IMG/VR virus record: IMGVR_UViG_3300026980_000004
DNA length: 64,000 bases
Reading direction: 5' to 3' (one strand)
DNA from: a virus
Taxonomy: Duplodnaviria > Heunggongvirae > Uroviricota > Caudoviricetes
Position numbers and translations under genes: made by a program. The notes under the pieces are model-generated. The model had not been told where the DNA came from. It saw nothing but the letters and a program-made list of their open reading frames with translations, and ran no database searches. Shown piece by piece: positions 1-64,000 of the stretch. Numbering within the stretch: the first letter of the stretch is position 1; each line of letters opens with the position of its first letter.

Positions 1-1210
1 AATTAACATAATAAAAGAAGAATATAATTTAATTAAAGAATCATTAACCGATATTGAAGAAATAAAAAATCATTCTTTTATAAAGGATATCGAAAAAAAT
101 GGTGGTAAACTATATTATGTTGGTGGTTTTGTTAGGGATTCTTTTCTTAATAAAGAATCAAAAGACATTGATATGTTAATATCTGGTATACCAATGGATA
201 GACTCGAACAAATATTAGCAAATAATGGAAAAGTTGATGCAGTTGGTAAATCTTTTGGCGTTTTAAAATTTATACCAAATGGAAGTGAATTGGATTTGGA
301 TATTGCAATACCAAGAGTAGAAAAATCAACAGGTAATAAATATACGGATTTTGAAGTTGTTGCAGATCATAATCTATCAATTGAGTCTGATTTGGCTAGA
401 AGAGATTTTACCTTCAACGCAATAGCAAAAGACATAAATGGAAATATAATAGACCCATTTAATGGAAGAAAAGATTTACAAAACAAATTAATAAGGATGG
501 TAAATCCAGAAGCATTTGGTGACGATCCTTTAAGAATGTTAAGAGCTATTCAGTTTTCAGCAAGATTTAATTTCACAATAGAAAAAAATACCTTTAATGA
601 AATAAAGAAAAATGCAAATAAAATAAAATCAATATCACCAGAAAGGATATTGATAGAATTTGATAAAATTGTAAAAAAGGGTAATATTGAAAATGGGATA
701 AAAAATTTAATAGATACAAATCTATATCAACATATTTTTAATAGTAAACCATCAATAAAATATAATGAAATTAATATTGATCAAATAAAAACAATGGGTG
801 AATTTATATTTTCACTATGTTATGGTTCATCAATTGATAATATATCGGATTTTTATAAAAATAAATTAAATGGTGATATTGAAAATACAAAACAAATTAA
901 AGCATTGGAATATATCTATAATAATATAGAAAATAATAGATTAAATAATTTGATGTCTATATTTAACGCATATTCAATATATCCAAATGTTATTAATTCT
1001 GATATATTTAATAATAATATTAAAAAATATATAAATGAATTTATTAAATATCCTAAAACAATAAAAGAATTGGATATTAATGGAAATGATATAATGAATC
1101 TAGGTTATAAAGGTCCAGAAGTTAAAGAAATGTTTTTAAAGGTACTTAAAGCAATATTCAATGATGAAATAAATAATAATAAAAAAGAAATAATTAATTA
1201 TATAAAATAA
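1..1210 (+). CDS. cca: CCA-adding tRNA nucleotidyltransferase (5' end lies upstream of window; frame is open from nt 2)
   Basis: Motifs GGFVRD...DIDM and RRDFTFNAIA typical of class II CCA enzymes. Upstream in-frame sequence INIIKEEYNLIKE has no stop back to nt 2 and matches the N-terminal leader family. Confidence 0.75.
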   Translation, partial: INIIKEEYNLIKESLTDIEEIKNHSFIKDIEKNGGKLYYVGGFVRDSFLNKESKDIDMLISGIPMDRLEQILANNGKVDAVGKSFGVLKFIPNGSELDLDIAIPRVEKSTGNKYTDFEVVADHNLSIESDLARRDFTFNAIAKDINGNIIDPFNGRKDLQNKLIRMVNPEAFGDDPLRMLRAIQFSARFNFTIEKNTFNEIKKNANKIKSISPERILIEFDKIVKKGNIENGIKNLIDTNLYQHIFNSKPSIKYNEINIDQIKTMGEFIFSLCYGSSIDNISDFYKNKLNGDIENTKQIKALEYIYNNIENNRLNNLMSIFNAYSIYPNVINSDIFNNNIKKYINEFIKYPKTIKELDINGNDIMNLGYKGPEVKEMFLKVLKAIFNDEINNNKKEIINYIK

Positions 1211-1234
1211 CTATTTATATAAAAAAATAAAACT

Positions 1235-1531
1235 ATGCTATACTTAGGATTTTCAATTACAATAACAATCGCAATTGTTGAATTGATAAAAAAAACAGAA
1301 ATATTTAAAGATAAAACTTTATTTAACAAAATTAAATTGGATAATTATAAATTATTGAGCATTGTAATTTGTTTATTAATTTTAATTATTCTAACTAAAT
1401 TATCATTTGTTGGATTACTATTTTTTGAGTTTTTATTGGTGGTATTACTACCATCTGTTGGATACGATTATCTATATGCACCAATTATAAAACCAATAGT
1501 AGATCCGTTAATTAAATTAATAAAAAAATAA
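1235..1531 (+). CDS. small hydrophobic membrane protein, hypothetical
   Basis: 98-aa ORF with two or three predicted TM segments; tight spacing to neighbours. Confidence 0.45.
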   Translation: MLYLGFSITITIAIVELIKKTEIFKDKTLFNKIKLDNYKLLSIVICLLILIILTKLSFVGLLFFEFLLVVLLPSVGYDYLYAPIIKPIVDPLIKLIKK

Positions 1532-1537
1532 AACATT

Positions 1538-1825
1538 ATGAAAACACAAAAAATTAAATTATCAGAACTAAAAGAAATTGTAAAAAAAGTAATCAAAGAA
1601 GAGAATCAACATAGATCAGTACCCCGCATTGATAAAAATGATTTTATGAATAATAGAGTTATTGAAATTGGTGATTTAAAAATCGTTTTAAGTCATTTAC
1701 AAAATCCAGATTATTATATTGCTAGATATTATGATATTGATAATGAACTTGAAGGTAGTTATGGTAGTCCTAATTATAGAGATGTCATATATGATATTTC
1801 CCATGAAATATCAACATTACAATAA
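1538..1825 (+). CDS. hypothetical protein carrying the KIKLSELKEIVKKVIKEE motif at its N-terminus
   Basis: ORF. The 54-bp DNA segment 1553-1606 is near-identical to 2153-2206. Confidence 0.5.
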   Translation: MKTQKIKLSELKEIVKKVIKEENQHRSVPRIDKNDFMNNRVIEIGDLKIVLSHLQNPDYYIARYYDIDNELEGSYGSPNYRDVIYDISHEISTLQ

Positions 1826-1871
1826 TAATTAAACTCAATAGTATTTATATTTATAATAAGAAAATAATAAT

Positions 1872-2690
1872 ATGAAAAAAGAATATATAGCATTTACAGC
1901 AAATTCATATGCAATTTCTTCCACAAAAGAAAAGGCACTTCAAGAACTTAAAAACTATTTAAAAAGGAATAAAATATTACCATCTGTAAATAAAGTTGGT
2001 ATTGTGGATATTACAGAACTTCCTGATGATGCAAAATTTAATTATGAAACATGGAAATTTACTGGATATTTTGATAATAAAGAAATTGATTTTCCAGTAA
2101 AAGTTATTTATGTTGATTGGAATAAAAAAAATGAAATTGTTACCGAATCAAAAAAAATTAAATTATCAGAACTAAAAGAAATTGTAAAAAAAGTAATTAA
2201 AGAAGAATCAGAACCTAATCAATTAAAAGAATCTTGGGAAGGTGTTGATAGAGATTTAGAAACTTCATTGTTCGAATATGGATTTGTTGCAAGACAAAAT
2301 GATAACAGAGATTATGATGATGAATGGTTTGTTCTATATGATATTGGTGAAAATAGATTTGATACTGGTCATATTAGAGAATCTGAATTGGATAATATTG
2401 TTTTGGGAAAAGAATGGGCAGACAATGACGATGTTCAATCATTTCTTGAATTTACTGGAAGTAGTAAAGAAGATTGGTTAAAATCACCATTCGTTAATAA
2501 ATTATCAAATCTTTTATCATACTTTGGATATCAAAATCTTATGGGTACATCGTATGGTGGATTCTCAAAAGATGATGCTGAACAAATGTTAATGGAAGAA
2601 TCATATAAACCAAAAACAAAAAAAATTAAATTAAAAGAGTTTAAGGAATTAGTGAAAAATGTAATTAAAGATGAGTACCAAAGAAAATAA
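1872..2690 (+). CDS. hypothetical protein with two copies of the K(I/L)KLSE(L/F)KE(I/L)VK motif
   Basis: 272-aa ORF. Preceded by TAGTATTTATA at 1840-1850. Confidence 0.55.
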   Translation: MKKEYIAFTANSYAISSTKEKALQELKNYLKRNKILPSVNKVGIVDITELPDDAKFNYETWKFTGYFDNKEIDFPVKVIYVDWNKKNEIVTESKKIKLSELKEIVKKVIKEESEPNQLKESWEGVDRDLETSLFEYGFVARQNDNRDYDDEWFVLYDIGENRFDTGHIRESELDNIVLGKEWADNDDVQSFLEFTGSSKEDWLKSPFVNKLSNLLSYFGYQNLMGTSYGGFSKDDAEQMLMEESYKPKTKKIKLKEFKELVKNVIKDEYQRK

Positions 2691-3099
2691 TAAACAAAAA
2701 TTATTTGAAGCATTCGATAAACTTTGTGGAACAAAATTATTAAAAGAAGAGAAATCACCAAAAGATTTATTAAAACAACATCTTATTGAATTAATTGATC
2801 TTGATAATTATGATGATTTAAATCAATATGCAAAAGGGGATGAAAAAATAATCGAACTATTTAAAACTTTTAAATCTGAAAAGGATTGGGATATTAAACA
2901 AAGTGGTTTAAAGAAAGCATTAGAAAACTGGTTAAGAGGTATGCCAACAATTTTAGATGCAATGCCAATATACTATGATGAAATTAAAAATTTATTATAT
3001 AGTATTGGAATTATTGATAGTAGAGATGTCGATGATGATGTTGTAGATAAATTATATTATAATACAATTGTCGATATTATATTAGACACTGTGAAATAA
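2671..3099 (+). CDS. hypothetical protein, possible head-internal protein; N-terminus KLFEAFDKLCGTKLL shared with ORF 25287-26441
   Basis: 142-aa ORF immediately upstream of the prohead protease gene. Shared 15-aa N-terminal leader contains an LxE site. Confidence 0.5.
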   Translation: MSTKENNKQKLFEAFDKLCGTKLLKEEKSPKDLLKQHLIELIDLDNYDDLNQYAKGDEKIIELFKTFKSEKDWDIKQSGLKKALENWLRGMPTILDAMPIYYDEIKNLLYSIGIIDSRDVDDDVVDKLYYNTIVDIILDTVK

Positions 3100-3122
3100 T
3101 ACAATAAATATATTTTATTTTA

Positions 3123-3165
3123 AAAACCAATATATTAATTTATATTGGTTTTTTTATTTTTTAAA
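3123..3165 (+). terminator. rho-independent terminator (AAAACCAATATA...TATATTGGTTTTT hairpin plus T-run)
   Basis: Inverted repeat followed by TTTTTATTTTTT. Confidence 0.6.
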
Positions 3166-3204
3166 CTTAATAGTATTTATAATTATAATTTATAAATATT
3201 TAAT

Positions 3205-3900
3205 ATGAGCCAAATATTAGGAAGAAACCAAACTGGTTTTGGAATTTTAATAGAACAAGATGCTGGTGGTTTTGTACCAGAAAGAAATACCGAATTAATT
3301 AATGAAGGTAAATTTGAAATATCACCAGATAAACCAATTCTGATTGATTGTATCCTACAAAAACATGATGTAGAAAATAGAAATGGTAGGGTATATCCAG
3401 AAAAGATTTTAAAAAAAGAAGTTGAAAGATATATGGATTTGGTTAATTCAAATTCAGCCTTAAATGAAGTTAACCACCCAAATGATTCAAATATTAATCT
3501 AAATAATATTGGACACCTAATTAAAAAAGTATGGTGGGAAGGTAATGTATTATGGGGTACACTTGAAATTATTACATCACCAGCATATATGAGAGAAGGT
3601 ATATGTTCATTGCCTGGTGATGGTATCGCTGAACTTTTAAAAAGAAAAGTAAAATTAGGGATATCAAGTAGAGGTATTGGTTCAATTAAAAATGTTGGTG
3701 GTAAAAACATAGTACAAGAAGATTTTGAACTAATATGTTTTGATTTAGTGGCATCGCCATCAACACCTGGGGCATATTTGATGAATGACACCATTAGAAC
3801 AGAAAATAATAAATCCAATATGTATGGTGAAGAGGTTGAAAAAACAAAACCATCAATTAACGAAAATTTAAATAATATTTTAGACAAATTCTTATTATAA
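3205..3900 (+). CDS. prohead core protease (T4 gp21-like, peptidase U9)
   Basis: NRNGRVYPEKILKKEV, LNEVNHPN and GISSRGIGSI align to T4 gp21 NRNKRLYPKRILEKAV, LGELNHPP and GVSSRGLGSL. Preceded by TAGTATTTATAATT. Confidence 0.85.
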   Translation: MSQILGRNQTGFGILIEQDAGGFVPERNTELINEGKFEISPDKPILIDCILQKHDVENRNGRVYPEKILKKEVERYMDLVNSNSALNEVNHPNDSNINLNNIGHLIKKVWWEGNVLWGTLEIITSPAYMREGICSLPGDGIAELLKRKVKLGISSRGIGSIKNVGGKNIVQEDFELICFDLVASPSTPGAYLMNDTIRTENNKSNMYGEEVEKTKPSINENLNNILDKFLL

Positions 3901-4043
3901 GAATAAAAATATCAAAAAAATTACTAATAAATATGTTAAAATATAACGATTTTAAAATAAAATAATATAAAAAATATATAATTATATATTTTTTATTAAA
4001 AACATAGTATTTATAATTAAATTTTAGTATAAAAAAAATTAAA

Positions 4044-5258
4044 ATGAGTAAAATTATTGAAAACGATAAGAATCTATTAAAAGATGCATTAGCAGAATAT
4101 AATGCAATTAAAGAAGAAGCAATCAAAGTTGCTAAAGATAGATTAGCTAAATCAATGCCTGACGTTATTGAAAATTTTCTAAAAGAAGAATTGGAAAATT
4201 CAATGAAAGATGAGGGTGTTATTAGTACTGATGATACCATGATTGATAATCAAGAATCAAGTGTTGCAGAGACAATGAAAGATGTTGATACACCAATGGG
4301 AGAATCAGAAGAAAAAGAAGATGACCATTCAGAAGAAATGGAAGATGATGAACTTACTGAAGAAGCAATTGAAGAAGCATTAAAAGAAATTGAAGAAATG
4401 AAAAACATGGACGAAGAAGAAATGGAATTAGATGAACATGGTATTTCTTTCGATGTTGATTTTGATGATGAAAAATTGGAAATCACAGATATTAAATCTG
4501 ATGATAAAGAATTTGATGATGTCGAATTTGAATTGGAATTGGATGATGAATCTGATGAAGATATGGATTCCGAAGATGAAGATATGGATGTTGAATTGGA
4601 TATTGACTCCGAAGATGAAGAATCTGATGATGAAGATATGGAGGAAATGGAAGAAGAAATGGATATCGAAGATATTGATTTAGATTCTTTAGATGAAGAA
4701 GATGAAGAAATGGAAGAGGGCTTGGCCCACACAATGACACATCAAAATGCAAAATCTGTTGGTGCTGAAGGTAATACCAATCACGGTAAAGCTAAAAGAC
4801 TTAGACCAGCAATGCAAGAGTCTGCAATGAAAAAAGATATTGATAAATTGATTAAAGAAAATCAAGATTTAAAATCAATCAATCTTGAATTCAAAGAAGC
4901 ACTTAAAAAGTATAAAACTCAATTATACGAAATGGCTGTGTTCAATGCCAATCTATCTCATGTTAATAATCTAATGGTTGAACATTCAACCACAGTTGAT
5001 GAGAAAAAAGATATTTTGAACAAATTTAAATCGGTATCTACTATCGAAGAATCTAAAAAGGTTTATAACGATATGGTTAATACACTTAACGAATCTAAAA
5101 AATCTAAAAAGACTATCGAAGAAATGGTAGAGAAACCAACAAACCAAGGTTCTGCAACTTCAAAAACAATTACAGAATCTATGGATAAAAATAGTCCAAT
5201 GGATAGCATCAAAGCAATTAAAGAAAGAATGATGTATCTAGAAACTAGAAGAAAATAA
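4044..5258 (+). CDS. acidic prohead scaffold/core protein (T4 gp22-like)
   Basis: 404 aa, extremely D/E-rich central region. Sits between the gp21 and gp23 homologs as in T4. Preceded by TAGTATTTATAATTAA. Confidence 0.6.
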   Translation: MSKIIENDKNLLKDALAEYNAIKEEAIKVAKDRLAKSMPDVIENFLKEELENSMKDEGVISTDDTMIDNQESSVAETMKDVDTPMGESEEKEDDHSEEMEDDELTEEAIEEALKEIEEMKNMDEEEMELDEHGISFDVDFDDEKLEITDIKSDDKEFDDVEFELELDDESDEDMDSEDEDMDVELDIDSEDEESDDEDMEEMEEEMDIEDIDLDSLDEEDEEMEEGLAHTMTHQNAKSVGAEGNTNHGKAKRLRPAMQESAMKKDIDKLIKENQDLKSINLEFKEALKKYKTQLYEMAVFNANLSHVNNLMVEHSTTVDEKKDILNKFKSVSTIEESKKVYNDMVNTLNESKKSKKTIEEMVEKPTNQGSATSKTITESMDKNSPMDSIKAIKERMMYLETRRK

Positions 5259-5294
5259 AAATTAAAAAAATTAAACTTATTAAAAAAATAAATT

Positions 5295-6947
5295 ATGGGA
5301 TATTTAGTTAATTCATCCGAAGTAGGAAATATCGGATTGAAACAATTAAGAGAACAAAGAGAGGTTACAACCCAAAGATGGGAAAAAATTGGTCTCTTGG
5401 AAGGTCTTGAAGGAAACATTAAAGAAAACTGTGCTCAATTATTTGAAAACCAGTTATCTTACATGATTAATGAATCAACTGATGCTGGTAACTCTGGTCA
5501 GTTTGAAACTGTTGCATTCCCTATCATTCGTAGGGTATTCTCTAAGTTGTTAGCTAACGACTTGGTTTCTGTACAGGCTCTAAACCTACCTTTGGGTAAG
5601 CTGTATTACATCAACCCTAAAATTTCTGTTAGAAATAATGATGGGACTCACACTTCTCCTGATGGAGCATATTCAAATGCTGCTGATTTGGCTGATAACG
5701 CTAAAACTCAGTTCGAAAACGTATCACTATATGATTCTTACTATGCAACTGAGTACGGTGAAGAAGGTACTTCTTTATTTGACCGTTCTAAGGGTGGTGT
5801 AACTGTTGTTACTGGTGCTACTGCTGGATCTTATGCAGTTGGTGATAAGAGTGTTAGATTGACTATTAGCGGTTTCACTACTACTGATCAGGGTAAATTG
5901 ATCGGACCTGCTGGTGTACCAATGGATACTGAATCTTTCTTGGCATCTTTGAAAATTGTTGCTGACGAAGATTTGGATGCACCTGCAGAATTCCCAGAAG
6001 AAACTATTGCAGCTGGTTCTAGTGTACCTTTCAATGTAAAAGTACAACAGTACGGTAAGGGTATTGTAAGTAAGGATGGTGAATTGGTTGTTGATGCTGA
6101 TTTGACATTCCCAGGTGTTGATGGATATCAAGCATTGAGTGCATCAACTGGTGTATCTTTCACTTATGAATATAAGACTTACAGCGATCTTGAGGAAGAT
6201 TCTGAAATGGCTGAAGTTACTTTTGGTCTTGACAGTGTAACTGTTTCAGTTGAATCTAGAAAGATGAGAGCACAGTGGACTCCAGAACTAGCACAAGACG
6301 TTTCTGCATTCCACAACTTTGATGCTGAAGCTGAATTGACAGCGTTGTTATCTGAGCAAATGGCTGCTGAGGTTGATAGAGAAATCTTAAGAGACTTACG
6401 TAGAGGTGCTGCTTGGACTGCAAGATGGGATTATAATGGTCTTAGAAAGCAGACTAATACTTACTTCGGTACTCAGAAGGATTATAATCAAACTTTGATC
6501 ACTAAGATCAACCAAATTTCTGCACAAATTCACAAATCTACTTTGAGAGGTTCCGCTTCTTGGATCGTAGTATCTGCTGAAGTTTCTGCAGTATTTGACG
6601 ATTTGGAATACTTCCACGTATCTAATGCAGCCCCTGATCAGGATAAGTATAATATGGGTATTGAAAGAGTTGGTGTCCTACAAGGAAGATACCAAGTATA
6701 TCGTGATCCATATGCACCAGCAAATACAATTTTGATTGGACATAAGGGTTCTTCAATATTAGAAGCGGGTTACATATACAGCCCGTACGTGCCAATGGTA
6801 CTTACTCCAGTGATGTACAATCCATTCGATTTCAAGCCAATTCGTGGAATACTTAGCCGGTACGCAAAGAAAATGGTCTTGAACAGATACTATGGACGTA
6901 TTTTAGTTGATGGTCTTCAGACTTTCGGTATCGGTGATTTGAACTAA
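5295..6947 (+). CDS. major capsid protein (T4 gp23-like, HK97 fold)
   Basis: FPIIRRVFSKLLANDLVSVQALNLP is similar to T4 gp23 PAVMGMVRRAIPNLIAFDICGVQPM. LAQDVSAFHNFDAEAELTALLSEQMAAEVDREI is similar to LAQDLRAVHGMDADAELSGILATEIMLEINREV. C-terminal YGRILVDGL is similar to FRRVYVKGI. Confidence 0.9.
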   Translation: MGYLVNSSEVGNIGLKQLREQREVTTQRWEKIGLLEGLEGNIKENCAQLFENQLSYMINESTDAGNSGQFETVAFPIIRRVFSKLLANDLVSVQALNLPLGKLYYINPKISVRNNDGTHTSPDGAYSNAADLADNAKTQFENVSLYDSYYATEYGEEGTSLFDRSKGGVTVVTGATAGSYAVGDKSVRLTISGFTTTDQGKLIGPAGVPMDTESFLASLKIVADEDLDAPAEFPEETIAAGSSVPFNVKVQQYGKGIVSKDGELVVDADLTFPGVDGYQALSASTGVSFTYEYKTYSDLEEDSEMAEVTFGLDSVTVSVESRKMRAQWTPELAQDVSAFHNFDAEAELTALLSEQMAAEVDREILRDLRRGAAWTARWDYNGLRKQTNTYFGTQKDYNQTLITKINQISAQIHKSTLRGSASWIVVSAEVSAVFDDLEYFHVSNAAPDQDKYNMGIERVGVLQGRYQVYRDPYAPANTILIGHKGSSILEAGYIYSPYVPMVLTPVMYNPFDFKPIRGILSRYAKKMVLNRYYGRILVDGLQTFGIGDLN

Positions 6948-6967
6948 TCATTGATTAAAATAATATA

Positions 6968-6996
6968 AAGAGGGGCTTTTTAGCCCCTTTTTTTTG
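6968..6996 (+). terminator. rho-independent terminator after capsid gene (GGGGCTTTTTAGCCCC plus T-run)
   Basis: Perfect 6-bp GC stem followed by TTTTTTTTG. Confidence 0.8.
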
Positions 6997-7027
6997 TTTA
7001 TATATTTTTTTATTTTATCTTTGTCAC

Positions 7028-8977
7028 ATGAAAGAGAAATTTGAAATAGATATTGAGTACGCAAAGGAATTGTACGATAATGGTACTTCCATGCGTAAAA
7101 TTGCTAAGATTTTAGAATGTAGTTTAACTAAAGTTCAAAAAGAATTAAATTCTTATAATTTTAATTTAAATAATCCATATAAAGAAGTTGACGGTAAAAA
7201 TTTAATTGCAATTTGTAAAAAAACTGGTAAAGAATTTTTTGATTATGATAATAGAAGTGGATCAATTACAACACATTTATTAGAATTATTTCCAGACTTA
7301 GAAATTCCCTCACATTACAAAAGAAAGGATATATTATATAAAACTTTTAAATATTGGTATCATAATTATTTTAATTTCGAATATAGAGATATAAAAAAAA
7401 CTGTAAAATGTAAATATTGTGAATGGGAAACAGAGGATATTAATAATCTATCGGGTGCGTATATGAATCATATGATAAATACACATGATATTGACATTGA
7501 TAAATATTTAAATGAATATCCTAATGATAAAATATTTTTTAAAAATTATGTGAGAAAAATTGAAAGAAATGAATTTTTAGACGATAAAGATAATCATGTT
7601 GAATGTAAAATATGTGGTGAAAGATTAAAAAAAATAACACAATCTCATTTAGATAATCATAATATCACACTATTTGAATATAAGAAAAAATACAAATTGT
7701 ATAATCCTAAAGATTATATTTCGAAAACATCACACGATATAATATTGGTGAATAGAAAAGAAAATTTCTTTCCAAAAAAAATACATAAAAGATCAAAAGG
7801 GGAGAATGAAATAATAAAATTTTTAAATTTTCATAATATTAAAACAATACCTAATGAGAGAAATTTATTAGATGGGTTCGAATTGGATATTTACCTACCA
7901 GAATATAAAATAGGTATTGAATTTAATGGAGTGTATTTCCATTCTGAATATACAGGAAAAAAGGATATTGAATATCATAAATCAAAAACAAATATATTAG
8001 AATCGAAGGGTATAAAATTAATTCATATATTTGATGTTAATTATGAAAAATGTACGAAAAAAATAAATAGGATGTTATTAGATTTTATTGGAATTAATTT
8101 AATTAAAATTAATACTGATAATAATATTGTAAACTATATTGATGAAAATAAAAAGAATGAATTTATCAGAAATAATACAATTAATGTAATTGACAAATCC
8201 GAATATTGTATATCTACAATAATAAATGAGAAAATATTTTCAATATTATGTTTTGATTATATTGAAAATAAAATCAAAATAAATAATTATATATGTAAAA
8301 TCGGATATAGAATAGAAGATGATCATATTTTAATGTTTGAATCAATCAAAACAAAATTTAAATTCGATCAAATTATTGGTTATTATAATAAATTATGGAA
8401 TGATTTTGATGGTAATTTTTTCGAAAAGTTGGGTTTTAAAAAAAATAAAAATATTGATCCTGATTTTTATTATATTAAATATAATGGAATCGATAAGAAT
8501 ATGTTGATTAATAAAAACTTTTATACTAAAGAATATTTAAAAGAAAGATTTAAAGATATTTATTCTGATATTCTTTCGGTTGATGAATTATTCAATAAAG
8601 CTGGTTATGATAAGATTTGGGATAGTGGGTCTATTGAATATCTTTTATATTCCGAAAATGATAATAATATATATAAATTAAATTTAAATAAACCAATTAA
8701 TAGAAAAAATACAATTAACCCACCAAAATATAAGGAAATTATTAATAATAAAAATAAAAAACCAAGTAAGAAGGTAGTTTTATTAGATTGTAATTATAAT
8801 TTTATTAGAATTTATAATTCAATAAAAGATTGTTCAAATCATATGGGTTATACATTTCATCAGGTTTATGAAAGATTAAGAGGTAAATATAAAAATAATT
8901 TACCACATAAATTTGTTTATTTGAAGGATTATAATGGTATATATGATCTAAAAAAAGATTTATATAAAATTTCTTGA
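7028..8977 (+). CDS. homing-endonuclease-like protein: multiple C2H2/C4 zinc fingers, endonuclease-like core, C-terminal NUMOD-like DNA-binding motif
   Basis: Cys/His pairs. Endonuclease-fold-like segment GENEIIKFLN...LLDGFELDIYLPEYKIGIEFNGVYFHS. C-terminal IRIYNSIKDCSNHMGYTFHQVYERLRGK resembles NUMOD/IENR helix motifs. Confidence 0.45.
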   Translation: MKEKFEIDIEYAKELYDNGTSMRKIAKILECSLTKVQKELNSYNFNLNNPYKEVDGKNLIAICKKTGKEFFDYDNRSGSITTHLLELFPDLEIPSHYKRKDILYKTFKYWYHNYFNFEYRDIKKTVKCKYCEWETEDINNLSGAYMNHMINTHDIDIDKYLNEYPNDKIFFKNYVRKIERNEFLDDKDNHVECKICGERLKKITQSHLDNHNITLFEYKKKYKLYNPKDYISKTSHDIILVNRKENFFPKKIHKRSKGENEIIKFLNFHNIKTIPNERNLLDGFELDIYLPEYKIGIEFNGVYFHSEYTGKKDIEYHKSKTNILESKGIKLIHIFDVNYEKCTKKINRMLLDFIGINLIKINTDNNIVNYIDENKKNEFIRNNTINVIDKSEYCISTIINEKIFSILCFDYIENKIKINNYICKIGYRIEDDHILMFESIKTKFKFDQIIGYYNKLWNDFDGNFFEKLGFKKNKNIDPDFYYIKYNGIDKNMLINKNFYTKEYLKERFKDIYSDILSVDELFNKAGYDKIWDSGSIEYLLYSENDNNIYKLNLNKPINRKNTINPPKYKEIINNKNKKPSKKVVLLDCNYNFIRIYNSIKDCSNHMGYTFHQVYERLRGKYKNNLPHKFVYLKDYNGIYDLKKDLYKIS

Positions 8978-9029
8978 AAGTTGTTTTTAACACTATTTTT
9001 TATAAATTTGTAAAAAAATAATAAATTAC

Positions 9030-10058
9030 ATGGAAAATACAGCACATCAATACAAGATTAGATTAAAAAAACAGGAAGAAGAACAGGATAGTTTACCGTT
9101 TAATTTATGTGATATTGAACTAAAAAATACAACATTAAAGTTAATTTCAAAGAAAGAAGCAGAAAATATTATAATTAAATACGAATGGTTAAAAAAAATG
9201 CCAGGTTTTAGCAAATATTTCTTTGGTTTATTTTTTAATATTAACGGTAATGAATATTTGGGTGGTGTTTTGGTATATGGTCCAGAATACGGTTCTAATA
9301 CAAATGTTTGGTATAAATATGGTTTTAATGATAAGATTTTATTACTTTCTAGAGGTGTATGTCTATGGTGGACACCAAAAAATACCGCTAGTTATTTTAT
9401 TTCAAGGGCAAATAAATGGATAAAAGGAAATACACAGTACAGAATTATAACAGCAACAATAGATCCTATGGCTGGAGAATTTGGAACAATTTATCAATCC
9501 TTAAATTGGTATTATGTTGGTTTGATGGGAGGTAATTATAGTAAGGGTGGTAGAGAGGTTAAAAGGATGAGTATTATTATTGGTGGGAAGCAATATAGTA
9601 CAAGATATATAAGAAAAAAATATGGTACAATGAAAAAAGAGGAAATTCTTAAAATACATCCTGATGCTATTTATGTACCACAATATAGAAAAAGAAGATA
9701 TTTTTATTTTATGGATACAAAAATGAATAATAAAAAATATTATGAAGCGATAAAAGATATGATTCAAGAATATCCTAAAAGAAAGGAAGATGATGCATTT
9801 GGTGTTATTTATATGCTGAAAAATAAAACTAACGATAAAAAATATATTGGTTGTACATATAAAAGTTTCTATGAAGAGTATTTAAATTATATGAATTTAA
9901 ATAAAGAAGAAATTGAAAATAAAGAACTATATAATGATATTTTTAAACATGGTTTTGATGAATTTGAAATGAAATTACTCAAAACAGAACAAGGAGATAA
10001 AAAAATAAAAGAAACTATTAATCTTTTACTAGAAGAATATAACGGAATAAAAATATGA
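9030..10058 (+). CDS. two-domain protein: uncharacterised N-terminal domain plus C-terminal GIY-YIG nuclease domain
   Basis: GVIYMLKNKTNDKKYIG has GIY-(10 aa)-YIG spacing. N-terminal domain carries ATIDPMAGEFGTIYQSLNWYYVG. Confidence 0.5.
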   Translation: MENTAHQYKIRLKKQEEEQDSLPFNLCDIELKNTTLKLISKKEAENIIIKYEWLKKMPGFSKYFFGLFFNINGNEYLGGVLVYGPEYGSNTNVWYKYGFNDKILLLSRGVCLWWTPKNTASYFISRANKWIKGNTQYRIITATIDPMAGEFGTIYQSLNWYYVGLMGGNYSKGGREVKRMSIIIGGKQYSTRYIRKKYGTMKKEEILKIHPDAIYVPQYRKRRYFYFMDTKMNNKKYYEAIKDMIQEYPKRKEDDAFGVIYMLKNKTNDKKYIGCTYKSFYEEYLNYMNLNKEEIENKELYNDIFKHGFDEFEMKLLKTEQGDKKIKETINLLLEEYNGIKI

Positions 10059-10678
10059 TAATATATTCTAGGTATGATTTTAATAGACAAGCAATTCTGA
10101 GTGGTTTAAATAATGAAAATTATACGGGAATTGTTATTGATAGGTATATAAAAGATAGAAAATTATTAACACAAGAAGAATATTATAAAATTGAGAATCT
10201 TAAATATGATGATACATTTTATCAAAATTTAATGTTTAGTGTGACAAATAGAAAAGAAATTGTTGATAATATTTTTGGTATTGGAACTGCGAAAATGTGC
10301 AGAATATTAAATAATTTATCTAGAACATATGAAGATGCTATTGTTTTAAAAAATTTATATAATTTAGAAAAACTAAAAATGGATGGTCATTTATCTGGTT
10401 ATTTTAGAAAAAGGAAATTGAGACAGGTAATGGACATTTTTGATAATTTAATTAAATCAAAAAAAGTTAGAATTACGGAAAACAAACATAAGGTTATACA
10501 ATCAAGTGAATATTTGATTTATTATGAAGATTATATTTTTTGTTGTCATTCTAATTTACCATATGATTTTTTTGAAAAATACGATGAAAATCATAAATGG
10601 TTATATTTGTATAATATATCTAATATGAGTAAATTATTGGATTTAATTGACCATAAATTTGGTAAATATATGAAATAA
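10055..10678 (+). CDS. hypothetical protein
   Basis: 207-aa ORF overlapping the upstream stop by 4 nt (translational coupling). Confidence 0.45.
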   Translation: MIIYSRYDFNRQAILSGLNNENYTGIVIDRYIKDRKLLTQEEYYKIENLKYDDTFYQNLMFSVTNRKEIVDNIFGIGTAKMCRILNNLSRTYEDAIVLKNLYNLEKLKMDGHLSGYFRKRKLRQVMDIFDNLIKSKKVRITENKHKVIQSSEYLIYYEDYIFCCHSNLPYDFFEKYDENHKWLYLYNISNMSKLLDLIDHKFGKYMK

Positions 10679-10694
10679 TGTTTATCTTTGTTAC

Positions 10695-20190: not shown

Positions 20191-20278
20191 ATATCAATAA
20201 AATAAAGGTACTTTCCGAGTGGATTAATCCCTCAGATTAAGGCTGCACAACCAGCCTAATTGCACTTTCTGCAATCCT
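20191..20278. ncRNA. 88-nt conserved element, copy 2, abutting and overlapping the stop codon of the Cas12/TnpB-like gene
   Basis: Identical to copy 1 over 88 nt. Located exactly where a TnpB right-end/omega-RNA scaffold or a Cas12f tracrRNA would lie. Confidence 0.45.
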
Positions 20279-21668
20279 ATTTTTTAAATTCGGTACTTAA
20301 TGAAATATTTTTTGCTCCGTTAAAATCGGCATGTATTTCTTTTCCAAAGATACTACATTTTTCATTAAGACAAGTAAATATTTGTTTATTTCTTGCAGTT
20401 TTTTCAATATTTCCACATTTATGACATTTTTGTGATGTATAAGCTGGATTTATTTTTCTTACAACAATATTATGTTTTTTTGCTTTATACATTATTTTTT
20501 CTTGGATACCATAATATCCCCAGATTCTCATAATATATTTTTTATTTTCCGTCAAATTCTCTTTATAATTCTCTAAATTTTCAATATTAATATATTTACA
20601 ATTATTATTTAGTGCCTCTTTAATAACGGAATTTGATATTTTGTGTTGTTCGGTGTTAGTCCAGTTTTTTTCAACTTTTTTTAATTTATCTAAAGCAGAT
20701 AATTTCTTTTTTCTACCTCTACCACCATTCGATATTTCCAGATTTTTAATTAATGATGTATATCTTTTTTTATATTGTAATTTATGTGAATCAAAGTGAT
20801 GAATATCACCTATTTGTTTTTTATAATAATCATTATCATTAATTGCAAGATAAACAGGTGCGTTCACCCCCAAGTCAACACCTAAAACTTTATTATCATC
20901 TAATTTTATTGTGTTATCCAATGGTTGTTTAAATGATAATAATAGAAATATTTTTTTATCTTTAAATTGTATGGCGGAATCACACAATTTATATTTATCG
21001 GTATCATTAATAATATGTTCAATAATTGCTTTATTATTTGATCTATCAGGACCAAAAAATAAACCAAAATTATAACCGAATAAATTTATATAATACTTAC
21101 CATTATCAAACTTAAAAAATAAACTAGGGTCTTTCACTAATTTACCGCTAATATTAAATGGAATAGGTAAACCTCTTTTATATATATTTAATGTTGATTT
21201 TCCAAGAAAATATTCCTTTTCTTTGATTTTATAATCATTTTCAATCTTTTTAGATAAAGATGCACTAATACTGGATAAACCTTTGGGTAATCGTTTGTTT
21301 ATATTATGATATACTAATGTAGTCTCTTTTGAATCATTATATATCATTTTTTTATATTCTTCATTATTCGAATATTTATTAATAATATCTCTATTTTGAT
21401 TCTTTAGTTCAATAAATTCAGTGGATTTAAAATTTTTAATTTCTGACATCTTATTGAGATTATTCACATATTTCTCATAATCTTCTTTATTGTGTTTTAG
21501 GATAAACTCGGGTAAGTTTTTCTTGATATGTAAATAATTAACACTGTCGTTAGCAATTTTATATAGATTATTATTTAAATAATGAAGTAAGTCGTAACAC
21601 TCATTTTTTTTATTACCTTCTTCATTAACAAATAATTCTATTTTTCTGGTTAATGTAATTTGTTCCAT
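20277..21668 (-). CDS. compact RuvC-type RNA-guided nuclease candidate (TnpB/Cas12f-like, 463 aa)
   Basis: RuvC-I GVDLGVNAPVYLAIND. RuvC-II YINIENL. Zn ribbon CHKCGN...CLNEKC. RuvC-III IHADFNGAKNISL. Adjacent to CRISPR array 2. Confidence 0.75.
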   Translation of the reverse strand: MEQITLTRKIELFVNEEGNKKNECYDLLHYLNNNLYKIANDSVNYLHIKKNLPEFILKHNKEDYEKYVNNLNKMSEIKNFKSTEFIELKNQNRDIINKYSNNEEYKKMIYNDSKETTLVYHNINKRLPKGLSSISASLSKKIENDYKIKEKEYFLGKSTLNIYKRGLPIPFNISGKLVKDPSLFFKFDNGKYYINLFGYNFGLFFGPDRSNNKAIIEHIINDTDKYKLCDSAIQFKDKKIFLLLSFKQPLDNTIKLDDNKVLGVDLGVNAPVYLAINDNDYYKKQIGDIHHFDSHKLQYKKRYTSLIKNLEISNGGRGRKKKLSALDKLKKVEKNWTNTEQHKISNSVIKEALNNNCKYINIENLENYKENLTENKKYIMRIWGYYGIQEKIMYKAKKHNIVVRKINPAYTSQKCHKCGNIEKTARNKQIFTCLNEKCSIFGKEIHADFNGAKNISLSTEFKK

Positions 21669-21674
21669 TTTATT

Positions 21675-21944
21675 TTAATTAACTTTTTTAACTTCAAGAA
21701 TTTCAAAACTTCTTACTCCACAAATTTGTTTACTATATAAATCTCTAATACATCCATTTTTAAAATAATTTTTTATGTTATCGTGTCTGGTTGTAAAGTA
21801 TTCAATAGATATATCACCATTTTGATAATATAATTTTACTTTATTTCTGTGTCTTTCACTATCTGAAATCGTACCTAAAATTAACATACCTATAAAGCAA
21901 ATTAATCCAAAAGCAGCGAATAAATTACTAAATGTTATTTTCAT
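21675..21944 (-). CDS. small secreted/membrane protein, hypothetical
   Basis: 89-aa ORF with N-terminal TM/signal segment. Confidence 0.35.
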   Translation of the reverse strand: MKITFSNLFAAFGLICFIGMLILGTISDSERHRNKVKLYYQNGDISIEYFTTRHDNIKNYFKNGCIRDLYSKQICGVRSFEILEVKKVN

Positions 21945-21945
21945 T

Positions 21946-22230
21946 TTATTTTAATTTAAACTGATTGTATATTTCTTCTGCCGTAAAGTAAGGACAAAAT
22001 TCTTTAAAATCCAAATGAAAATGTGATTTAAATTCATTTTTATTGACCCAATCACCATTATTTAATCTAAAATAATATGTTGATGTGTTTAGATTGATAT
22101 TAGACTTAAATTCATTATTTGGATTATTCGCCATATCACCAGACCAAAGATCAATGTGACCTTCTTTACAGTGAAATCTAAAAAATTTATACCAATTTTC
22201 TTTTAAGGTAACATATTTTATATTCACCAT
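21946..22230 (-). CDS. hypothetical protein
   Basis: 94-aa ORF, tightly packed. Confidence 0.35.
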   Translation of the reverse strand: MVNIKYVTLKENWYKFFRFHCKEGHIDLWSGDMANNPNNEFKSNINLNTSTYYFRLNNGDWVNKNEFKSHFHLDFKEFCPYFTAEEIYNQFKLK

Positions 22231-22491
22231 TTATTTTTTAATTTGTTCATATCCACAATCATCTAAAAATCCTTGTCCAACTGGACTTCCAAGCCATTGA
22301 ATTAATGTTAAACAAATATCTTCTTCGGTTTCGGTTAGATATTTGTTTGGATATTTTTGATATTTATCTTCCCAACCAAAAATAATTGCGGATAATGTGG
22401 TATTATCGTTTTCGAATTTTCCTTTGAATTTATCATGAAAAATCTTTTCCATTTCGTTAGTTTCAAATCTATATTCTTTGTTTGATTTCAT
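22231..22491 (-). CDS. hypothetical protein
   Basis: 86-aa ORF. Confidence 0.35.
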   Translation of the reverse strand: MKSNKEYRFETNEMEKIFHDKFKGKFENDNTTLSAIIFGWEDKYQKYPNKYLTETEEDICLTLIQWLGSPVGQGFLDDCGYEQIKK

Positions 22492-22754
22492 AATTCCTCT
22501 ATTTTAATTTTTAAATCACCATTACCTTTAATTATCCTATGATATTTAAGTTTAGGTATGAAAATTGTTTGATTATTAACTAATTTGAATGGTAATTCAT
22601 CATCAAATTGAAATGACCATCCAGAAGCCTGTATTACAGTCATTTTACGATCCTTTTCATCATAATGCCATACTAGGTCATATTTAGATGTGGATACCTT
22701 AAAAGTCCTTAAAAAGGTGTTTTCTGATAAGTCATTTTGATTGAAAATTTCCAT
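22488..22754 (-). CDS. hypothetical protein
   Basis: 88-aa ORF. Confidence 0.35.
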   Translation of the reverse strand: MEIFNQNDLSENTFLRTFKVSTSKYDLVWHYDEKDRKMTVIQASGWSFQFDDELPFKLVNNQTIFIPKLKYHRIIKGNGDLKIKIEEL

Positions 22755-22791
22755 GAGACAAAAATATGGAAATTTTTCGATTTAAAAAATA

Positions 22792-23922
22792 TTATTGTAA
22801 ACCTTTTAAAGTTTCTAAAACCCAAACGGGTGGATCATCTTCCGAATATTTTGGTGCTAATACAGAACCTTTAACATAATAGGCAATTTCAGCAACATCA
22901 TTTATTTCAACATCACCTATTTTATCTTTTATATTATTATAATCATCCCATGCACTTGTCCCTTTTTCTATTAAATTAAATAAAAATGTTCTAATAGTTT
23001 TATTTTTAATTTTTTTAATTTCATCCATTTTAATTAATTTATTTTTGGATTCAACATATGCTTTATAGTCAAAATTGAATAAATCATCTAAAACTTTTCT
23101 CATTTTATAACCATCATTTGTTAATGATGATCTTTCCAATTTTTCATATCCATATTTTTTTGCTAAATAAATCATTAAAATTTTACCATATCCTTTGCCT
23201 TTAACCAGACTTTTTATGATCGTGATATTTATTTCATTATTATAAATTCTGTAACGAACTTCCGCTAATGGTTTATTTTCATTTTTTTTATATAAAGTTG
23301 CGATATAATTATCTTGACCATAATAATAATCTATATGGTAATCTTTTACATCATAATCATCCAATATTTTATAAATGTTCGATTTATCTACTTTTGAAAA
23401 ATCCTCATTTAAGTTATTTACTTGATTAAATATACATCTATGGAATTCGTCATAACTTAAATATGGTGCTAATTCCTTAATTGGATTTATTTTTATATTT
23501 AAATTAACATTTAATTCTTTATTTAATATTTTAGCTGCAGTATATCTATGATGTCCATCTTGTATATAAAATCCTCTTTTACCGTTAATTTCTTTAAAAT
23601 CAACATCAATTGGTTCAGTTAAATCTATATTAGATGCCCATTGCTTTGGTGTTAATTTACTATGTTTAATTTCATATTTTACATTTTCAATATCATCCTT
23701 CCATTCTATTTTTAATAAAATTGGGTTTATTTTTTTTATTTCAATCTCATTAAATCCAAATGCCAATTTATCCAAGATATCGATATCAATTCCACCAGAT
23801 CTTAATAAATCTTCAGATGATTTAAATTTTTTTACAAAATCAATAACATCTTGATTTAGTTTTATTGTCGGACACTTACTGTTTTCAATTTCCTCTTTTA
23901 TTATTTTAATTATATTCATCAA
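22792..23922 (-). CDS. ParB-like nuclease domain fused to GNAT acetyltransferase-like domain; IIKEE-leader family
   Basis: YIQDGHHRYTAAKIL (ParB/Srx GxHR motif) and GKGYGKILMIYLAKKYG (GNAT motif). N-terminus MMNIIKIIKEE. Confidence 0.5.
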   Translation of the reverse strand: MMNIIKIIKEEIENSKCPTIKLNQDVIDFVKKFKSSEDLLRSGGIDIDILDKLAFGFNEIEIKKINPILLKIEWKDDIENVKYEIKHSKLTPKQWASNIDLTEPIDVDFKEINGKRGFYIQDGHHRYTAAKILNKELNVNLNIKINPIKELAPYLSYDEFHRCIFNQVNNLNEDFSKVDKSNIYKILDDYDVKDYHIDYYYGQDNYIATLYKKNENKPLAEVRYRIYNNEINITIIKSLVKGKGYGKILMIYLAKKYGYEKLERSSLTNDGYKMRKVLDDLFNFDYKAYVESKNKLIKMDEIKKIKNKTIRTFLFNLIEKGTSAWDDYNNIKDKIGDVEINDVAEIAYYVKGSVLAPKYSEDDPPVWVLETLKGLQ

Positions 23923-24800
23923 TGTAAAACTTTTCTATATTGATCATAATTATTTACAACCCAAAATACGACAGTTTCTAAATCATCATTTTCAAATAAT
24001 AGATTATAATTTTTTTGATTAAAAACTCCCCATTTCTCATTTTCACCTTCAGTTATTGGTATAAAATTCGTTGCGGTATTACCATAAAATATTACTTGTG
24101 ATTCATTATCACCATAATGCCAGACTTTTATACCAGATGCTCTAAACAAAATAACTTCATTACCATATTTATATCCAGATTTAGTCCAATTACCATAAGA
24201 TGATGCACCATATTTCTCAAAATCGTTAAGAGTATATGCAAAATTATAACCACCATATTTTTTTTCAAATTCACCCAATTGTGTTGTTAAACCAAGTTTA
24301 TCCATTTCATCGACACCATATTTAAAACCATTATTTGCAATTGATTCAGCATCTTTAGTAAAATGTACTAACCATTGATTTTTAATTAATTGTGGACTGA
24401 CATCAAAAAATGACCATGCTGGATATTCGGAATCTGGGATATCAAGTGTATTATTTGTTATTTTATCGTATAAATAATCGGCAAACTCATTATACAGTTC
24501 TTTATTATTTGATTCCAACCAAAAAATAAATTCAATATCATTATCATCAAACATGTCTACTTCCTCATCAGGTTCATCCTTATATAAACTTGGTTGGGTT
24601 TCTTTTGGCATTTCAAAATCGGTATCAGTTTCTATTAAAAAATCATTAAAAAAATAATAATATTCGTGCGGTAAATATTCCTTTTTCCGTTCCTCTGACA
24701 TCGATAAATAATCTTTTAAATATATCTCATTATTTGTGATATATTCTTTTATTAAATTATATTCTTCTTTAATTATTTTAAGTATTTTCATTTTCTTCAT
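23919..24800 (-). CDS. hypothetical protein, IIKEE-leader family (MKILKIIKEEYNLIKEY)
   Basis: 293-aa ORF whose N-terminal 20 aa are near-identical to the first residues of the window's opening reading frame. Confidence 0.45.
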   Translation of the reverse strand: MKKMKILKIIKEEYNLIKEYITNNEIYLKDYLSMSEERKKEYLPHEYYYFFNDFLIETDTDFEMPKETQPSLYKDEPDEEVDMFDDNDIEFIFWLESNNKELYNEFADYLYDKITNNTLDIPDSEYPAWSFFDVSPQLIKNQWLVHFTKDAESIANNGFKYGVDEMDKLGLTTQLGEFEKKYGGYNFAYTLNDFEKYGASSYGNWTKSGYKYGNEVILFRASGIKVWHYGDNESQVIFYGNTATNFIPITEGENEKWGVFNQKNYNLLFENDDLETVVFWVVNNYDQYRKVLH

Positions 24801-25287
24801 ATATTTTATAATGGTTCATTAATTGATTTTCATCACTAAAATATTGTATATTATCTTCATCTGGTGTATAATTTACCATTTCTCTACCTTTAATAATCAA
24901 TCCATCATAACCTAATTTTTTCATTTCTTCTTCCATTGATGTATTCTGTTCAAAAAAACTAAGACTATAACTCTTTCCATTTTTTTTACAAAAATCTTCA
25001 ATTAATTTTTGTCTTAGTAATTCAGCTTCATTTAACGAATAAACAATTTTAGGTTTTTGGGGTATAGCATTTACTACAAAATGAACATCACCATATTGTT
25101 TTGCCATTGCTTTATTACTCAATGGTACTGTGTATAAACCTTTACCAAATGAACCATAAACTTCATTTGGTTTTCCCAATTCTTTTATACCTCTTAATGT
25201 AACATTTTGACGCTTCCATTTATTATATTTTCTTTTCCATTCATTATAGTTATATGCTTCTTCTTTAATTATTTTTATTATATCCAT
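24778..25287 (-). CDS. hypothetical protein, IIKEE-leader family (MDIIKIIKEE)
   Basis: 169-aa ORF. Confidence 0.45.
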   Translation of the reverse strand: MDIIKIIKEEAYNYNEWKRKYNKWKRQNVTLRGIKELGKPNEVYGSFGKGLYTVPLSNKAMAKQYGDVHFVVNAIPQKPKIVYSLNEAELLRQKLIEDFCKKNGKSYSLSFFEQNTSMEEEMKKLGYDGLIIKGREMVNYTPDEDNIQYFSDENQLMNHYKIYEENENT

Positions 25288-26441
25288 TATAGTTCTTTTA
25301 TTAAATTTTTAAGATCATTCATTGCCTGTTTACTGTTATCATATTTAACAATACTCCCACCAGCATTTTTAAATAAAGACGTATATTTGATTCTATCATC
25401 AATTAATATATCGTTTTTACTTCTAACGACACTATCTTTTTTTGTTGTAATAACAACATCATTTACCAATTCACCAAAATTATCATCAACCCATCTTTTT
25501 TTATCAATCACTGATTGGTTATTAGGATCATCTTCATTACCAACTGGTGCAGATAGAATATTTGGTTTATTACCTGTTAATTTATTTGCAAGTTTTAAAA
25601 ACTCAATTGAATCTGGCATTAAATCCAATTTATAAAAGAAATTATCTCTACCAGCAACTTTAAATACCTTATTCGTATAATTTCTATATAATTTTTTTAA
25701 TTTCCTTGCAGATTCGTTATTAGGGTCTTTTTCCAATAAATCATTTATATATATTTTTAATTCATCAGTAGGTAGATTTATAATATCTGGATAATTCTCT
25801 TTAACATATTCATCAAATACGTTTTTTTCTTTTTGGTATTCCTCATTTTTATTTAGACCACCCTCCATATCTGCGAGCACACCATCTAAATCAAACCAAA
25901 TTTGAATATCATTAGAATTTGTCATATTAAAATCATCTTTTGTTATATTACCAATCGAACCAAACGGATTTCCATCTTTGTTATTTGCGATTGTAATATA
26001 GAAATATCTATCTGGTTCTGGATTTGATTTACCAATCATATTATAAATCTCATCCACAAATTTTCTTAATTCATCTTGATTTTTAACGGCAACAACAAAC
26101 GATTCTTTATCTTGCTCAGGTCTTTTACCGATAGTTGTATCACCCAAAACGATATTAGGAATTTGCATATTACTAAAATCAATAGATTCAAAATCATCCT
26201 TAAATGGTTTAAAACTCCTGATACTCGTTAATGTAACGTGTAGATTTTTACTGTCTAATTTTGTTAAATTATTTGGTATATTAATTTTATTAATATTATT
26301 AATTGTTGATTCATCCAACTTTAATAATAACCCAGTCCCATGTATAATTCTTTTATTAGGATCTACATTTTCTTTGATTAATAACTTCGTTCCACAAAGT
26401 TTATCAAACATTTCAAATAATTTAGTTTTATTATTGTTCAT
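25287..26441 (-). CDS. protein with C-terminal HAD-family 5'(3')-deoxyribonucleotidase-like domain; N-terminal KLFEMFDKLCGTKLL leader
   Basis: WFDLDGVLADME (HAD DxDGVLxD motif). N-terminal leader shared with ORF 2671-3099. Confidence 0.5.
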   Translation of the reverse strand: MNNNKTKLFEMFDKLCGTKLLIKENVDPNKRIIHGTGLLLKLDESTINNINKINIPNNLTKLDSKNLHVTLTSIRSFKPFKDDFESIDFSNMQIPNIVLGDTTIGKRPEQDKESFVVAVKNQDELRKFVDEIYNMIGKSNPEPDRYFYITIANNKDGNPFGSIGNITKDDFNMTNSNDIQIWFDLDGVLADMEGGLNKNEEYQKEKNVFDEYVKENYPDIINLPTDELKIYINDLLEKDPNNESARKLKKLYRNYTNKVFKVAGRDNFFYKLDLMPDSIEFLKLANKLTGNKPNILSAPVGNEDDPNNQSVIDKKRWVDDNFGELVNDVVITTKKDSVVRSKNDILIDDRIKYTSLFKNAGGSIVKYDNSKQAMNDLKNLIKEL

Positions 26442-26453
26442 AATTTTTTTTAT

Positions 26454-26993
26454 TTACCAAACAGCAGATGATGATAATCCCATCACATCTGAATAATATT
26501 TAGGTGCATAACATGCCCACCATCCTGGGGTGTCTCTGTCTTTCTTTTCAGAACATTTATGTCTCGCTCTAAAGGATTTTGCAGCTTCTGGATCACCATT
26601 TCTAATTGGTAGATTTGGATCACCAAAATATATAATTTTAGCAACTGTCTTACCGTCTTTATTTTTTCTACCTGTTGATCTATAAACCTTCCATGCCTTT
26701 TTCTTATTTTCTGTGGCTCTCATGGGTTTATCCAACGTTACTGATTTACCTTTATGTATACCTTTTCTACCTGTATCTGTTTTTTCGAAAATAAATTTAT
26801 CATTTTCATTTTGAAAATCGATGTAACCATTATCATATAAATTTCTAGCTTCGAAAAGTAGGTCATCAAATGATTTAGATTCTAATCTAAATACAGATTC
26901 AGTGATTGGTATATTATTTTTAATATGATATTGTAAATTTTCTGATGCCGTTAAATTTACAAATTCCTCTTTAATTAAATTATATATATTCAT
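26454..26993 (-). CDS. hypothetical basic protein, IIKEE-leader family (MNIYNLIKEE)
   Basis: 179-aa ORF. Confidence 0.4.
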   Translation of the reverse strand: MNIYNLIKEEFVNLTASENLQYHIKNNIPITESVFRLESKSFDDLLFEARNLYDNGYIDFQNENDKFIFEKTDTGRKGIHKGKSVTLDKPMRATENKKKAWKVYRSTGRKNKDGKTVAKIIYFGDPNLPIRNGDPEAAKSFRARHKCSEKKDRDTPGWWACYAPKYYSDVMGLSSSAVW

Positions 26994-27000
26994 TGTTTTT

Positions 27001-28080
27001 TTATTTAAAATTTAATATTTCATAAGCAGATTCTATATTACCAAAAATATTGGTTAATATTTCATCAGCTTCAAATAATTCAACAGGATCATTAAAATGA
27101 TTAAACATATAGGTATTTTGTTCATCATAATCTTCTTCATCATCAAAATATTCGCTTTCAACATCTTCAAACATTTTTGGTGGTTTAATCACTGTATATG
27201 AAAATCCCTCTTCATCAGTTTCGTAATAAAAATCAAATATGATATATACAAATCCGTTATAAGCGTATTTGTTAAATTCTTTTGTATTATCATTCCCATA
27301 AGTAAAACACCATAAAGAATTACATCCAATTTTTTTTAAATCTTCTGGATTACTAATTTTTATTATTAAATTATGTTTTTTATTAAATACAATACTAGAA
27401 TTAATTGAATTATTTTTTACTAGTTTAATGATATCTTCTTTTTTTATTTTATCTGAACTTAATAAATTTTCTTTATTATCAAAAAAATCTACGATATTAG
27501 ATATAGTATTATTTGATTTAAATGCCTTGTTTAAAATTTTATTTCTTATTTTATCATCCCTATTATTTAATTTATCAATCTGTTCATCCAATTCAGTTAT
27601 TAACACGACAAATAAATTAAATTCTGTGAAATTTCTCTCTAATCTTATATCATTTCTAATATTTCTTATTGCAGTTGATGGTATTTTTTTAAAAAAATTT
27701 ATTATATATTTTCGATAAAAAAGATATTGAATTAATTGATTAATTTCTTTTTGGGGTGTTTTATATATATTTAAATTTTTTAATGGTAATATATTTTTAT
27801 TATAATTTTTTAATTCATTATAAATATCATTCAAACTAAAATTACCATATAATGATTTATATACCGAATAATTCTCTTTTATATAAAAATATATATCCGA
27901 GATTATTTTTGTATAATGATCACCATTTGTTATTTTAAGAATATATTCTTTATCTTCTTTTGATAATAAACCTTTATTAAAGTATTCTTTATCTGCTAAT
28001 TGTAGGTTTTCAATTATAAGTTCTTCTTTTATAATTTTTATTAGATTATTCATATCTATCCAAATACATTTGTAAATCAT
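27001..28080 (-). CDS. hypothetical protein, IIKEE-leader family (MNNLIKIIKEE; true start probably at the internal Met)
   Basis: 359-aa ORF. Confidence 0.4.
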   Translation of the reverse strand: MIYKCIWIDMNNLIKIIKEELIIENLQLADKEYFNKGLLSKEDKEYILKITNGDHYTKIISDIYFYIKENYSVYKSLYGNFSLNDIYNELKNYNKNILPLKNLNIYKTPQKEINQLIQYLFYRKYIINFFKKIPSTAIRNIRNDIRLERNFTEFNLFVVLITELDEQIDKLNNRDDKIRNKILNKAFKSNNTISNIVDFFDNKENLLSSDKIKKEDIIKLVKNNSINSSIVFNKKHNLIIKISNPEDLKKIGCNSLWCFTYGNDNTKEFNKYAYNGFVYIIFDFYYETDEEGFSYTVIKPPKMFEDVESEYFDDEEDYDEQNTYMFNHFNDPVELFEADEILTNIFGNIESAYEILNFK

Positions 28081-28636
28081 TATAGCATTTTTGAGTTATT
28101 CCATTTTTAAAACCATCCTCAATAAAATACTCATTAACTTCATCAAAATCATCACCTTTAAATTGTAACAAGAGTGGTTTAATTTCATTACTTGATAATT
28201 CAATAAATTTAATTACAGGTATTAATTTACAACCAATTTTCTTTGCAGCCATTGCTCTATGCCTACCTTCTTGGGATGGTTTATTATTAACAAAATATGG
28301 TACAGGAAATTTATCACCATCCAACATATTCTGTGCATATTTATTAATTAATTCTTCATGTGTTGGTTGTAATGCATCATCATATGAAATTCCAAAACCT
28401 CTCGCAACATTATAAATGTACTGATCTGGTTTCATGTATTCTAATTTTGCTGTTCTTCTTTTATTAATAATTGAATATAAAGGCATATAAAATTCAACAT
28501 ATTGATCATATATTGAATCGATATCGAAATATTTATTGCATTCAATATCCTCTAATTCTTCCTTTATTATTTTTAATATATTCATTTTATTTAACATAAT
28601 CCTTGATTTCATCTTTAAAATCATTGAATTTATCAT
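28046..28636 (-). CDS. ParB-like nuclease domain protein, IIKEE-leader family (true start likely MNILKIIKEE at about 28546)
   Basis: SQEGRHRAMAAKKIG ParB/Srx motif. Confidence 0.5.
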   Translation of the reverse strand: MINSMILKMKSRIMLNKMNILKIIKEELEDIECNKYFDIDSIYDQYVEFYMPLYSIINKRRTAKLEYMKPDQYIYNVARGFGISYDDALQPTHEELINKYAQNMLDGDKFPVPYFVNNKPSQEGRHRAMAAKKIGCKLIPVIKFIELSSNEIKPLLLQFKGDDFDEVNEYFIEDGFKNGITQKCYNDLQMYLDRYE

Positions 28637-29456
28637 TAATATTCATCGCAATAGAATCCAAATCATCAAATAATCGATATAATAAATCGACAATATTTTC
28701 ACATTTTATTAATAAACTGTCCAGTATCTCAAAGTTCATATCATCTTCAAATTCTTCAGATAATCTATTACCAGTACGGATGTCTTCCTTTATTAATTCA
28801 ATGATTTCAATTATATTTTTTATTGATGATAAATCTAACCTTCTCTCTTCTGGTAAATTTACAACTAAATTGGATAAACCAACTAATTTACTCAATATAT
28901 TATCATTTATTAAAGATATTAATTCATTGATATTATCAATATTATTTAAATTGACAGAATCATATTTAAATTGTTCTTTAATTATTGATTTATATTCTTC
29001 TTTAATTAAATCATTATAATTATTAATCACCTTTAAAATTTTTATTTGTTTTGAATCAAGTGCAATGACCTCACCGATGTTACCCATTATATCTAATAAA
29101 ACAACACCATCATATCCATTCCTTTTTAACTTATCAAAATCTTCTTTATCAATAAAGTTAGCACTTTTAATAAATCTATCTTTTCTATCTAAATAATGAA
29201 AATCATTTTCAAAATAATACGGATTTTTAATATTAACATTACAAACATAAACATTTCCACCCTCAGCATAATCATATGCCTCACGTTTATTTGGTGTAAA
29301 ATAAAAACCATAATTATCATCACGTAAGAACCTTTTTTTTGATTGATCAAAACTTTTAAAAATCTTAGGTTCAGTCCTTTTTCCTTTTTCATCCCATTTG
29401 GGTGGTTGACCATGATAAAGAATTTTAGGTATCGCTGGATATTTTTTATTATTCAT
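28587..29456 (-). CDS. hypothetical protein
   Basis: 289-aa ORF overlapping its downstream neighbour. Confidence 0.4.
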   Translation of the reverse strand: MNNKKYPAIPKILYHGQPPKWDEKGKRTEPKIFKSFDQSKKRFLRDDNYGFYFTPNKREAYDYAEGGNVYVCNVNIKNPYYFENDFHYLDRKDRFIKSANFIDKEDFDKLKRNGYDGVVLLDIMGNIGEVIALDSKQIKILKVINNYNDLIKEEYKSIIKEQFKYDSVNLNNIDNINELISLINDNILSKLVGLSNLVVNLPEERRLDLSSIKNIIEIIELIKEDIRTGNRLSEEFEDDMNFEILDSLLIKCENIVDLLYRLFDDLDSIAMNINDKFNDFKDEIKDYVK

Positions 29457-29521
29457 AATAATAATATTAAAATTAAGTATACATATAAATACAAAAGTAT
29501 TTATATTTAAATAAAATACAT

Positions 29522-30097
29522 ATGGATAATCTTAAAAAAATAATCAGAGAAATTATAAAAGAAGGTGATAGAGAACATACTTATTACATGTTTTTCCAGA
29601 ATATTAAACAAATTAAAAGACAATGCGAAGAAATTCTAGAGATGGATAGACACAATGTTGATAATGTTTTAAAATCTGGACATGATTGGGCATCTGATCA
29701 TATATCAACTTCAAAAGATGATGTCGAAGAAGTATATAATTTTTTAAAAGAAAAATGTAAAAAGGATACGGTTGTTACTGATATTGATGATATAATTGAA
29801 TCTACTGAAAATAGGTTAACAGATGATGAAATTATTAAATTAGGTCATGAAATATTCGAAAAATATATGTACTCAGATAAAGATATTAAAAGAAAAGTGA
29901 AAGATGATTGGTCTAACGATGGTTTAAGCAGATTTGGTCAATTCACTAATAATAAATTATCTAATTTATTATCAGTAAAAGATAATAGAACAAGACAAAT
30001 GAAAATTCATGAAATTGTGGATCAATTAGAAATTTTAAAAGATTACATTAAAGATAATTCTATCGATATCTTAATAAAATCATTACTAATAAGATAA
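29522..30097 (+). CDS. hypothetical protein, IIKEE-like leader (MDNLKKIIREIIKEG)
   Basis: ORF preceded by AAGTATTTATATTT. Confidence 0.45.
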   Translation: MDNLKKIIREIIKEGDREHTYYMFFQNIKQIKRQCEEILEMDRHNVDNVLKSGHDWASDHISTSKDDVEEVYNFLKEKCKKDTVVTDIDDIIESTENRLTDDEIIKLGHEIFEKYMYSDKDIKRKVKDDWSNDGLSRFGQFTNNKLSNLLSVKDNRTRQMKIHEIVDQLEILKDYIKDNSIDILIKSLLIR

Positions 30098-30231
30098 TAT
30101 TATTTCACGATTTAAAAATCCAATAATAAACTCATATTCACCATTTAATGTTTTATCATGGGTTATTTTAATGAATGGAAATAAATATATTTGACCAAAT
30201 ATTTTAGATATTGTAATTTTCATATATATTA

Positions 30232-30681
30232 TTATATTAATTGTTCTCTATAACTTAATAACTTGTATAGGTTTTGTAATTGATGGACATGACTTATACA
30301 AGTTATATATTTATTATTAATTGAAACATCATAACTAGTATCATCTTCAGATATAACACCAATATTTTCAGCATCAATATCTTGATCTTCTTTTTCTAAT
30401 AAAAACCAATCATGAAGTATCCATTCTTTGTGAATATAAACGATATCTGTAATTGATTTTTTTACACTCTCAATACATTCAAATTTAAAATAATTTAACC
30501 AATAATCATTTATTATTATTGGTCTAACATCATTTAAAACAATAGACTCAGAATCGTTAATTCTTGGATAGAACATTATCCACTCATCATTTTCATCTAT
30601 GAATGATATTTCTTTAACTTGTACAATTGAACCACAGGGTAATTGGACATAATTATTAATCATTAAATCTCTTGCATCCAT
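30232..30681 (-). CDS. hypothetical protein
   Basis: 149-aa ORF. Confidence 0.4.
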   Translation of the reverse strand: MDARDLMINNYVQLPCGSIVQVKEISFIDENDEWIMFYPRINDSESIVLNDVRPIIINDYWLNYFKFECIESVKKSITDIVYIHKEWILHDWFLLEKEDQDIDAENIGVISEDDTSYDVSINNKYITCISHVHQLQNLYKLLSYREQLI

Positions 30682-30684
30682 TAT

Positions 30685-30931
30685 TTTAATAATTTTTTAA
30701 TTGTATTAATGATATTTCTATTATATTTTTTGGTTTCGGCATCACTTGCAAATAAATTATTTAAATCAATAAAATGATTCATCATTTCTTCCGCAACCTC
30801 TCTTCTTATTCTAATTGTTACAAATTTATTCATATTATTTTATTTAATTTTAACAAAACATGTTATATGTGATATTGGTGAATAACATATATATAAACTT
30901 TTTTCACAAATCTTTATAATTTTTTGATTTT
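30685..30931 (-). pseudogene. degraded N-terminal remnant of the integron-type tyrosine recombinase gene (copy of the 5' end of gene 49995-50798)
   Basis: rc 30931-30896 encodes MKNQKIIKICEK, matching MKNQKIIKICEQ of the intact gene. YSP, ISHI and HFID islands are conserved and interrupted by frameshifts and stops. Confidence 0.55.
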
Positions 30932-30990
30932 TCATGATGTAACTTCTTGAAAATTAATATGATATGAAAACTTACATATATATAATAGTT
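30932..30990 (+). other. attI-like site remnant ending in GTT (second copy)
   Basis: 30894-30990 is about 85% identical to 50754-50853. Both end in ATATATAATAGTT, and foreign-composition DNA starts immediately after. Confidence 0.5.
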
Positions 30991-31162
30991 GGCAAATATA
31001 AAATCATTCATCATATCTTATTGAATGAACAGCCTGTTCTACTGTATAAGCCATTTGCCAAAGTTTTCTAATATATGCTTTTGTCGGGCATTTAATGTTT
31101 ACTTCTTCTAAGTTGTTTTTGATGTGCTGATAGTACGTTTCAAAAGTCATGATTTTACGAAT

Positions 31163-31252
31163 TTGCCAACAATAAATAAAATGAATAGTACAGCTTGGTG
31201 TTCTGCATCTAACCGATGTTTTTGTGTGCGCTACTGCATTTTATTAGAGCCG
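31163..31252 (+). repeat. attC-like imperfect palindrome (AACAATAAATAAAATGAATAGTACAGC ... GCTACTGCATTTTATTAGAGCCG|TT)
   Basis: Left and right halves are reverse-complementary with bulges and end in CCGTT. Confidence 0.4.
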
Positions 31253-31318
31253 TTATGTGCATTAAAACGGCAAGGGCTAAAGCCCGCACAACACGGGGTA
31301 TAACCAATAAAAACACTA

Positions 31319-31618
31319 CTATTGTGCTTCTACAATTTCAAAGTCATCGCTACTGCACCAAAAATCGTCATCAGTAACTTTAACTTTGTCGTTCAATTTC
31401 GTGGCTGAATCCTGCCAATCTTCCCAATCCGTGTTGTTTAATAGCCAGTCGATACCTTCATAGTCATCTTCCATTACCCAGTCAACTTCTTCTTTGTAGT
31501 CTTGGCTTCCAATTTCTACACCGTCTTTTTTGGCATAGTAATTTGCTCGATTTTCAGCCACTAACATTAGTGGAATTTGAAATTGTCCGTTAGGTGTGTT
31601 GCATTTAATTACTTTCAT
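31319..31618 (-). CDS. hypothetical acidic protein (cassette-like gene)
   Basis: 99-aa ORF with higher GC than the phage backbone. Confidence 0.4.
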   Translation of the reverse strand: MKVIKCNTPNGQFQIPLMLVAENRANYYAKKDGVEIGSQDYKEEVDWVMEDDYEGIDWLLNNTDWEDWQDSATKLNDKVKVTDDDFWCSSDDFEIVEAQ

Positions 31619-31677
31619 CTTGTTATTTATTTTGGTTGTTATAAATCCGTGTTTTTACAGGTCATAGCCCAGCACTG

Positions 31678-31899
31678 TTAGCCACCATTTAATTCCGTAT
31701 CCGTTTCGGGGCGTGTGGTTGCTATTTGTTCTGCCATTCTTCGGCATGTGGCTTTGTCTCTTTCGGAAAGTTTATCCCAAAAGTCCATACTTCCTCCCTT
31801 TTGTGAAGTGTATCTATCAGCGTAAAGCCACATTGCACATCTCGCAGGTCTATGTGGGTCTAAGTTTCTTTGCTCTCTTTCAATTTCGTGTTGTGTCAT
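31678..31899 (-). CDS. hypothetical protein (cassette-like gene, GC-rich)
   Basis: 73-aa ORF. Confidence 0.3.
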   Translation of the reverse strand: MTQHEIEREQRNLDPHRPARCAMWLYADRYTSQKGGSMDFWDKLSERDKATCRRMAEQIATTRPETDTELNGG

Positions 31900-32033
31900 A
31901 TTAAAAACGTTTTATAATAACGTATAAAATTAATTGCTACGTTGTTGAGTTATTTTATATTTCTACTTCTAATCTACTGTTGTGGTTTGTGAAAAGTCGT
32001 GCATCTAATACATAACTAATCTTATACAAACCA

Positions 32034-32294
32034 TTAGCGGTAATTTTTCTTTGATTTACTATTCGGACATTTTTCATTGTGGCATAACATTTCACCGAAT
32101 AATCCTAAAAATCCATTTTTCGATACAGTTGAACCACAGTTCGTACAAAAATGTCCTACACCTTCTCGTATAACTCTACTTAGTGGTGGTTCAGGTGGTT
32201 TTGGAATATAACCACCGATAAAATCAGATATATTCAATTCTGATGAATGTTGTTCAAATGCCTGTATATTTTTCAATCTTTTGATCATAATCAA
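32034..32294 (-). CDS. zinc-ribbon protein (CTNCG...CHNEKC)
   Basis: 86-aa ORF with C4 pattern. Confidence 0.35.
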   Translation of the reverse strand: MIMIKRLKNIQAFEQHSSELNISDFIGGYIPKPPEPPLSRVIREGVGHFCTNCGSTVSKNGFLGLFGEMLCHNEKCPNSKSKKNYR

Positions 32295-32354
32295 AGTTTA
32301 TTTCTATATATAAATATTAGAAAATTAAAATTATATTAAACAAACTGTAGGTGA

Positions 32355-32564
32355 TTACTTGATTTTTCGAGCCAAGTAAAATTCTACAATCTCTTTGTCA
32401 GTAAGATCATCTACCGCTACTTGTTTACGCCATTGTATAAAATCAACTAACAGTTCTCTTCGCCCTGCAACACTAAGTAAAAACAGTAACTCATGTGCCA
32501 AATAAACAGCTTTATCTTCACCTATTCTATTTTTTCTTAGTAATTTAATAATTTTATCTTCCAT
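32355..32564 (-). CDS. hypothetical small protein
   Basis: 69-aa ORF. Confidence 0.3.
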   Translation of the reverse strand: MEDKIIKLLRKNRIGEDKAVYLAHELLFLLSVAGRRELLVDFIQWRKQVAVDDLTDKEIVEFYLARKIK

Positions 32565-32648
32565 ATCGTTACTTTATTTATCTGTTTTCGTAATATAGAA
32601 TACTATGTTTCTATTCACATATGCAAATCTTATATAATTTACAATATT

Positions 32649-32981
32649 CTATTTCACATTGTTTATATTAACTAATTCACGTAGTACTTTAATTTTTTGT
32701 GCCAATATCCATTTGCCGCCTTGATTTTCTGGTCTATGGAAATATTGGTAATCATCAACCTCAACTTCAATCCATATTCTATTATTTGATGATAAATGTG
32801 GTGCAAACGGTTTAACCAAACAATGCCAACCCTTTCTGATTGCATATCCATTTGTTGGGAATTCTTCAGCTTCAATCCATTTGTTCAATTCGAATCTGTA
32901 TTTTTTATTTATAAACAATGGTGCGATTGTCCCGTCTTTAAGTTTTCTAACTAATTTATATGCTATCATAATTTTAATCAC
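32649..32981 (-). CDS. hypothetical protein
   Basis: 110-aa ORF. Confidence 0.35.
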   Translation of the reverse strand: MIKIMIAYKLVRKLKDGTIAPLFINKKYRFELNKWIEAEEFPTNGYAIRKGWHCLVKPFAPHLSSNNRIWIEVEVDDYQYFHRPENQGGKWILAQKIKVLRELVNINNVK

Positions 32982-33465
32982 ACATATGTTCTAAATTGTG
33001 TTCAATTAATTTCCAGAGTAGTTTTTTTGCTCTCTGATGTTTTTGTTCTGCTTTTAGAGCTAGTTCTGAATATTGTTTTTCAGCCTCTTCTTGTTGTTCA
33101 GGTGTATGTGCAAATTTCCACTTAATACCCTTATATGTATAAGAACCATTATTATTATTCTCCCATTCCCAATCAAAATCACCCCACATTTTTTTCATTT
33201 GGTCAAAATGTTCCATTCTATACTCTTCATCATAGACTTTTTTCATTAATTCGAGTATTGTTCTGAGTCTTCTTGCATTTTTTTTTCCACTTACACTATA
33301 TGCTTTATCAGAATCCAAATAATTTGCAGTTCTTTGTAGTTGATAATGAAATAAATTCACTGCATGGATATAATCAAAATCATATCCTTTCCATATTATA
33401 GGTAAAAAGGAAATTACTCTTTTAATTCTTCTAAAGAACCATGATATATTATTAAATATTTCCAT
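32974..33465 (-). CDS. hypothetical protein
   Basis: 163-aa ORF. Confidence 0.35.
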   Translation of the reverse strand: MEIFNNISWFFRRIKRVISFLPIIWKGYDFDYIHAVNLFHYQLQRTANYLDSDKAYSVSGKKNARRLRTILELMKKVYDEEYRMEHFDQMKKMWGDFDWEWENNNNGSYTYKGIKWKFAHTPEQQEEAEKQYSELALKAEQKHQRAKKLLWKLIEHNLEHMCD

Positions 33466-33482
33466 TATCTAGTATGTTTATA

Positions 33483-34358
33483 TTAGTTAGAACCAAACAT
33501 TTTTTCATATAACATTTTAACTGCATGTTTTTCCTCGGCTGTATAACCACTAGGTTTTTCAAAACCAATTGATAATAAATTACATCCTAATATTGATAAA
33601 TTATTATTATCATATTTAGATTTATTGTATAACCATGCCATTAAAGCAGATGATGTATATGAATCATTAACTTGAACTTCCAAATAAAGTTTCTTACCCT
33701 TTTCAAAGTAAATATTTGATAAATGTTCTTTACCCTCTTTAGATGAACTATTATAAACATCAATATCTTTAATTAGGTTATCTAAAGATATTTCTTCTAA
33801 TATTTGTTTATTATCAGCGATTGCCTTTTTATTATATTCAATCAAACGATCACCAAAATATTTTTTGGTATTAATATAATCAATAAAAGTAAATGATTGA
33901 TCATTCTCATTGTGATCTTCTAAATTTTTTACAACAAATGTATCACCAATAAAATCATTAATATCAATTTTTGTATCACATTTATCGGCAGTACCATGAA
34001 ATTTAGTTAAATAAATATAATCATAATTACCTATAAATTGTTTATACACATTAGCACCACCAATAATCCAAATTATTTTATCTGGATAATTTTCCTCCAA
34101 TTCTTCTAACATATATTCAATATCGTTGTATACGAGTACACCACGTCCTTCCATTAATTTATTAGATAAAACAACATTTATTCTATTGGGTAGTGGTTTA
34201 CTACCGATTGATTCATATGTTTTAGATCCCATAACAACAATGTTATCGGATGTTAGTTCCTTGAATCTTTTTAAATCTTTTTTTGATTTGAAAACCAAAT
34301 CATTATTATAACCAATACAACCATTTGCATCGGTTGCTACTATCATATTAATCAACAT
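33483..34358 (-). CDS. frd: dihydrofolate reductase with about 120-aa C-terminal extension
   Basis: N-terminus MIVATDANGCIGYNNDLVFKSKKDLKRFKELTSDNIVVMGSKTYESIG is a classic DHFR fold signature. At 291 aa it is longer than the 193-aa T4 frd. Confidence 0.75.
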   Translation of the reverse strand: MLINMIVATDANGCIGYNNDLVFKSKKDLKRFKELTSDNIVVMGSKTYESIGSKPLPNRINVVLSNKLMEGRGVLVYNDIEYMLEELEENYPDKIIWIIGGANVYKQFIGNYDYIYLTKFHGTADKCDTKIDINDFIGDTFVVKNLEDHNENDQSFTFIDYINTKKYFGDRLIEYNKKAIADNKQILEEISLDNLIKDIDVYNSSSKEGKEHLSNIYFEKGKKLYLEVQVNDSYTSSALMAWLYNKSKYDNNNLSILGCNLLSIGFEKPSGYTAEEKHAVKMLYEKMFGSN

Positions 34359-34629
34359 TTTTTGACTTTTTTAAATATTTTATAATTAATTTAGAATCCT
34401 TCTCGTTAATGAAAAATCCATCCCATGATCCATATTTTGTTTTATAACCAAATATATAATATATTGCCAATTTAATTCTTTTAAAGAAAGATAATGAAGT
34501 ATTTAAATGTGGTTCAAACCATACACCATCATCTTTAGAATAGTAAAATGAATATTGATGTTCTAATGAACCACATTTACATATGAAAATATCTCTATCT
34601 AAATCATTTATTTTATTATTTTTTTTCAT
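34348..34629 (-). CDS. hypothetical protein
   Basis: 93-aa ORF. Confidence 0.35.
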   Translation of the reverse strand: MKKNNKINDLDRDIFICKCGSLEHQYSFYYSKDDGVWFEPHLNTSLSFFKRIKLAIYYIFGYKTKYGSWDGFFINEKDSKLIIKYLKKSKNVD

Positions 34630-35186
34630 TTAAATCACATTTAATTTTATCACCGTCTTTTGTCCATAACAATACTGAAGAATCCACAGTCATATTACTA
34701 CGTTCGGGATCTCTTTTCCAAAATTCATGTCTTATTACTTGAATTAAATCATATGCGACTCTACAACTATCATCAACATTTTCATTAAAAATACCGTAAC
34801 TACCATGATCATGCATATTTTCTTGTAGAAGAATATTTCTACCTTGATTTAATAATTTTTCACCCTCATCCCTTAATTTATGATATGCGTCATAATCAAT
34901 AGATAATTTAATATTTTCAATATCGTGCCAAGTTTTAATTTCTTCACCATTTCCCCAAGAAGCTTTTGTTTTAATATAATCATCACCAATTTCGATAATA
35001 ACACCTCTTTCGGTTTTTATCACCAACTTCAAGATCTTTTTGTGGTCTAAGTTTATCCGATAAAACACTTTGGAATGTTGGGTGATCTTTTATAACCCAC
35101 ATTTGTCCAATACCAACTCTAGAATAAAAATCAAGTGCTGTTTGGATTATTTTTAATTGTTCTTCAGTTATTTCTAGTTTTGGCAT
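34616..35186 (-). pseudogene. two overlapping ORFs (34983-35186 and 34616-35068) that probably form one gene interrupted by a frameshift at an A-run
   Basis: Frames switch at CCACAAAAAG; each ORF alone lacks a normal start or end context. Confidence 0.3.
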
Positions 35187-35406
35187 CTTTTCTGTAATTT
35201 TCGATTCCTACAATAAGTGTATATAATGGTGTTAATGAAATTGCGAAACATTCTTTATTAATCCAACATTCATATTGACCATCACCACCCACAATTAATT
35301 CTGTCCTATTCTTTCGTTGAAATTCAATAACATCTGCTAAGTTAAAGTTTTTTTCAACATATTCCAATTCTTTTTCCAAATAATTCATAAAAATGAAAAA
35401 ACCCAT
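35164..35406 (-). CDS. hypothetical protein
   Basis: 80-aa ORF. Confidence 0.3.
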   Translation of the reverse strand: MGFFIFMNYLEKELEYVEKNFNLADVIEFQRKNRTELIVGGDGQYECWINKECFAISLTPLYTLIVGIENYRKDAKTRNN

Positions 35407-35438
35407 ACCTTATGATATGGGTCTTTAATTTAGTGTTA

Positions 35439-36242
35439 TTATTTTAAACCTTTAATTACCGATGCAGAATTTGACCCAAACACATTATTAGAACCCCAAG
35501 GAGATATACCCCTTTCAGCCCAAATCCTTTCAGTTTGTGCTCTAAATAGTTCCAAATATTGTGGTTTTGATTGAAGGGCTTTTGTTTTATCGTTTAACAC
35601 TTCTGCATCATAATTACCCTGTGCTTCTGCAACTTTTGCCTTTGCAAGTGCAATTTGTTCAGCCTCTTTCTTTTCCGCTAATTGATTTCTACCGATCTGA
35701 ACTGCAGTTTCTTCTGCCAATTGTGAAATACCCTCTGGGATGTCGATATCTGTAAAGTTAGCTCTTTTATATTGAACATAGAATGATGCAAATTCATCTC
35801 TAAGAATTGCTTCCAATTTCTTTTCGGCATCAACCCTAGCATTTTTATTTAGATCAACCGCACCATATTGTGGGACAACTTCTTTTGCTGCACTACTAAT
35901 AGATTTCTCAATTTTCACTTGAAGATCTTTAACTTCTTTATGAAATAGATTAACCATTTCTGGCTGAAGATTCCAATCCACAGCAACCTGAATTTTAGTT
36001 AACATATCATTTTTATCATTAAATTCTAGTTCCATTACGGTTGTATTCTCACGAACATCATATTCAACCATATCATCCCATAACCAACCAAAACCAGTAT
36101 GCATACCCTCTGGATACACTTGTGACATATCTGTTGCACCACCCCATTCGACTCTGACACCCTTATGTCCAGAATCTACTGATGTACAACTTGTTGTAAA
36201 TACAACTACAATAATTGATAATGTAATAATTAATTTTCTCAT
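35439..36242 (-). CDS. SPFH/band-7 (prohibitin/HflK-like) lipoprotein
   Basis: Signal peptide plus lipobox (VFTTSC). Band-7-like core. Ala/Glu-rich coiled-coil tail. Confidence 0.5.
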   Translation of the reverse strand: MRKLIITLSIIVVVFTTSCTSVDSGHKGVRVEWGGATDMSQVYPEGMHTGFGWLWDDMVEYDVRENTTVMELEFNDKNDMLTKIQVAVDWNLQPEMVNLFHKEVKDLQVKIEKSISSAAKEVVPQYGAVDLNKNARVDAEKKLEAILRDEFASFYVQYKRANFTDIDIPEGISQLAEETAVQIGRNQLAEKKEAEQIALAKAKVAEAQGNYDAEVLNDKTKALQSKPQYLELFRAQTERIWAERGISPWGSNNVFGSNSASVIKGLK

Positions 36243-36598
36243 AATTTTATTTGTTTGTTTTTTAATTTATTTATGTAATATTTAAATAATAAATATATTG
36301 ATGTTATAATTAAGATAATTGGCCATAAAAAACCAATAATTAAAGAAAACCCTAAACCAATTAGGATATACATTAAAATATATTCAACTATTATATCATT
36401 ATCTGATTTTACATTTCTATGTCTACTTGAACCAGTTATAAGAAATTCAATATGGTAAATTACATTATAAAATGGTGATTTACTATTATAATTATCGTAA
36501 TCCACTAATAATTTTCTAAATTTTGGTACGAATGGTATTGATATATATAGCAAATAATAGACTATTGCAATATATTTACTTATTTCTATATAAATCAT
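36239..36598 (-). CDS. membrane protein, hypothetical
   Basis: 119-aa multi-TM ORF coupled to the SPFH gene. Confidence 0.4.
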   Translation of the reverse strand: MIYIEISKYIAIVYYLLYISIPFVPKFRKLLVDYDNYNSKSPFYNVIYHIEFLITGSSRHRNVKSDNDIIVEYILMYILIGLGFSLIIGFLWPIILIITSIYLLFKYYINKLKNKQIKL

Positions 36599-36738
36599 TA
36601 TTTTTTATTATTTCTATTTTCGGGATTTCTTAACCATTGGTAACTCATCCAGAATGCCCAGATTACAAATGCGATTAGTAGTAATGAAATTGTTCCTTTT
36701 AGCATAGTTTTAATTGTTTAAAGTGTAAATTTATAGAT

Positions 36739-37311
36739 TTATTTTATAATTTCCAATTCTTGTAGAATCTTTTTTACATTACTTTTCAATGTATCTAAAT
36801 CAGAGTCATTTACTATTGTATAATCAAAACCAGTATAATCATCTAATTCAATTTCTGATTGATGGTAATCAATATTTTTAATAGATGGTCTATTAATTCT
36901 GATTAATTGAGAATTATAAGAATTCAATGCCTCTGCTTCATTTTTAAATCTTAAGTCAGTAATGATCCAATAATAATTTTCTTTATATTTGGAGAGTGTT
37001 GAATTTATCCAAACATTTTGATGTACATTATTTCTCATAGCATCAGTACCAATTTTCTGCAATAATAATCTGGGTGTCATTTTTTGCATAATACAATCAT
37101 CATCTAAAAAATCCCATTGACTAGGTAATGGTGTATTTTTAAATTCTTCATTTTCCAATTCATCTCTTGTACATGAGATTAAATTACAAACAAAATCCTT
37201 TAAAATATCTGCGAATTTAACAATTTTAAATTTATTATTTGTTAACTCTTGAATAATATTTGCAACCGTATCTTTACCGTGTTGTTTTTTTGCGGATAAT
37301 GCAATAATCAT
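36739..37311 (-). CDS. deoxynucleoside monophosphate kinase (T4 gene 1-like)
   Basis: N-terminal P-loop MIIALSAKKQHGKDTVANII is similar to T4 gp1 MKLIFLSGVKRSGKDTTADFI. Confidence 0.6.
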   Translation of the reverse strand: MIIALSAKKQHGKDTVANIIQELTNNKFKIVKFADILKDFVCNLISCTRDELENEEFKNTPLPSQWDFLDDDCIMQKMTPRLLLQKIGTDAMRNNVHQNVWINSTLSKYKENYYWIITDLRFKNEAEALNSYNSQLIRINRPSIKNIDYHQSEIELDDYTGFDYTIVNDSDLDTLKSNVKKILQELEIIK

Positions 37312-37496
37312 TTATTTTTTATTTTATTATAACAAGTATTAAAATTAATTTCTTCACCAGCATCAAACCCAAATGATGTATTTTTCCACCAAATATATAT
37401 ATTATCGTTTAAGGAATAAAATATTCCAGCCGAATTATTTTTCATTTTATTGGTTTTTAGACAATTTTCTGCTTGATTATTTAAATATATATCCAT
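37308..37496 (-). CDS. hypothetical small protein
   Basis: 62-aa ORF. Confidence 0.3.
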   Translation of the reverse strand: MDIYLNNQAENCLKTNKMKNNSAGIFYSLNDNIYIWWKNTSFGFDAGEEINFNTCYNKIKNK

Positions 37497-37499
37497 AAA

Positions 37500-37745
37500 T
37501 TATATATTTAATAGTGCTTTATAATAATCAGATGCCAATAAATTATTAGCCCCACTTTTAGATTTAATAATTTTTTTTAATCTATTTTCAGCACCCTCAA
37601 GCAGTTCCCATAATGTACCATTATCATATTCCTTTGAAATTATAGAATCAAACTTATTTCTATATTCTGGATATTCATCTACTAATTTATTTTTAAATAT
37701 GTTAAATCTTCTCTTAATTAATTTTTCTGCCGTAGTTTTATCCAT
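37500..37745 (-). CDS. hypothetical small protein
   Basis: 81-aa ORF. Confidence 0.3.
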   Translation of the reverse strand: MDKTTAEKLIKRRFNIFKNKLVDEYPEYRNKFDSIISKEYDNGTLWELLEGAENRLKKIIKSKSGANNLLASDYYKALLNI

Positions 37746-37920
37746 TTTAATTATATTTAGTTAATAAATTTTTAAATTCTTCTGATTTAATTAATGTTTT
37801 ATAAGATGTGTACATTTTTTTTATCACACTACCACCAACTGGATTTTTTCTAAAACCATCTCTATATATTGCATCGTTTTCAGATATATCAAATAATTTG
37901 AATTTAATATTTGCAAATTC

Positions 37921-38292
37921 TTAAAATTTATCAATAATATTTTTAATATATGATAATTTAACATGAGTATTGTCCCATATAATATTATAACCGTTTTCCA
38001 AAAACATTGTTGCGTTTGAAAACTCAATGTCAGTCACTAATTTTTCAAGATCGTATTCTAATAATGGTTTATTTTTTATCATATAACGAATATCATCCCT
38101 ATTTATTCTAAGATAATCAGGGTTATCAATTATAAATTCTTTTGCAAATGTTGATTTACCAGAGGCTGGAATCCCTATAAGAATTAATATTTCTTTAGAT
38201 TTCTCTTCCATATTCTTTTTTATAAAGATCAAAATTTCTAAATTGTGAATGAATGTATTTCCATGTTTCATTAAAATCTTCAACAGTTCCAT
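37921..38292 (-). CDS. P-loop kinase (polynucleotide-kinase-like N-terminal domain), short
   Basis: ILILIGIPASGKSTFAKEF Walker A followed by RINRDDIR, resembling the Pnk kinase domain. At 123 aa it may be truncated. Confidence 0.45.
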   Translation of the reverse strand: MELLKILMKHGNTFIHNLEILIFIKKNMEEKSKEILILIGIPASGKSTFAKEFIIDNPDYLRINRDDIRYMIKNKPLLEYDLEKLVTDIEFSNATMFLENGYNIIWDNTHVKLSYIKNIIDKF

Positions 38293-38396
38293 GTGTTGAT
38301 GATTTGTATGTTGATCTAATTCCTTTTGGTTTTAGATCATATTTCCTAATAATTTTTTTATTTGGTATTAAAAGATTTTTTATTTTGTACAGCATT

Positions 38397-39590
38397 TTAG
38401 TATTTTTTAAAAGTGGGTTCATAATATTTTTTTATTGTAAATAATGATTCTTCTTTATCCGTTAGGAGTTTTGATCCTATTCTTCTTATTGGTTGTGATA
38501 TAATCCCTAAAATTCTTAAATCATCAATAATCTTATCAATCTCATTATTGGTTAGGTTATCATTATTAACAATTGATTTTATTTCGTTTTGGGTAATCGA
38601 TGAATTTTTATTTTTAATTGTATATAATTTTTCAATTATATCTATATATTGTTTATATTCTTTAAATTCCTTACTATTTCTTATATAATTTATTTTATTT
38701 TTTTCAATTTGCTCATTATGTTTAGTAATCTCATCATTTTTTAATTTTATCAAACCAATTTTGTTACCAATAAAAATTATTCCGAACTCTGTAATAATCG
38801 TAAATATAATAAACATAATGATAATAATATTATTCTTATCATTAAAATTCGTTAAATTCTCATTTCTTTTTTCCCTAATGGTATTAATTACAGATCGTAA
38901 CTCGTTTTCTAACTCATTTACTTTAGATTTTTTATATGTATTAAATTTTAAATCTAATTCAATTAAATTATTATTAACCTGATCAATTTTATTATTAATA
39001 TCTTTATAATATTCTCTTAAGCTAATGCTTCTTATTTGTGAATCATCGTAGTTATCTCTATCGGATTTATATTGATTTAATTGACTCATATATATGTTAT
39101 ATGTACCACTAAAATCATTAACATCAACTATTTTTAAATTTTTAATTTGATTGATTTTATCATTATAATAGTTTGTTGTATCCAATATTGATTGATTAAT
39201 GGTATTTTCAATGATAATTGTAGTATCTTCTTTTTTATCTAGAAATTTATATATACCATATGTTGAAATTGATATTGATAATACTACTGTTATAGATGCA
39301 ATTATTATATTTTCGATTGATTTATCAAATGAAAATAAACTAATTAATTTATTTACTTTGATAATTTCATTTGTAATTATTAACAATAATAAAAATATAC
39401 CAAATATAACAATCAAATATGGTTCAATCCCTAAATTTGATAATTCTTTAATAATAGATAATGAAAATAAAATTGAAAAAAAGGATAATATTTTAATAAA
39501 AAAATTATTCAATTTATCAATTATTATATTTTTCTTTGGTTCCCATTGTGATTCGGTAACCAATAATTTTTCAATGTCTTCAATCTTCAT
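38397..39590 (-). CDS. membrane protein with coiled-coil region, hypothetical
   Basis: 397-aa ORF with several TM segments. Confidence 0.4.
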   Translation of the reverse strand: MKIEDIEKLLVTESQWEPKKNIIIDKLNNFFIKILSFFSILFSLSIIKELSNLGIEPYLIVIFGIFLLLLIITNEIIKVNKLISLFSFDKSIENIIIASITVVLSISISTYGIYKFLDKKEDTTIIIENTINQSILDTTNYYNDKINQIKNLKIVDVNDFSGTYNIYMSQLNQYKSDRDNYDDSQIRSISLREYYKDINNKIDQVNNNLIELDLKFNTYKKSKVNELENELRSVINTIREKRNENLTNFNDKNNIIIIMFIIFTIITEFGIIFIGNKIGLIKLKNDEITKHNEQIEKNKINYIRNSKEFKEYKQYIDIIEKLYTIKNKNSSITQNEIKSIVNNDNLTNNEIDKIIDDLRILGIISQPIRRIGSKLLTDKEESLFTIKKYYEPTFKKY

Positions 39591-39874
39591 AAGATTATTT
39601 TTAGAAACTAACCAATGACAAATTTATAATAAAAATATATATGTGTCAACCTTTTATTATTATTTCTGAACCATTGCTCAATATAATTTTGCACGATTGA
39701 TTTTTTTCTAATCTAATAACATGTTTATATATGTAATTTGTATCAGCACTGAACGTTACTACGTTTGCTAGTTGTTGTTTTTCTTCTTCTAATTCGTAAC
39801 CTTTTGCTCTAGAATCACCCATATTAATAATATTAAATTTTAAAAAAAGGGTGGAAAAATCCACCCCACCATTT

Positions 39875-40252
39875 TTATTTCAACATTGCTTCAAGTTCTT
39901 CTACACTCTTACTTGCAAGCTCTTGATCCTTTTTCAACTTAATTAGATTAAGAATATGTTGATTTGTCTCCTTATTTTGTGCTTTGGTTCTTTCATCCTC
40001 CAATTCTTTTTTCTTTGTAAGATATACATCTTTAAGAATTTCAAATTGAAGTTCCTTTTCTTTGTCTACAACGAAATTATCATCCAAGAAAGATAATTCA
40101 TCATCATTCTGTGATTTCAACTCTTTCTTTAGGTTCTTAATTGAATTGCTTAGTTTGGTTAAACTAAGGTCCCATAATTGTTCAACCGATAGAACACCTT
40201 GTGTTGTTTTAAATCTTAACTGATTTTTTGTTGCTAATTTGTAAATATCCAT
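39875..40252 (-). CDS. coiled-coil protein, hypothetical
   Basis: 125-aa ORF. Confidence 0.35.
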   Translation of the reverse strand: MDIYKLATKNQLRFKTTQGVLSVEQLWDLSLTKLSNSIKNLKKELKSQNDDELSFLDDNFVVDKEKELQFEILKDVYLTKKKELEDERTKAQNKETNQHILNLIKLKKDQELASKSVEELEAMLK

Positions 40253-40256
40253 TATT

Positions 40257-42449
40257 TTAAAATTTAATTTTTAATGTTCTTTTAAATGATCCACTGACTC
40301 GTACAATTAATTCATCTTTAACAGTTGAATTAAAACCAATTCCTGATAGTTGCTTATTTGAGGGTTCTATCATTGATTGATTACCCAATACTTCCAATAC
40401 TTTTCTATGTTGGAGTAATTCACTATTCAAATATTCATTATGAAAACTTCTTAGAGGTGCATCGGTTTTACAGTTACTCAACATAAAGAAATAATGCTTA
40501 TTCCCAATATTGTTATCACCCCAATAATTTGGTGATTGACAAACAAGATTTACTTTATGAAATTTATTCGTATCTAAATTCCAGATAGTATTTGTTTTTT
40601 CTTGACTAACATCTAGCTTATTTTTAATCTCAAATTTACCATTTTTTAAAGTAACTTCAGCTACAACTACATTACCACTAAATGAATTTGGATATTCATA
40701 TGTGTATGAATTACCATCAAATTCGATTTCAGCTGTAAAACCCTTTGATCCTCTATTAGAAAACATGTTTACCCAGAAAGTATAAACACCGTCTTTCATT
40801 TTACTTTTATCAAGATATGAAATATTTTCAACGATATTTTTATTTTTGTAGGTATTTGGTGTTGTAATATCAACATCTAGTTGCCCACCATTACGAGTTC
40901 TACTATCACCACGATCTTTTCTATATGGTGTGTCATAACCAATTTTAGTTCCGTTTGGTTCTTTACACCAAGCATCCAAATCGGTATTATCACTAGGATC
41001 ATTTTCACCCCACATAATACTGAATCTTAATGCACAATCAACTAATCCACCCTTTTCTTTTACAGCATCTTTAATATATGATTTACCAGCTAAATTACCG
41101 TTATATGTCCAGCTAAATGGATTACCCCATTTAAATATATTTTTAGATTCTGGACTATTACCTGTAATTAAACTAACAAAATTAGAATTAAATCTATTTT
41201 CAAGATATACTTCAACAGAGGTTGATGTAGGAAGAATGTCATTCATGAATTTATCAATTGTAACTTCTTCAACGTTGTCCAATTCACTTCTTTTATGTCT
41301 TGAACTTTTTGTAGCTTTAACATTATCAAATAAGCTCGCAGACTTTACCTTTGTATTATCAACATTTGTATGAAGAATTTCATCAATATTAATATCATCA
41401 ATTGTTGCAAATCTTCTGTTAAATGAATCCTCATATCCATTTTCGATTACAAAAGCTTCAGCTTCTTTAATTTGTTTTTCGGTGATTGGTGCCTTTGCCT
41501 TCATATAATTAACTGGGTCTGCACGTTTATTCCAATCAAGACATGCTTTATTCAGTTCTTTACCTTCGGCTAATTCAACACAAATAGTACCGATTAATTC
41601 ATTTCTAAATTTAGCATAAGGTAACTCATATGATTTAACCCATGCGTAGTTATCTCTTTTTGTAGAGCCAATTTGATCATATTCCTTTTTAAACTTAATA
41701 AAATCAATTAGTTTGGGTAAATATGAATCACCATTTAACAGTGAACCTTGTGTGATTAAATCTTTAACTAATTGTAATGTATCTAATGGAATTTCACCCA
41801 AACCTCTTTTAAATACATCCTTAGCATCACGATATTCACCCCTGATTTTTTCAATTGAATCATTCCCAAATTTAACAAACTTTCTATCCAAGAAAACATG
41901 GTAGTGGTTAAATTCATAGACCCGATCAGTTGTAACAACACCAAATTTATTTACTTCATCTTGAGTATATTTTTTTAGTGTTTTTACAATACCCAACTGA
42001 TACTTCAATAAATTTTTATTGGTTTTTTCGTATGGTAATGAATTTAATTCATCATACGTTTCAAAAAATACATTTGAAACTTTTGATTTTTTTAATTTAT
42101 TTGATAATTTATTTGCTGGATTATAATAAATTGAGTCTTGATTTATATCTAAATCAAACATCGTTAAAATATCCAGATTATTATCAATGGCAACAACATT
42201 TCCATATCTTCTAATGAAGTTTTTATCATTATTACAGTTATGATAAGAACTATTTGGATCTCTAAATACGGGATCATCACCCTTCTTAAACGATTTTAAA
42301 TACAACTCCCACAAATCATCACCAGATACTGAAGATTTAAATAATTTAAAATTTGATTGCAAATAATCAAATCTTTTTGAGATTAGATTATTGAATTCAG
42401 TAAACGATAAATCTAAATCGTTTATTTTTTTTGAAAGTGTTGTTTCCAT
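40257..42449 (-). CDS. large hypothetical protein (730 aa)
   Basis: Long uninterrupted ORF; no motif I can assign confidently. Confidence 0.45.
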   Translation of the reverse strand: METTLSKKINDLDLSFTEFNNLISKRFDYLQSNFKLFKSSVSGDDLWELYLKSFKKGDDPVFRDPNSSYHNCNNDKNFIRRYGNVVAIDNNLDILTMFDLDINQDSIYYNPANKLSNKLKKSKVSNVFFETYDELNSLPYEKTNKNLLKYQLGIVKTLKKYTQDEVNKFGVVTTDRVYEFNHYHVFLDRKFVKFGNDSIEKIRGEYRDAKDVFKRGLGEIPLDTLQLVKDLITQGSLLNGDSYLPKLIDFIKFKKEYDQIGSTKRDNYAWVKSYELPYAKFRNELIGTICVELAEGKELNKACLDWNKRADPVNYMKAKAPITEKQIKEAEAFVIENGYEDSFNRRFATIDDINIDEILHTNVDNTKVKSASLFDNVKATKSSRHKRSELDNVEEVTIDKFMNDILPTSTSVEVYLENRFNSNFVSLITGNSPESKNIFKWGNPFSWTYNGNLAGKSYIKDAVKEKGGLVDCALRFSIMWGENDPSDNTDLDAWCKEPNGTKIGYDTPYRKDRGDSRTRNGGQLDVDITTPNTYKNKNIVENISYLDKSKMKDGVYTFWVNMFSNRGSKGFTAEIEFDGNSYTYEYPNSFSGNVVVAEVTLKNGKFEIKNKLDVSQEKTNTIWNLDTNKFHKVNLVCQSPNYWGDNNIGNKHYFFMLSNCKTDAPLRSFHNEYLNSELLQHRKVLEVLGNQSMIEPSNKQLSGIGFNSTVKDELIVRVSGSFKRTLKIKF

Positions 42450-42799
42450 AATAATAGATGTTTGTTTATTAAAATTTCTCTTTTTTCCGAAAGATGTCCC
42501 AAAGTTAATATTATTTTTCTAATCTCCAAAATTTTCTGTTCGATTTCTTTTGATTCATTAAAATTAAGATAATTTCTTTCGGTTAAATATGAAATATAAT
42601 ACAGAATTTTTTTTAAACCAATATCGGCATCATAATGCTTATTGGAAATATATAGTAAATAGATATTATGTATTGAATTATGAATCACATCGATATCTGG
42701 TGATGCACTATCTAGTTTATTATTGTTATAATTAAATTTAGAAATTATAATCGTAATTAATAATAGTGTATATATTATATTAATGAATAAAATATCCAT
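42422..42799 (-). CDS. hypothetical protein with N-terminal TM segment
   Basis: 125-aa ORF. Confidence 0.35.
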   Translation of the reverse strand: MDILFINIIYTLLLITIIISKFNYNNNKLDSASPDIDVIHNSIHNIYLLYISNKHYDADIGLKKILYYISYLTERNYLNFNESKEIEQKILEIRKIILTLGHLSEKREILINKHLLLWKQHFQKK

Positions 42800-42802
42800 T
42801 TC

Positions 42803-43171
42803 TTAGTCTTTGACGATTTCAATTATTTCTTTGAATGGATTATATTCAACTTGAAAACACCTCATCCAAAGCCCCTCATCCAATAGTAATTCATCATGTT
42901 CATCATGAGAGATTACAGCATCACCACCAATCACCTCAAATATTAAATTTTCCATTGTTGCAATTTCTTCATTCGTCATTGTCATGATTTTATCATCATC
43001 ACTATGCAAAATTAAATCAGTACCCTCACAAGGAATTACATCATGGCTGTGTCCTGTAACTTCACCAAGTCCAACAACAATTTTATTAATTTTTTTTGAA
43101 TGTAAATTTTTATTAATATTATTAAGTTTTAATAATATCATATCACCATGTCTTAGTTTTTTTGTATACAT
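42803..43171 (-). CDS. hypothetical protein
   Basis: 122-aa ORF. Confidence 0.35.
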   Translation of the reverse strand: MYTKKLRHGDMILLKLNNINKNLHSKKINKIVVGLGEVTGHSHDVIPCEGTDLILHSDDDKIMTMTNEEIATMENLIFEVIGGDAVISHDEHDELLLDEGLWMRCFQVEYNPFKEIIEIVKD

Positions 43172-43176
43172 AATTT

Positions 43177-43839
43177 TTATGCTTCAGAATATAAATTTAA
43201 ATAATCTTCTTTTGTAAATGGCTCACCATTTGGAAATCTCATTGTCCATGCAATTGCCGATATTGCATCGCTATTACATCTACTATCAGAACTATCAACA
43301 TATAAATAATAAATTCTATCTGTTGAAGTATCTTTACATTTAACATAACAAATGTCTTCTGGGGTATTTAACTTATTTTTATCAATCAAATATAATTCAT
43401 AAATATCTTCAAACTCATGAATCTCTTCAATTAATTCTTCTTTCTTAAAAACCTCAGTAACTTTATGTGATTTTTTACCTGATATTTTATATCTTGGTTG
43501 TTTTTTGATAATAACTTTACGATCGATTAATTTAGGCTCTATTACTTTTTGAATTTCTTCGGGTCCTATTAATGATAGTATTTTATATTTCAGTTCTTGA
43601 TTTGTTAATTTAAATGCATCAACTGCATTCCAAGGTCTTACTCGATTATCATCCCAAATCTCTTTAGCCTTCTTAATAATTTCATCGTATTCGGAATTTT
43701 CAATATGCAAATATCGATTTTTTATATGATCCCATGTATTATCTTTATTAATTTTTAAAATTCTAATGAGATCAACCAAAGAATCTAATTTGATTTCCTC
43801 ATAAAAATATTTAAAATTTTTATAATCAAGGTTTAACAT
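43177..43839 (-). CDS. hypothetical protein
   Basis: 220-aa ORF. Confidence 0.4.
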   Translation of the reverse strand: MLNLDYKNFKYFYEEIKLDSLVDLIRILKINKDNTWDHIKNRYLHIENSEYDEIIKKAKEIWDDNRVRPWNAVDAFKLTNQELKYKILSLIGPEEIQKVIEPKLIDRKVIIKKQPRYKISGKKSHKVTEVFKKEELIEEIHEFEDIYELYLIDKNKLNTPEDICYVKCKDTSTDRIYYLYVDSSDSRCNSDAISAIAWTMRFPNGEPFTKEDYLNLYSEA

Positions 43840-43840
43840 T

Positions 43841-44083
43841 TTAGTAAATAACTATATTATTATTATAAATCCTATTAAATAATTCTTCTTTGATATCAAA
43901 TTCTAGATTTGCCACAAATTCGGAAAAATCCATATTTTCTGTTTCTCTAACAACAGATAACAAATGTCTGAAATTTTTAGAATAATTCAAAATATTTGAA
44001 TAATTTTTTTCATTTTTCTTTAGATCTTTAATGAAATAAACTAATTCTGAATTACTAAACTCCTTCACATATTTTTTTAACAT
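43841..44083 (-). CDS. hypothetical protein
   Basis: 80-aa ORF. Confidence 0.3.
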   Translation of the reverse strand: MLKKYVKEFSNSELVYFIKDLKKNEKNYSNILNYSKNFRHLLSVVRETENMDFSEFVANLEFDIKEELFNRIYNNNIVIY

Positions 44084-44087
44084 ATTA

Positions 44088-46568
44088 TTATTTGATTTTA
44101 ATTGTTAATTCTTCTGAATTTTTTAAATATTTAATTTCAATTAGATTACCTTCTTTTATATTTCCCTTAATAATCTCATCTGATATAGGATCTTCGATAT
44201 ATTTTTGAATTGCTCTGTTTAATGGTCTTGCACCATATATTTGATTATAACCTCTTTCTATTAGAAAATTATATGCGGTGTCAAATATTTTAATTTTATA
44301 ACCCAAGTTATTTAATTTATTAATCAAATTCTCGATATTTAATTTAATGACTCTTTTAATATCTTCTTTTGATAAATTATTAAAAGTAACAATATTATCG
44401 ATTCGATTTATAAATTCGGGTGGTAATGATTTTTGAAGTTCTTTTTCAATTATTTGTTTATTAATTTCATTTTGATTATCAACATCTGTCTTTGTCGAAA
44501 AACCAATCCCATTGCCAAATGTTTGAATTTTTCTAACACCAATATTTGATGTCATAATAATAATGGTATTTTTAAAATTAATTGTTCTACCCAAGCCATC
44601 TGTTAATATACCATCATCAAATACTTGTAATAACAAATTAAATACATCTGGATGTGCCTTTTCAATTTCATCTAATAAAATAACTGAATATGGTTTTCTT
44701 CTAACCTTTTCTGTTAGTTGACCACCCTGCTCATGTCCAACATAACCAGGAGGCGAACCGATTAGTCTACTAACATTAAATGATTCCATATATTCAGACA
44801 TATCAATTCTAATAAAAGAATCTTTAGTTCCGAATAGATATTCTGCAAGCTCTTTTGTTAAATGTGTCTTACCCACACCTGATGAACCCAAAAATAAAAA
44901 AACACCATTTGGTTTTGATTCATTTTGTAAACCAACCCTATTTCTCTTAATAGCTTTTACAATATCATCAACTGCATGTTCTTGTCCGATAACTTTACTA
45001 TTTAAAACATCGTTCATTTTTAATAGTCTATTATTATCATTTTCGGATAGTTTTTTTACGGGTACACCAGTTATCGATGTAATAACATCACCAACATCGT
45101 CTAATGATACATCAAATCTATCATTTTTTGTATCTCTTTCCCATTTTTCTTTTATTTTATTTAAATCCTTTAGTAGTTTTTTTTCTTTATCTCTTAGACC
45201 AACAGCCTTTTCATATTCTTGAGTTTTAACTACCTTTATTTTCTCACTTTTAATATTTTCAATTTCAGTTTCAATTTTAACAATATCTTCTGGTATTGTT
45301 TGGTTGTTAATATAAACCCTTGAACCAACCTCATCAAATATATCGACAGCTTTATCTGGAAAAAATCTATCAGTTATAAATCTATTAGATAATTTAACAC
45401 AAGCCTCAATAACCTCATCTGAATATCTTACTTTATGAAACTCTTCATAAACAGGTTTGATTTGTTTTAAAATATTTATTGTTTCATCAACTGTAGTCTC
45501 TTCAACCATAACAGTTTGAAATCTTCTCGTTAATGCACTATCTTTTTCAATATTTTCCCTATATTCATTCAATGTTGTTGCACCAATACATTGCATTTCA
45601 CCATTAGCCAATGCGGGTTTAATCATATTTGATGCATCCAATGAACCAGATGCTCCACCAGCACCTATAATCGTATGTAGTTCATCGATAAATAAAATAA
45701 TATCTGGATTATCAACCAATTCAGACATAATCCCTTTCAATCTTTCTTCAAATTGACCTCTATATTTTGTACCTGCAACAAGTAAACCCAAATCCAAACT
45801 AACAATTCTTTTATCATGTAATTTTCTTGATACCTTCTTTTCTTTTATTTTCTGTGCTAGTAAATTAATAATATTTGATTTACCAACACCTGGTTCTCCA
45901 ATTAATAATGGATTTCTTTTAGTTCTTCTAGATAATATTTGTGATAATCTTTTTACTTCTTTATCTCTACCAATGACAGGATCTAATTTACCCTCCTCAG
46001 CCATTTTAGATAAATCCCTACTAAAATTATCTAAAATCGGTGTTTTTGATTTTGTATTAGTATTTTTTTTATTATTTGAATTCGTATTACCGAATATTGT
46101 ATCACCATCATCATCGTTTGTATACATATTACTCTCTATATTTATATTTGAATATTCGTCTTTAATAAAATCGTGGATTTTTATGTAAAATAAATCATTT
46201 TTGTTTAAAACGGTTTTAATATCAGAATCACTTCTGAGTAAAGATAATAAAAGATGTTCAACTTCAACAGTTCTTAGACCAAAACTTTTGGCCTCTTTAT
46301 AACTTTCAACTAATACCTGATTATACTTATCCGATATTTTAAATGTGGGGTCGGTATTATTAAATTTACCACTAAATAATAATTTTAAAATCTCTGTTTT
46401 AATCTTTTCATTATCAATTTTAAAATATTCCAATATTTCTGACATGAAATTATTTCTAAATAATGATAATGATAAATGTTCTAAACAAACAATTGTATGT
46501 GAGTTTGTTGTTGCGATTCTTTTTGAATCGTTAATAATGTCTTTAATTTCTGATGAAAGATCGATCAT
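44088..46568 (-). CDS. Clp/Hsp100-family double-AAA+ ATPase (ClpC/ClpB-like)
   Basis: Clp_N-like repeats. Walker A GEPGVGKS (AAA-1) and GSSGVGKT (AAA-2). Sensor/arginine-finger contexts present. Confidence 0.8.
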   Translation of the reverse strand: MIDLSSEIKDIINDSKRIATTNSHTIVCLEHLSLSLFRNNFMSEILEYFKIDNEKIKTEILKLLFSGKFNNTDPTFKISDKYNQVLVESYKEAKSFGLRTVEVEHLLLSLLRSDSDIKTVLNKNDLFYIKIHDFIKDEYSNINIESNMYTNDDDGDTIFGNTNSNNKKNTNTKSKTPILDNFSRDLSKMAEEGKLDPVIGRDKEVKRLSQILSRRTKRNPLLIGEPGVGKSNIINLLAQKIKEKKVSRKLHDKRIVSLDLGLLVAGTKYRGQFEERLKGIMSELVDNPDIILFIDELHTIIGAGGASGSLDASNMIKPALANGEMQCIGATTLNEYRENIEKDSALTRRFQTVMVEETTVDETINILKQIKPVYEEFHKVRYSDEVIEACVKLSNRFITDRFFPDKAVDIFDEVGSRVYINNQTIPEDIVKIETEIENIKSEKIKVVKTQEYEKAVGLRDKEKKLLKDLNKIKEKWERDTKNDRFDVSLDDVGDVITSITGVPVKKLSENDNNRLLKMNDVLNSKVIGQEHAVDDIVKAIKRNRVGLQNESKPNGVFLFLGSSGVGKTHLTKELAEYLFGTKDSFIRIDMSEYMESFNVSRLIGSPPGYVGHEQGGQLTEKVRRKPYSVILLDEIEKAHPDVFNLLLQVFDDGILTDGLGRTINFKNTIIIMTSNIGVRKIQTFGNGIGFSTKTDVDNQNEINKQIIEKELQKSLPPEFINRIDNIVTFNNLSKEDIKRVIKLNIENLINKLNNLGYKIKIFDTAYNFLIERGYNQIYGARPLNRAIQKYIEDPISDEIIKGNIKEGNLIEIKYLKNSEELTIKIK

Positions 46569-46739
46569 TAGCTTAAAATAATTCCGTATTTTGTTTTAAT
46601 CATTTCTGAATTAAGAATTTCAGTTTTCCCTGTATTAATATCGTATGCATCTTCGTGAACAATAATATATTCATCCGATCTGATAAGAATAATGTAAATT
46701 AATTCAGGTTCATTCATTAATTGAAATGTCCTAATTGGT

Positions 46740-46961
46740 TTATTTTTTATTTCTTTCCAAAGCATATATTCGTTTAATTATTTCTTCGTTCGTTTGTTTA
46801 TCAAGACTACTCACATCATCACCAACAATTGCATCTTCTCTCCCTAAATTATAGGCACGTAATAAAAGAGGATTTGGATTCCACATTTTTTTTCTACCAT
46901 ATAATTCATCTTTAAATCCGCAAATATACGTTTCTAATAATATATTATCTTGATCATCCAT
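46740..46961 (-). CDS. hypothetical small protein
   Basis: 73-aa ORF. Confidence 0.3.
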   Translation of the reverse strand: MDDQDNILLETYICGFKDELYGRKKMWNPNPLLLRAYNLGREDAIVGDDVSSLDKQTNEEIIKRIYALERNKK

Positions 46962-47081
46962 ATTTTAATAATAATAATTTAGCTTTATTAATATATTCTT
47001 CCATTAGCATTTAATTTTGACTAAAAAATCAATATGTGCATATCCTTTATCCGTATTAACAGTTTGAAATAATATAGAAAA

Positions 47082-48260
47082 TTATCCCTTTATAGTATAA
47101 ACTATTGGGTTTACTGCTAAACCCTCTATCCCATCTGAAAATACATTTGGGACTACTTTCCGTAAAATATTATATGAACCATTTATATCTGAATTAATTA
47201 ATCTACCATCTGAAGCTTTAAATAAACCTCTTTTAATTCTTTTTCCCAAATATTTAACATGTTTGCAAATATCTTCCATATCAAGAAATGAACATTTTGA
47301 TGTGTATGATTCTTCATTAATTATAACAGATATACCCTCAATTTCACATTTATATGTTAACATATAAATTAAATTTGAATATGGGATTGATACAAATTTC
47401 TGATTATTTACTTTACCAATATTAATGTCTTGTTTCCATTCTTTATTATAACCAATAATGAGTTTTGTTATATTATTGGAAACTAAATGATTCACCAATT
47501 GTCGGCTTGATTTATGTAAATAATCATGAATTTTATTTCTTCTTTTTAATCCAAGTTTTTTTATTTTATTTGTTATTTTCTTTGTTTGATATTTTGCTTT
47601 TAATTTATTATAATATTGATTAATTGATTTAACTGGTTTACCATTAATAATAAATGGATCAAATACATTACTTGTTACACTCATTAGATTATTAACACCC
47701 AAATCAATAGATGCTATTTTATTATTTTCAATTATATTTTTATTTGATTTGATTGTATAAATAATTTCAATTATAAAATAACCTAATTTTGGGACAATTC
47801 TTACTTGATTAATGTTTTCTTTTTTTGTAGTAACTATTATATCAGTACCAGATAGTTTTATTTTTCCATTTTTTAATTTCCTTCGAGAAATCGCACCTTT
47901 TTCATATATAACAACCATTTTACCATCTTTGGGTAAATATTGTGGTATTTTTATCTTTTTATTATATTTTCCAATATTTTTCTTTTTTAATAATGAGAAA
48001 AATGATTTAAAAGATTTATCAACCAACATTAATGTTTGATTACTTACTTTTCTGGGTAATTCAATATAATCAATTTGGTTATTATCTATAAAATTTCTAT
48101 TTACACCATAATAATTTATATATTGGTTATTTTTAAAAAAATGTTGTCTAACAAAATATAATGCAGAATTATAAAGATTTTTACTCAATGAAGATAATTT
48201 ATTGCATTCATTAAAATATTTATGATTATTATTAATTATATGTTGTTCTACTAATTGCAT
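47082..48260 (-). CDS. tnpB: TnpB (IS605/IS607 OrfB, RuvC-like nuclease)
   Basis: RuvC-I ASIDLGVNNLMSV. C-terminal YTSKCSF...NSDINGSYNI (RuvC-III). Zn ribbon partly degenerate. Confidence 0.7.
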   Translation of the reverse strand: MQLVEQHIINNNHKYFNECNKLSSLSKNLYNSALYFVRQHFFKNNQYINYYGVNRNFIDNNQIDYIELPRKVSNQTLMLVDKSFKSFFSLLKKKNIGKYNKKIKIPQYLPKDGKMVVIYEKGAISRRKLKNGKIKLSGTDIIVTTKKENINQVRIVPKLGYFIIEIIYTIKSNKNIIENNKIASIDLGVNNLMSVTSNVFDPFIINGKPVKSINQYYNKLKAKYQTKKITNKIKKLGLKRRNKIHDYLHKSSRQLVNHLVSNNITKLIIGYNKEWKQDINIGKVNNQKFVSIPYSNLIYMLTYKCEIEGISVIINEESYTSKCSFLDMEDICKHVKYLGKRIKRGLFKASDGRLINSDINGSYNILRKVVPNVFSDGIEGLAVNPIVYTIKG

Positions 48261-48827
48261 TTATGATTCAATAAATTTAATAATATCTTCTTTATTTCTT
48301 TTTTTTCTTAAGCCATACATTCTTGCAGAGAATGAATAAATAATCGAAACCAAATCTTCCATTAGTGAATTTTTATCGCTATCTTGGTTGTTTACTACGA
48401 TAATTTTTCTATCTTGAAGTTCGAGAAGTGTTTGAATATAATTAAAACCAAATCGTGTTAATCTATCTTTGTGTTCTATTAGTAGTATATCCCATGATTT
48501 ATCTTGGAGGAGTTTTATTAGTTTTGGTCTTTGGTCATTCATTCCAGACCCAATTTCCTTAACCGATTTATTAATCTTAAAATTATTACGATTTGAATAT
48601 TCTATTAGTCTATCTAATTGCCTATCTAGATTTTCTTTCATTTCTGAGGATGATACTCTACAATATATCGCAACGGTTTTATCTGTTTCAATTTGTTTGG
48701 GGATAAAAATATTACCTAATTTATCTTTAAATGCACCATCTATTAAACCTCTTTTATAATGATTCCAAGCAGTACGATAAGTTATAGACATATTTTTTGC
48801 GTAATCACTCAATTTTATATATTTCAT
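48261..48827 (-). CDS. tnpA: IS607-type TnpA serine recombinase (N-terminal MerR-like HTH plus resolvase catalytic domain)
   Basis: AIYCRVSSSEMKENLDRQ has the catalytic Ser of the resolvase family. Small size (188 aa) is typical of IS607 TnpA. Confidence 0.7.
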   Translation of the reverse strand: MKYIKLSDYAKNMSITYRTAWNHYKRGLIDGAFKDKLGNIFIPKQIETDKTVAIYCRVSSSEMKENLDRQLDRLIEYSNRNNFKINKSVKEIGSGMNDQRPKLIKLLQDKSWDILLIEHKDRLTRFGFNYIQTLLELQDRKIIVVNNQDSDKNSLMEDLVSIIYSFSARMYGLRKKRNKEDIIKFIES

Positions 48828-48880
48828 ATATATAAATACTCAATAATTTATTTATTTTCTTAATATTCTAGATTTTTCCA

Positions 48881-49738
48881 TTAAATTTTATTAACTTTGC
48901 TATCACTTAATGAACTTTTATATTTATGATTCCAATCATTAATTTTTTTATCATATTCTTGTTTTAGAATCGCATTCTTATTATTAACATCTTCAACATC
49001 GATTTTATGTTGTGAAATTCTTTTTTGATTTTCTTCAGATACCAAGTTTTTAACTTTAGCTTTAATATAATTTACCTTTTTTTCATAATTCCTATGAACG
49101 TTAGCTAGTTTATTATGGAGTTCATCGTAAAAATCGACTTGGTGGTGTTGTGATATTGTAATAATTGATTTTTCATCTTTCTTTTGTTCAAACCATTCAA
49201 TCGATGGAATATTATGAACTTGAGACCTAAAATTTTCAAGAATTGAATTTTTATGTATGAATTGACCAATATGTGCAGCATGTGCTTCATTATCTAAATA
49301 CTCATTATATTCCTCATCTGTCAATTGATCAAAACCCCACTCTTCATCAACTAATATAAGACTAGGTTCTAATTCGTATTTTGGATTTTCTGGCTTTTCA
49401 ACATTAAAAACAAATTCCTTATCTTTTTCTTCCTCAATTAACTGATCTTTTCTTTTCATAGCATCCATTAAATATGCTTGAAAAGAATGTAATCTAGCCT
49501 TTTCTTCTAATAATTTATCAACATCATATGGTATTTTTTTAGTCTTATATATAATAACGTCACCAAAATATTTATCATATAAACCATATGATTTAAATTT
49601 TTTATTAATGTTTTCAGCTTTTTGATTACACAAATTTGATAATGATTGTGCATCTGACATCGATAGTCCTTCTTTACCTAAATTTCTCATATTTTTTTTA
49701 TTATTTATAATTATTGTGGAAACCCATCTAATTTCCAA
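48881..49738 (-). CDS. coiled-coil protein, hypothetical
   Basis: 285-aa ORF. Confidence 0.4.
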   Translation of the reverse strand: MEIRWVSTIIINNKKNMRNLGKEGLSMSDAQSLSNLCNQKAENINKKFKSYGLYDKYFGDVIIYKTKKIPYDVDKLLEEKARLHSFQAYLMDAMKRKDQLIEEEKDKEFVFNVEKPENPKYELEPSLILVDEEWGFDQLTDEEYNEYLDNEAHAAHIGQFIHKNSILENFRSQVHNIPSIEWFEQKKDEKSIITISQHHQVDFYDELHNKLANVHRNYEKKVNYIKAKVKNLVSEENQKRISQHKIDVEDVNNKNAILKQEYDKKINDWNHKYKSSLSDSKVNKI

Positions 49739-49968
49739 TTTTCATATTCTTCTAAGACTAAATCAATAATTGGTTTAGCATGTTCAAGTATTTTATTATT
49801 TAATTCAACAACCTCTGGAATATCATTACCATTTTCATCCAATGGAATCAAAATAGTACCACCCATTTTATCAATAAAATATGCTTGAATTGCAACTTTT
49901 AATCTGATATCTAATGGTATTTGTTTTAATGATTCTCTAATGTCGAAATTTTCTTCTTTTTTTATCAT
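49711..49968 (-). CDS. hypothetical small protein upstream of the recombinase
   Basis: 85-aa ORF. Confidence 0.3.
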   Translation of the reverse strand: MIKKEENFDIRESLKQIPLDIRLKVAIQAYFIDKMGGTILIPLDENGNDIPEVVELNNKILEHAKPIIDLVLEEYENWKLDGFPQ

Positions 49969-49994
49969 AACGAAACAAAGGTATAATTTATTTT

Positions 49995-50798
49995 TTAAAC
50001 TACCAAATTCACCTTTGACAAAATTTGATTCGAAACATGTGTATAAATTTCTGTTGTTTTATCATTTGAATGTCCTAAAATTTTTTGTATAATTCTTAGG
50101 TCAGTCCCATTTTCTAATAATGCGGTTGCTGATGAATGTCTCAAAGTGTGTATCGAACTTTCATTGTCAATATATTTTTTGTAAATTTTTTGACAACTCC
50201 CTATTGAATATTGTTCATTTTTTTGACCATTGAAAAGATAATTAGTTGGTTTATATTGTTTATAATATAATCTAAGTAATTCTAAAACTGTTTGTGATAG
50301 TGGAACTATCCTATCTTTCCTACCTTTGGCATTTTTAATGTGGATTAACATTTTTTTTGAATCAATATCTTCAATTTTTAGATTTACGACTTCAGAAACT
50401 CTTAAACCAACTGAAAAAGTTACACTTAATATTGATTTGTGTTTAATATTTTCAATTTGAGATAATTTGAATTTTATTAATTCACAATCAATTACTTTAG
50501 GTAATTTCTTTTCTGATCTAGGTCTTTTAAATGACACTTTATCATATTTTTTACCTAAAACTTCTTTATATAAAAATCTAATTGAATTAATTACTTGATT
50601 TTGTTGTGATGTTGATGTGAATTTATAATTATTCAAATAGTGTTTAAAATCATCAGAACTACAATGAATGATTTGCTTATCACCCATGCTATCAATAAAA
50701 TGTTTTATATGTGATATATAATTTTCTTTGGTTCTTGGTGAATAGTTTAGATATATAAACTTTTGTTCACAAATCTTTATAATTTTTTGGTTTTTCAT
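49995..50798 (-). CDS. intI: tyrosine recombinase, putative integron-type integrase
   Basis: C-terminal catalytic region LRHSSATALLENGTDLRIIQKILGHSNDKTTEIYTHV (R..H..R..Y). Divergently oriented next to an attI-like site and a cassette array. Short (267 aa) for a classical IntI. Confidence 0.6.
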   Translation of the reverse strand: MKNQKIIKICEQKFIYLNYSPRTKENYISHIKHFIDSMGDKQIIHCSSDDFKHYLNNYKFTSTSQQNQVINSIRFLYKEVLGKKYDKVSFKRPRSEKKLPKVIDCELIKFKLSQIENIKHKSILSVTFSVGLRVSEVVNLKIEDIDSKKMLIHIKNAKGRKDRIVPLSQTVLELLRLYYKQYKPTNYLFNGQKNEQYSIGSCQKIYKKYIDNESSIHTLRHSSATALLENGTDLRIIQKILGHSNDKTTEIYTHVSNQILSKVNLVV

Positions 50799-50853
50799 GT
50801 TGTAAGATATTGAAAATTAATATATTATGAAAACTTATGTATATATAATAGTT
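50799..50853 (+). other. attI-like recombination site ending in the G|TT crossover triplet
   Basis: Ends in ATATATAATAGTT. The 10 nt GTTGTGGTGC are exactly reverse-complementary to GCACCACAAC at 51108-51117 (R'' of the first attC). Duplicated at 30932-30990. Confidence 0.55.
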
Positions 50854-50861
50854 GTGGTGCA

Positions 50862-51101
50862 TCATAATTCACGTACAGCTACAACAATTCCATTTTTAGG
50901 AGTGCCATCAGAAAAAAGCCCTTCGTGTTCTATTTCTGCAATCATTTTATCACCCCAATGATTATTCTTATAATTCCACAAAGCATCAAACCTATCTTGT
51001 GTAATTCCAACTTTCGGGTGAAACGTATCTTCACTATTTAATGGCTCACAAGTCATTGACTTTTTTCTGCTTAATCCTACTAATTTAAAATCTGATTTCA
51101 T
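50862..51101 (-). CDS. cassette 1 gene (reverse-oriented), hypothetical
   Basis: 79-aa ORF inside the first cassette. Confidence 0.4.
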   Translation of the reverse strand: MKSDFKLVGLSRKKSMTCEPLNSEDTFHPKVGITQDRFDALWNYKNNHWGDKMIAEIEHEGLFSDGTPKNGIVVAVREL

Positions 51102-51107
51102 AATTAA

Positions 51108-51236
51108 CGCACCACAACACAGTATAAAATCAAGCGTGGTTATAGTGTCTTTTTGACCGCTTCGGCTGTTTAAGTAGTTTGTAGCTGGCGGAGAAGTGTT
51201 TGCCGTTCATTCCCCGCCAGCTTTTATACTCGTCCG
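51108..51236 (+). repeat. attC site 1
   Basis: GCACCACAAC...CAGTATAAAATC / GCTTTTATACTCGTCCG|TTAGGC; R' GTTAGGC is the canonical core. Confidence 0.65.
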
Positions 51237-51449
51237 TTAGGCAACATTTTTAACCACTTTACGTATTTTTGTCTTCGCAGTGGTATCATTGTACCTATAT
51301 AAAATATCTTCTATTTCTAATATTTCTTTTTGTGGTAAATTTAAACCAGTTTCAACATACCTACCACTGCTTATACAAGCATCTACAAATTCTTTTAATT
51401 TATCTCTTGTTATCATAATAAAACGTTGCCTAACAAAGTGTATAAGCAA
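51237..51449 (-). CDS. cassette 2 gene (reverse-oriented), hypothetical
   Basis: 70-aa ORF. Confidence 0.4.
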   Translation of the reverse strand: MLIHFVRQRFIMITRDKLKEFVDACISSGRYVETGLNLPQKEILEIEDILYRYNDTTAKTKIRKVVKNVA

Positions 51450-51544
51450 TAGCCGTTAGGCGTTTTAACTATTCCAGTTGTTAATATTTAATTTTGTACT
51501 TCTAATCAAATTCCGTGTTCGGCTACTGCTCATACACTCGTCCG
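51425..51544 (+). repeat. attC site 2
   Basis: GTTGCCTAAC matches the rc of the cassette start TTAGGCAAC. Halves AACAAAGTGTATAAGCAATAGCCG / CGGCTACTGCTCATACACTCGTCCG|TT. Confidence 0.65.
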
Positions 51545-51565
51545 TTGTATGCAATAAAAATTATT

Positions 51566-51734
51566 TAGTACAATTGTGTAACGCATTACTGTAAGCGTTT
51601 TTTGGCGTGTTGCCATAACCAAGTACAATTCTATTTTTATCCCAAGTATCATAAACAACATAACCATTTTTATATCCTAAATTGTGTAGGCAACACTTAG
51701 GGTGTATCTTTTTTAAATTATCTCGTGCTTTCAT
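51566..51734 (-). CDS. cassette 3 gene (reverse-oriented, 56 aa; below the ORF-track cutoff)
   Basis: Translates as MKARDNLKKIHPKCCLHNLGYKNGYVVYDTWDKNRIVLGYGNTPKNAYSNALHNCTK. Confidence 0.3.
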
Positions 51735-51753
51735 AATTTTTACAGTTCGCTAC

Positions 51754-51844
51754 GCCATACAACAAAGTGTATAGCAAATAGCCTATTAATATTCAGTTTT
51801 TAATTCAACGGTCTGTGCTTCGGCTACTTGCCATACACAAGGCG
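51754..51844 (+). repeat. attC site 3 (91 nt)
   Basis: GCCATACAAC...GGCTACTTGCCATACACAAGGCG|TTAGCAG. Confidence 0.6.
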
Positions 51845-51856
51845 TTAGCAGTAATA

Positions 51857-52138
51857 TCATTTTTGTTCGTGAGTAACCCAACCATTTTGTTTTAATTCAG
51901 TTGCGTATTCGTGAATGATTTTATACTGCTCATATTGTTCATCTGTGCAATGATATGAATTGAATTTTTGCAAAAACATTTCATAAACTATCATTTCAAC
52001 AATCTTTGGTATCCCACTATATGCTTCCATAAGTGCTTTATAATTTTTTTCCTGACCAAATGTTTTTGCAAAAAACAAAATGGCATTTTCTACTTGTTCT
52101 TTACTTGCTTTCATATTTTTATATTTATCGTTAAACAA
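51857..52138 (-). CDS. cassette 4 gene (reverse-oriented), hypothetical
   Basis: 93-aa ORF. Confidence 0.4.
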   Translation of the reverse strand: MFNDKYKNMKASKEQVENAILFFAKTFGQEKNYKALMEAYSGIPKIVEMIVYEMFLQKFNSYHCTDEQYEQYKIIHEYATELKQNGWVTHEQK

Positions 52139-52147
52139 AAATGATAC

Positions 52148-52239
52148 ATACTGCTAACAGCGTATATGAGAAGTGGCACAGAAACATTTGTGCTAAATTT
52201 CAACATTCTACAAGTGCCACTTCTCATATACGCAAAACG
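52148..52239 (+). repeat. attC site 4 (92 nt)
   Basis: TACTGCTAAC (rc of cassette start TTAGCAGTA). GCGTATATGAGAAGTGGCAC / GTGCCACTTCTCATATACGCAAAACG|TT. Confidence 0.65.
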
Positions 52240-52250
52240 TTAGTGGCAAT

Positions 52251-52529
52251 TTAGTCATCAGACATACCACTTCTACATTTTATATCTTCCAAATCCCACA
52301 AAAAAAGTAGTGTGTTATTAAAGGTCGCATCATACCAAGGATATTTTGGATGGTCTTTGAATTGTTTTGCGTTCTTCAAAGCTAACTTTTTTTGTTCGGT
52401 ATATTTTTCAATCAAAGCATCAATAAAACTACCACTAACATCAAATAAATCCAATACTTGCTTTAGTGCTTCATCAGCAGTCATTTCTCCATTTTTAACC
52501 TTGTGCTTATAATAATCTGTTGCTTTCAT
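52251..52529 (-). CDS. cassette 5 gene A (reverse-oriented), hypothetical 92-aa helical protein
   Basis: ORF paired with a neighbouring 92-aa ORF in the same cassette (two-gene cassette; possibly a TA-like pair). Confidence 0.4.
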   Translation of the reverse strand: MKATDYYKHKVKNGEMTADEALKQVLDLFDVSGSFIDALIEKYTEQKKLALKNAKQFKDHPKYPWYDATFNNTLLFLWDLEDIKCRSGMSDD

Positions 52530-52569
52530 AACCGTACTGTATTTATTTGCATTCCGTTGTAGGTAATAG

Positions 52570-52848
52570 CTATTCAGGGTTCAGTTCTCTAAATAACTTA
52601 TATATGTTTTCGGGCTTTGTGAATAAGTCATTAACCCCAGTCAGCACTCTAACAACTGTGTATAATGCTCGTAGGTAGTCGCTATTATCATTGAAGTAAA
52701 TTGCGGAAACTGCTGCATTTAGTGCTTCCTTACTTGCATCGCTACTACCTACAACACCAAATAAAACCAATAGCCTGTCTTTTGCTTCTTGCTTGCTTAT
52801 TTCGTGTTTACAAAGTTCATCTATAATTGAGTCTATTTTCTTTTCCAT
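52570..52848 (-). CDS. cassette 5 gene B (reverse-oriented); start trimmed to the internal Met MEKKIDSIIDEL
   Basis: The upstream part of ORF-track entry 52570-52935 is low-complexity and overlaps a + strand gene. Confidence 0.35.
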   Translation of the reverse strand: MEKKIDSIIDELCKHEISKQEAKDRLLVLFGVVGSSDASKEALNAAVSAIYFNDNSDYLRALYTVVRVLTGVNDLFTKPENIYKLFRELNPE

Positions 52849-52875
52849 ACGGCTACTGTTTTTATTTGTGGAACG
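52849..52875 (+). repeat. degenerate/truncated attC 5 retaining only the R' end (AACG|TTGTGGGTAATATT)
   Basis: GTTGTGGGTA is reverse-complementary to TACCCACAAC at 53402-53411. Confidence 0.4.
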
Positions 52876-52930
52876 TTGTGGGTAATATTGAAAAACTGAA
52901 ATTGAAAAGAATTGATTGGATATTATTATT

Positions 52931-53396
52931 GGCATACATCGGAATCCACATAGTTATCGGATTGATTTATGTGCTAAATCTTTATGACCGAGAATGGATT
53001 CAGGATTTCTATTTTGTAATTCCATTTATTTATGTGTTTTTGATATTTGACATTTATCATAAACGATTTTGGAATAACAGAATTCTGATGATTTGGGGAA
53101 TTATCGGAGTAATTCAATTAGTCATTTATTATAACTATAGTGATTTACCTGAAATTCAAACCATGAATGGAAATGATTTGATTTGGTTAAAAGCATTGCC
53201 TTTGACAATCCTGACCTCTTATATCTTAAATTTGATTAATAAAAAAGTTTATGGAGATAACTTTATAGTAACCGCATTTCGACTAGACCCGAAACGGATT
53301 GACCAAAAAGACGGAAGAAAGTTGAGACCAGCTGACTATATTTTCTCTGTAAGCGGATTTATGATTATAATATTTGGAACAGTATTTACGAATTAA
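52931..53396 (+). CDS. cassette 6 gene: multi-TM membrane protein (start uncertain; TTG at 52931 or a later Met)
   Basis: ORF 52827-53396 in the track overlaps the opposite-strand gene; hydrophobic throughout. Confidence 0.35.
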
Positions 53397-53400
53397 AATA

Positions 53401-53579
53401 CTACCCACAACAATGGCTATAGTTCATTGCTACTCTCCTGCTTCAATTTAAAATTTTTCTTACTTTTAATACTTAAACATAAAGAGGAATGATTTCGTTA
53501 CGCTGTTTGCTTCGCACGTGTGGAAAAAACTAGCAACGCTTCGCAAACCGCCAACCGCAACGAAACCATAGCCCAAACC
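53401..53579 (+). repeat. attC site 6 (179 nt; near-identical to attC 8)
   Basis: ACCCACAACAATGGCTATAGTTCATTGC ... GCAACGAAACCATAGCCCAAACCG|TTGCCAG. Confidence 0.65.
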
Positions 53580-53626
53580 GTTGCCAGTAATTTAACCGAA
53601 CTAAAAAGCATTAATATATTGATTAA

Positions 53627-54400
53627 ATGAAAAGCCAAATTTTAGTTTATTTTCTTTCAATCTTCATACTCTTTTCTTGTAAAAACAAAGACAATGAATT
53701 GACCGAAATGAATTCATTTTTACAAGCTAATTTTGAATTCAACAACCGAACTCTGAATAAGAATAAAGGAGATTATTATAGAATAATTGAGGAGATGCCT
53801 TCTCGAGAAATTGAAAAACTGAATGAATTGGATTCAAGATTTGAATCGTTAATTTTTGCAATTGATAGAGCAATCAAGAATAAAGAAAAAAATCTGGAAA
53901 ACATTATTGCGGAATCCAACGAAATTCTAAATGAGGTTCCGAAAATTGTAGACAATAGAAAAGACTATTTATTACCAGAATTTAAACAGCCGAAAACTGA
54001 CTCTAAAGATTTAAGTCTAAAATACATAAAGAATAGACTTGTAATTGCAATGGCTTATGCATTTGAATATGCGAGCCGACAAACTTATTCTGTTGATGGA
54101 TTGTATAAAGTTGACATAGACAGTATAATCTCAAGAAAAACAGACAGCGGAATTAAACTTACCTTGACTTCAAGGTTTGGACAACCAATAAAAGAAAACA
54201 GACACATTTTGATTAATAAAATCGAACTCAATGGAAAAGAACAAAAAATTGATTTTGAACTTAAAGATAATTACTCTTTTGCGGACATTGAATTAGATTC
54301 ATTACAATCTGGAATTTATAAAATGAACGGAATTTTACGTTTTTATCATAGAGAACAAAAATTTGACATACCGTTCGAAAAGGAATTTAAAGTGGAATAA
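53627..54400 (+). CDS. cassette 7 gene: lipoprotein (Bacteroidetes-type lipobox LFSC)
   Basis: Signal peptide MKSQILVYFLSIFILFSCKNK. Confidence 0.5.
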   Translation: MKSQILVYFLSIFILFSCKNKDNELTEMNSFLQANFEFNNRTLNKNKGDYYRIIEEMPSREIEKLNELDSRFESLIFAIDRAIKNKEKNLENIIAESNEILNEVPKIVDNRKDYLLPEFKQPKTDSKDLSLKYIKNRLVIAMAYAFEYASRQTYSVDGLYKVDIDSIISRKTDSGIKLTLTSRFGQPIKENRHILINKIELNGKEQKIDFELKDNYSFADIELDSLQSGIYKMNGILRFYHREQKFDIPFEKEFKVE

Positions 54401-54403
54401 AAA

Positions 54404-54530
54404 CTACTGGCAACAACGTGTATAGCTCATTGCGGCTGAATTCCTAATCGGAATTCATTGCAATTTGCTATCTTTGGTACACGGCGGAAAATCCTCGCGG
54501 ATTTCCCGCAACGAGCCATACACAAGACCG
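54404..54530 (+). repeat. attC site 7
   Basis: TACTGGCAAC (rc of the preceding GTTGCCAGTA). GGCAACAACGTGTATAGCTCATTGCGG / CCGCAACGAGCCATACACAAGACCG|TTGGC. Confidence 0.7.
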
Positions 54531-54547
54531 TTGGCATTAATTTTAGA

Positions 54548-55183
54548 ATGACAGAATACAGAATAAAAGTTATTAAACAGAAGAGACTATTGATTTCTAT
54601 TTTCCTGGTGTCGATAATCTTCCCTTTTTGTTTTCTGATTCCAACTCAATTTGACTTAATTATCTGGAAAATAACTGTTCCAATTTTGACAGTTGGAATT
54701 CTTGGGATTCTAATGTTTTATTTCACTGTTGGACAATTAAGAATAACACTTAAAAATAGAAAACTCGATTTTCAATGGAAACGAAAACCAATATTGAATT
54801 TCAAAGAATATAACTCAATCGGAATTGATGAAATCACAACTATAATAGTTGAACAAGGAATATTTTTACGGAAATTAAAAACAGAAAACTCTGAAATCGA
54901 ACTTGGTGGAATAAAATCCAAAAATGCGGATTCATTAAAATTGCTGAATTTATTAAAGTCAGAGACAAGTGTTAAACCAAAAGATAGTTGGGACGTTTGG
55001 AAAGAGCGTGGTTGGTTGAAAATCGCATATCAAATTAACCTTTTAATTTTAATTATAGCAACTGGCATAGTAATTACATTTATCATTCTAAAAGGATTTG
55101 ACTCAAAGCTATTGTTGTTTATTCCGTTAGTTTTAAGCCAACTATTTTTTAGCCATTTACAAATGAAAGACAAACTGAAATAA
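54548..55183 (+). CDS. cassette 8 gene: multi-TM membrane protein (start trimmed to ATG outside the attC)
   Basis: MTEYRIKV...; several hydrophobic helices. Confidence 0.5.
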   Translation: MTEYRIKVIKQKRLLISIFLVSIIFPFCFLIPTQFDLIIWKITVPILTVGILGILMFYFTVGQLRITLKNRKLDFQWKRKPILNFKEYNSIGIDEITTIIVEQGIFLRKLKTENSEIELGGIKSKNADSLKLLNLLKSETSVKPKDSWDVWKERGWLKIAYQINLLILIIATGIVITFIILKGFDSKLLLFIPLVLSQLFFSHLQMKDKLK

Positions 55184-55188
55184 AAAAC

Positions 55189-55367
55189 TAATGCCAACAC
55201 TGGCTATAGTTCATTGCTACTCTCCTGCTTCAATTTAAAATTTTTCTTACTTTTAATACTTAAACATCAAGGGGAATGATTTCGTTACGCTGTTTGCTTC
55301 GCACGTGTGGAAAAAACTAGCAACGCTTCGCAAACCGCAAACCGCAACGAAACCATAGCCCAAACCG
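55189..55367 (+). repeat. attC site 8 (179 nt)
   Basis: TAATGCCAAC is the rc of GTTGGCATTA at the cassette start; over 90% identical to attC 6. Confidence 0.7.
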
Positions 55368-55392
55368 TTGGGCACCATATAAAAATTTAGAA

Positions 55393-55878
55393 TTGACCGA
55401 TAAAGTACCTTCATATCCCTCAGAATTATCTAATGAAAGACTTGCCGAAATCAAAAAGGAGATTAATGGAGATATTCGGATTTATCTCAAGAATTGTTCA
55501 GAAAACTATCTTGAATACATAAATGCTGCTCAAAAGCTATTTCCAGAAGTTTATGAACGAATGAAAAAGTTTGACTCGGAATTCGATATGACTGCATACT
55601 TATCAGAACTGGACGAAGCAAAAAAGTCAAAAGATGTAGGAACGGAATATGGACTTTTAAAAAATGGAGTGGAAATGAGAATTTATACACCTGCTACTTA
55701 CCATAGGTTAGCCATGCTTCATGAAAAAAATGGACGCTTGGAAAAAGCAAGAGATGTTTGTCTGACTTGGTTTGAAACTGACTTTTGGAAGTTGCCTAAT
55801 ACTTGGAAAGGTAGTTTAAGAATTTTGGACAGACTGGAAAAAATTGAAAAAAAATACGGTGCCCAACACCGGCTATAG
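55393..55878 (+). CDS. cassette 9 gene: hypothetical soluble protein (TTG start)
   Basis: 161-aa ORF. Confidence 0.45.
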   Translation: MTDKVPSYPSELSNERLAEIKKEINGDIRIYLKNCSENYLEYINAAQKLFPEVYERMKKFDSEFDMTAYLSELDEAKKSKDVGTEYGLLKNGVEMRIYTPATYHRLAMLHEKNGRLEKARDVCLTWFETDFWKLPNTWKGSLRILDRLEKIEKKYGAQHRL

Positions 55879-55987
55879 TTCATTGCGGCGGAATTTCCTC
55901 TCGGAAATTCCTGCGTATTTGCTAACTTTGGTTTACGGCGGAATAGTTCTGCCGAACCATTCCGCAACGAAACCATAGCCCAAACCG
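55858..55987 (+). repeat. attC site 9
   Basis: GGTGCCCAAC is the rc of GTTGGGCACC. Confidence 0.7.
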
Positions 55988-56003
55988 TTGGCGTTAATTT
56001 AAA

Positions 56004-56435
56004 ATGAATTACATAAAGACTAACATATTGCTATTTATAATGTTCATTCCGTTCATCAATTTTGGACAGGAAAAGGACGGAGAATGTGTGGAATATGAAC
56101 CGATTGAAATGTACAATTTGAGAATAGCAATAATTGAAAAACAGAATTTAGACGTTTGGCCAAGTATTGTGGAAATTAAAAATCTAACGGAATTAAATAC
56201 TAAAAGAAAAGACTCTCTGATTTTATTCATTGCCGAAACCGATAACGGAGACAAATTACGAATGACAAATTCTTCGGACTTGAGCAAGTTTGCGGAAATG
56301 GAATATAAGAATGATTGCAGACAAGATGGGACGATATTGACCGACTTAAAACTTGGGAAAATTAATCTGACTGAAATGAAAGCGGAAATATTTTGTCGGA
56401 AAGAAAAATACGCTGAACTGAAAATAAAAAACTAA
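56004..56435 (+). CDS. cassette 10 gene: secreted protein (signal peptide)
   Basis: 143-aa ORF with N-terminal hydrophobic leader. Confidence 0.45.
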   Translation: MNYIKTNILLFIMFIPFINFGQEKDGECVEYEPIEMYNLRIAIIEKQNLDVWPSIVEIKNLTELNTKRKDSLILFIAETDNGDKLRMTNSSDLSKFAEMEYKNDCRQDGTILTDLKLGKINLTEMKAEIFCRKEKYAELKIKN

Positions 56436-56617
56436 CGCCAACAATAGCTATAAGTAATGCGGAAAGTCTGGGCAAAATCGAAGGTTTAGGCTTGTTTTCT
56501 CGCTCGCAATTTATATATTTATCGGATGAAATTAATAAATTAAAAATTGCTCGCTTGGGGTCGTGTTGAATTGAAAGGTTTTGTCTTTTTTAGTCCGCAC
56601 TACTCATAGCCAAACCG
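56433..56617 (+). repeat. attC site 10 (185 nt)
   Basis: TAACGCCAAC is the rc of GTTGGCGTTA. Confidence 0.65.
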
Positions 56618-56628
56618 TTGGCAACAAT

Positions 56629-57144
56629 ATGAAAATCAACGCAGATTCCTACATAACAAATAGTCTTGTTTACCGATTGAGTAATTACTCATACGGAATA
56701 GGAATTTTATTGACTTTAATACTGCTGACTTTTTATTGGACAGATAAAAACAATCCTGAAATAGGAACTATATTCTTGATATTCGGGATTCTAATATTTT
56801 TATCACTCATAATAGGACGAATCGCTCGAATTGTTTCGGGCGGATATTTTTGGCATCATATCAAAAATGACTTTAAGATAAATCAAGACTCTATCGAATT
56901 AGAAAATGAACGATATGAATTCGATAAAATAAAATTGCTCAAGTTTAACATAACGGATTATGAAAAACGAAAACCGTTCTTATATCAACATATTCTAAAA
57001 GACACACGGAATATGATAAAATTTGTGACTGATGAAAATATTATTCAGGTACATTTCAAACCCGAAAATGAATCTGAAAATGAATATTTGACTGAATTAA
57101 AAAAAATGTGGAATGCTAAAAATACTGTTGCCAACAATGTATAA
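56629..57144 (+). CDS. cassette 11 gene: membrane protein (start trimmed to the Met outside the attC)
   Basis: MKINADSYITN...; two TM helices. Confidence 0.45.
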   Translation: MKINADSYITNSLVYRLSNYSYGIGILLTLILLTFYWTDKNNPEIGTIFLIFGILIFLSLIIGRIARIVSGGYFWHHIKNDFKINQDSIELENERYEFDKIKLLKFNITDYEKRKPFLYQHILKDTRNMIKFVTDENIIQVHFKPENESENEYLTELKKMWNAKNTVANNV

Positions 57145-57255
57145 CCGCAATTACGGTGGATTCGACTACGTCCGAATCCACTCGGAATTGCTAACGTCAG
57201 TTCTAAACCTAAAATTTACGCATATTAACCCGTAACTGACGGTTATACGAGACCG
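57126..57255 (+). repeat. attC site 11
   Basis: TGTTGCCAAC is the rc of GTTGGCAACA. Confidence 0.7.
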
Positions 57256-57270
57256 TTGCCAAACATTTGA

Positions 57271-57858
57271 ATGAAAATAGTCGGTACAAATATAAATTTC
57301 GTTTTACTCGACATAAATAGCGTAAAAGAAAAGAATGAATTAATTCTGACCTTGACCAACATCAGTTATTTACCGAGAGAGTTAAAGCCAAATGAATATA
57401 AAAAATTCAAGCTGACTGTTTATGGAATCGAACAATTGGAATTAGCAAAAGAGTCGATTTCGGAATTTCTAAATGACTACGTAGACATTGAACAAACCGA
57501 AAACAAAACCCTTGAATTCTGGAGTGACCAACACAAAATTGGAGAATTTGGTTTTGAAAAATTCAAAGAAGAAGTTGCGGAATTGGACAAAGCCGATTGG
57601 ATAGAAAACTATAAACAAGCATTGAAAATATATTATCGAGATTATGACCAACAGATAAAACTATCTCGATTAGAAAATGAGTTTTTAAGTAAGTTAGAGA
57701 ATCTGATAAAAGACGAGGTTAGGAAATCGGACAAAAAACTGGAATTCTTTAATGAAAACAGTTCAAAATCTGAATCAATAACTGACAAACTAAATCTCTT
57801 AAAAAGATTGGATAATATTAAAACGGAGTATCTGACAAAGTGCAAAAACGTGGAATAA
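57271..57858 (+). CDS. cassette 12 gene: hypothetical protein
   Basis: 195-aa ORF. Confidence 0.45.
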   Translation: MKIVGTNINFVLLDINSVKEKNELILTLTNISYLPRELKPNEYKKFKLTVYGIEQLELAKESISEFLNDYVDIEQTENKTLEFWSDQHKIGEFGFEKFKEEVAELDKADWIENYKQALKIYYRDYDQQIKLSRLENEFLSKLENLIKDEVRKSDKKLEFFNENSSKSESITDKLNLLKRLDNIKTEYLTKCKNVE

Positions 57859-57866
57859 AAAAACGT

Positions 57867-57994
57867 TTGGCAACAATGTATAACCGCAATTACGGCGGAT
57901 TCGACTACGTCCGAATCCACTCGGAATTGCGAGCGCCAGTCCTTAACCGAAAAACATTAACTTTAAACCCGTAACTGACGGTTATACTAGACCG
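57867..57994 (+). repeat. attC site 12 (about 90% identical to attC 11)
   Basis: TTTGGCAAC is the rc of GTTGCCAAA. Confidence 0.7.
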
Positions 57995-58006
57995 TTGTAA
58001 ACAATT

Positions 58007-58507
58007 ATGAAAAAAATCCTGACTTTAATTCTGATTTCAGTTTTTATAGGTAGTTGCAAGACTTCCGAAAGAAAACCAAAATCGAATGCGGACGAATTAC
58101 AACAGCGGATTTTAGGAAACGTAATGGGATTAAATCGATTGGAACTAACCGCAAGTTTTGACGAATGCGGAGAATGGGGCGGACACGATGAGAAATTTGA
58201 TATTTATCGTGAAAATAAAATACTCTTTGCGGAATACGTTGAGGATATTGTTGACTGCAAAGACCCTTATTCAGAAAACAGAAAAATAGCGGAACGGAAA
58301 ACTTTACGGCTGAATGAAACGCACGAAAAAGCTATCGTGAAATATCTGAATTCTTTACTGGAAATTGGATTAAAAATGGAATTACCCTATCACGCTGGAA
58401 CTCATTATAGTGCTGTAATGAATGACTCAACTATGATATTAAAGTATCACTCTGTGAAAAGCAGTTGGAATGAATACGAAAAACTAAAAGCTGAATTATT
58501 AAAATAA
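58007..58507 (+). CDS. cassette 13 gene: lipoprotein (lipobox FIGSC); cassette duplicated at 63880 onward
   Basis: MKKILTLILISVFIGSCKT signal. Confidence 0.5.
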   Translation: MKKILTLILISVFIGSCKTSERKPKSNADELQQRILGNVMGLNRLELTASFDECGEWGGHDEKFDIYRENKILFAEYVEDIVDCKDPYSENRKIAERKTLRLNETHEKAIVKYLNSLLEIGLKMELPYHAGTHYSAVMNDSTMILKYHSVKSSWNEYEKLKAELLK

Positions 58508-58509
58508 CT

Positions 58510-58640
58510 GTTTACAACAACGGCTATAGTTCATTACGGCTGAAATTCCTAATCGGAATTTCGAGCCTTTTTGCTAAATTTATGGTTACGGCGGAATGAT
58601 ACTCGCGTACCATTCCGTAACGAAACCATAGCCAAAACCG
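58510..58640 (+). repeat. attC site 13
   Basis: TTTACAAC is the rc of GTTGTAAA. Confidence 0.7.
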
Positions 58641-58665
58641 TTAGCTGTAATTTAAACCAAACTTT

Positions 58666-59370
58666 GTGGCAGAAAAGAAAGACATCGAAAAACTAATAGT
58701 TCAGAATAAAAAAAGCAATCTGAAAAACCATTGGAACGATGCATTTTTCTACAACACGACAAAGTACAGCGGAGAAATTAAGCCGAATGAACTTTTGATT
58801 TGGCGTTCATCGCATTTTTTACGTAGTGCATATCCTATATTCCATCTGACTTTTGACCAAAACAATAAACTTAATGGAATAAAAAAAGAGAAAAATCCTT
58901 ACCACAAACTACTGAATAAATTGACAATTGGATTTTTAATTGTGTTAATAACAGGTCTGTTCATAACAACTGAATTGAAAACCGCAATTATTGGAACAAT
59001 CGGAATCGCAGTAATTGGAACGTTATTGAGTTTGGTTTTAAGAAAATCTAAAAGATATGAAATCAAACTTTTGACTGACGAGCTGAAAGAGGCCATTGAA
59101 AATATTGAACAGTTGAATAATCCCGAACTGATTAATAAACCAAAATCAGAATCAGAATCAAAAACAGAAAAGGTTAAAGAATGGACTTTTACAAAAGTTT
59201 TGACAAGGCTTCTGCTATATCCTTTTTGCCTACTGATTTTATGGTTTTCAATTACTGGGTTTTTACCAGAAGGAAAAACATTATATGGACTATTTGGAAT
59301 AGTAGTCGCATTGGCATATCCAATAACTGACATACTGCTGATATTCGGAAAAAATAAAAACTACAGCTAA
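58666..59370 (+). CDS. cassette 14 gene: multi-TM membrane protein (GTG start)
   Basis: 234-aa ORF. Confidence 0.45.
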   Translation: MAEKKDIEKLIVQNKKSNLKNHWNDAFFYNTTKYSGEIKPNELLIWRSSHFLRSAYPIFHLTFDQNNKLNGIKKEKNPYHKLLNKLTIGFLIVLITGLFITTELKTAIIGTIGIAVIGTLLSLVLRKSKRYEIKLLTDELKEAIENIEQLNNPELINKPKSESESKTEKVKEWTFTKVLTRLLLYPFCLLILWFSITGFLPEGKTLYGLFGIVVALAYPITDILLIFGKNKNYS

Positions 59371-59546
59371 CAACGGCTATGAGTAATGCGGGCTTAGGTA
59401 CTGAATTCAAACTTTCTGCTTCTTTTTCCGCTCGCAATTTGTATATTTATTGAGAAAAATAATAAACATAAAAATGGCTCGCTATGGTCAGTGCTGAATT
59501 GAAACTAATAGATTTATTTGCCCCGCACTACACATAGCCTGAACCG
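59365..59546 (+). repeat. attC site 14 (182 nt)
   Basis: AGCTAAC is the rc of GTTAGCT. Confidence 0.65.
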
Positions 59547-59567
59547 TTGTACGCAATTTGAGAAACG

Positions 59568-60179
59568 ATGAGTAAAAAATCAATATTGATTTCTATATTA
59601 ATAATCGGAATTGGAATTTCTCTTTGGTATTTCGGATTTTTTAGTCGATATAATTATTTGACTGCCAAAACTGATATTGCAAAAAATAACCCTCAAATAG
59701 TTTATGTTGGAGAGTCAATGCTAACACCATCGGATTTAAACACTGTGAGTAAAAAGTATGGTTTTGAAATTATTGGTTTTGGTTGCACATTGAGCGCAGT
59801 AGAGCAAAACGGAATTGAAATTTATAATTCCCAAATGGACAACTATCTGGACAAACTAAATGGAATTGGATGGAAATCTGAATACAAAAAAGAGATTGAT
59901 TCTCTAATGAAACTGACTAATATTCCAAAAAGCGCATTTTGGATTGAAAAAAACGGAAATGGATTTTGGTATAATGTGGATTTTATGCACAGTCACAAGA
60001 ACAACGCAAGAATTTCAATTTTCGACAAATTTGGCGAACTAATTACGGATGGAAAATTTATTTTGGTATGTCCGACAGACGAAATTGAATTTATGGACGA
60101 TTTGGAAAAACAAATTGACTTTTATGACGGAGAGAATATTCAATTAAAAAGCAATTGTTACTTATTAAAAAGAAAATAA
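59568..60179 (+). CDS. cassette 15 gene: N-terminally anchored/secreted hypothetical protein
   Basis: 203-aa ORF. Confidence 0.45.
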   Translation: MSKKSILISILIIGIGISLWYFGFFSRYNYLTAKTDIAKNNPQIVYVGESMLTPSDLNTVSKKYGFEIIGFGCTLSAVEQNGIEIYNSQMDNYLDKLNGIGWKSEYKKEIDSLMKLTNIPKSAFWIEKNGNGFWYNVDFMHSHKNNARISIFDKFGELITDGKFILVCPTDEIEFMDDLEKQIDFYDGENIQLKSNCYLLKRK

Positions 60180-60184
60180 AAACT

Positions 60185-60314
60185 GCGTACAACAACGTGT
60201 AAGCGCAATAACGGCTGAATTTCCTAATCGGAAATTCAACTCGTTTTGCTAAATTAGGTGCGTCAGCGGAAAGTACTCGCGTACTTTCCCGTTACTGACG
60301 CTTACACAAAACCG
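60185..60314 (+). repeat. attC site 15
   Basis: GCGTACAAC is the rc of GTTGTACGC. Confidence 0.7.
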
Positions 60315-60434
60315 TTACCTGCAAGCTGAAAAAAGAGCCAACCGCACAAAACAAAGAGTGCCGAAAAAGGCACACATTGTTTTTTTGCCAACGCTCGGAA
60401 TAACATTAAATTTGAGAAAAAACATAAAATATAT

Positions 60435-63400
60435 ATGAGCTTATTTCAGAACTCTGTTCTAAACAAATATTTAAAAGGATTGGAGTCCGAAAAAGTTACG
60501 CAAGCATACGAGCGATTTACAAGTCATTTCCATAATCCAACCATTCAAGAAAACATTCGAAACTCGAAAGAGGAACAATATCAAGGTGAATTTCTAATTG
60601 ACCTTTTTGTGAATGTTTTGGGCTACACGAAAAATCCAACGCCTGAATTTAATCTGACCACTGAATTAAAAAACATAAAAGGCTCTAAAAAGACAGATGG
60701 AGCAATTCTAAAAGGTGACAAAGCACTTGCAGTAATTGAACTGAAAGGAACAAACACAACCGATTTAAGTAAAGTAGAAACCCAAGCATTTGGATATAAA
60801 AACAACCAGCCAGGTTGTAATTATGTAATTACTTCCAACTTTGAAAAATTGCGTTTTTACATAGACAACGCAGTTGATTTTGAGGAATTTAATCTTTTTC
60901 AGCTTTCAAAAGAACGTTTTGATATACTTTGGCTTTGTCTTTCATCCGATTATCTGTTAAAGGACATTCCGAAAAAGATTAAAGATGAATCCTTAACCCA
61001 AGAGGAAAACGTCACTAAAAAACTTTACAAAGATTACGCTTCATTTAGAAACGAGATTTTTGATGCCATTCAAAAAGAGAATCCTGAATATGACAAACTA
61101 ACTTTATTCAAGAAAACGCAGAAATTACTCGACCGTTTTCTATTTATCTTTTTTGCAGAAGATAGATTATTATTGCCACCAAACTCAATTCGTTCCATCG
61201 TAAACCAATGGACTGATTTACGAGATAAATATGACGAGTATTTTCCTTTGTACGACCGATTTAAGAAATATTTCGGTTATATGAACACAGGACACAAAGG
61301 ACAACAGCACGATATTTTCGCCTATAATGGTGGCCTCTTTGCACCTGACGAGATTTTGGACAACATCAAAATCAATGACGATTTACTTTACAAACACACA
61401 GTTAATTTAAGTAACTACGATTTTGAAAGTGAAGTAAGTGTAAATATACTTGGTCACATTTTTGAACACTCGTTAAACGACATTGACGAAATTCAAGCAG
61501 AGATTCAAGGAATAGAAACCGAACAGAACAAAACCAAGCGTAAAAAAGACGGTGTTTTTTACACGCCAAAATACATTACCAAATACATTGTAGATAATAC
61601 AGTTGGTAAACTTTGTGAGGAAAAGAAAATTGAATTTGACATACAAGAAGCTGAATACGAAAAAGAACGAAAGGGAAGACAAAAAGCGACCTTAAAAAAA
61701 CTAACTCAAAAGTTAGAAGATTACAGAAAGTGGTTATTACAGATTACCATTTGCGACCCAGCTTGTGGTAGTGGAGCTTTTCTAACTCAAGCATTGGAAT
61801 TTCTAATTTCAGAACATCAATACATTGACGAATTACAAGCTAAACTTTTTGGAGATGCAATGATATTAAGCGAAGTTGAAAATGCTATTTTGGAAAACAA
61901 TATTTATGGTGTTGATATTAATGAGGAAAGTGTTGACATTGCAAAACTATCATTGTGGTTAAGAACTGCACAAAAAGGCAGAAAATTAACCTCATTAAAC
62001 AACAATATAAAATGTGGCAACAGTTTAATTGACGACCCAACTTTTGCTGGAGAAAAAGCTTTTAATTGGCAAAATGAATTTCCAGAGGTATTTGCAAAAG
62101 GTGGTTTTGATATTATTATTGGAAATCCCCCTTATGTTCAGCATAGAAGATTAATGGAATATTCAAGTCACTTTAAAAACCATTTTTCAGTTTATACTGG
62201 CACATCTGATTTAAGTGTATATTTTTATGAACAGGCAATAAATATTTTAAAAGACAACGGATTTTTAGCTTACATTAATACAAATAAGTTTTTTAACACC
62301 GAATATGGCTTACCATTAAGAAACTACTTAACTAATTATCAAATCAATACAATAATCAATTTTGAACAAGTGTCAATTTTCAAAGACGCATTGGTTTCAA
62401 GTACAATAAACCTAATTCGAAAATCAAATCCATTAAGTATCGTAAATTATATAGAGTTCAATAAAGAAAAACTTGCAGATTTAGATTTTCAAAACGAGCT
62501 AATTACTCGAAAGAGAGAAATAACCAACAATTATTTAAAGAAAAACAGTTGGTTGTTTACTGACCCTAAAATTTCTTTAATCATTAAAAAGATAAAAGGT
62601 AAGGGTAAAGCATTAGGCGATATTGAGGATTTAGAAATTAAAAGAGGTATTACTACAGGCTATGATGATGCATTTTTGATAGAAAAATCGCATTTATTAA
62701 ACACTTCCTATCCTGAAATTTCAAAATCAATTTTGCGAGGAAAAGACATAAAAAGATATGAGCTATCAGAAAGTGGTTTAAGTTTACTATTTATACCTTG
62801 GCATTTCCCATTACACTTGGATGAATCTATAAGTGGTGCTAGTCAAGATGCAGAAGAATCTTTGAAAATAAAATATCCTCAACTTTACGAACATTTGCTA
62901 AAGCATAAGGATAGGTTATCTAACAGGAACAAGTCAGAAACTGGTAAGAGATATGAATGGTATGCTTTACAAAGGTGTGCAGCTTCATATTATGAACTTT
63001 TTGATAAACCTAAAATAGTTTGGGGTTTAATAACTGGTAATTGGGGATTTAGTTTAGACGAATCTGGAAATTTTCTAACTAGTTCGTCATTCTTTTTGAC
63101 TTCGAATAATATAAATCTTAAGTTTCTTTTAGGTTTGTTAAACTCAAAATTGTATAAATTTTATTTCAAGAATGTGGGTGAGCAAACTGCTGGCGGAGCT
63201 TATGTATTGAAAAAAACTTCGGTTGAAAAATTTATTTATCCATCTATAAAAGAAAATAATCTATTGCTTGAAAACATCAATCAAATGAGAATATTAAGCA
63301 ATAATTTGAATAAATATGAAGCAAATTTTTTAATGCTTGTAAAATCCAAGTTTGGTGATTTAAAATTAACAACAAAACTTCGTAGCTGGCACAATTTAGA

Positions 63401-63650
63401 CTTTAATCTATTTTTAAAAGATTTAGAAAAAGTACGAAAAAAATATGCTAAAGAAAATGAAACTGAATACAATAAGATTTCATTGAGTGAACAAGCGGAA
63501 TGGATGCAGTATTTTAATGAGCAGAAACAAAAAGCAGATGAATTAAAAAGAAAAATTGAAAAAACGGACAGAGAAATTGACCAAATGGTTTATGAATTGT
63601 TCGCATTGACAAAAGAGGAAATAAACATTGTGGAAGAAGCCACTGCATAA
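60435..63650 (+). CDS. Type IIG restriction-modification enzyme (fused PD-ExK endonuclease, gamma-class N6-adenine methyltransferase, target-recognition region)
   Basis: N-terminal D...ELK nuclease motif (TDGAILKGDKALAVIELKG). MTase motif I DPACGSGAFL. Motif IV GNPPY. 1071 aa. Confidence 0.75.
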   Translation: MSLFQNSVLNKYLKGLESEKVTQAYERFTSHFHNPTIQENIRNSKEEQYQGEFLIDLFVNVLGYTKNPTPEFNLTTELKNIKGSKKTDGAILKGDKALAVIELKGTNTTDLSKVETQAFGYKNNQPGCNYVITSNFEKLRFYIDNAVDFEEFNLFQLSKERFDILWLCLSSDYLLKDIPKKIKDESLTQEENVTKKLYKDYASFRNEIFDAIQKENPEYDKLTLFKKTQKLLDRFLFIFFAEDRLLLPPNSIRSIVNQWTDLRDKYDEYFPLYDRFKKYFGYMNTGHKGQQHDIFAYNGGLFAPDEILDNIKINDDLLYKHTVNLSNYDFESEVSVNILGHIFEHSLNDIDEIQAEIQGIETEQNKTKRKKDGVFYTPKYITKYIVDNTVGKLCEEKKIEFDIQEAEYEKERKGRQKATLKKLTQKLEDYRKWLLQITICDPACGSGAFLTQALEFLISEHQYIDELQAKLFGDAMILSEVENAILENNIYGVDINEESVDIAKLSLWLRTAQKGRKLTSLNNNIKCGNSLIDDPTFAGEKAFNWQNEFPEVFAKGGFDIIIGNPPYVQHRRLMEYSSHFKNHFSVYTGTSDLSVYFYEQAINILKDNGFLAYINTNKFFNTEYGLPLRNYLTNYQINTIINFEQVSIFKDALVSSTINLIRKSNPLSIVNYIEFNKEKLADLDFQNELITRKREITNNYLKKNSWLFTDPKISLIIKKIKGKGKALGDIEDLEIKRGITTGYDDAFLIEKSHLLNTSYPEISKSILRGKDIKRYELSESGLSLLFIPWHFPLHLDESISGASQDAEESLKIKYPQLYEHLLKHKDRLSNRNKSETGKRYEWYALQRCAASYYELFDKPKIVWGLITGNWGFSLDESGNFLTSSSFFLTSNNINLKFLLGLLNSKLYKFYFKNVGEQTAGGAYVLKKTSVEKFIYPSIKENNLLLENINQMRILSNNLNKYEANFLMLVKSKFGDLKLTTKLRSWHNLDFNLFLKDLEKVRKKYAKENETEYNKISLSEQAEWMQYFNEQKQKADELKRKIEKTDREIDQMVYELFALTKEEINIVEEATA

Positions 63651-63750
63651 GCCATACACATTTGAAATTCGCTCAAGCCAACGCTACGCCAAAAATTGCA
63701 AAAGAGTATGTCTTGCCAACGCTGAAAACCAAGCTGAACAGAAAAAAAGC

Positions 63751-63879
63751 CAGCTTACAACAACGTATATAAAAAATAGCGGTTTAGTCGCTTAATCAAA
63801 AGAAAATGAATAAATTAGAGGTCAGTTATAATCCGAAAAGTTAGTGCGTAAAATCCGCTACTTTTCATATACAAGACCG
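63751..63879 (+). repeat. attC site 16
   Basis: CAGCTTACAAC is approximately the rc of GTTACCTGCAAGCTG. ACGTATATAAAAAATAGCGG / CCGCTACTTTTCATATACAAGACCG|TT. Confidence 0.6.
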
Positions 63880-63892
63880 TTGTAAACAATTA

Positions 63893-64000
63893 TGAAAAAA
63901 ATCCTGACTTTAATTCTGATTTCAGTTTTTATAGGTAGTTGCAAGACTTCCGAAAGAAAACCAAAATCGAATGCGGACGAATTACAACAGCGGATTTTAG
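63893..64000 (+). CDS. start of a second copy of the cassette 13 lipoprotein gene (truncated by the window end)
   Basis: 63872-64000 is identical to 57986-58114. Confidence 0.5.

Follow-up and report, generated by a model that had tools for sequence, protein, structure and literature searches.

The right end of this viral record raises the question of whether a phage carries a large restriction-modification (RM) gene as a mobile integron cassette, as a sequence-only reading had proposed. Throughout, the window denotes the whole stretch of 64,000 nucleotides that was analysed. In all likelihood, the gene encodes a Type IIG enzyme carried on a cassette within a chromosomal attC array of a member of the Flavobacteriaceae, and its link to the phage is the product of misassembly. 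The gene and the motifs of its product are located as follows.

60435-63650, + strand: Type IIG restriction-modification enzyme gene (1071-aa ORF; PADLOC and Pfam matches)
60696-60746, + strand: PD-(D/E)xK nuclease motif, D88 ... E102-L-K104 (alignment, AlphaFold model)
61755-61781, + strand: methyltransferase motif I (SAM binding), DPACGSGAF, residues 441-449 (alignment)
62124-62135, + strand: methyltransferase motif IV (catalytic), NPPY, residues 564-567 (alignment)
62142-63284, + strand: hypervariable specificity region (TaqI_C-like), residues ~570-950 (alignment; TaqI_C at 765-933)

By its sequence the 1071-aa product is a Type IIG enzyme, with a nuclease, a gamma-class N6-adenine methyltransferase and a specificity domain predicted in one chain. 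First, the PADLOC family profile REase_MTase_IIG (PDLC03609) covers nuclease and methyltransferase in the one polypeptide over its full length, residues 1-1071 aligning to model positions 1-1066 with 1729.5 bits. Secondly, the Pfam matches above threshold are Eco57I (163 bits), MmeI_Mtase (60.8), N6_Mtase and TaqI_C (53 bits, residues 765-933). MmeI_N (26.0, cut-off 27) and MmeI_hel (24.1, cut-off 27) both fall slightly below threshold, and the specificity and C-terminal domains of MmeI have no Pfam match in the protein, such that MmeI_Mtase is the only one of the MmeI-specific domains to pass and the full domain set of that family is not represented. Thirdly, the motifs named in the sequence-only reading are present (DPACGSGAFL at residues 441-450, GNPPY at 563-567, and the N-terminal D88-x13-E102-L-K104), and its assignment of a single-polypeptide RM enzyme is borne out. 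The nearest named protein is WP_036117801.1 of Mangrovimonas yunxiaonensis, which has the same length and domain order and is 95% identical overall and 97% identical in the specificity region; the 1071-aa enzyme is unremarkable for its family, and both that family and this type of context are known.

Resemblance of the methyltransferase and specificity part to the orphan methyltransferase CamA, partial matches to PglX models and the narrow failure of MmeI_N could be taken to indicate that the protein is a methyltransferase only, either an orphan or of the BREX PglX type, with a nuclease that is dead or absent. However, D88, E102 and K104 are invariant in 137 homologues (49-95% identity), and the N-terminal 330 residues are the best-conserved part of the protein. 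In the AlphaFold model the nuclease domain (pLDDT ~75-92) contains strands at 89-93 and 96-103, a helix at 112-123, and strands at 130-134 and 138-143, a beta-beta-alpha-beta-beta arrangement that surrounds the three residues. All NCBIfam PglX models score below their cut-offs (119 versus 500, 76 versus 400, 65 versus 900, and 44.5 versus 900). The neighbours of the gene in the window and in loci L001 and L019 are unrelated small cassettes with no pglZ, brxC or brxL, and no BREX genes were called in L001, L019 or L020, the neighbours in L020 being other defence genes. We consider a methyltransferase-only protein very improbable; the two checks that the sequence-only reading had itself named, conservation of the nuclease motif and comparison with PglX, both favour the Type IIG enzyme.

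The methyltransferase motifs are likewise conserved, each residue of DPACGSGAF being identical in 136-137 of the 137 homologues and the N, P and P of NPPY being invariant, with Y567 in 135. Mean identity to the query is 86-96% over residues 1-550, 49% over 551-600 and 17-35% over 601-950. Some homologues are 95-99% identical at the N-terminus and 19-30% identical in the specificity region, and one (P0002) has the reverse pattern, the specificity region having been swapped between homologues. The structure model resembles the CamA, BseCI and TaqI methyltransferases and, over ~900-1000 aligned columns, BpuSI, MmeI and PglX, with whole-chain TM-scores that are low (0.2-0.35) because the domains are arranged differently and that support fold classes only. 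In the mode of action proposed from characterised enzymes of the family, the C-terminal specificity domain would read a short asymmetric DNA sequence, the central methyltransferase would use SAM to methylate adenine (N6) in that recognition site on the cell's own DNA, and the N-terminal PD-(D/E)xK nuclease would cut incoming DNA that is unmethylated, a fixed distance away from the site. With these predicted activities, the enzyme would serve the bacterium as an anti-phage defence.

The gene had also been described as an attC-flanked mobile cassette, and the features around it are these.

60184-60320, + strand: upstream attC-like site, part of the preceding 203-aa cassette (R'' arm complementarity; folding)
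60315-63879, + strand: RM cassette between two G|TT crossover points, 3565 bp (boundary analysis)
60358-60383, + strand: terminator-like hairpin GTGCC-GAAAAA-GGCAC with T-run, upstream of the RM promoter (sequence pattern)
60384-60414, + strand: Bacteroidota-type promoter-like sequence TTTG-N19-TAAATTTG, whose end is 20 nt upstream of the ATG (pattern match)
60387-60395, + strand: GCCAACGCT repeat, copy at -48 (repeat count)
63677-63723, + strand: two GCCAACGCT repeats downstream of the stop codon, at 63677-63685 and 63715-63723 (repeat count)
63752-63885, + strand: attC-like site of the RM cassette, R'' arm AGCTTACAAC, GTT core 63879 (folding)
63880-64000, + strand: beginning of the second 166-aa cassette copy, a repeat truncated by the end of the window (self-match)

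The attC-like sites that flank the RM gene have GTT cores at 60314 and 63879, in agreement with the coordinates of the sequence-only reading. The R'' arm of the upstream site, TGCGTACAAC (60184-60193), is complementary at 10/10 positions to the start of the 203-aa cassette, GTTGTACGCA at 59546, and its single-stranded bottom strand folds better than shuffled sequence (z = -6.7). In the downstream site the paired R''/L''...L'/R' arms fold as single-stranded DNA, the bottom strand forming one long terminal stem of -15.8 kcal/mol (z = -3.5) compared to -12.3 for the top strand, and RM cassettes in five further genomes have an attC homologous to the 5' arm of this site. Perfect 10-nt complementarity across G|TT is seen in 10 of the 11 cassettes between 52876 and 63879 and in none of 110 mismatched pairings; the test is symmetric, blind to attC orientation, and cannot assign an attC to an ORF in the phage array. 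The exception is the RM cassette, whose 5' end matches its own R'' arm at 6/10 at best anywhere in the scanned stretch, as against 10/10 in the others; the complementarity is present in the L019 RM homologue. The first 19 nt of the RM cassette, TTACCTGCAAGCTGAAAAA, are the start of a different cassette, one that follows the RM homologue in L019, and relative to the canonical cassette the upstream region aligns from ~103 nt, with close agreement confined to the 50-60 nt next to the ATG. Judging from these alignments, this RM copy is rearranged and has a non-cognate 5' end; because that end is not cognate with its own attC, the cassette may no longer be mobile. To the right, positions 57983-58115 match 63868-64000 at 99%, and the full second copy of the 166-aa cassette follows the RM gene in L001 and L002. 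In L003 the neighbouring cassettes stand in another order, and the junction falls exactly at GTT.

RM homologues from 11 further Bacteroidota genomes have boundaries identical or near-identical to one another: of the 41 other Bacteroidota loci, 11 have the homologue bounded by GTTGTAAGTA or GTTGTGTGTA at ~-177 and by the complement at ~+130, and the five of these loci that were aligned have different sequence to the left of GTT. The 95% identical enzyme of Mangrovimonas yunxiaonensis LY01 is encoded in the chromosome among dapA, coaBC and bamD-type genes, and is adjoined by a toxin-antitoxin-like cassette of two small ORFs; in L019 an ApaLI-type RM system adjoins the RM homologue. These comparisons support the integron-cassette reading for the RM gene family. 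The description of the locus holds for the attC-like flanks and for the family, and is less certain for the mobility of this copy with its non-cognate 5' end. More generally, the Type IIG enzyme travels among many genera of Bacteroidota, on a 3.5-kb cassette that stays conserved and with a specificity domain that is swapped.

A different interpretation of the flanking repeats is that they belong to another palindromic family handled by a recombinase other than IntI, so that 'integron cassette' would be a misnomer. The sole recombinase seen is a 267-aa protein beside the phage's own attC array, which scores below both the NCBIfam integron integrase cut-off (158 versus 265) and that of XerA (177 versus 220) and aligns to the IntI model as two separate pieces. 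In Mangrovimonas, the ORFs tested over the 10 kb upstream of the RM gene include no tyrosine recombinase, and no integron integrase was seen adjacent to the bacterial array, where the contigs do not reach the array start. The unpaired spacers (5', ~4 nt; 3', 6-7 nt) are also unlike those of a textbook attC. Nonetheless, the units have AAC...GTT cores with paired inner repeats, exchange takes place exactly at G|TT, the complementarity across the crossover is as expected from a circular cassette intermediate, and integrons have been reported in Bacteroidota (PMC8618304). We therefore think a non-attC family unlikely, and retain the integron-type cassette as the preferred reading.

The 3.5-kb cassette would also bring its own promoter of Bacteroidota type. 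The promoter-like stretch at 60384-60414 is nearly invariant in six other genomes and is the putative promoter of the RM gene; the pattern occurs 12 times in the window against 5.8 expected, which is weak by itself, and a sigma-70 promoter scan of 17 sites against 15.6 expected is uninformative. The terminator-like hairpin lies inside a 17-nt segment that is missing from six homologous upstream regions. All three copies of GCCAACGCT in the window (0.16 expected) are beside the RM gene, in positions that are conserved around its homologues. We considered whether these GCCAAYGC repeats are the enzyme's own recognition site and rejected this, as they are conserved around homologues with specificity domains only 17-35% identical.

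There remains the claim that the cassette lies in a phage, for which the relevant feature is to the left of the gene.

52555-52877, no strand assigned: 323-bp exact repeat, one cassette from TT52557 to G52875, common to the phage array and the bacterial array

Several patterns emerge from the contigs that overlap the window. First, a phage contig of 265,825 bp (L008) is identical to window 39995-52877 and then diverges, exactly at the GTT of an attC core, into its own continuation beginning AGCAACCATGTAAG; this complete phage contig lacks the RM gene. Secondly, from 52555 onward the window matches bacterial-array contigs, one of which (L018) is identical to 52555-53511 and has non-phage cassettes to its left, and the sole sequence common to the phage and bacterial-array contig sets is the 323 bp, at 100% identity. 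Thirdly, L001 (134.6 kb) is identical to window 58566-64000 and continues with eight more cassettes and then with TetR, epimerase, Por_Secre_tail and GH92 genes, which are Bacteroidota chromosomal. Coverage in sample ERZ508509 is 84x for the phage contig and 25.4-25.5x for both array contigs. In the ERZ508520 and Logan SRR6201733 assemblies a contig ends at 52875-52877, and the ERZ508509 array contig NODE_2619 starts one 77-mer before this break. Of the contigs that have the RM gene together with the recombinase, the longest measures 276,998 bp, and subtracting its 11,123-bp array tail leaves 265,875 bp, near the length of the phage contig. Independent assemblies do not place phage sequence at equal depth on both sides of the RM gene. 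In tblastn against phages the Type IIG-like genes recovered are all distant, with no more than 36% identity. The start of the RM gene, scanned for as an exact pattern, has 0 matches in viral_contigs, and megablast of window 20001-45000 against 50,697 phage records gives no match. The junction has 0 matches in metagenome_contigs, a collection that lacks these samples, as its sequence is present in L018, a JGI contig.

From the contigs, and from the coverage in their names, we infer that the window almost certainly joins phage to bacterial array by an assembly error across the 323-bp repeat, which is probably the misassembly point, and that the RM gene almost certainly sits in the chromosome of a marine member of the Flavobacteriaceae. 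The phage location would then be an artefact in which a phage genome of ~266 kb and an attC array of a bacterium close to Mangrovimonas were joined through a cassette that is 100% identical in both. With the independent contigs all placing the RM array in bacterial context, at a coverage unlike that of the phage and linked to it by an exact repeat only, the claim of a phage-borne enzyme is not sustained; because the phage setting is unsupported, so are the roles proposed for it against co-infecting phages or as a phage addiction module.

If the join were true, the phage would either have taken up over 11 kb of cassettes from its host or have become integrated in the array of that host. The RM cassette would be physically linked to a phage subpopulation, or to a phage-chromosome cointegrate formed by recombination at the shared cassette or attC, and junction 52877 would be a real molecule produced in part of the population by the phage recombinase and attC platform acting with the host chromosomal array. 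A low-frequency recombination product would look alike, with divergence exactly at the attC core GTT, and the phage encodes a tyrosine recombinase and carries at least 18 hallmark cassettes in an array of its own. Moreover, one cassette is 100% identical in the phage and bacterial arrays, which shows that exchange does occur. The array contig NODE_2619 even opens with a 77-mer that is also in the phage, but this shows no linkage because it lies inside the shared cassette, and it is accounted for by L018, where both flanks are bacterial. The difference in coverage (84x versus 25x), the bacterial chromosome at the far end of the array and the phage contig's own continuation past 52877 also argue against such a join. 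We regard physical linkage of the RM cassette to the phage as distinctly improbable, and give the same low credence to 52877 as a genuine recombination junction. Assembly error thus stays the preferred account of the join.

The more interesting material beside the RM gene is the phage's integron-like array, whose cassettes hold small ORFs of 51-149 aa and which has one cassette in common with the bacterial array. The repeat behind the inferred misjoin is evidence in its own right that one pool of cassettes supplies both a large phage and a bacterium that is probably the host of this phage. It also illustrates how cassettes common to phage and host can lead assemblers to fuse the contigs of the two, with false calls of phage-encoded defence as the outcome.

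Comparison with known systems places the RM gene among enzymes and contexts that are already familiar, and the gene alone adds little, being a near-copy of an annotated Flavobacteriaceae enzyme of a sort already documented on integron cassettes. Relative to the Eco57I-domain Type IIG enzymes represented by PDLC03609 and WP_036117801.1 nothing essential differs, and only the upstream region of this copy is rearranged. MmeI (Type IIL/IIG, PDB 5HR4) has an N-terminal PD-ExK nuclease, helical spacer, gamma-class methyltransferase and specificity domain in the same order, with MmeI_Mtase above threshold and 5HR4 recovered by structure search; however, the 1071-aa protein is ~150 residues longer with a conserved C-terminal helical tail, its specificity region matches TaqI_C, and its sequence similarity to 5HR4 is confined to residues 421-622. 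The BREX proteins PglX/BrxX (PDB 8C45, 9EWZ) are also large multi-domain chains with a related methyltransferase core, but the 1071-aa protein scores well short of the cut-offs for that family, its nuclease motif is invariant, and no BREX partner genes are called in its context. The best sequence and structure matches, over residues ~439-960, are CamA, M.BseCI and M.TaqI, gamma-class N6-adenine enzymes with a TaqI-like specificity domain; they stand alone as methyltransferases and lack the 330-residue N-terminus with its nuclease and helical parts. Defence systems have been described on integron cassettes (Darracq et al., bioRxiv 10.1101/2024.07.02.601686; review PMC8618304), and small type II restriction systems are reported to be common in integrons. 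The RM gene resembles these in lying between attC sites in a chromosomal array, and departs from them in that its cassette, at 3.5 kb with its own putative promoter, is large, its host is a member of the Flavobacteriaceae rather than Vibrio or another proteobacterium, and no integron integrase is seen nearby. Clusters of attC sites have likewise been reported in phage genomes (Qi et al. 2023, PMC9892861), and the neighbouring phage resembles those phages in carrying attC-type cassettes of its own, with the RM cassette not among them.

The restriction-modification (RM) gene encodes a protein organized as a single-chain Type IIG enzyme, and the sequence-only reading described it accurately: a 1071-aa ORF with an N-terminal nuclease motif and the methyltransferase motifs DPACGSGAFL (residues 441–450) and GNPPY (563–567). 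The nuclease motif, TDGAILKGDKALAVIELKG, corresponds to D88-x13-E102-L-K104, and the Pfam matches agree.

ORF call and Pfam matches of the RM protein
60435–63650, + strand: RM ORF, ATG start, 1071 aa
Eco57I domain: 163 bits (cut-off 25.3)
MmeI_Mtase domain: 61 bits (cut-off 27)
N6_Mtase domain: 58 bits (cut-off 20.4)
TaqI_C domain: 53 bits (cut-off 26.5)
MmeI_N, below cut-off: 26.0 bits (cut-off 27)
MmeI_hel, below cut-off: 24.1 bits (cut-off 27)

The PADLOC model REase_MTase_IIG (PDLC03609) aligns from positions 1–1066 with residues 1–1071 at 1729.5 bits, with the second-ranked Type IIG models at ~250 bits and the PglX models at ~90 bits, confined to the methyltransferase core; the BREX PglX NCBIfam models all fail (119, 76, 65 and 44.5 bits against cut-offs of 500, 400, 900 and 900). 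Among solved structures, residues 439–960 resemble by sequence CamA, a gamma-class orphan adenine methyltransferase whose specificity domain is TaqI-like, and residues 421–622 resemble MmeI. In an AlphaFold model (mean pLDDT 77.7) D88, E102 and K104 lie on neighbouring strands (89–93 and 96–103), followed by a helix (112–123) and further strands in a PD-(D/E)xK nuclease-like arrangement; Foldseek matches the C-terminal half of the model to CamA, BseCI and TaqI, and ~900–1000 aligned columns to BpuSI (Type IIG), MmeI and PglX.

In an alignment of 137 homologues (49–95% identity) D88, E102 and K104 do not vary, and the DPACGSGAF and NPPY residues are identical in 135–137 of them. Two alternatives had been named, a methyltransferase without nuclease and a BREX PglX; conservation of the nuclease residues speaks against the first, and grouping with Type IIG enzymes, not PglX, against the second. 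Mean identity to the query is 86–96% over residues 1–550 and 49% in window 551–600, drops to 17–35% in the 50-residue windows of 601–950, and is back up at 56–66% in the final 70 residues. Several homologues are 95–99% identical at the N-terminus and merely 19–30% in the specificity region, and the homologue P0002 shows the opposite (51% and 96%). This conservation pattern is that of a constant nuclease-methyltransferase chassis with apparently swappable specificity domains. The close homologues P0043, P0046, P0059, P0089, P0095 and P0097 (1188–1268 aa, 87–93% identical over the matched 52–57% of the query) have an extra PF01797 domain (Y1 transposase), given in one source as REP element-mobilizing transposase RayT.

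By analogy with the family, the specificity domain would bind an asymmetric site, the NPPY methyltransferase would mark an adenine there in the DNA of the cell itself, and the PD-ExK domain would cleave incoming DNA that lacks the mark, some distance away from the site; the biological role would be bacterial defence.

The location of the gene is a separate matter. The window from 1 to ~50.8 kb is phage DNA of ~25% GC, encoding a gp23-type major head protein (Pfam Gp23, 246 bits; PHROG major head protein), a Mom-like modification protein, a tRNA nucleotidyltransferase and polymerase-related genes. The tyrosine recombinase gene at 49995–50798 is found as exact sequence on ERZ508509 NODE_55 (L008), a phage contig of 265,825 bp at 84x coverage, which is 100% identical to the window over 39995–52877 and diverges fully directly after CGTT; beyond this point its own ~30 small ORFs follow, and the GC content is back at 25% ~9 kb on. 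Three independent contigs match the array that contains the RM gene.

Contigs matching the array
ERZ508509 NODE_2619: 5,265 bp, 25.5x, matches window 52801–58065
ERZ508509 NODE_2526: 5,385 bp, 25.4x, matches window 58566–63950
ERZ508520 NODE_89: 134,620 bp, 8.3x, matches window 58566–64000

NODE_89 continues past the window with eight more cassettes, then genes for a TetR protein, an epimerase, a Por_Secre_tail protein and a GH92 glycosidase; the genes beyond the array are chromosomal, of a Bacteroidota bacterium. The bacterial-array contig L018 (JGI 3300001237) is identical to window 52555–53511 and so spans the junction, with four non-phage cassettes to the left of 52555. Bacterial-array contigs have no sequence in common with the phage locus except the 323 bp at 52555–52877, which is one cassette with GTT at both ends. 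Contigs of two further assemblies (L009, Logan SRR6201733; L011, ERZ508520) end at 52875–52877, and NODE_2619 begins one 77-mer ahead of this break. The longest contig with both RM protein and recombinase is 276,998 bp; without the array portion of the window (11,123 bp) this comes to 265,875 bp, close to the phage genome (265,825 bp); the window terminates 133 nt into a repeated cassette. The simplest reading, and a highly probable one, is that the assembler circled the phage genome, exited at the shared cassette and entered the bacterial array up to the next repeat. The earlier placement of the RM cassette in a phage is not supported by these observations, among them the coverage of 84x versus ~25x in ERZ508509, and the phage setting of the gene is probably an artefact.

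The phage genome also contains an IS607-type pair (47082–48827; serine recombinase, 188 aa, and TnpB-like OrfB, 392 aa), a second TnpB-like gene (20277–21668; 463 aa) and a ClpB-like ATPase gene (44088–46568; 826 aa). The Mom-like protein (9030–10058) is fused to a homing-endonuclease-like C-terminus and has a possible anti-restriction function; speculatively, it could be a counter-measure of this co-occurring large phage.

Features around the RM gene
60314 and 63879: GTT cores of the attC-like elements either side of the gene, as in the sequence-only reading
60384–60414: Bacteroidota-type promoter-like sequence, TTTG-N19-TAAATTTG, separated from the RM ATG by 20 nt

Single-stranded folding of both flanking elements is better than that of shuffled controls (bottom strands, z = -6.7 and -3.5), and in each the bottom strand is stabler than the top. 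The region 52876–63879 holds 11 units with CGTT at every boundary. Ten of these show perfect complementarity between the 10 nt from the upstream GTT and the AAC-ending 10-mer that opens the 3′ structured element; their match to sequence past the downstream GTT is just 4–8/10, and none of 110 mismatched pairings gave 10/10. Exactly this is predicted if a cassette is circular and opens at G|TT. L003, a contig from another sample that is 98% identical across the RM region, fuses the unit ending at 56617 to that starting at 59547 exactly at GTT, skipping four cassettes.

The start of the RM unit itself matches 10-mers in the scanned stretch upstream of its 3′ boundary at best 6/10. The cassette that follows the RM homologue in L019, a Winogradskyella MAG, opens with the very 19 nt that begin the RM unit of the window, TTACCTGCAAGCTGAAAAA; in L019 the RM cassette itself is cognate (GTTGTAAGTA upstream, TACTTACAAC downstream). 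A perfect pair at ~-177/+130 relative to the ORF is present in 11 of 41 other Bacteroidota loci with RM homologues, the boundary sequence being GTTGTAAGTA in nine and GTTGTGTGTA in two; a twelfth pair, GTTTAACAAA at -377 in locus L029, is off-pattern. When the leaders of five genomes are aligned (Winogradskyella, Formosa, Lacinutrix, Algibacter and one Flavobacteriaceae isolate), the sequence left of GTT varies and the 175-nt leader to its right is conserved. Since the boundaries recur and the leader is conserved beside differing left flanks, the RM gene family is a widely travelled cassette of ~3.5 kb. The window copy aligns recognizably to that leader only from ~103 nt before the ATG, and closely only over the last 50–60 nt, and its upstream region also has a 17-nt insert with a terminator-like hairpin; with its leader so altered, this copy may no longer excise cleanly. 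The description of the RM gene as a mobile cassette between attC sites holds for the flanking sites and the gene family; the window copy itself has a non-cognate start.

RM expression would be driven by the cassette's own predicted promoter, which falls in a stretch nearly invariant in the other aligned genomes, and the hairpin ahead of it may protect the gene against transcriptional read-through. GCCAAYGC(T) direct repeats occur at 60387–60395, 63677–63685 and 63715–63723, with the same positions in L019, L021, L028 and other loci, one of them overlapping the promoter-like sequence at its -33 TTTG; around RM homologues in many genomes they lie at ~-125, -95, -82 and -48 before the gene and +30 and +68 after it (5.1 per kb in RM flanks versus 0.07 per kb elsewhere). 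They were rejected as the enzyme's target site, being kept though the specificity domains differ. A 166-aa lipoprotein-like cassette occurs twice (57983–58642; 63868–64000), bracketing three cassettes of which the last is the RM gene, and it is a point where contigs from several assemblies stop. L003 has yet another cassette order, so within the population the array is polymorphic. In L019 a second restriction system, comprising an ApaLI-type restriction endonuclease and an N6_N4 methyltransferase, occupies the unit directly upstream of the RM cassette (4943–6839), adjacent to it within one attC array.

All close RM homologues come from Flavobacteriaceae and other Bacteroidota, and sequenced phages have no relative above 36% identity. 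The 90% cluster of the protein contains WP_036117801.1 of Mangrovimonas yunxiaonensis, and the gene of strain LY01 (95% protein, 91.6% DNA identity) sits between attC-like sites adjoining a two-ORF toxin-antitoxin-like cassette. The LY01 array is embedded in housekeeping chromosome, with neighbours of the Pfam DHDPS, DFP/Flavoprotein, YfiO and 5′-nucleotidase families, read as putative dapA, coaBC and bamD-type genes.

The phage has an integron-like platform of its own.

Phage platform and shared cassette
49995–52877, continued in L008:1000–10000: integron-like platform of the ~266-kb gp23-type phage
52557–52875, ORF on - strand: shared cassette, 319 bp, 92-aa ORF, 90% cluster of 43 members

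The recombinase (267 aa) is an Xer/IntI-like tyrosine recombinase that reaches neither the IntI nor the XerA cut-off of NCBIfam, with a GTT site 53 nt from its start codon. The ~30 small ORFs beside it, in ~9 kb, are oriented towards the recombinase, and the array has 18 perfect hallmark pairs (GTT+7/complement) versus ~1 in shuffles. Its GC content, 31–37% versus ~24–25% for the phage backbone, agrees with that of the bacterial chromosome flank in NODE_89 and not with the backbone. In the single phage-array cassette examined in detail, 52557–52875, the ORF overlaps at its 5′ end with the attC-like element. This 319-bp cassette is 100% identical in the phage array and the bacterial array of L018, with different flanks on both sides and both boundaries exactly at G|TT, and is direct evidence of cassette sharing between phage and bacterium. 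The ~267-aa recombinase family (77–91% identity, constant length) is present in hundreds of metagenome contigs, including phage-sized ones of 250–340 kb: L101 (LR796923.1, 249 kb, 'uncultured Caudovirales phage') has GTT at +53 and, no more than 720 nt from the recombinase, three hallmark pairs; L103 (JGI, 343 kb) has two at ~700–1000 nt. Recombinase plus array seems to be a trait of the lineage, the array differing in length. Because the recombinase and its site recur in phage-sized contigs and the shared cassette is 100% identical, the evidence points to cassette exchange between a very large marine phage lineage and Flavobacteriaceae.

This integron-like platform of the phage is the part worth pursuing, and phages with attC clusters are documented (PMC9892861). 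Integron cassettes with restriction and methylation genes, and chromosomal integrons with defence systems, are likewise documented (bioRxiv 10.1101/2024.07.02.601686; PMC8618304); the RM enzyme adds to a known family, in a kind of context that is also known.
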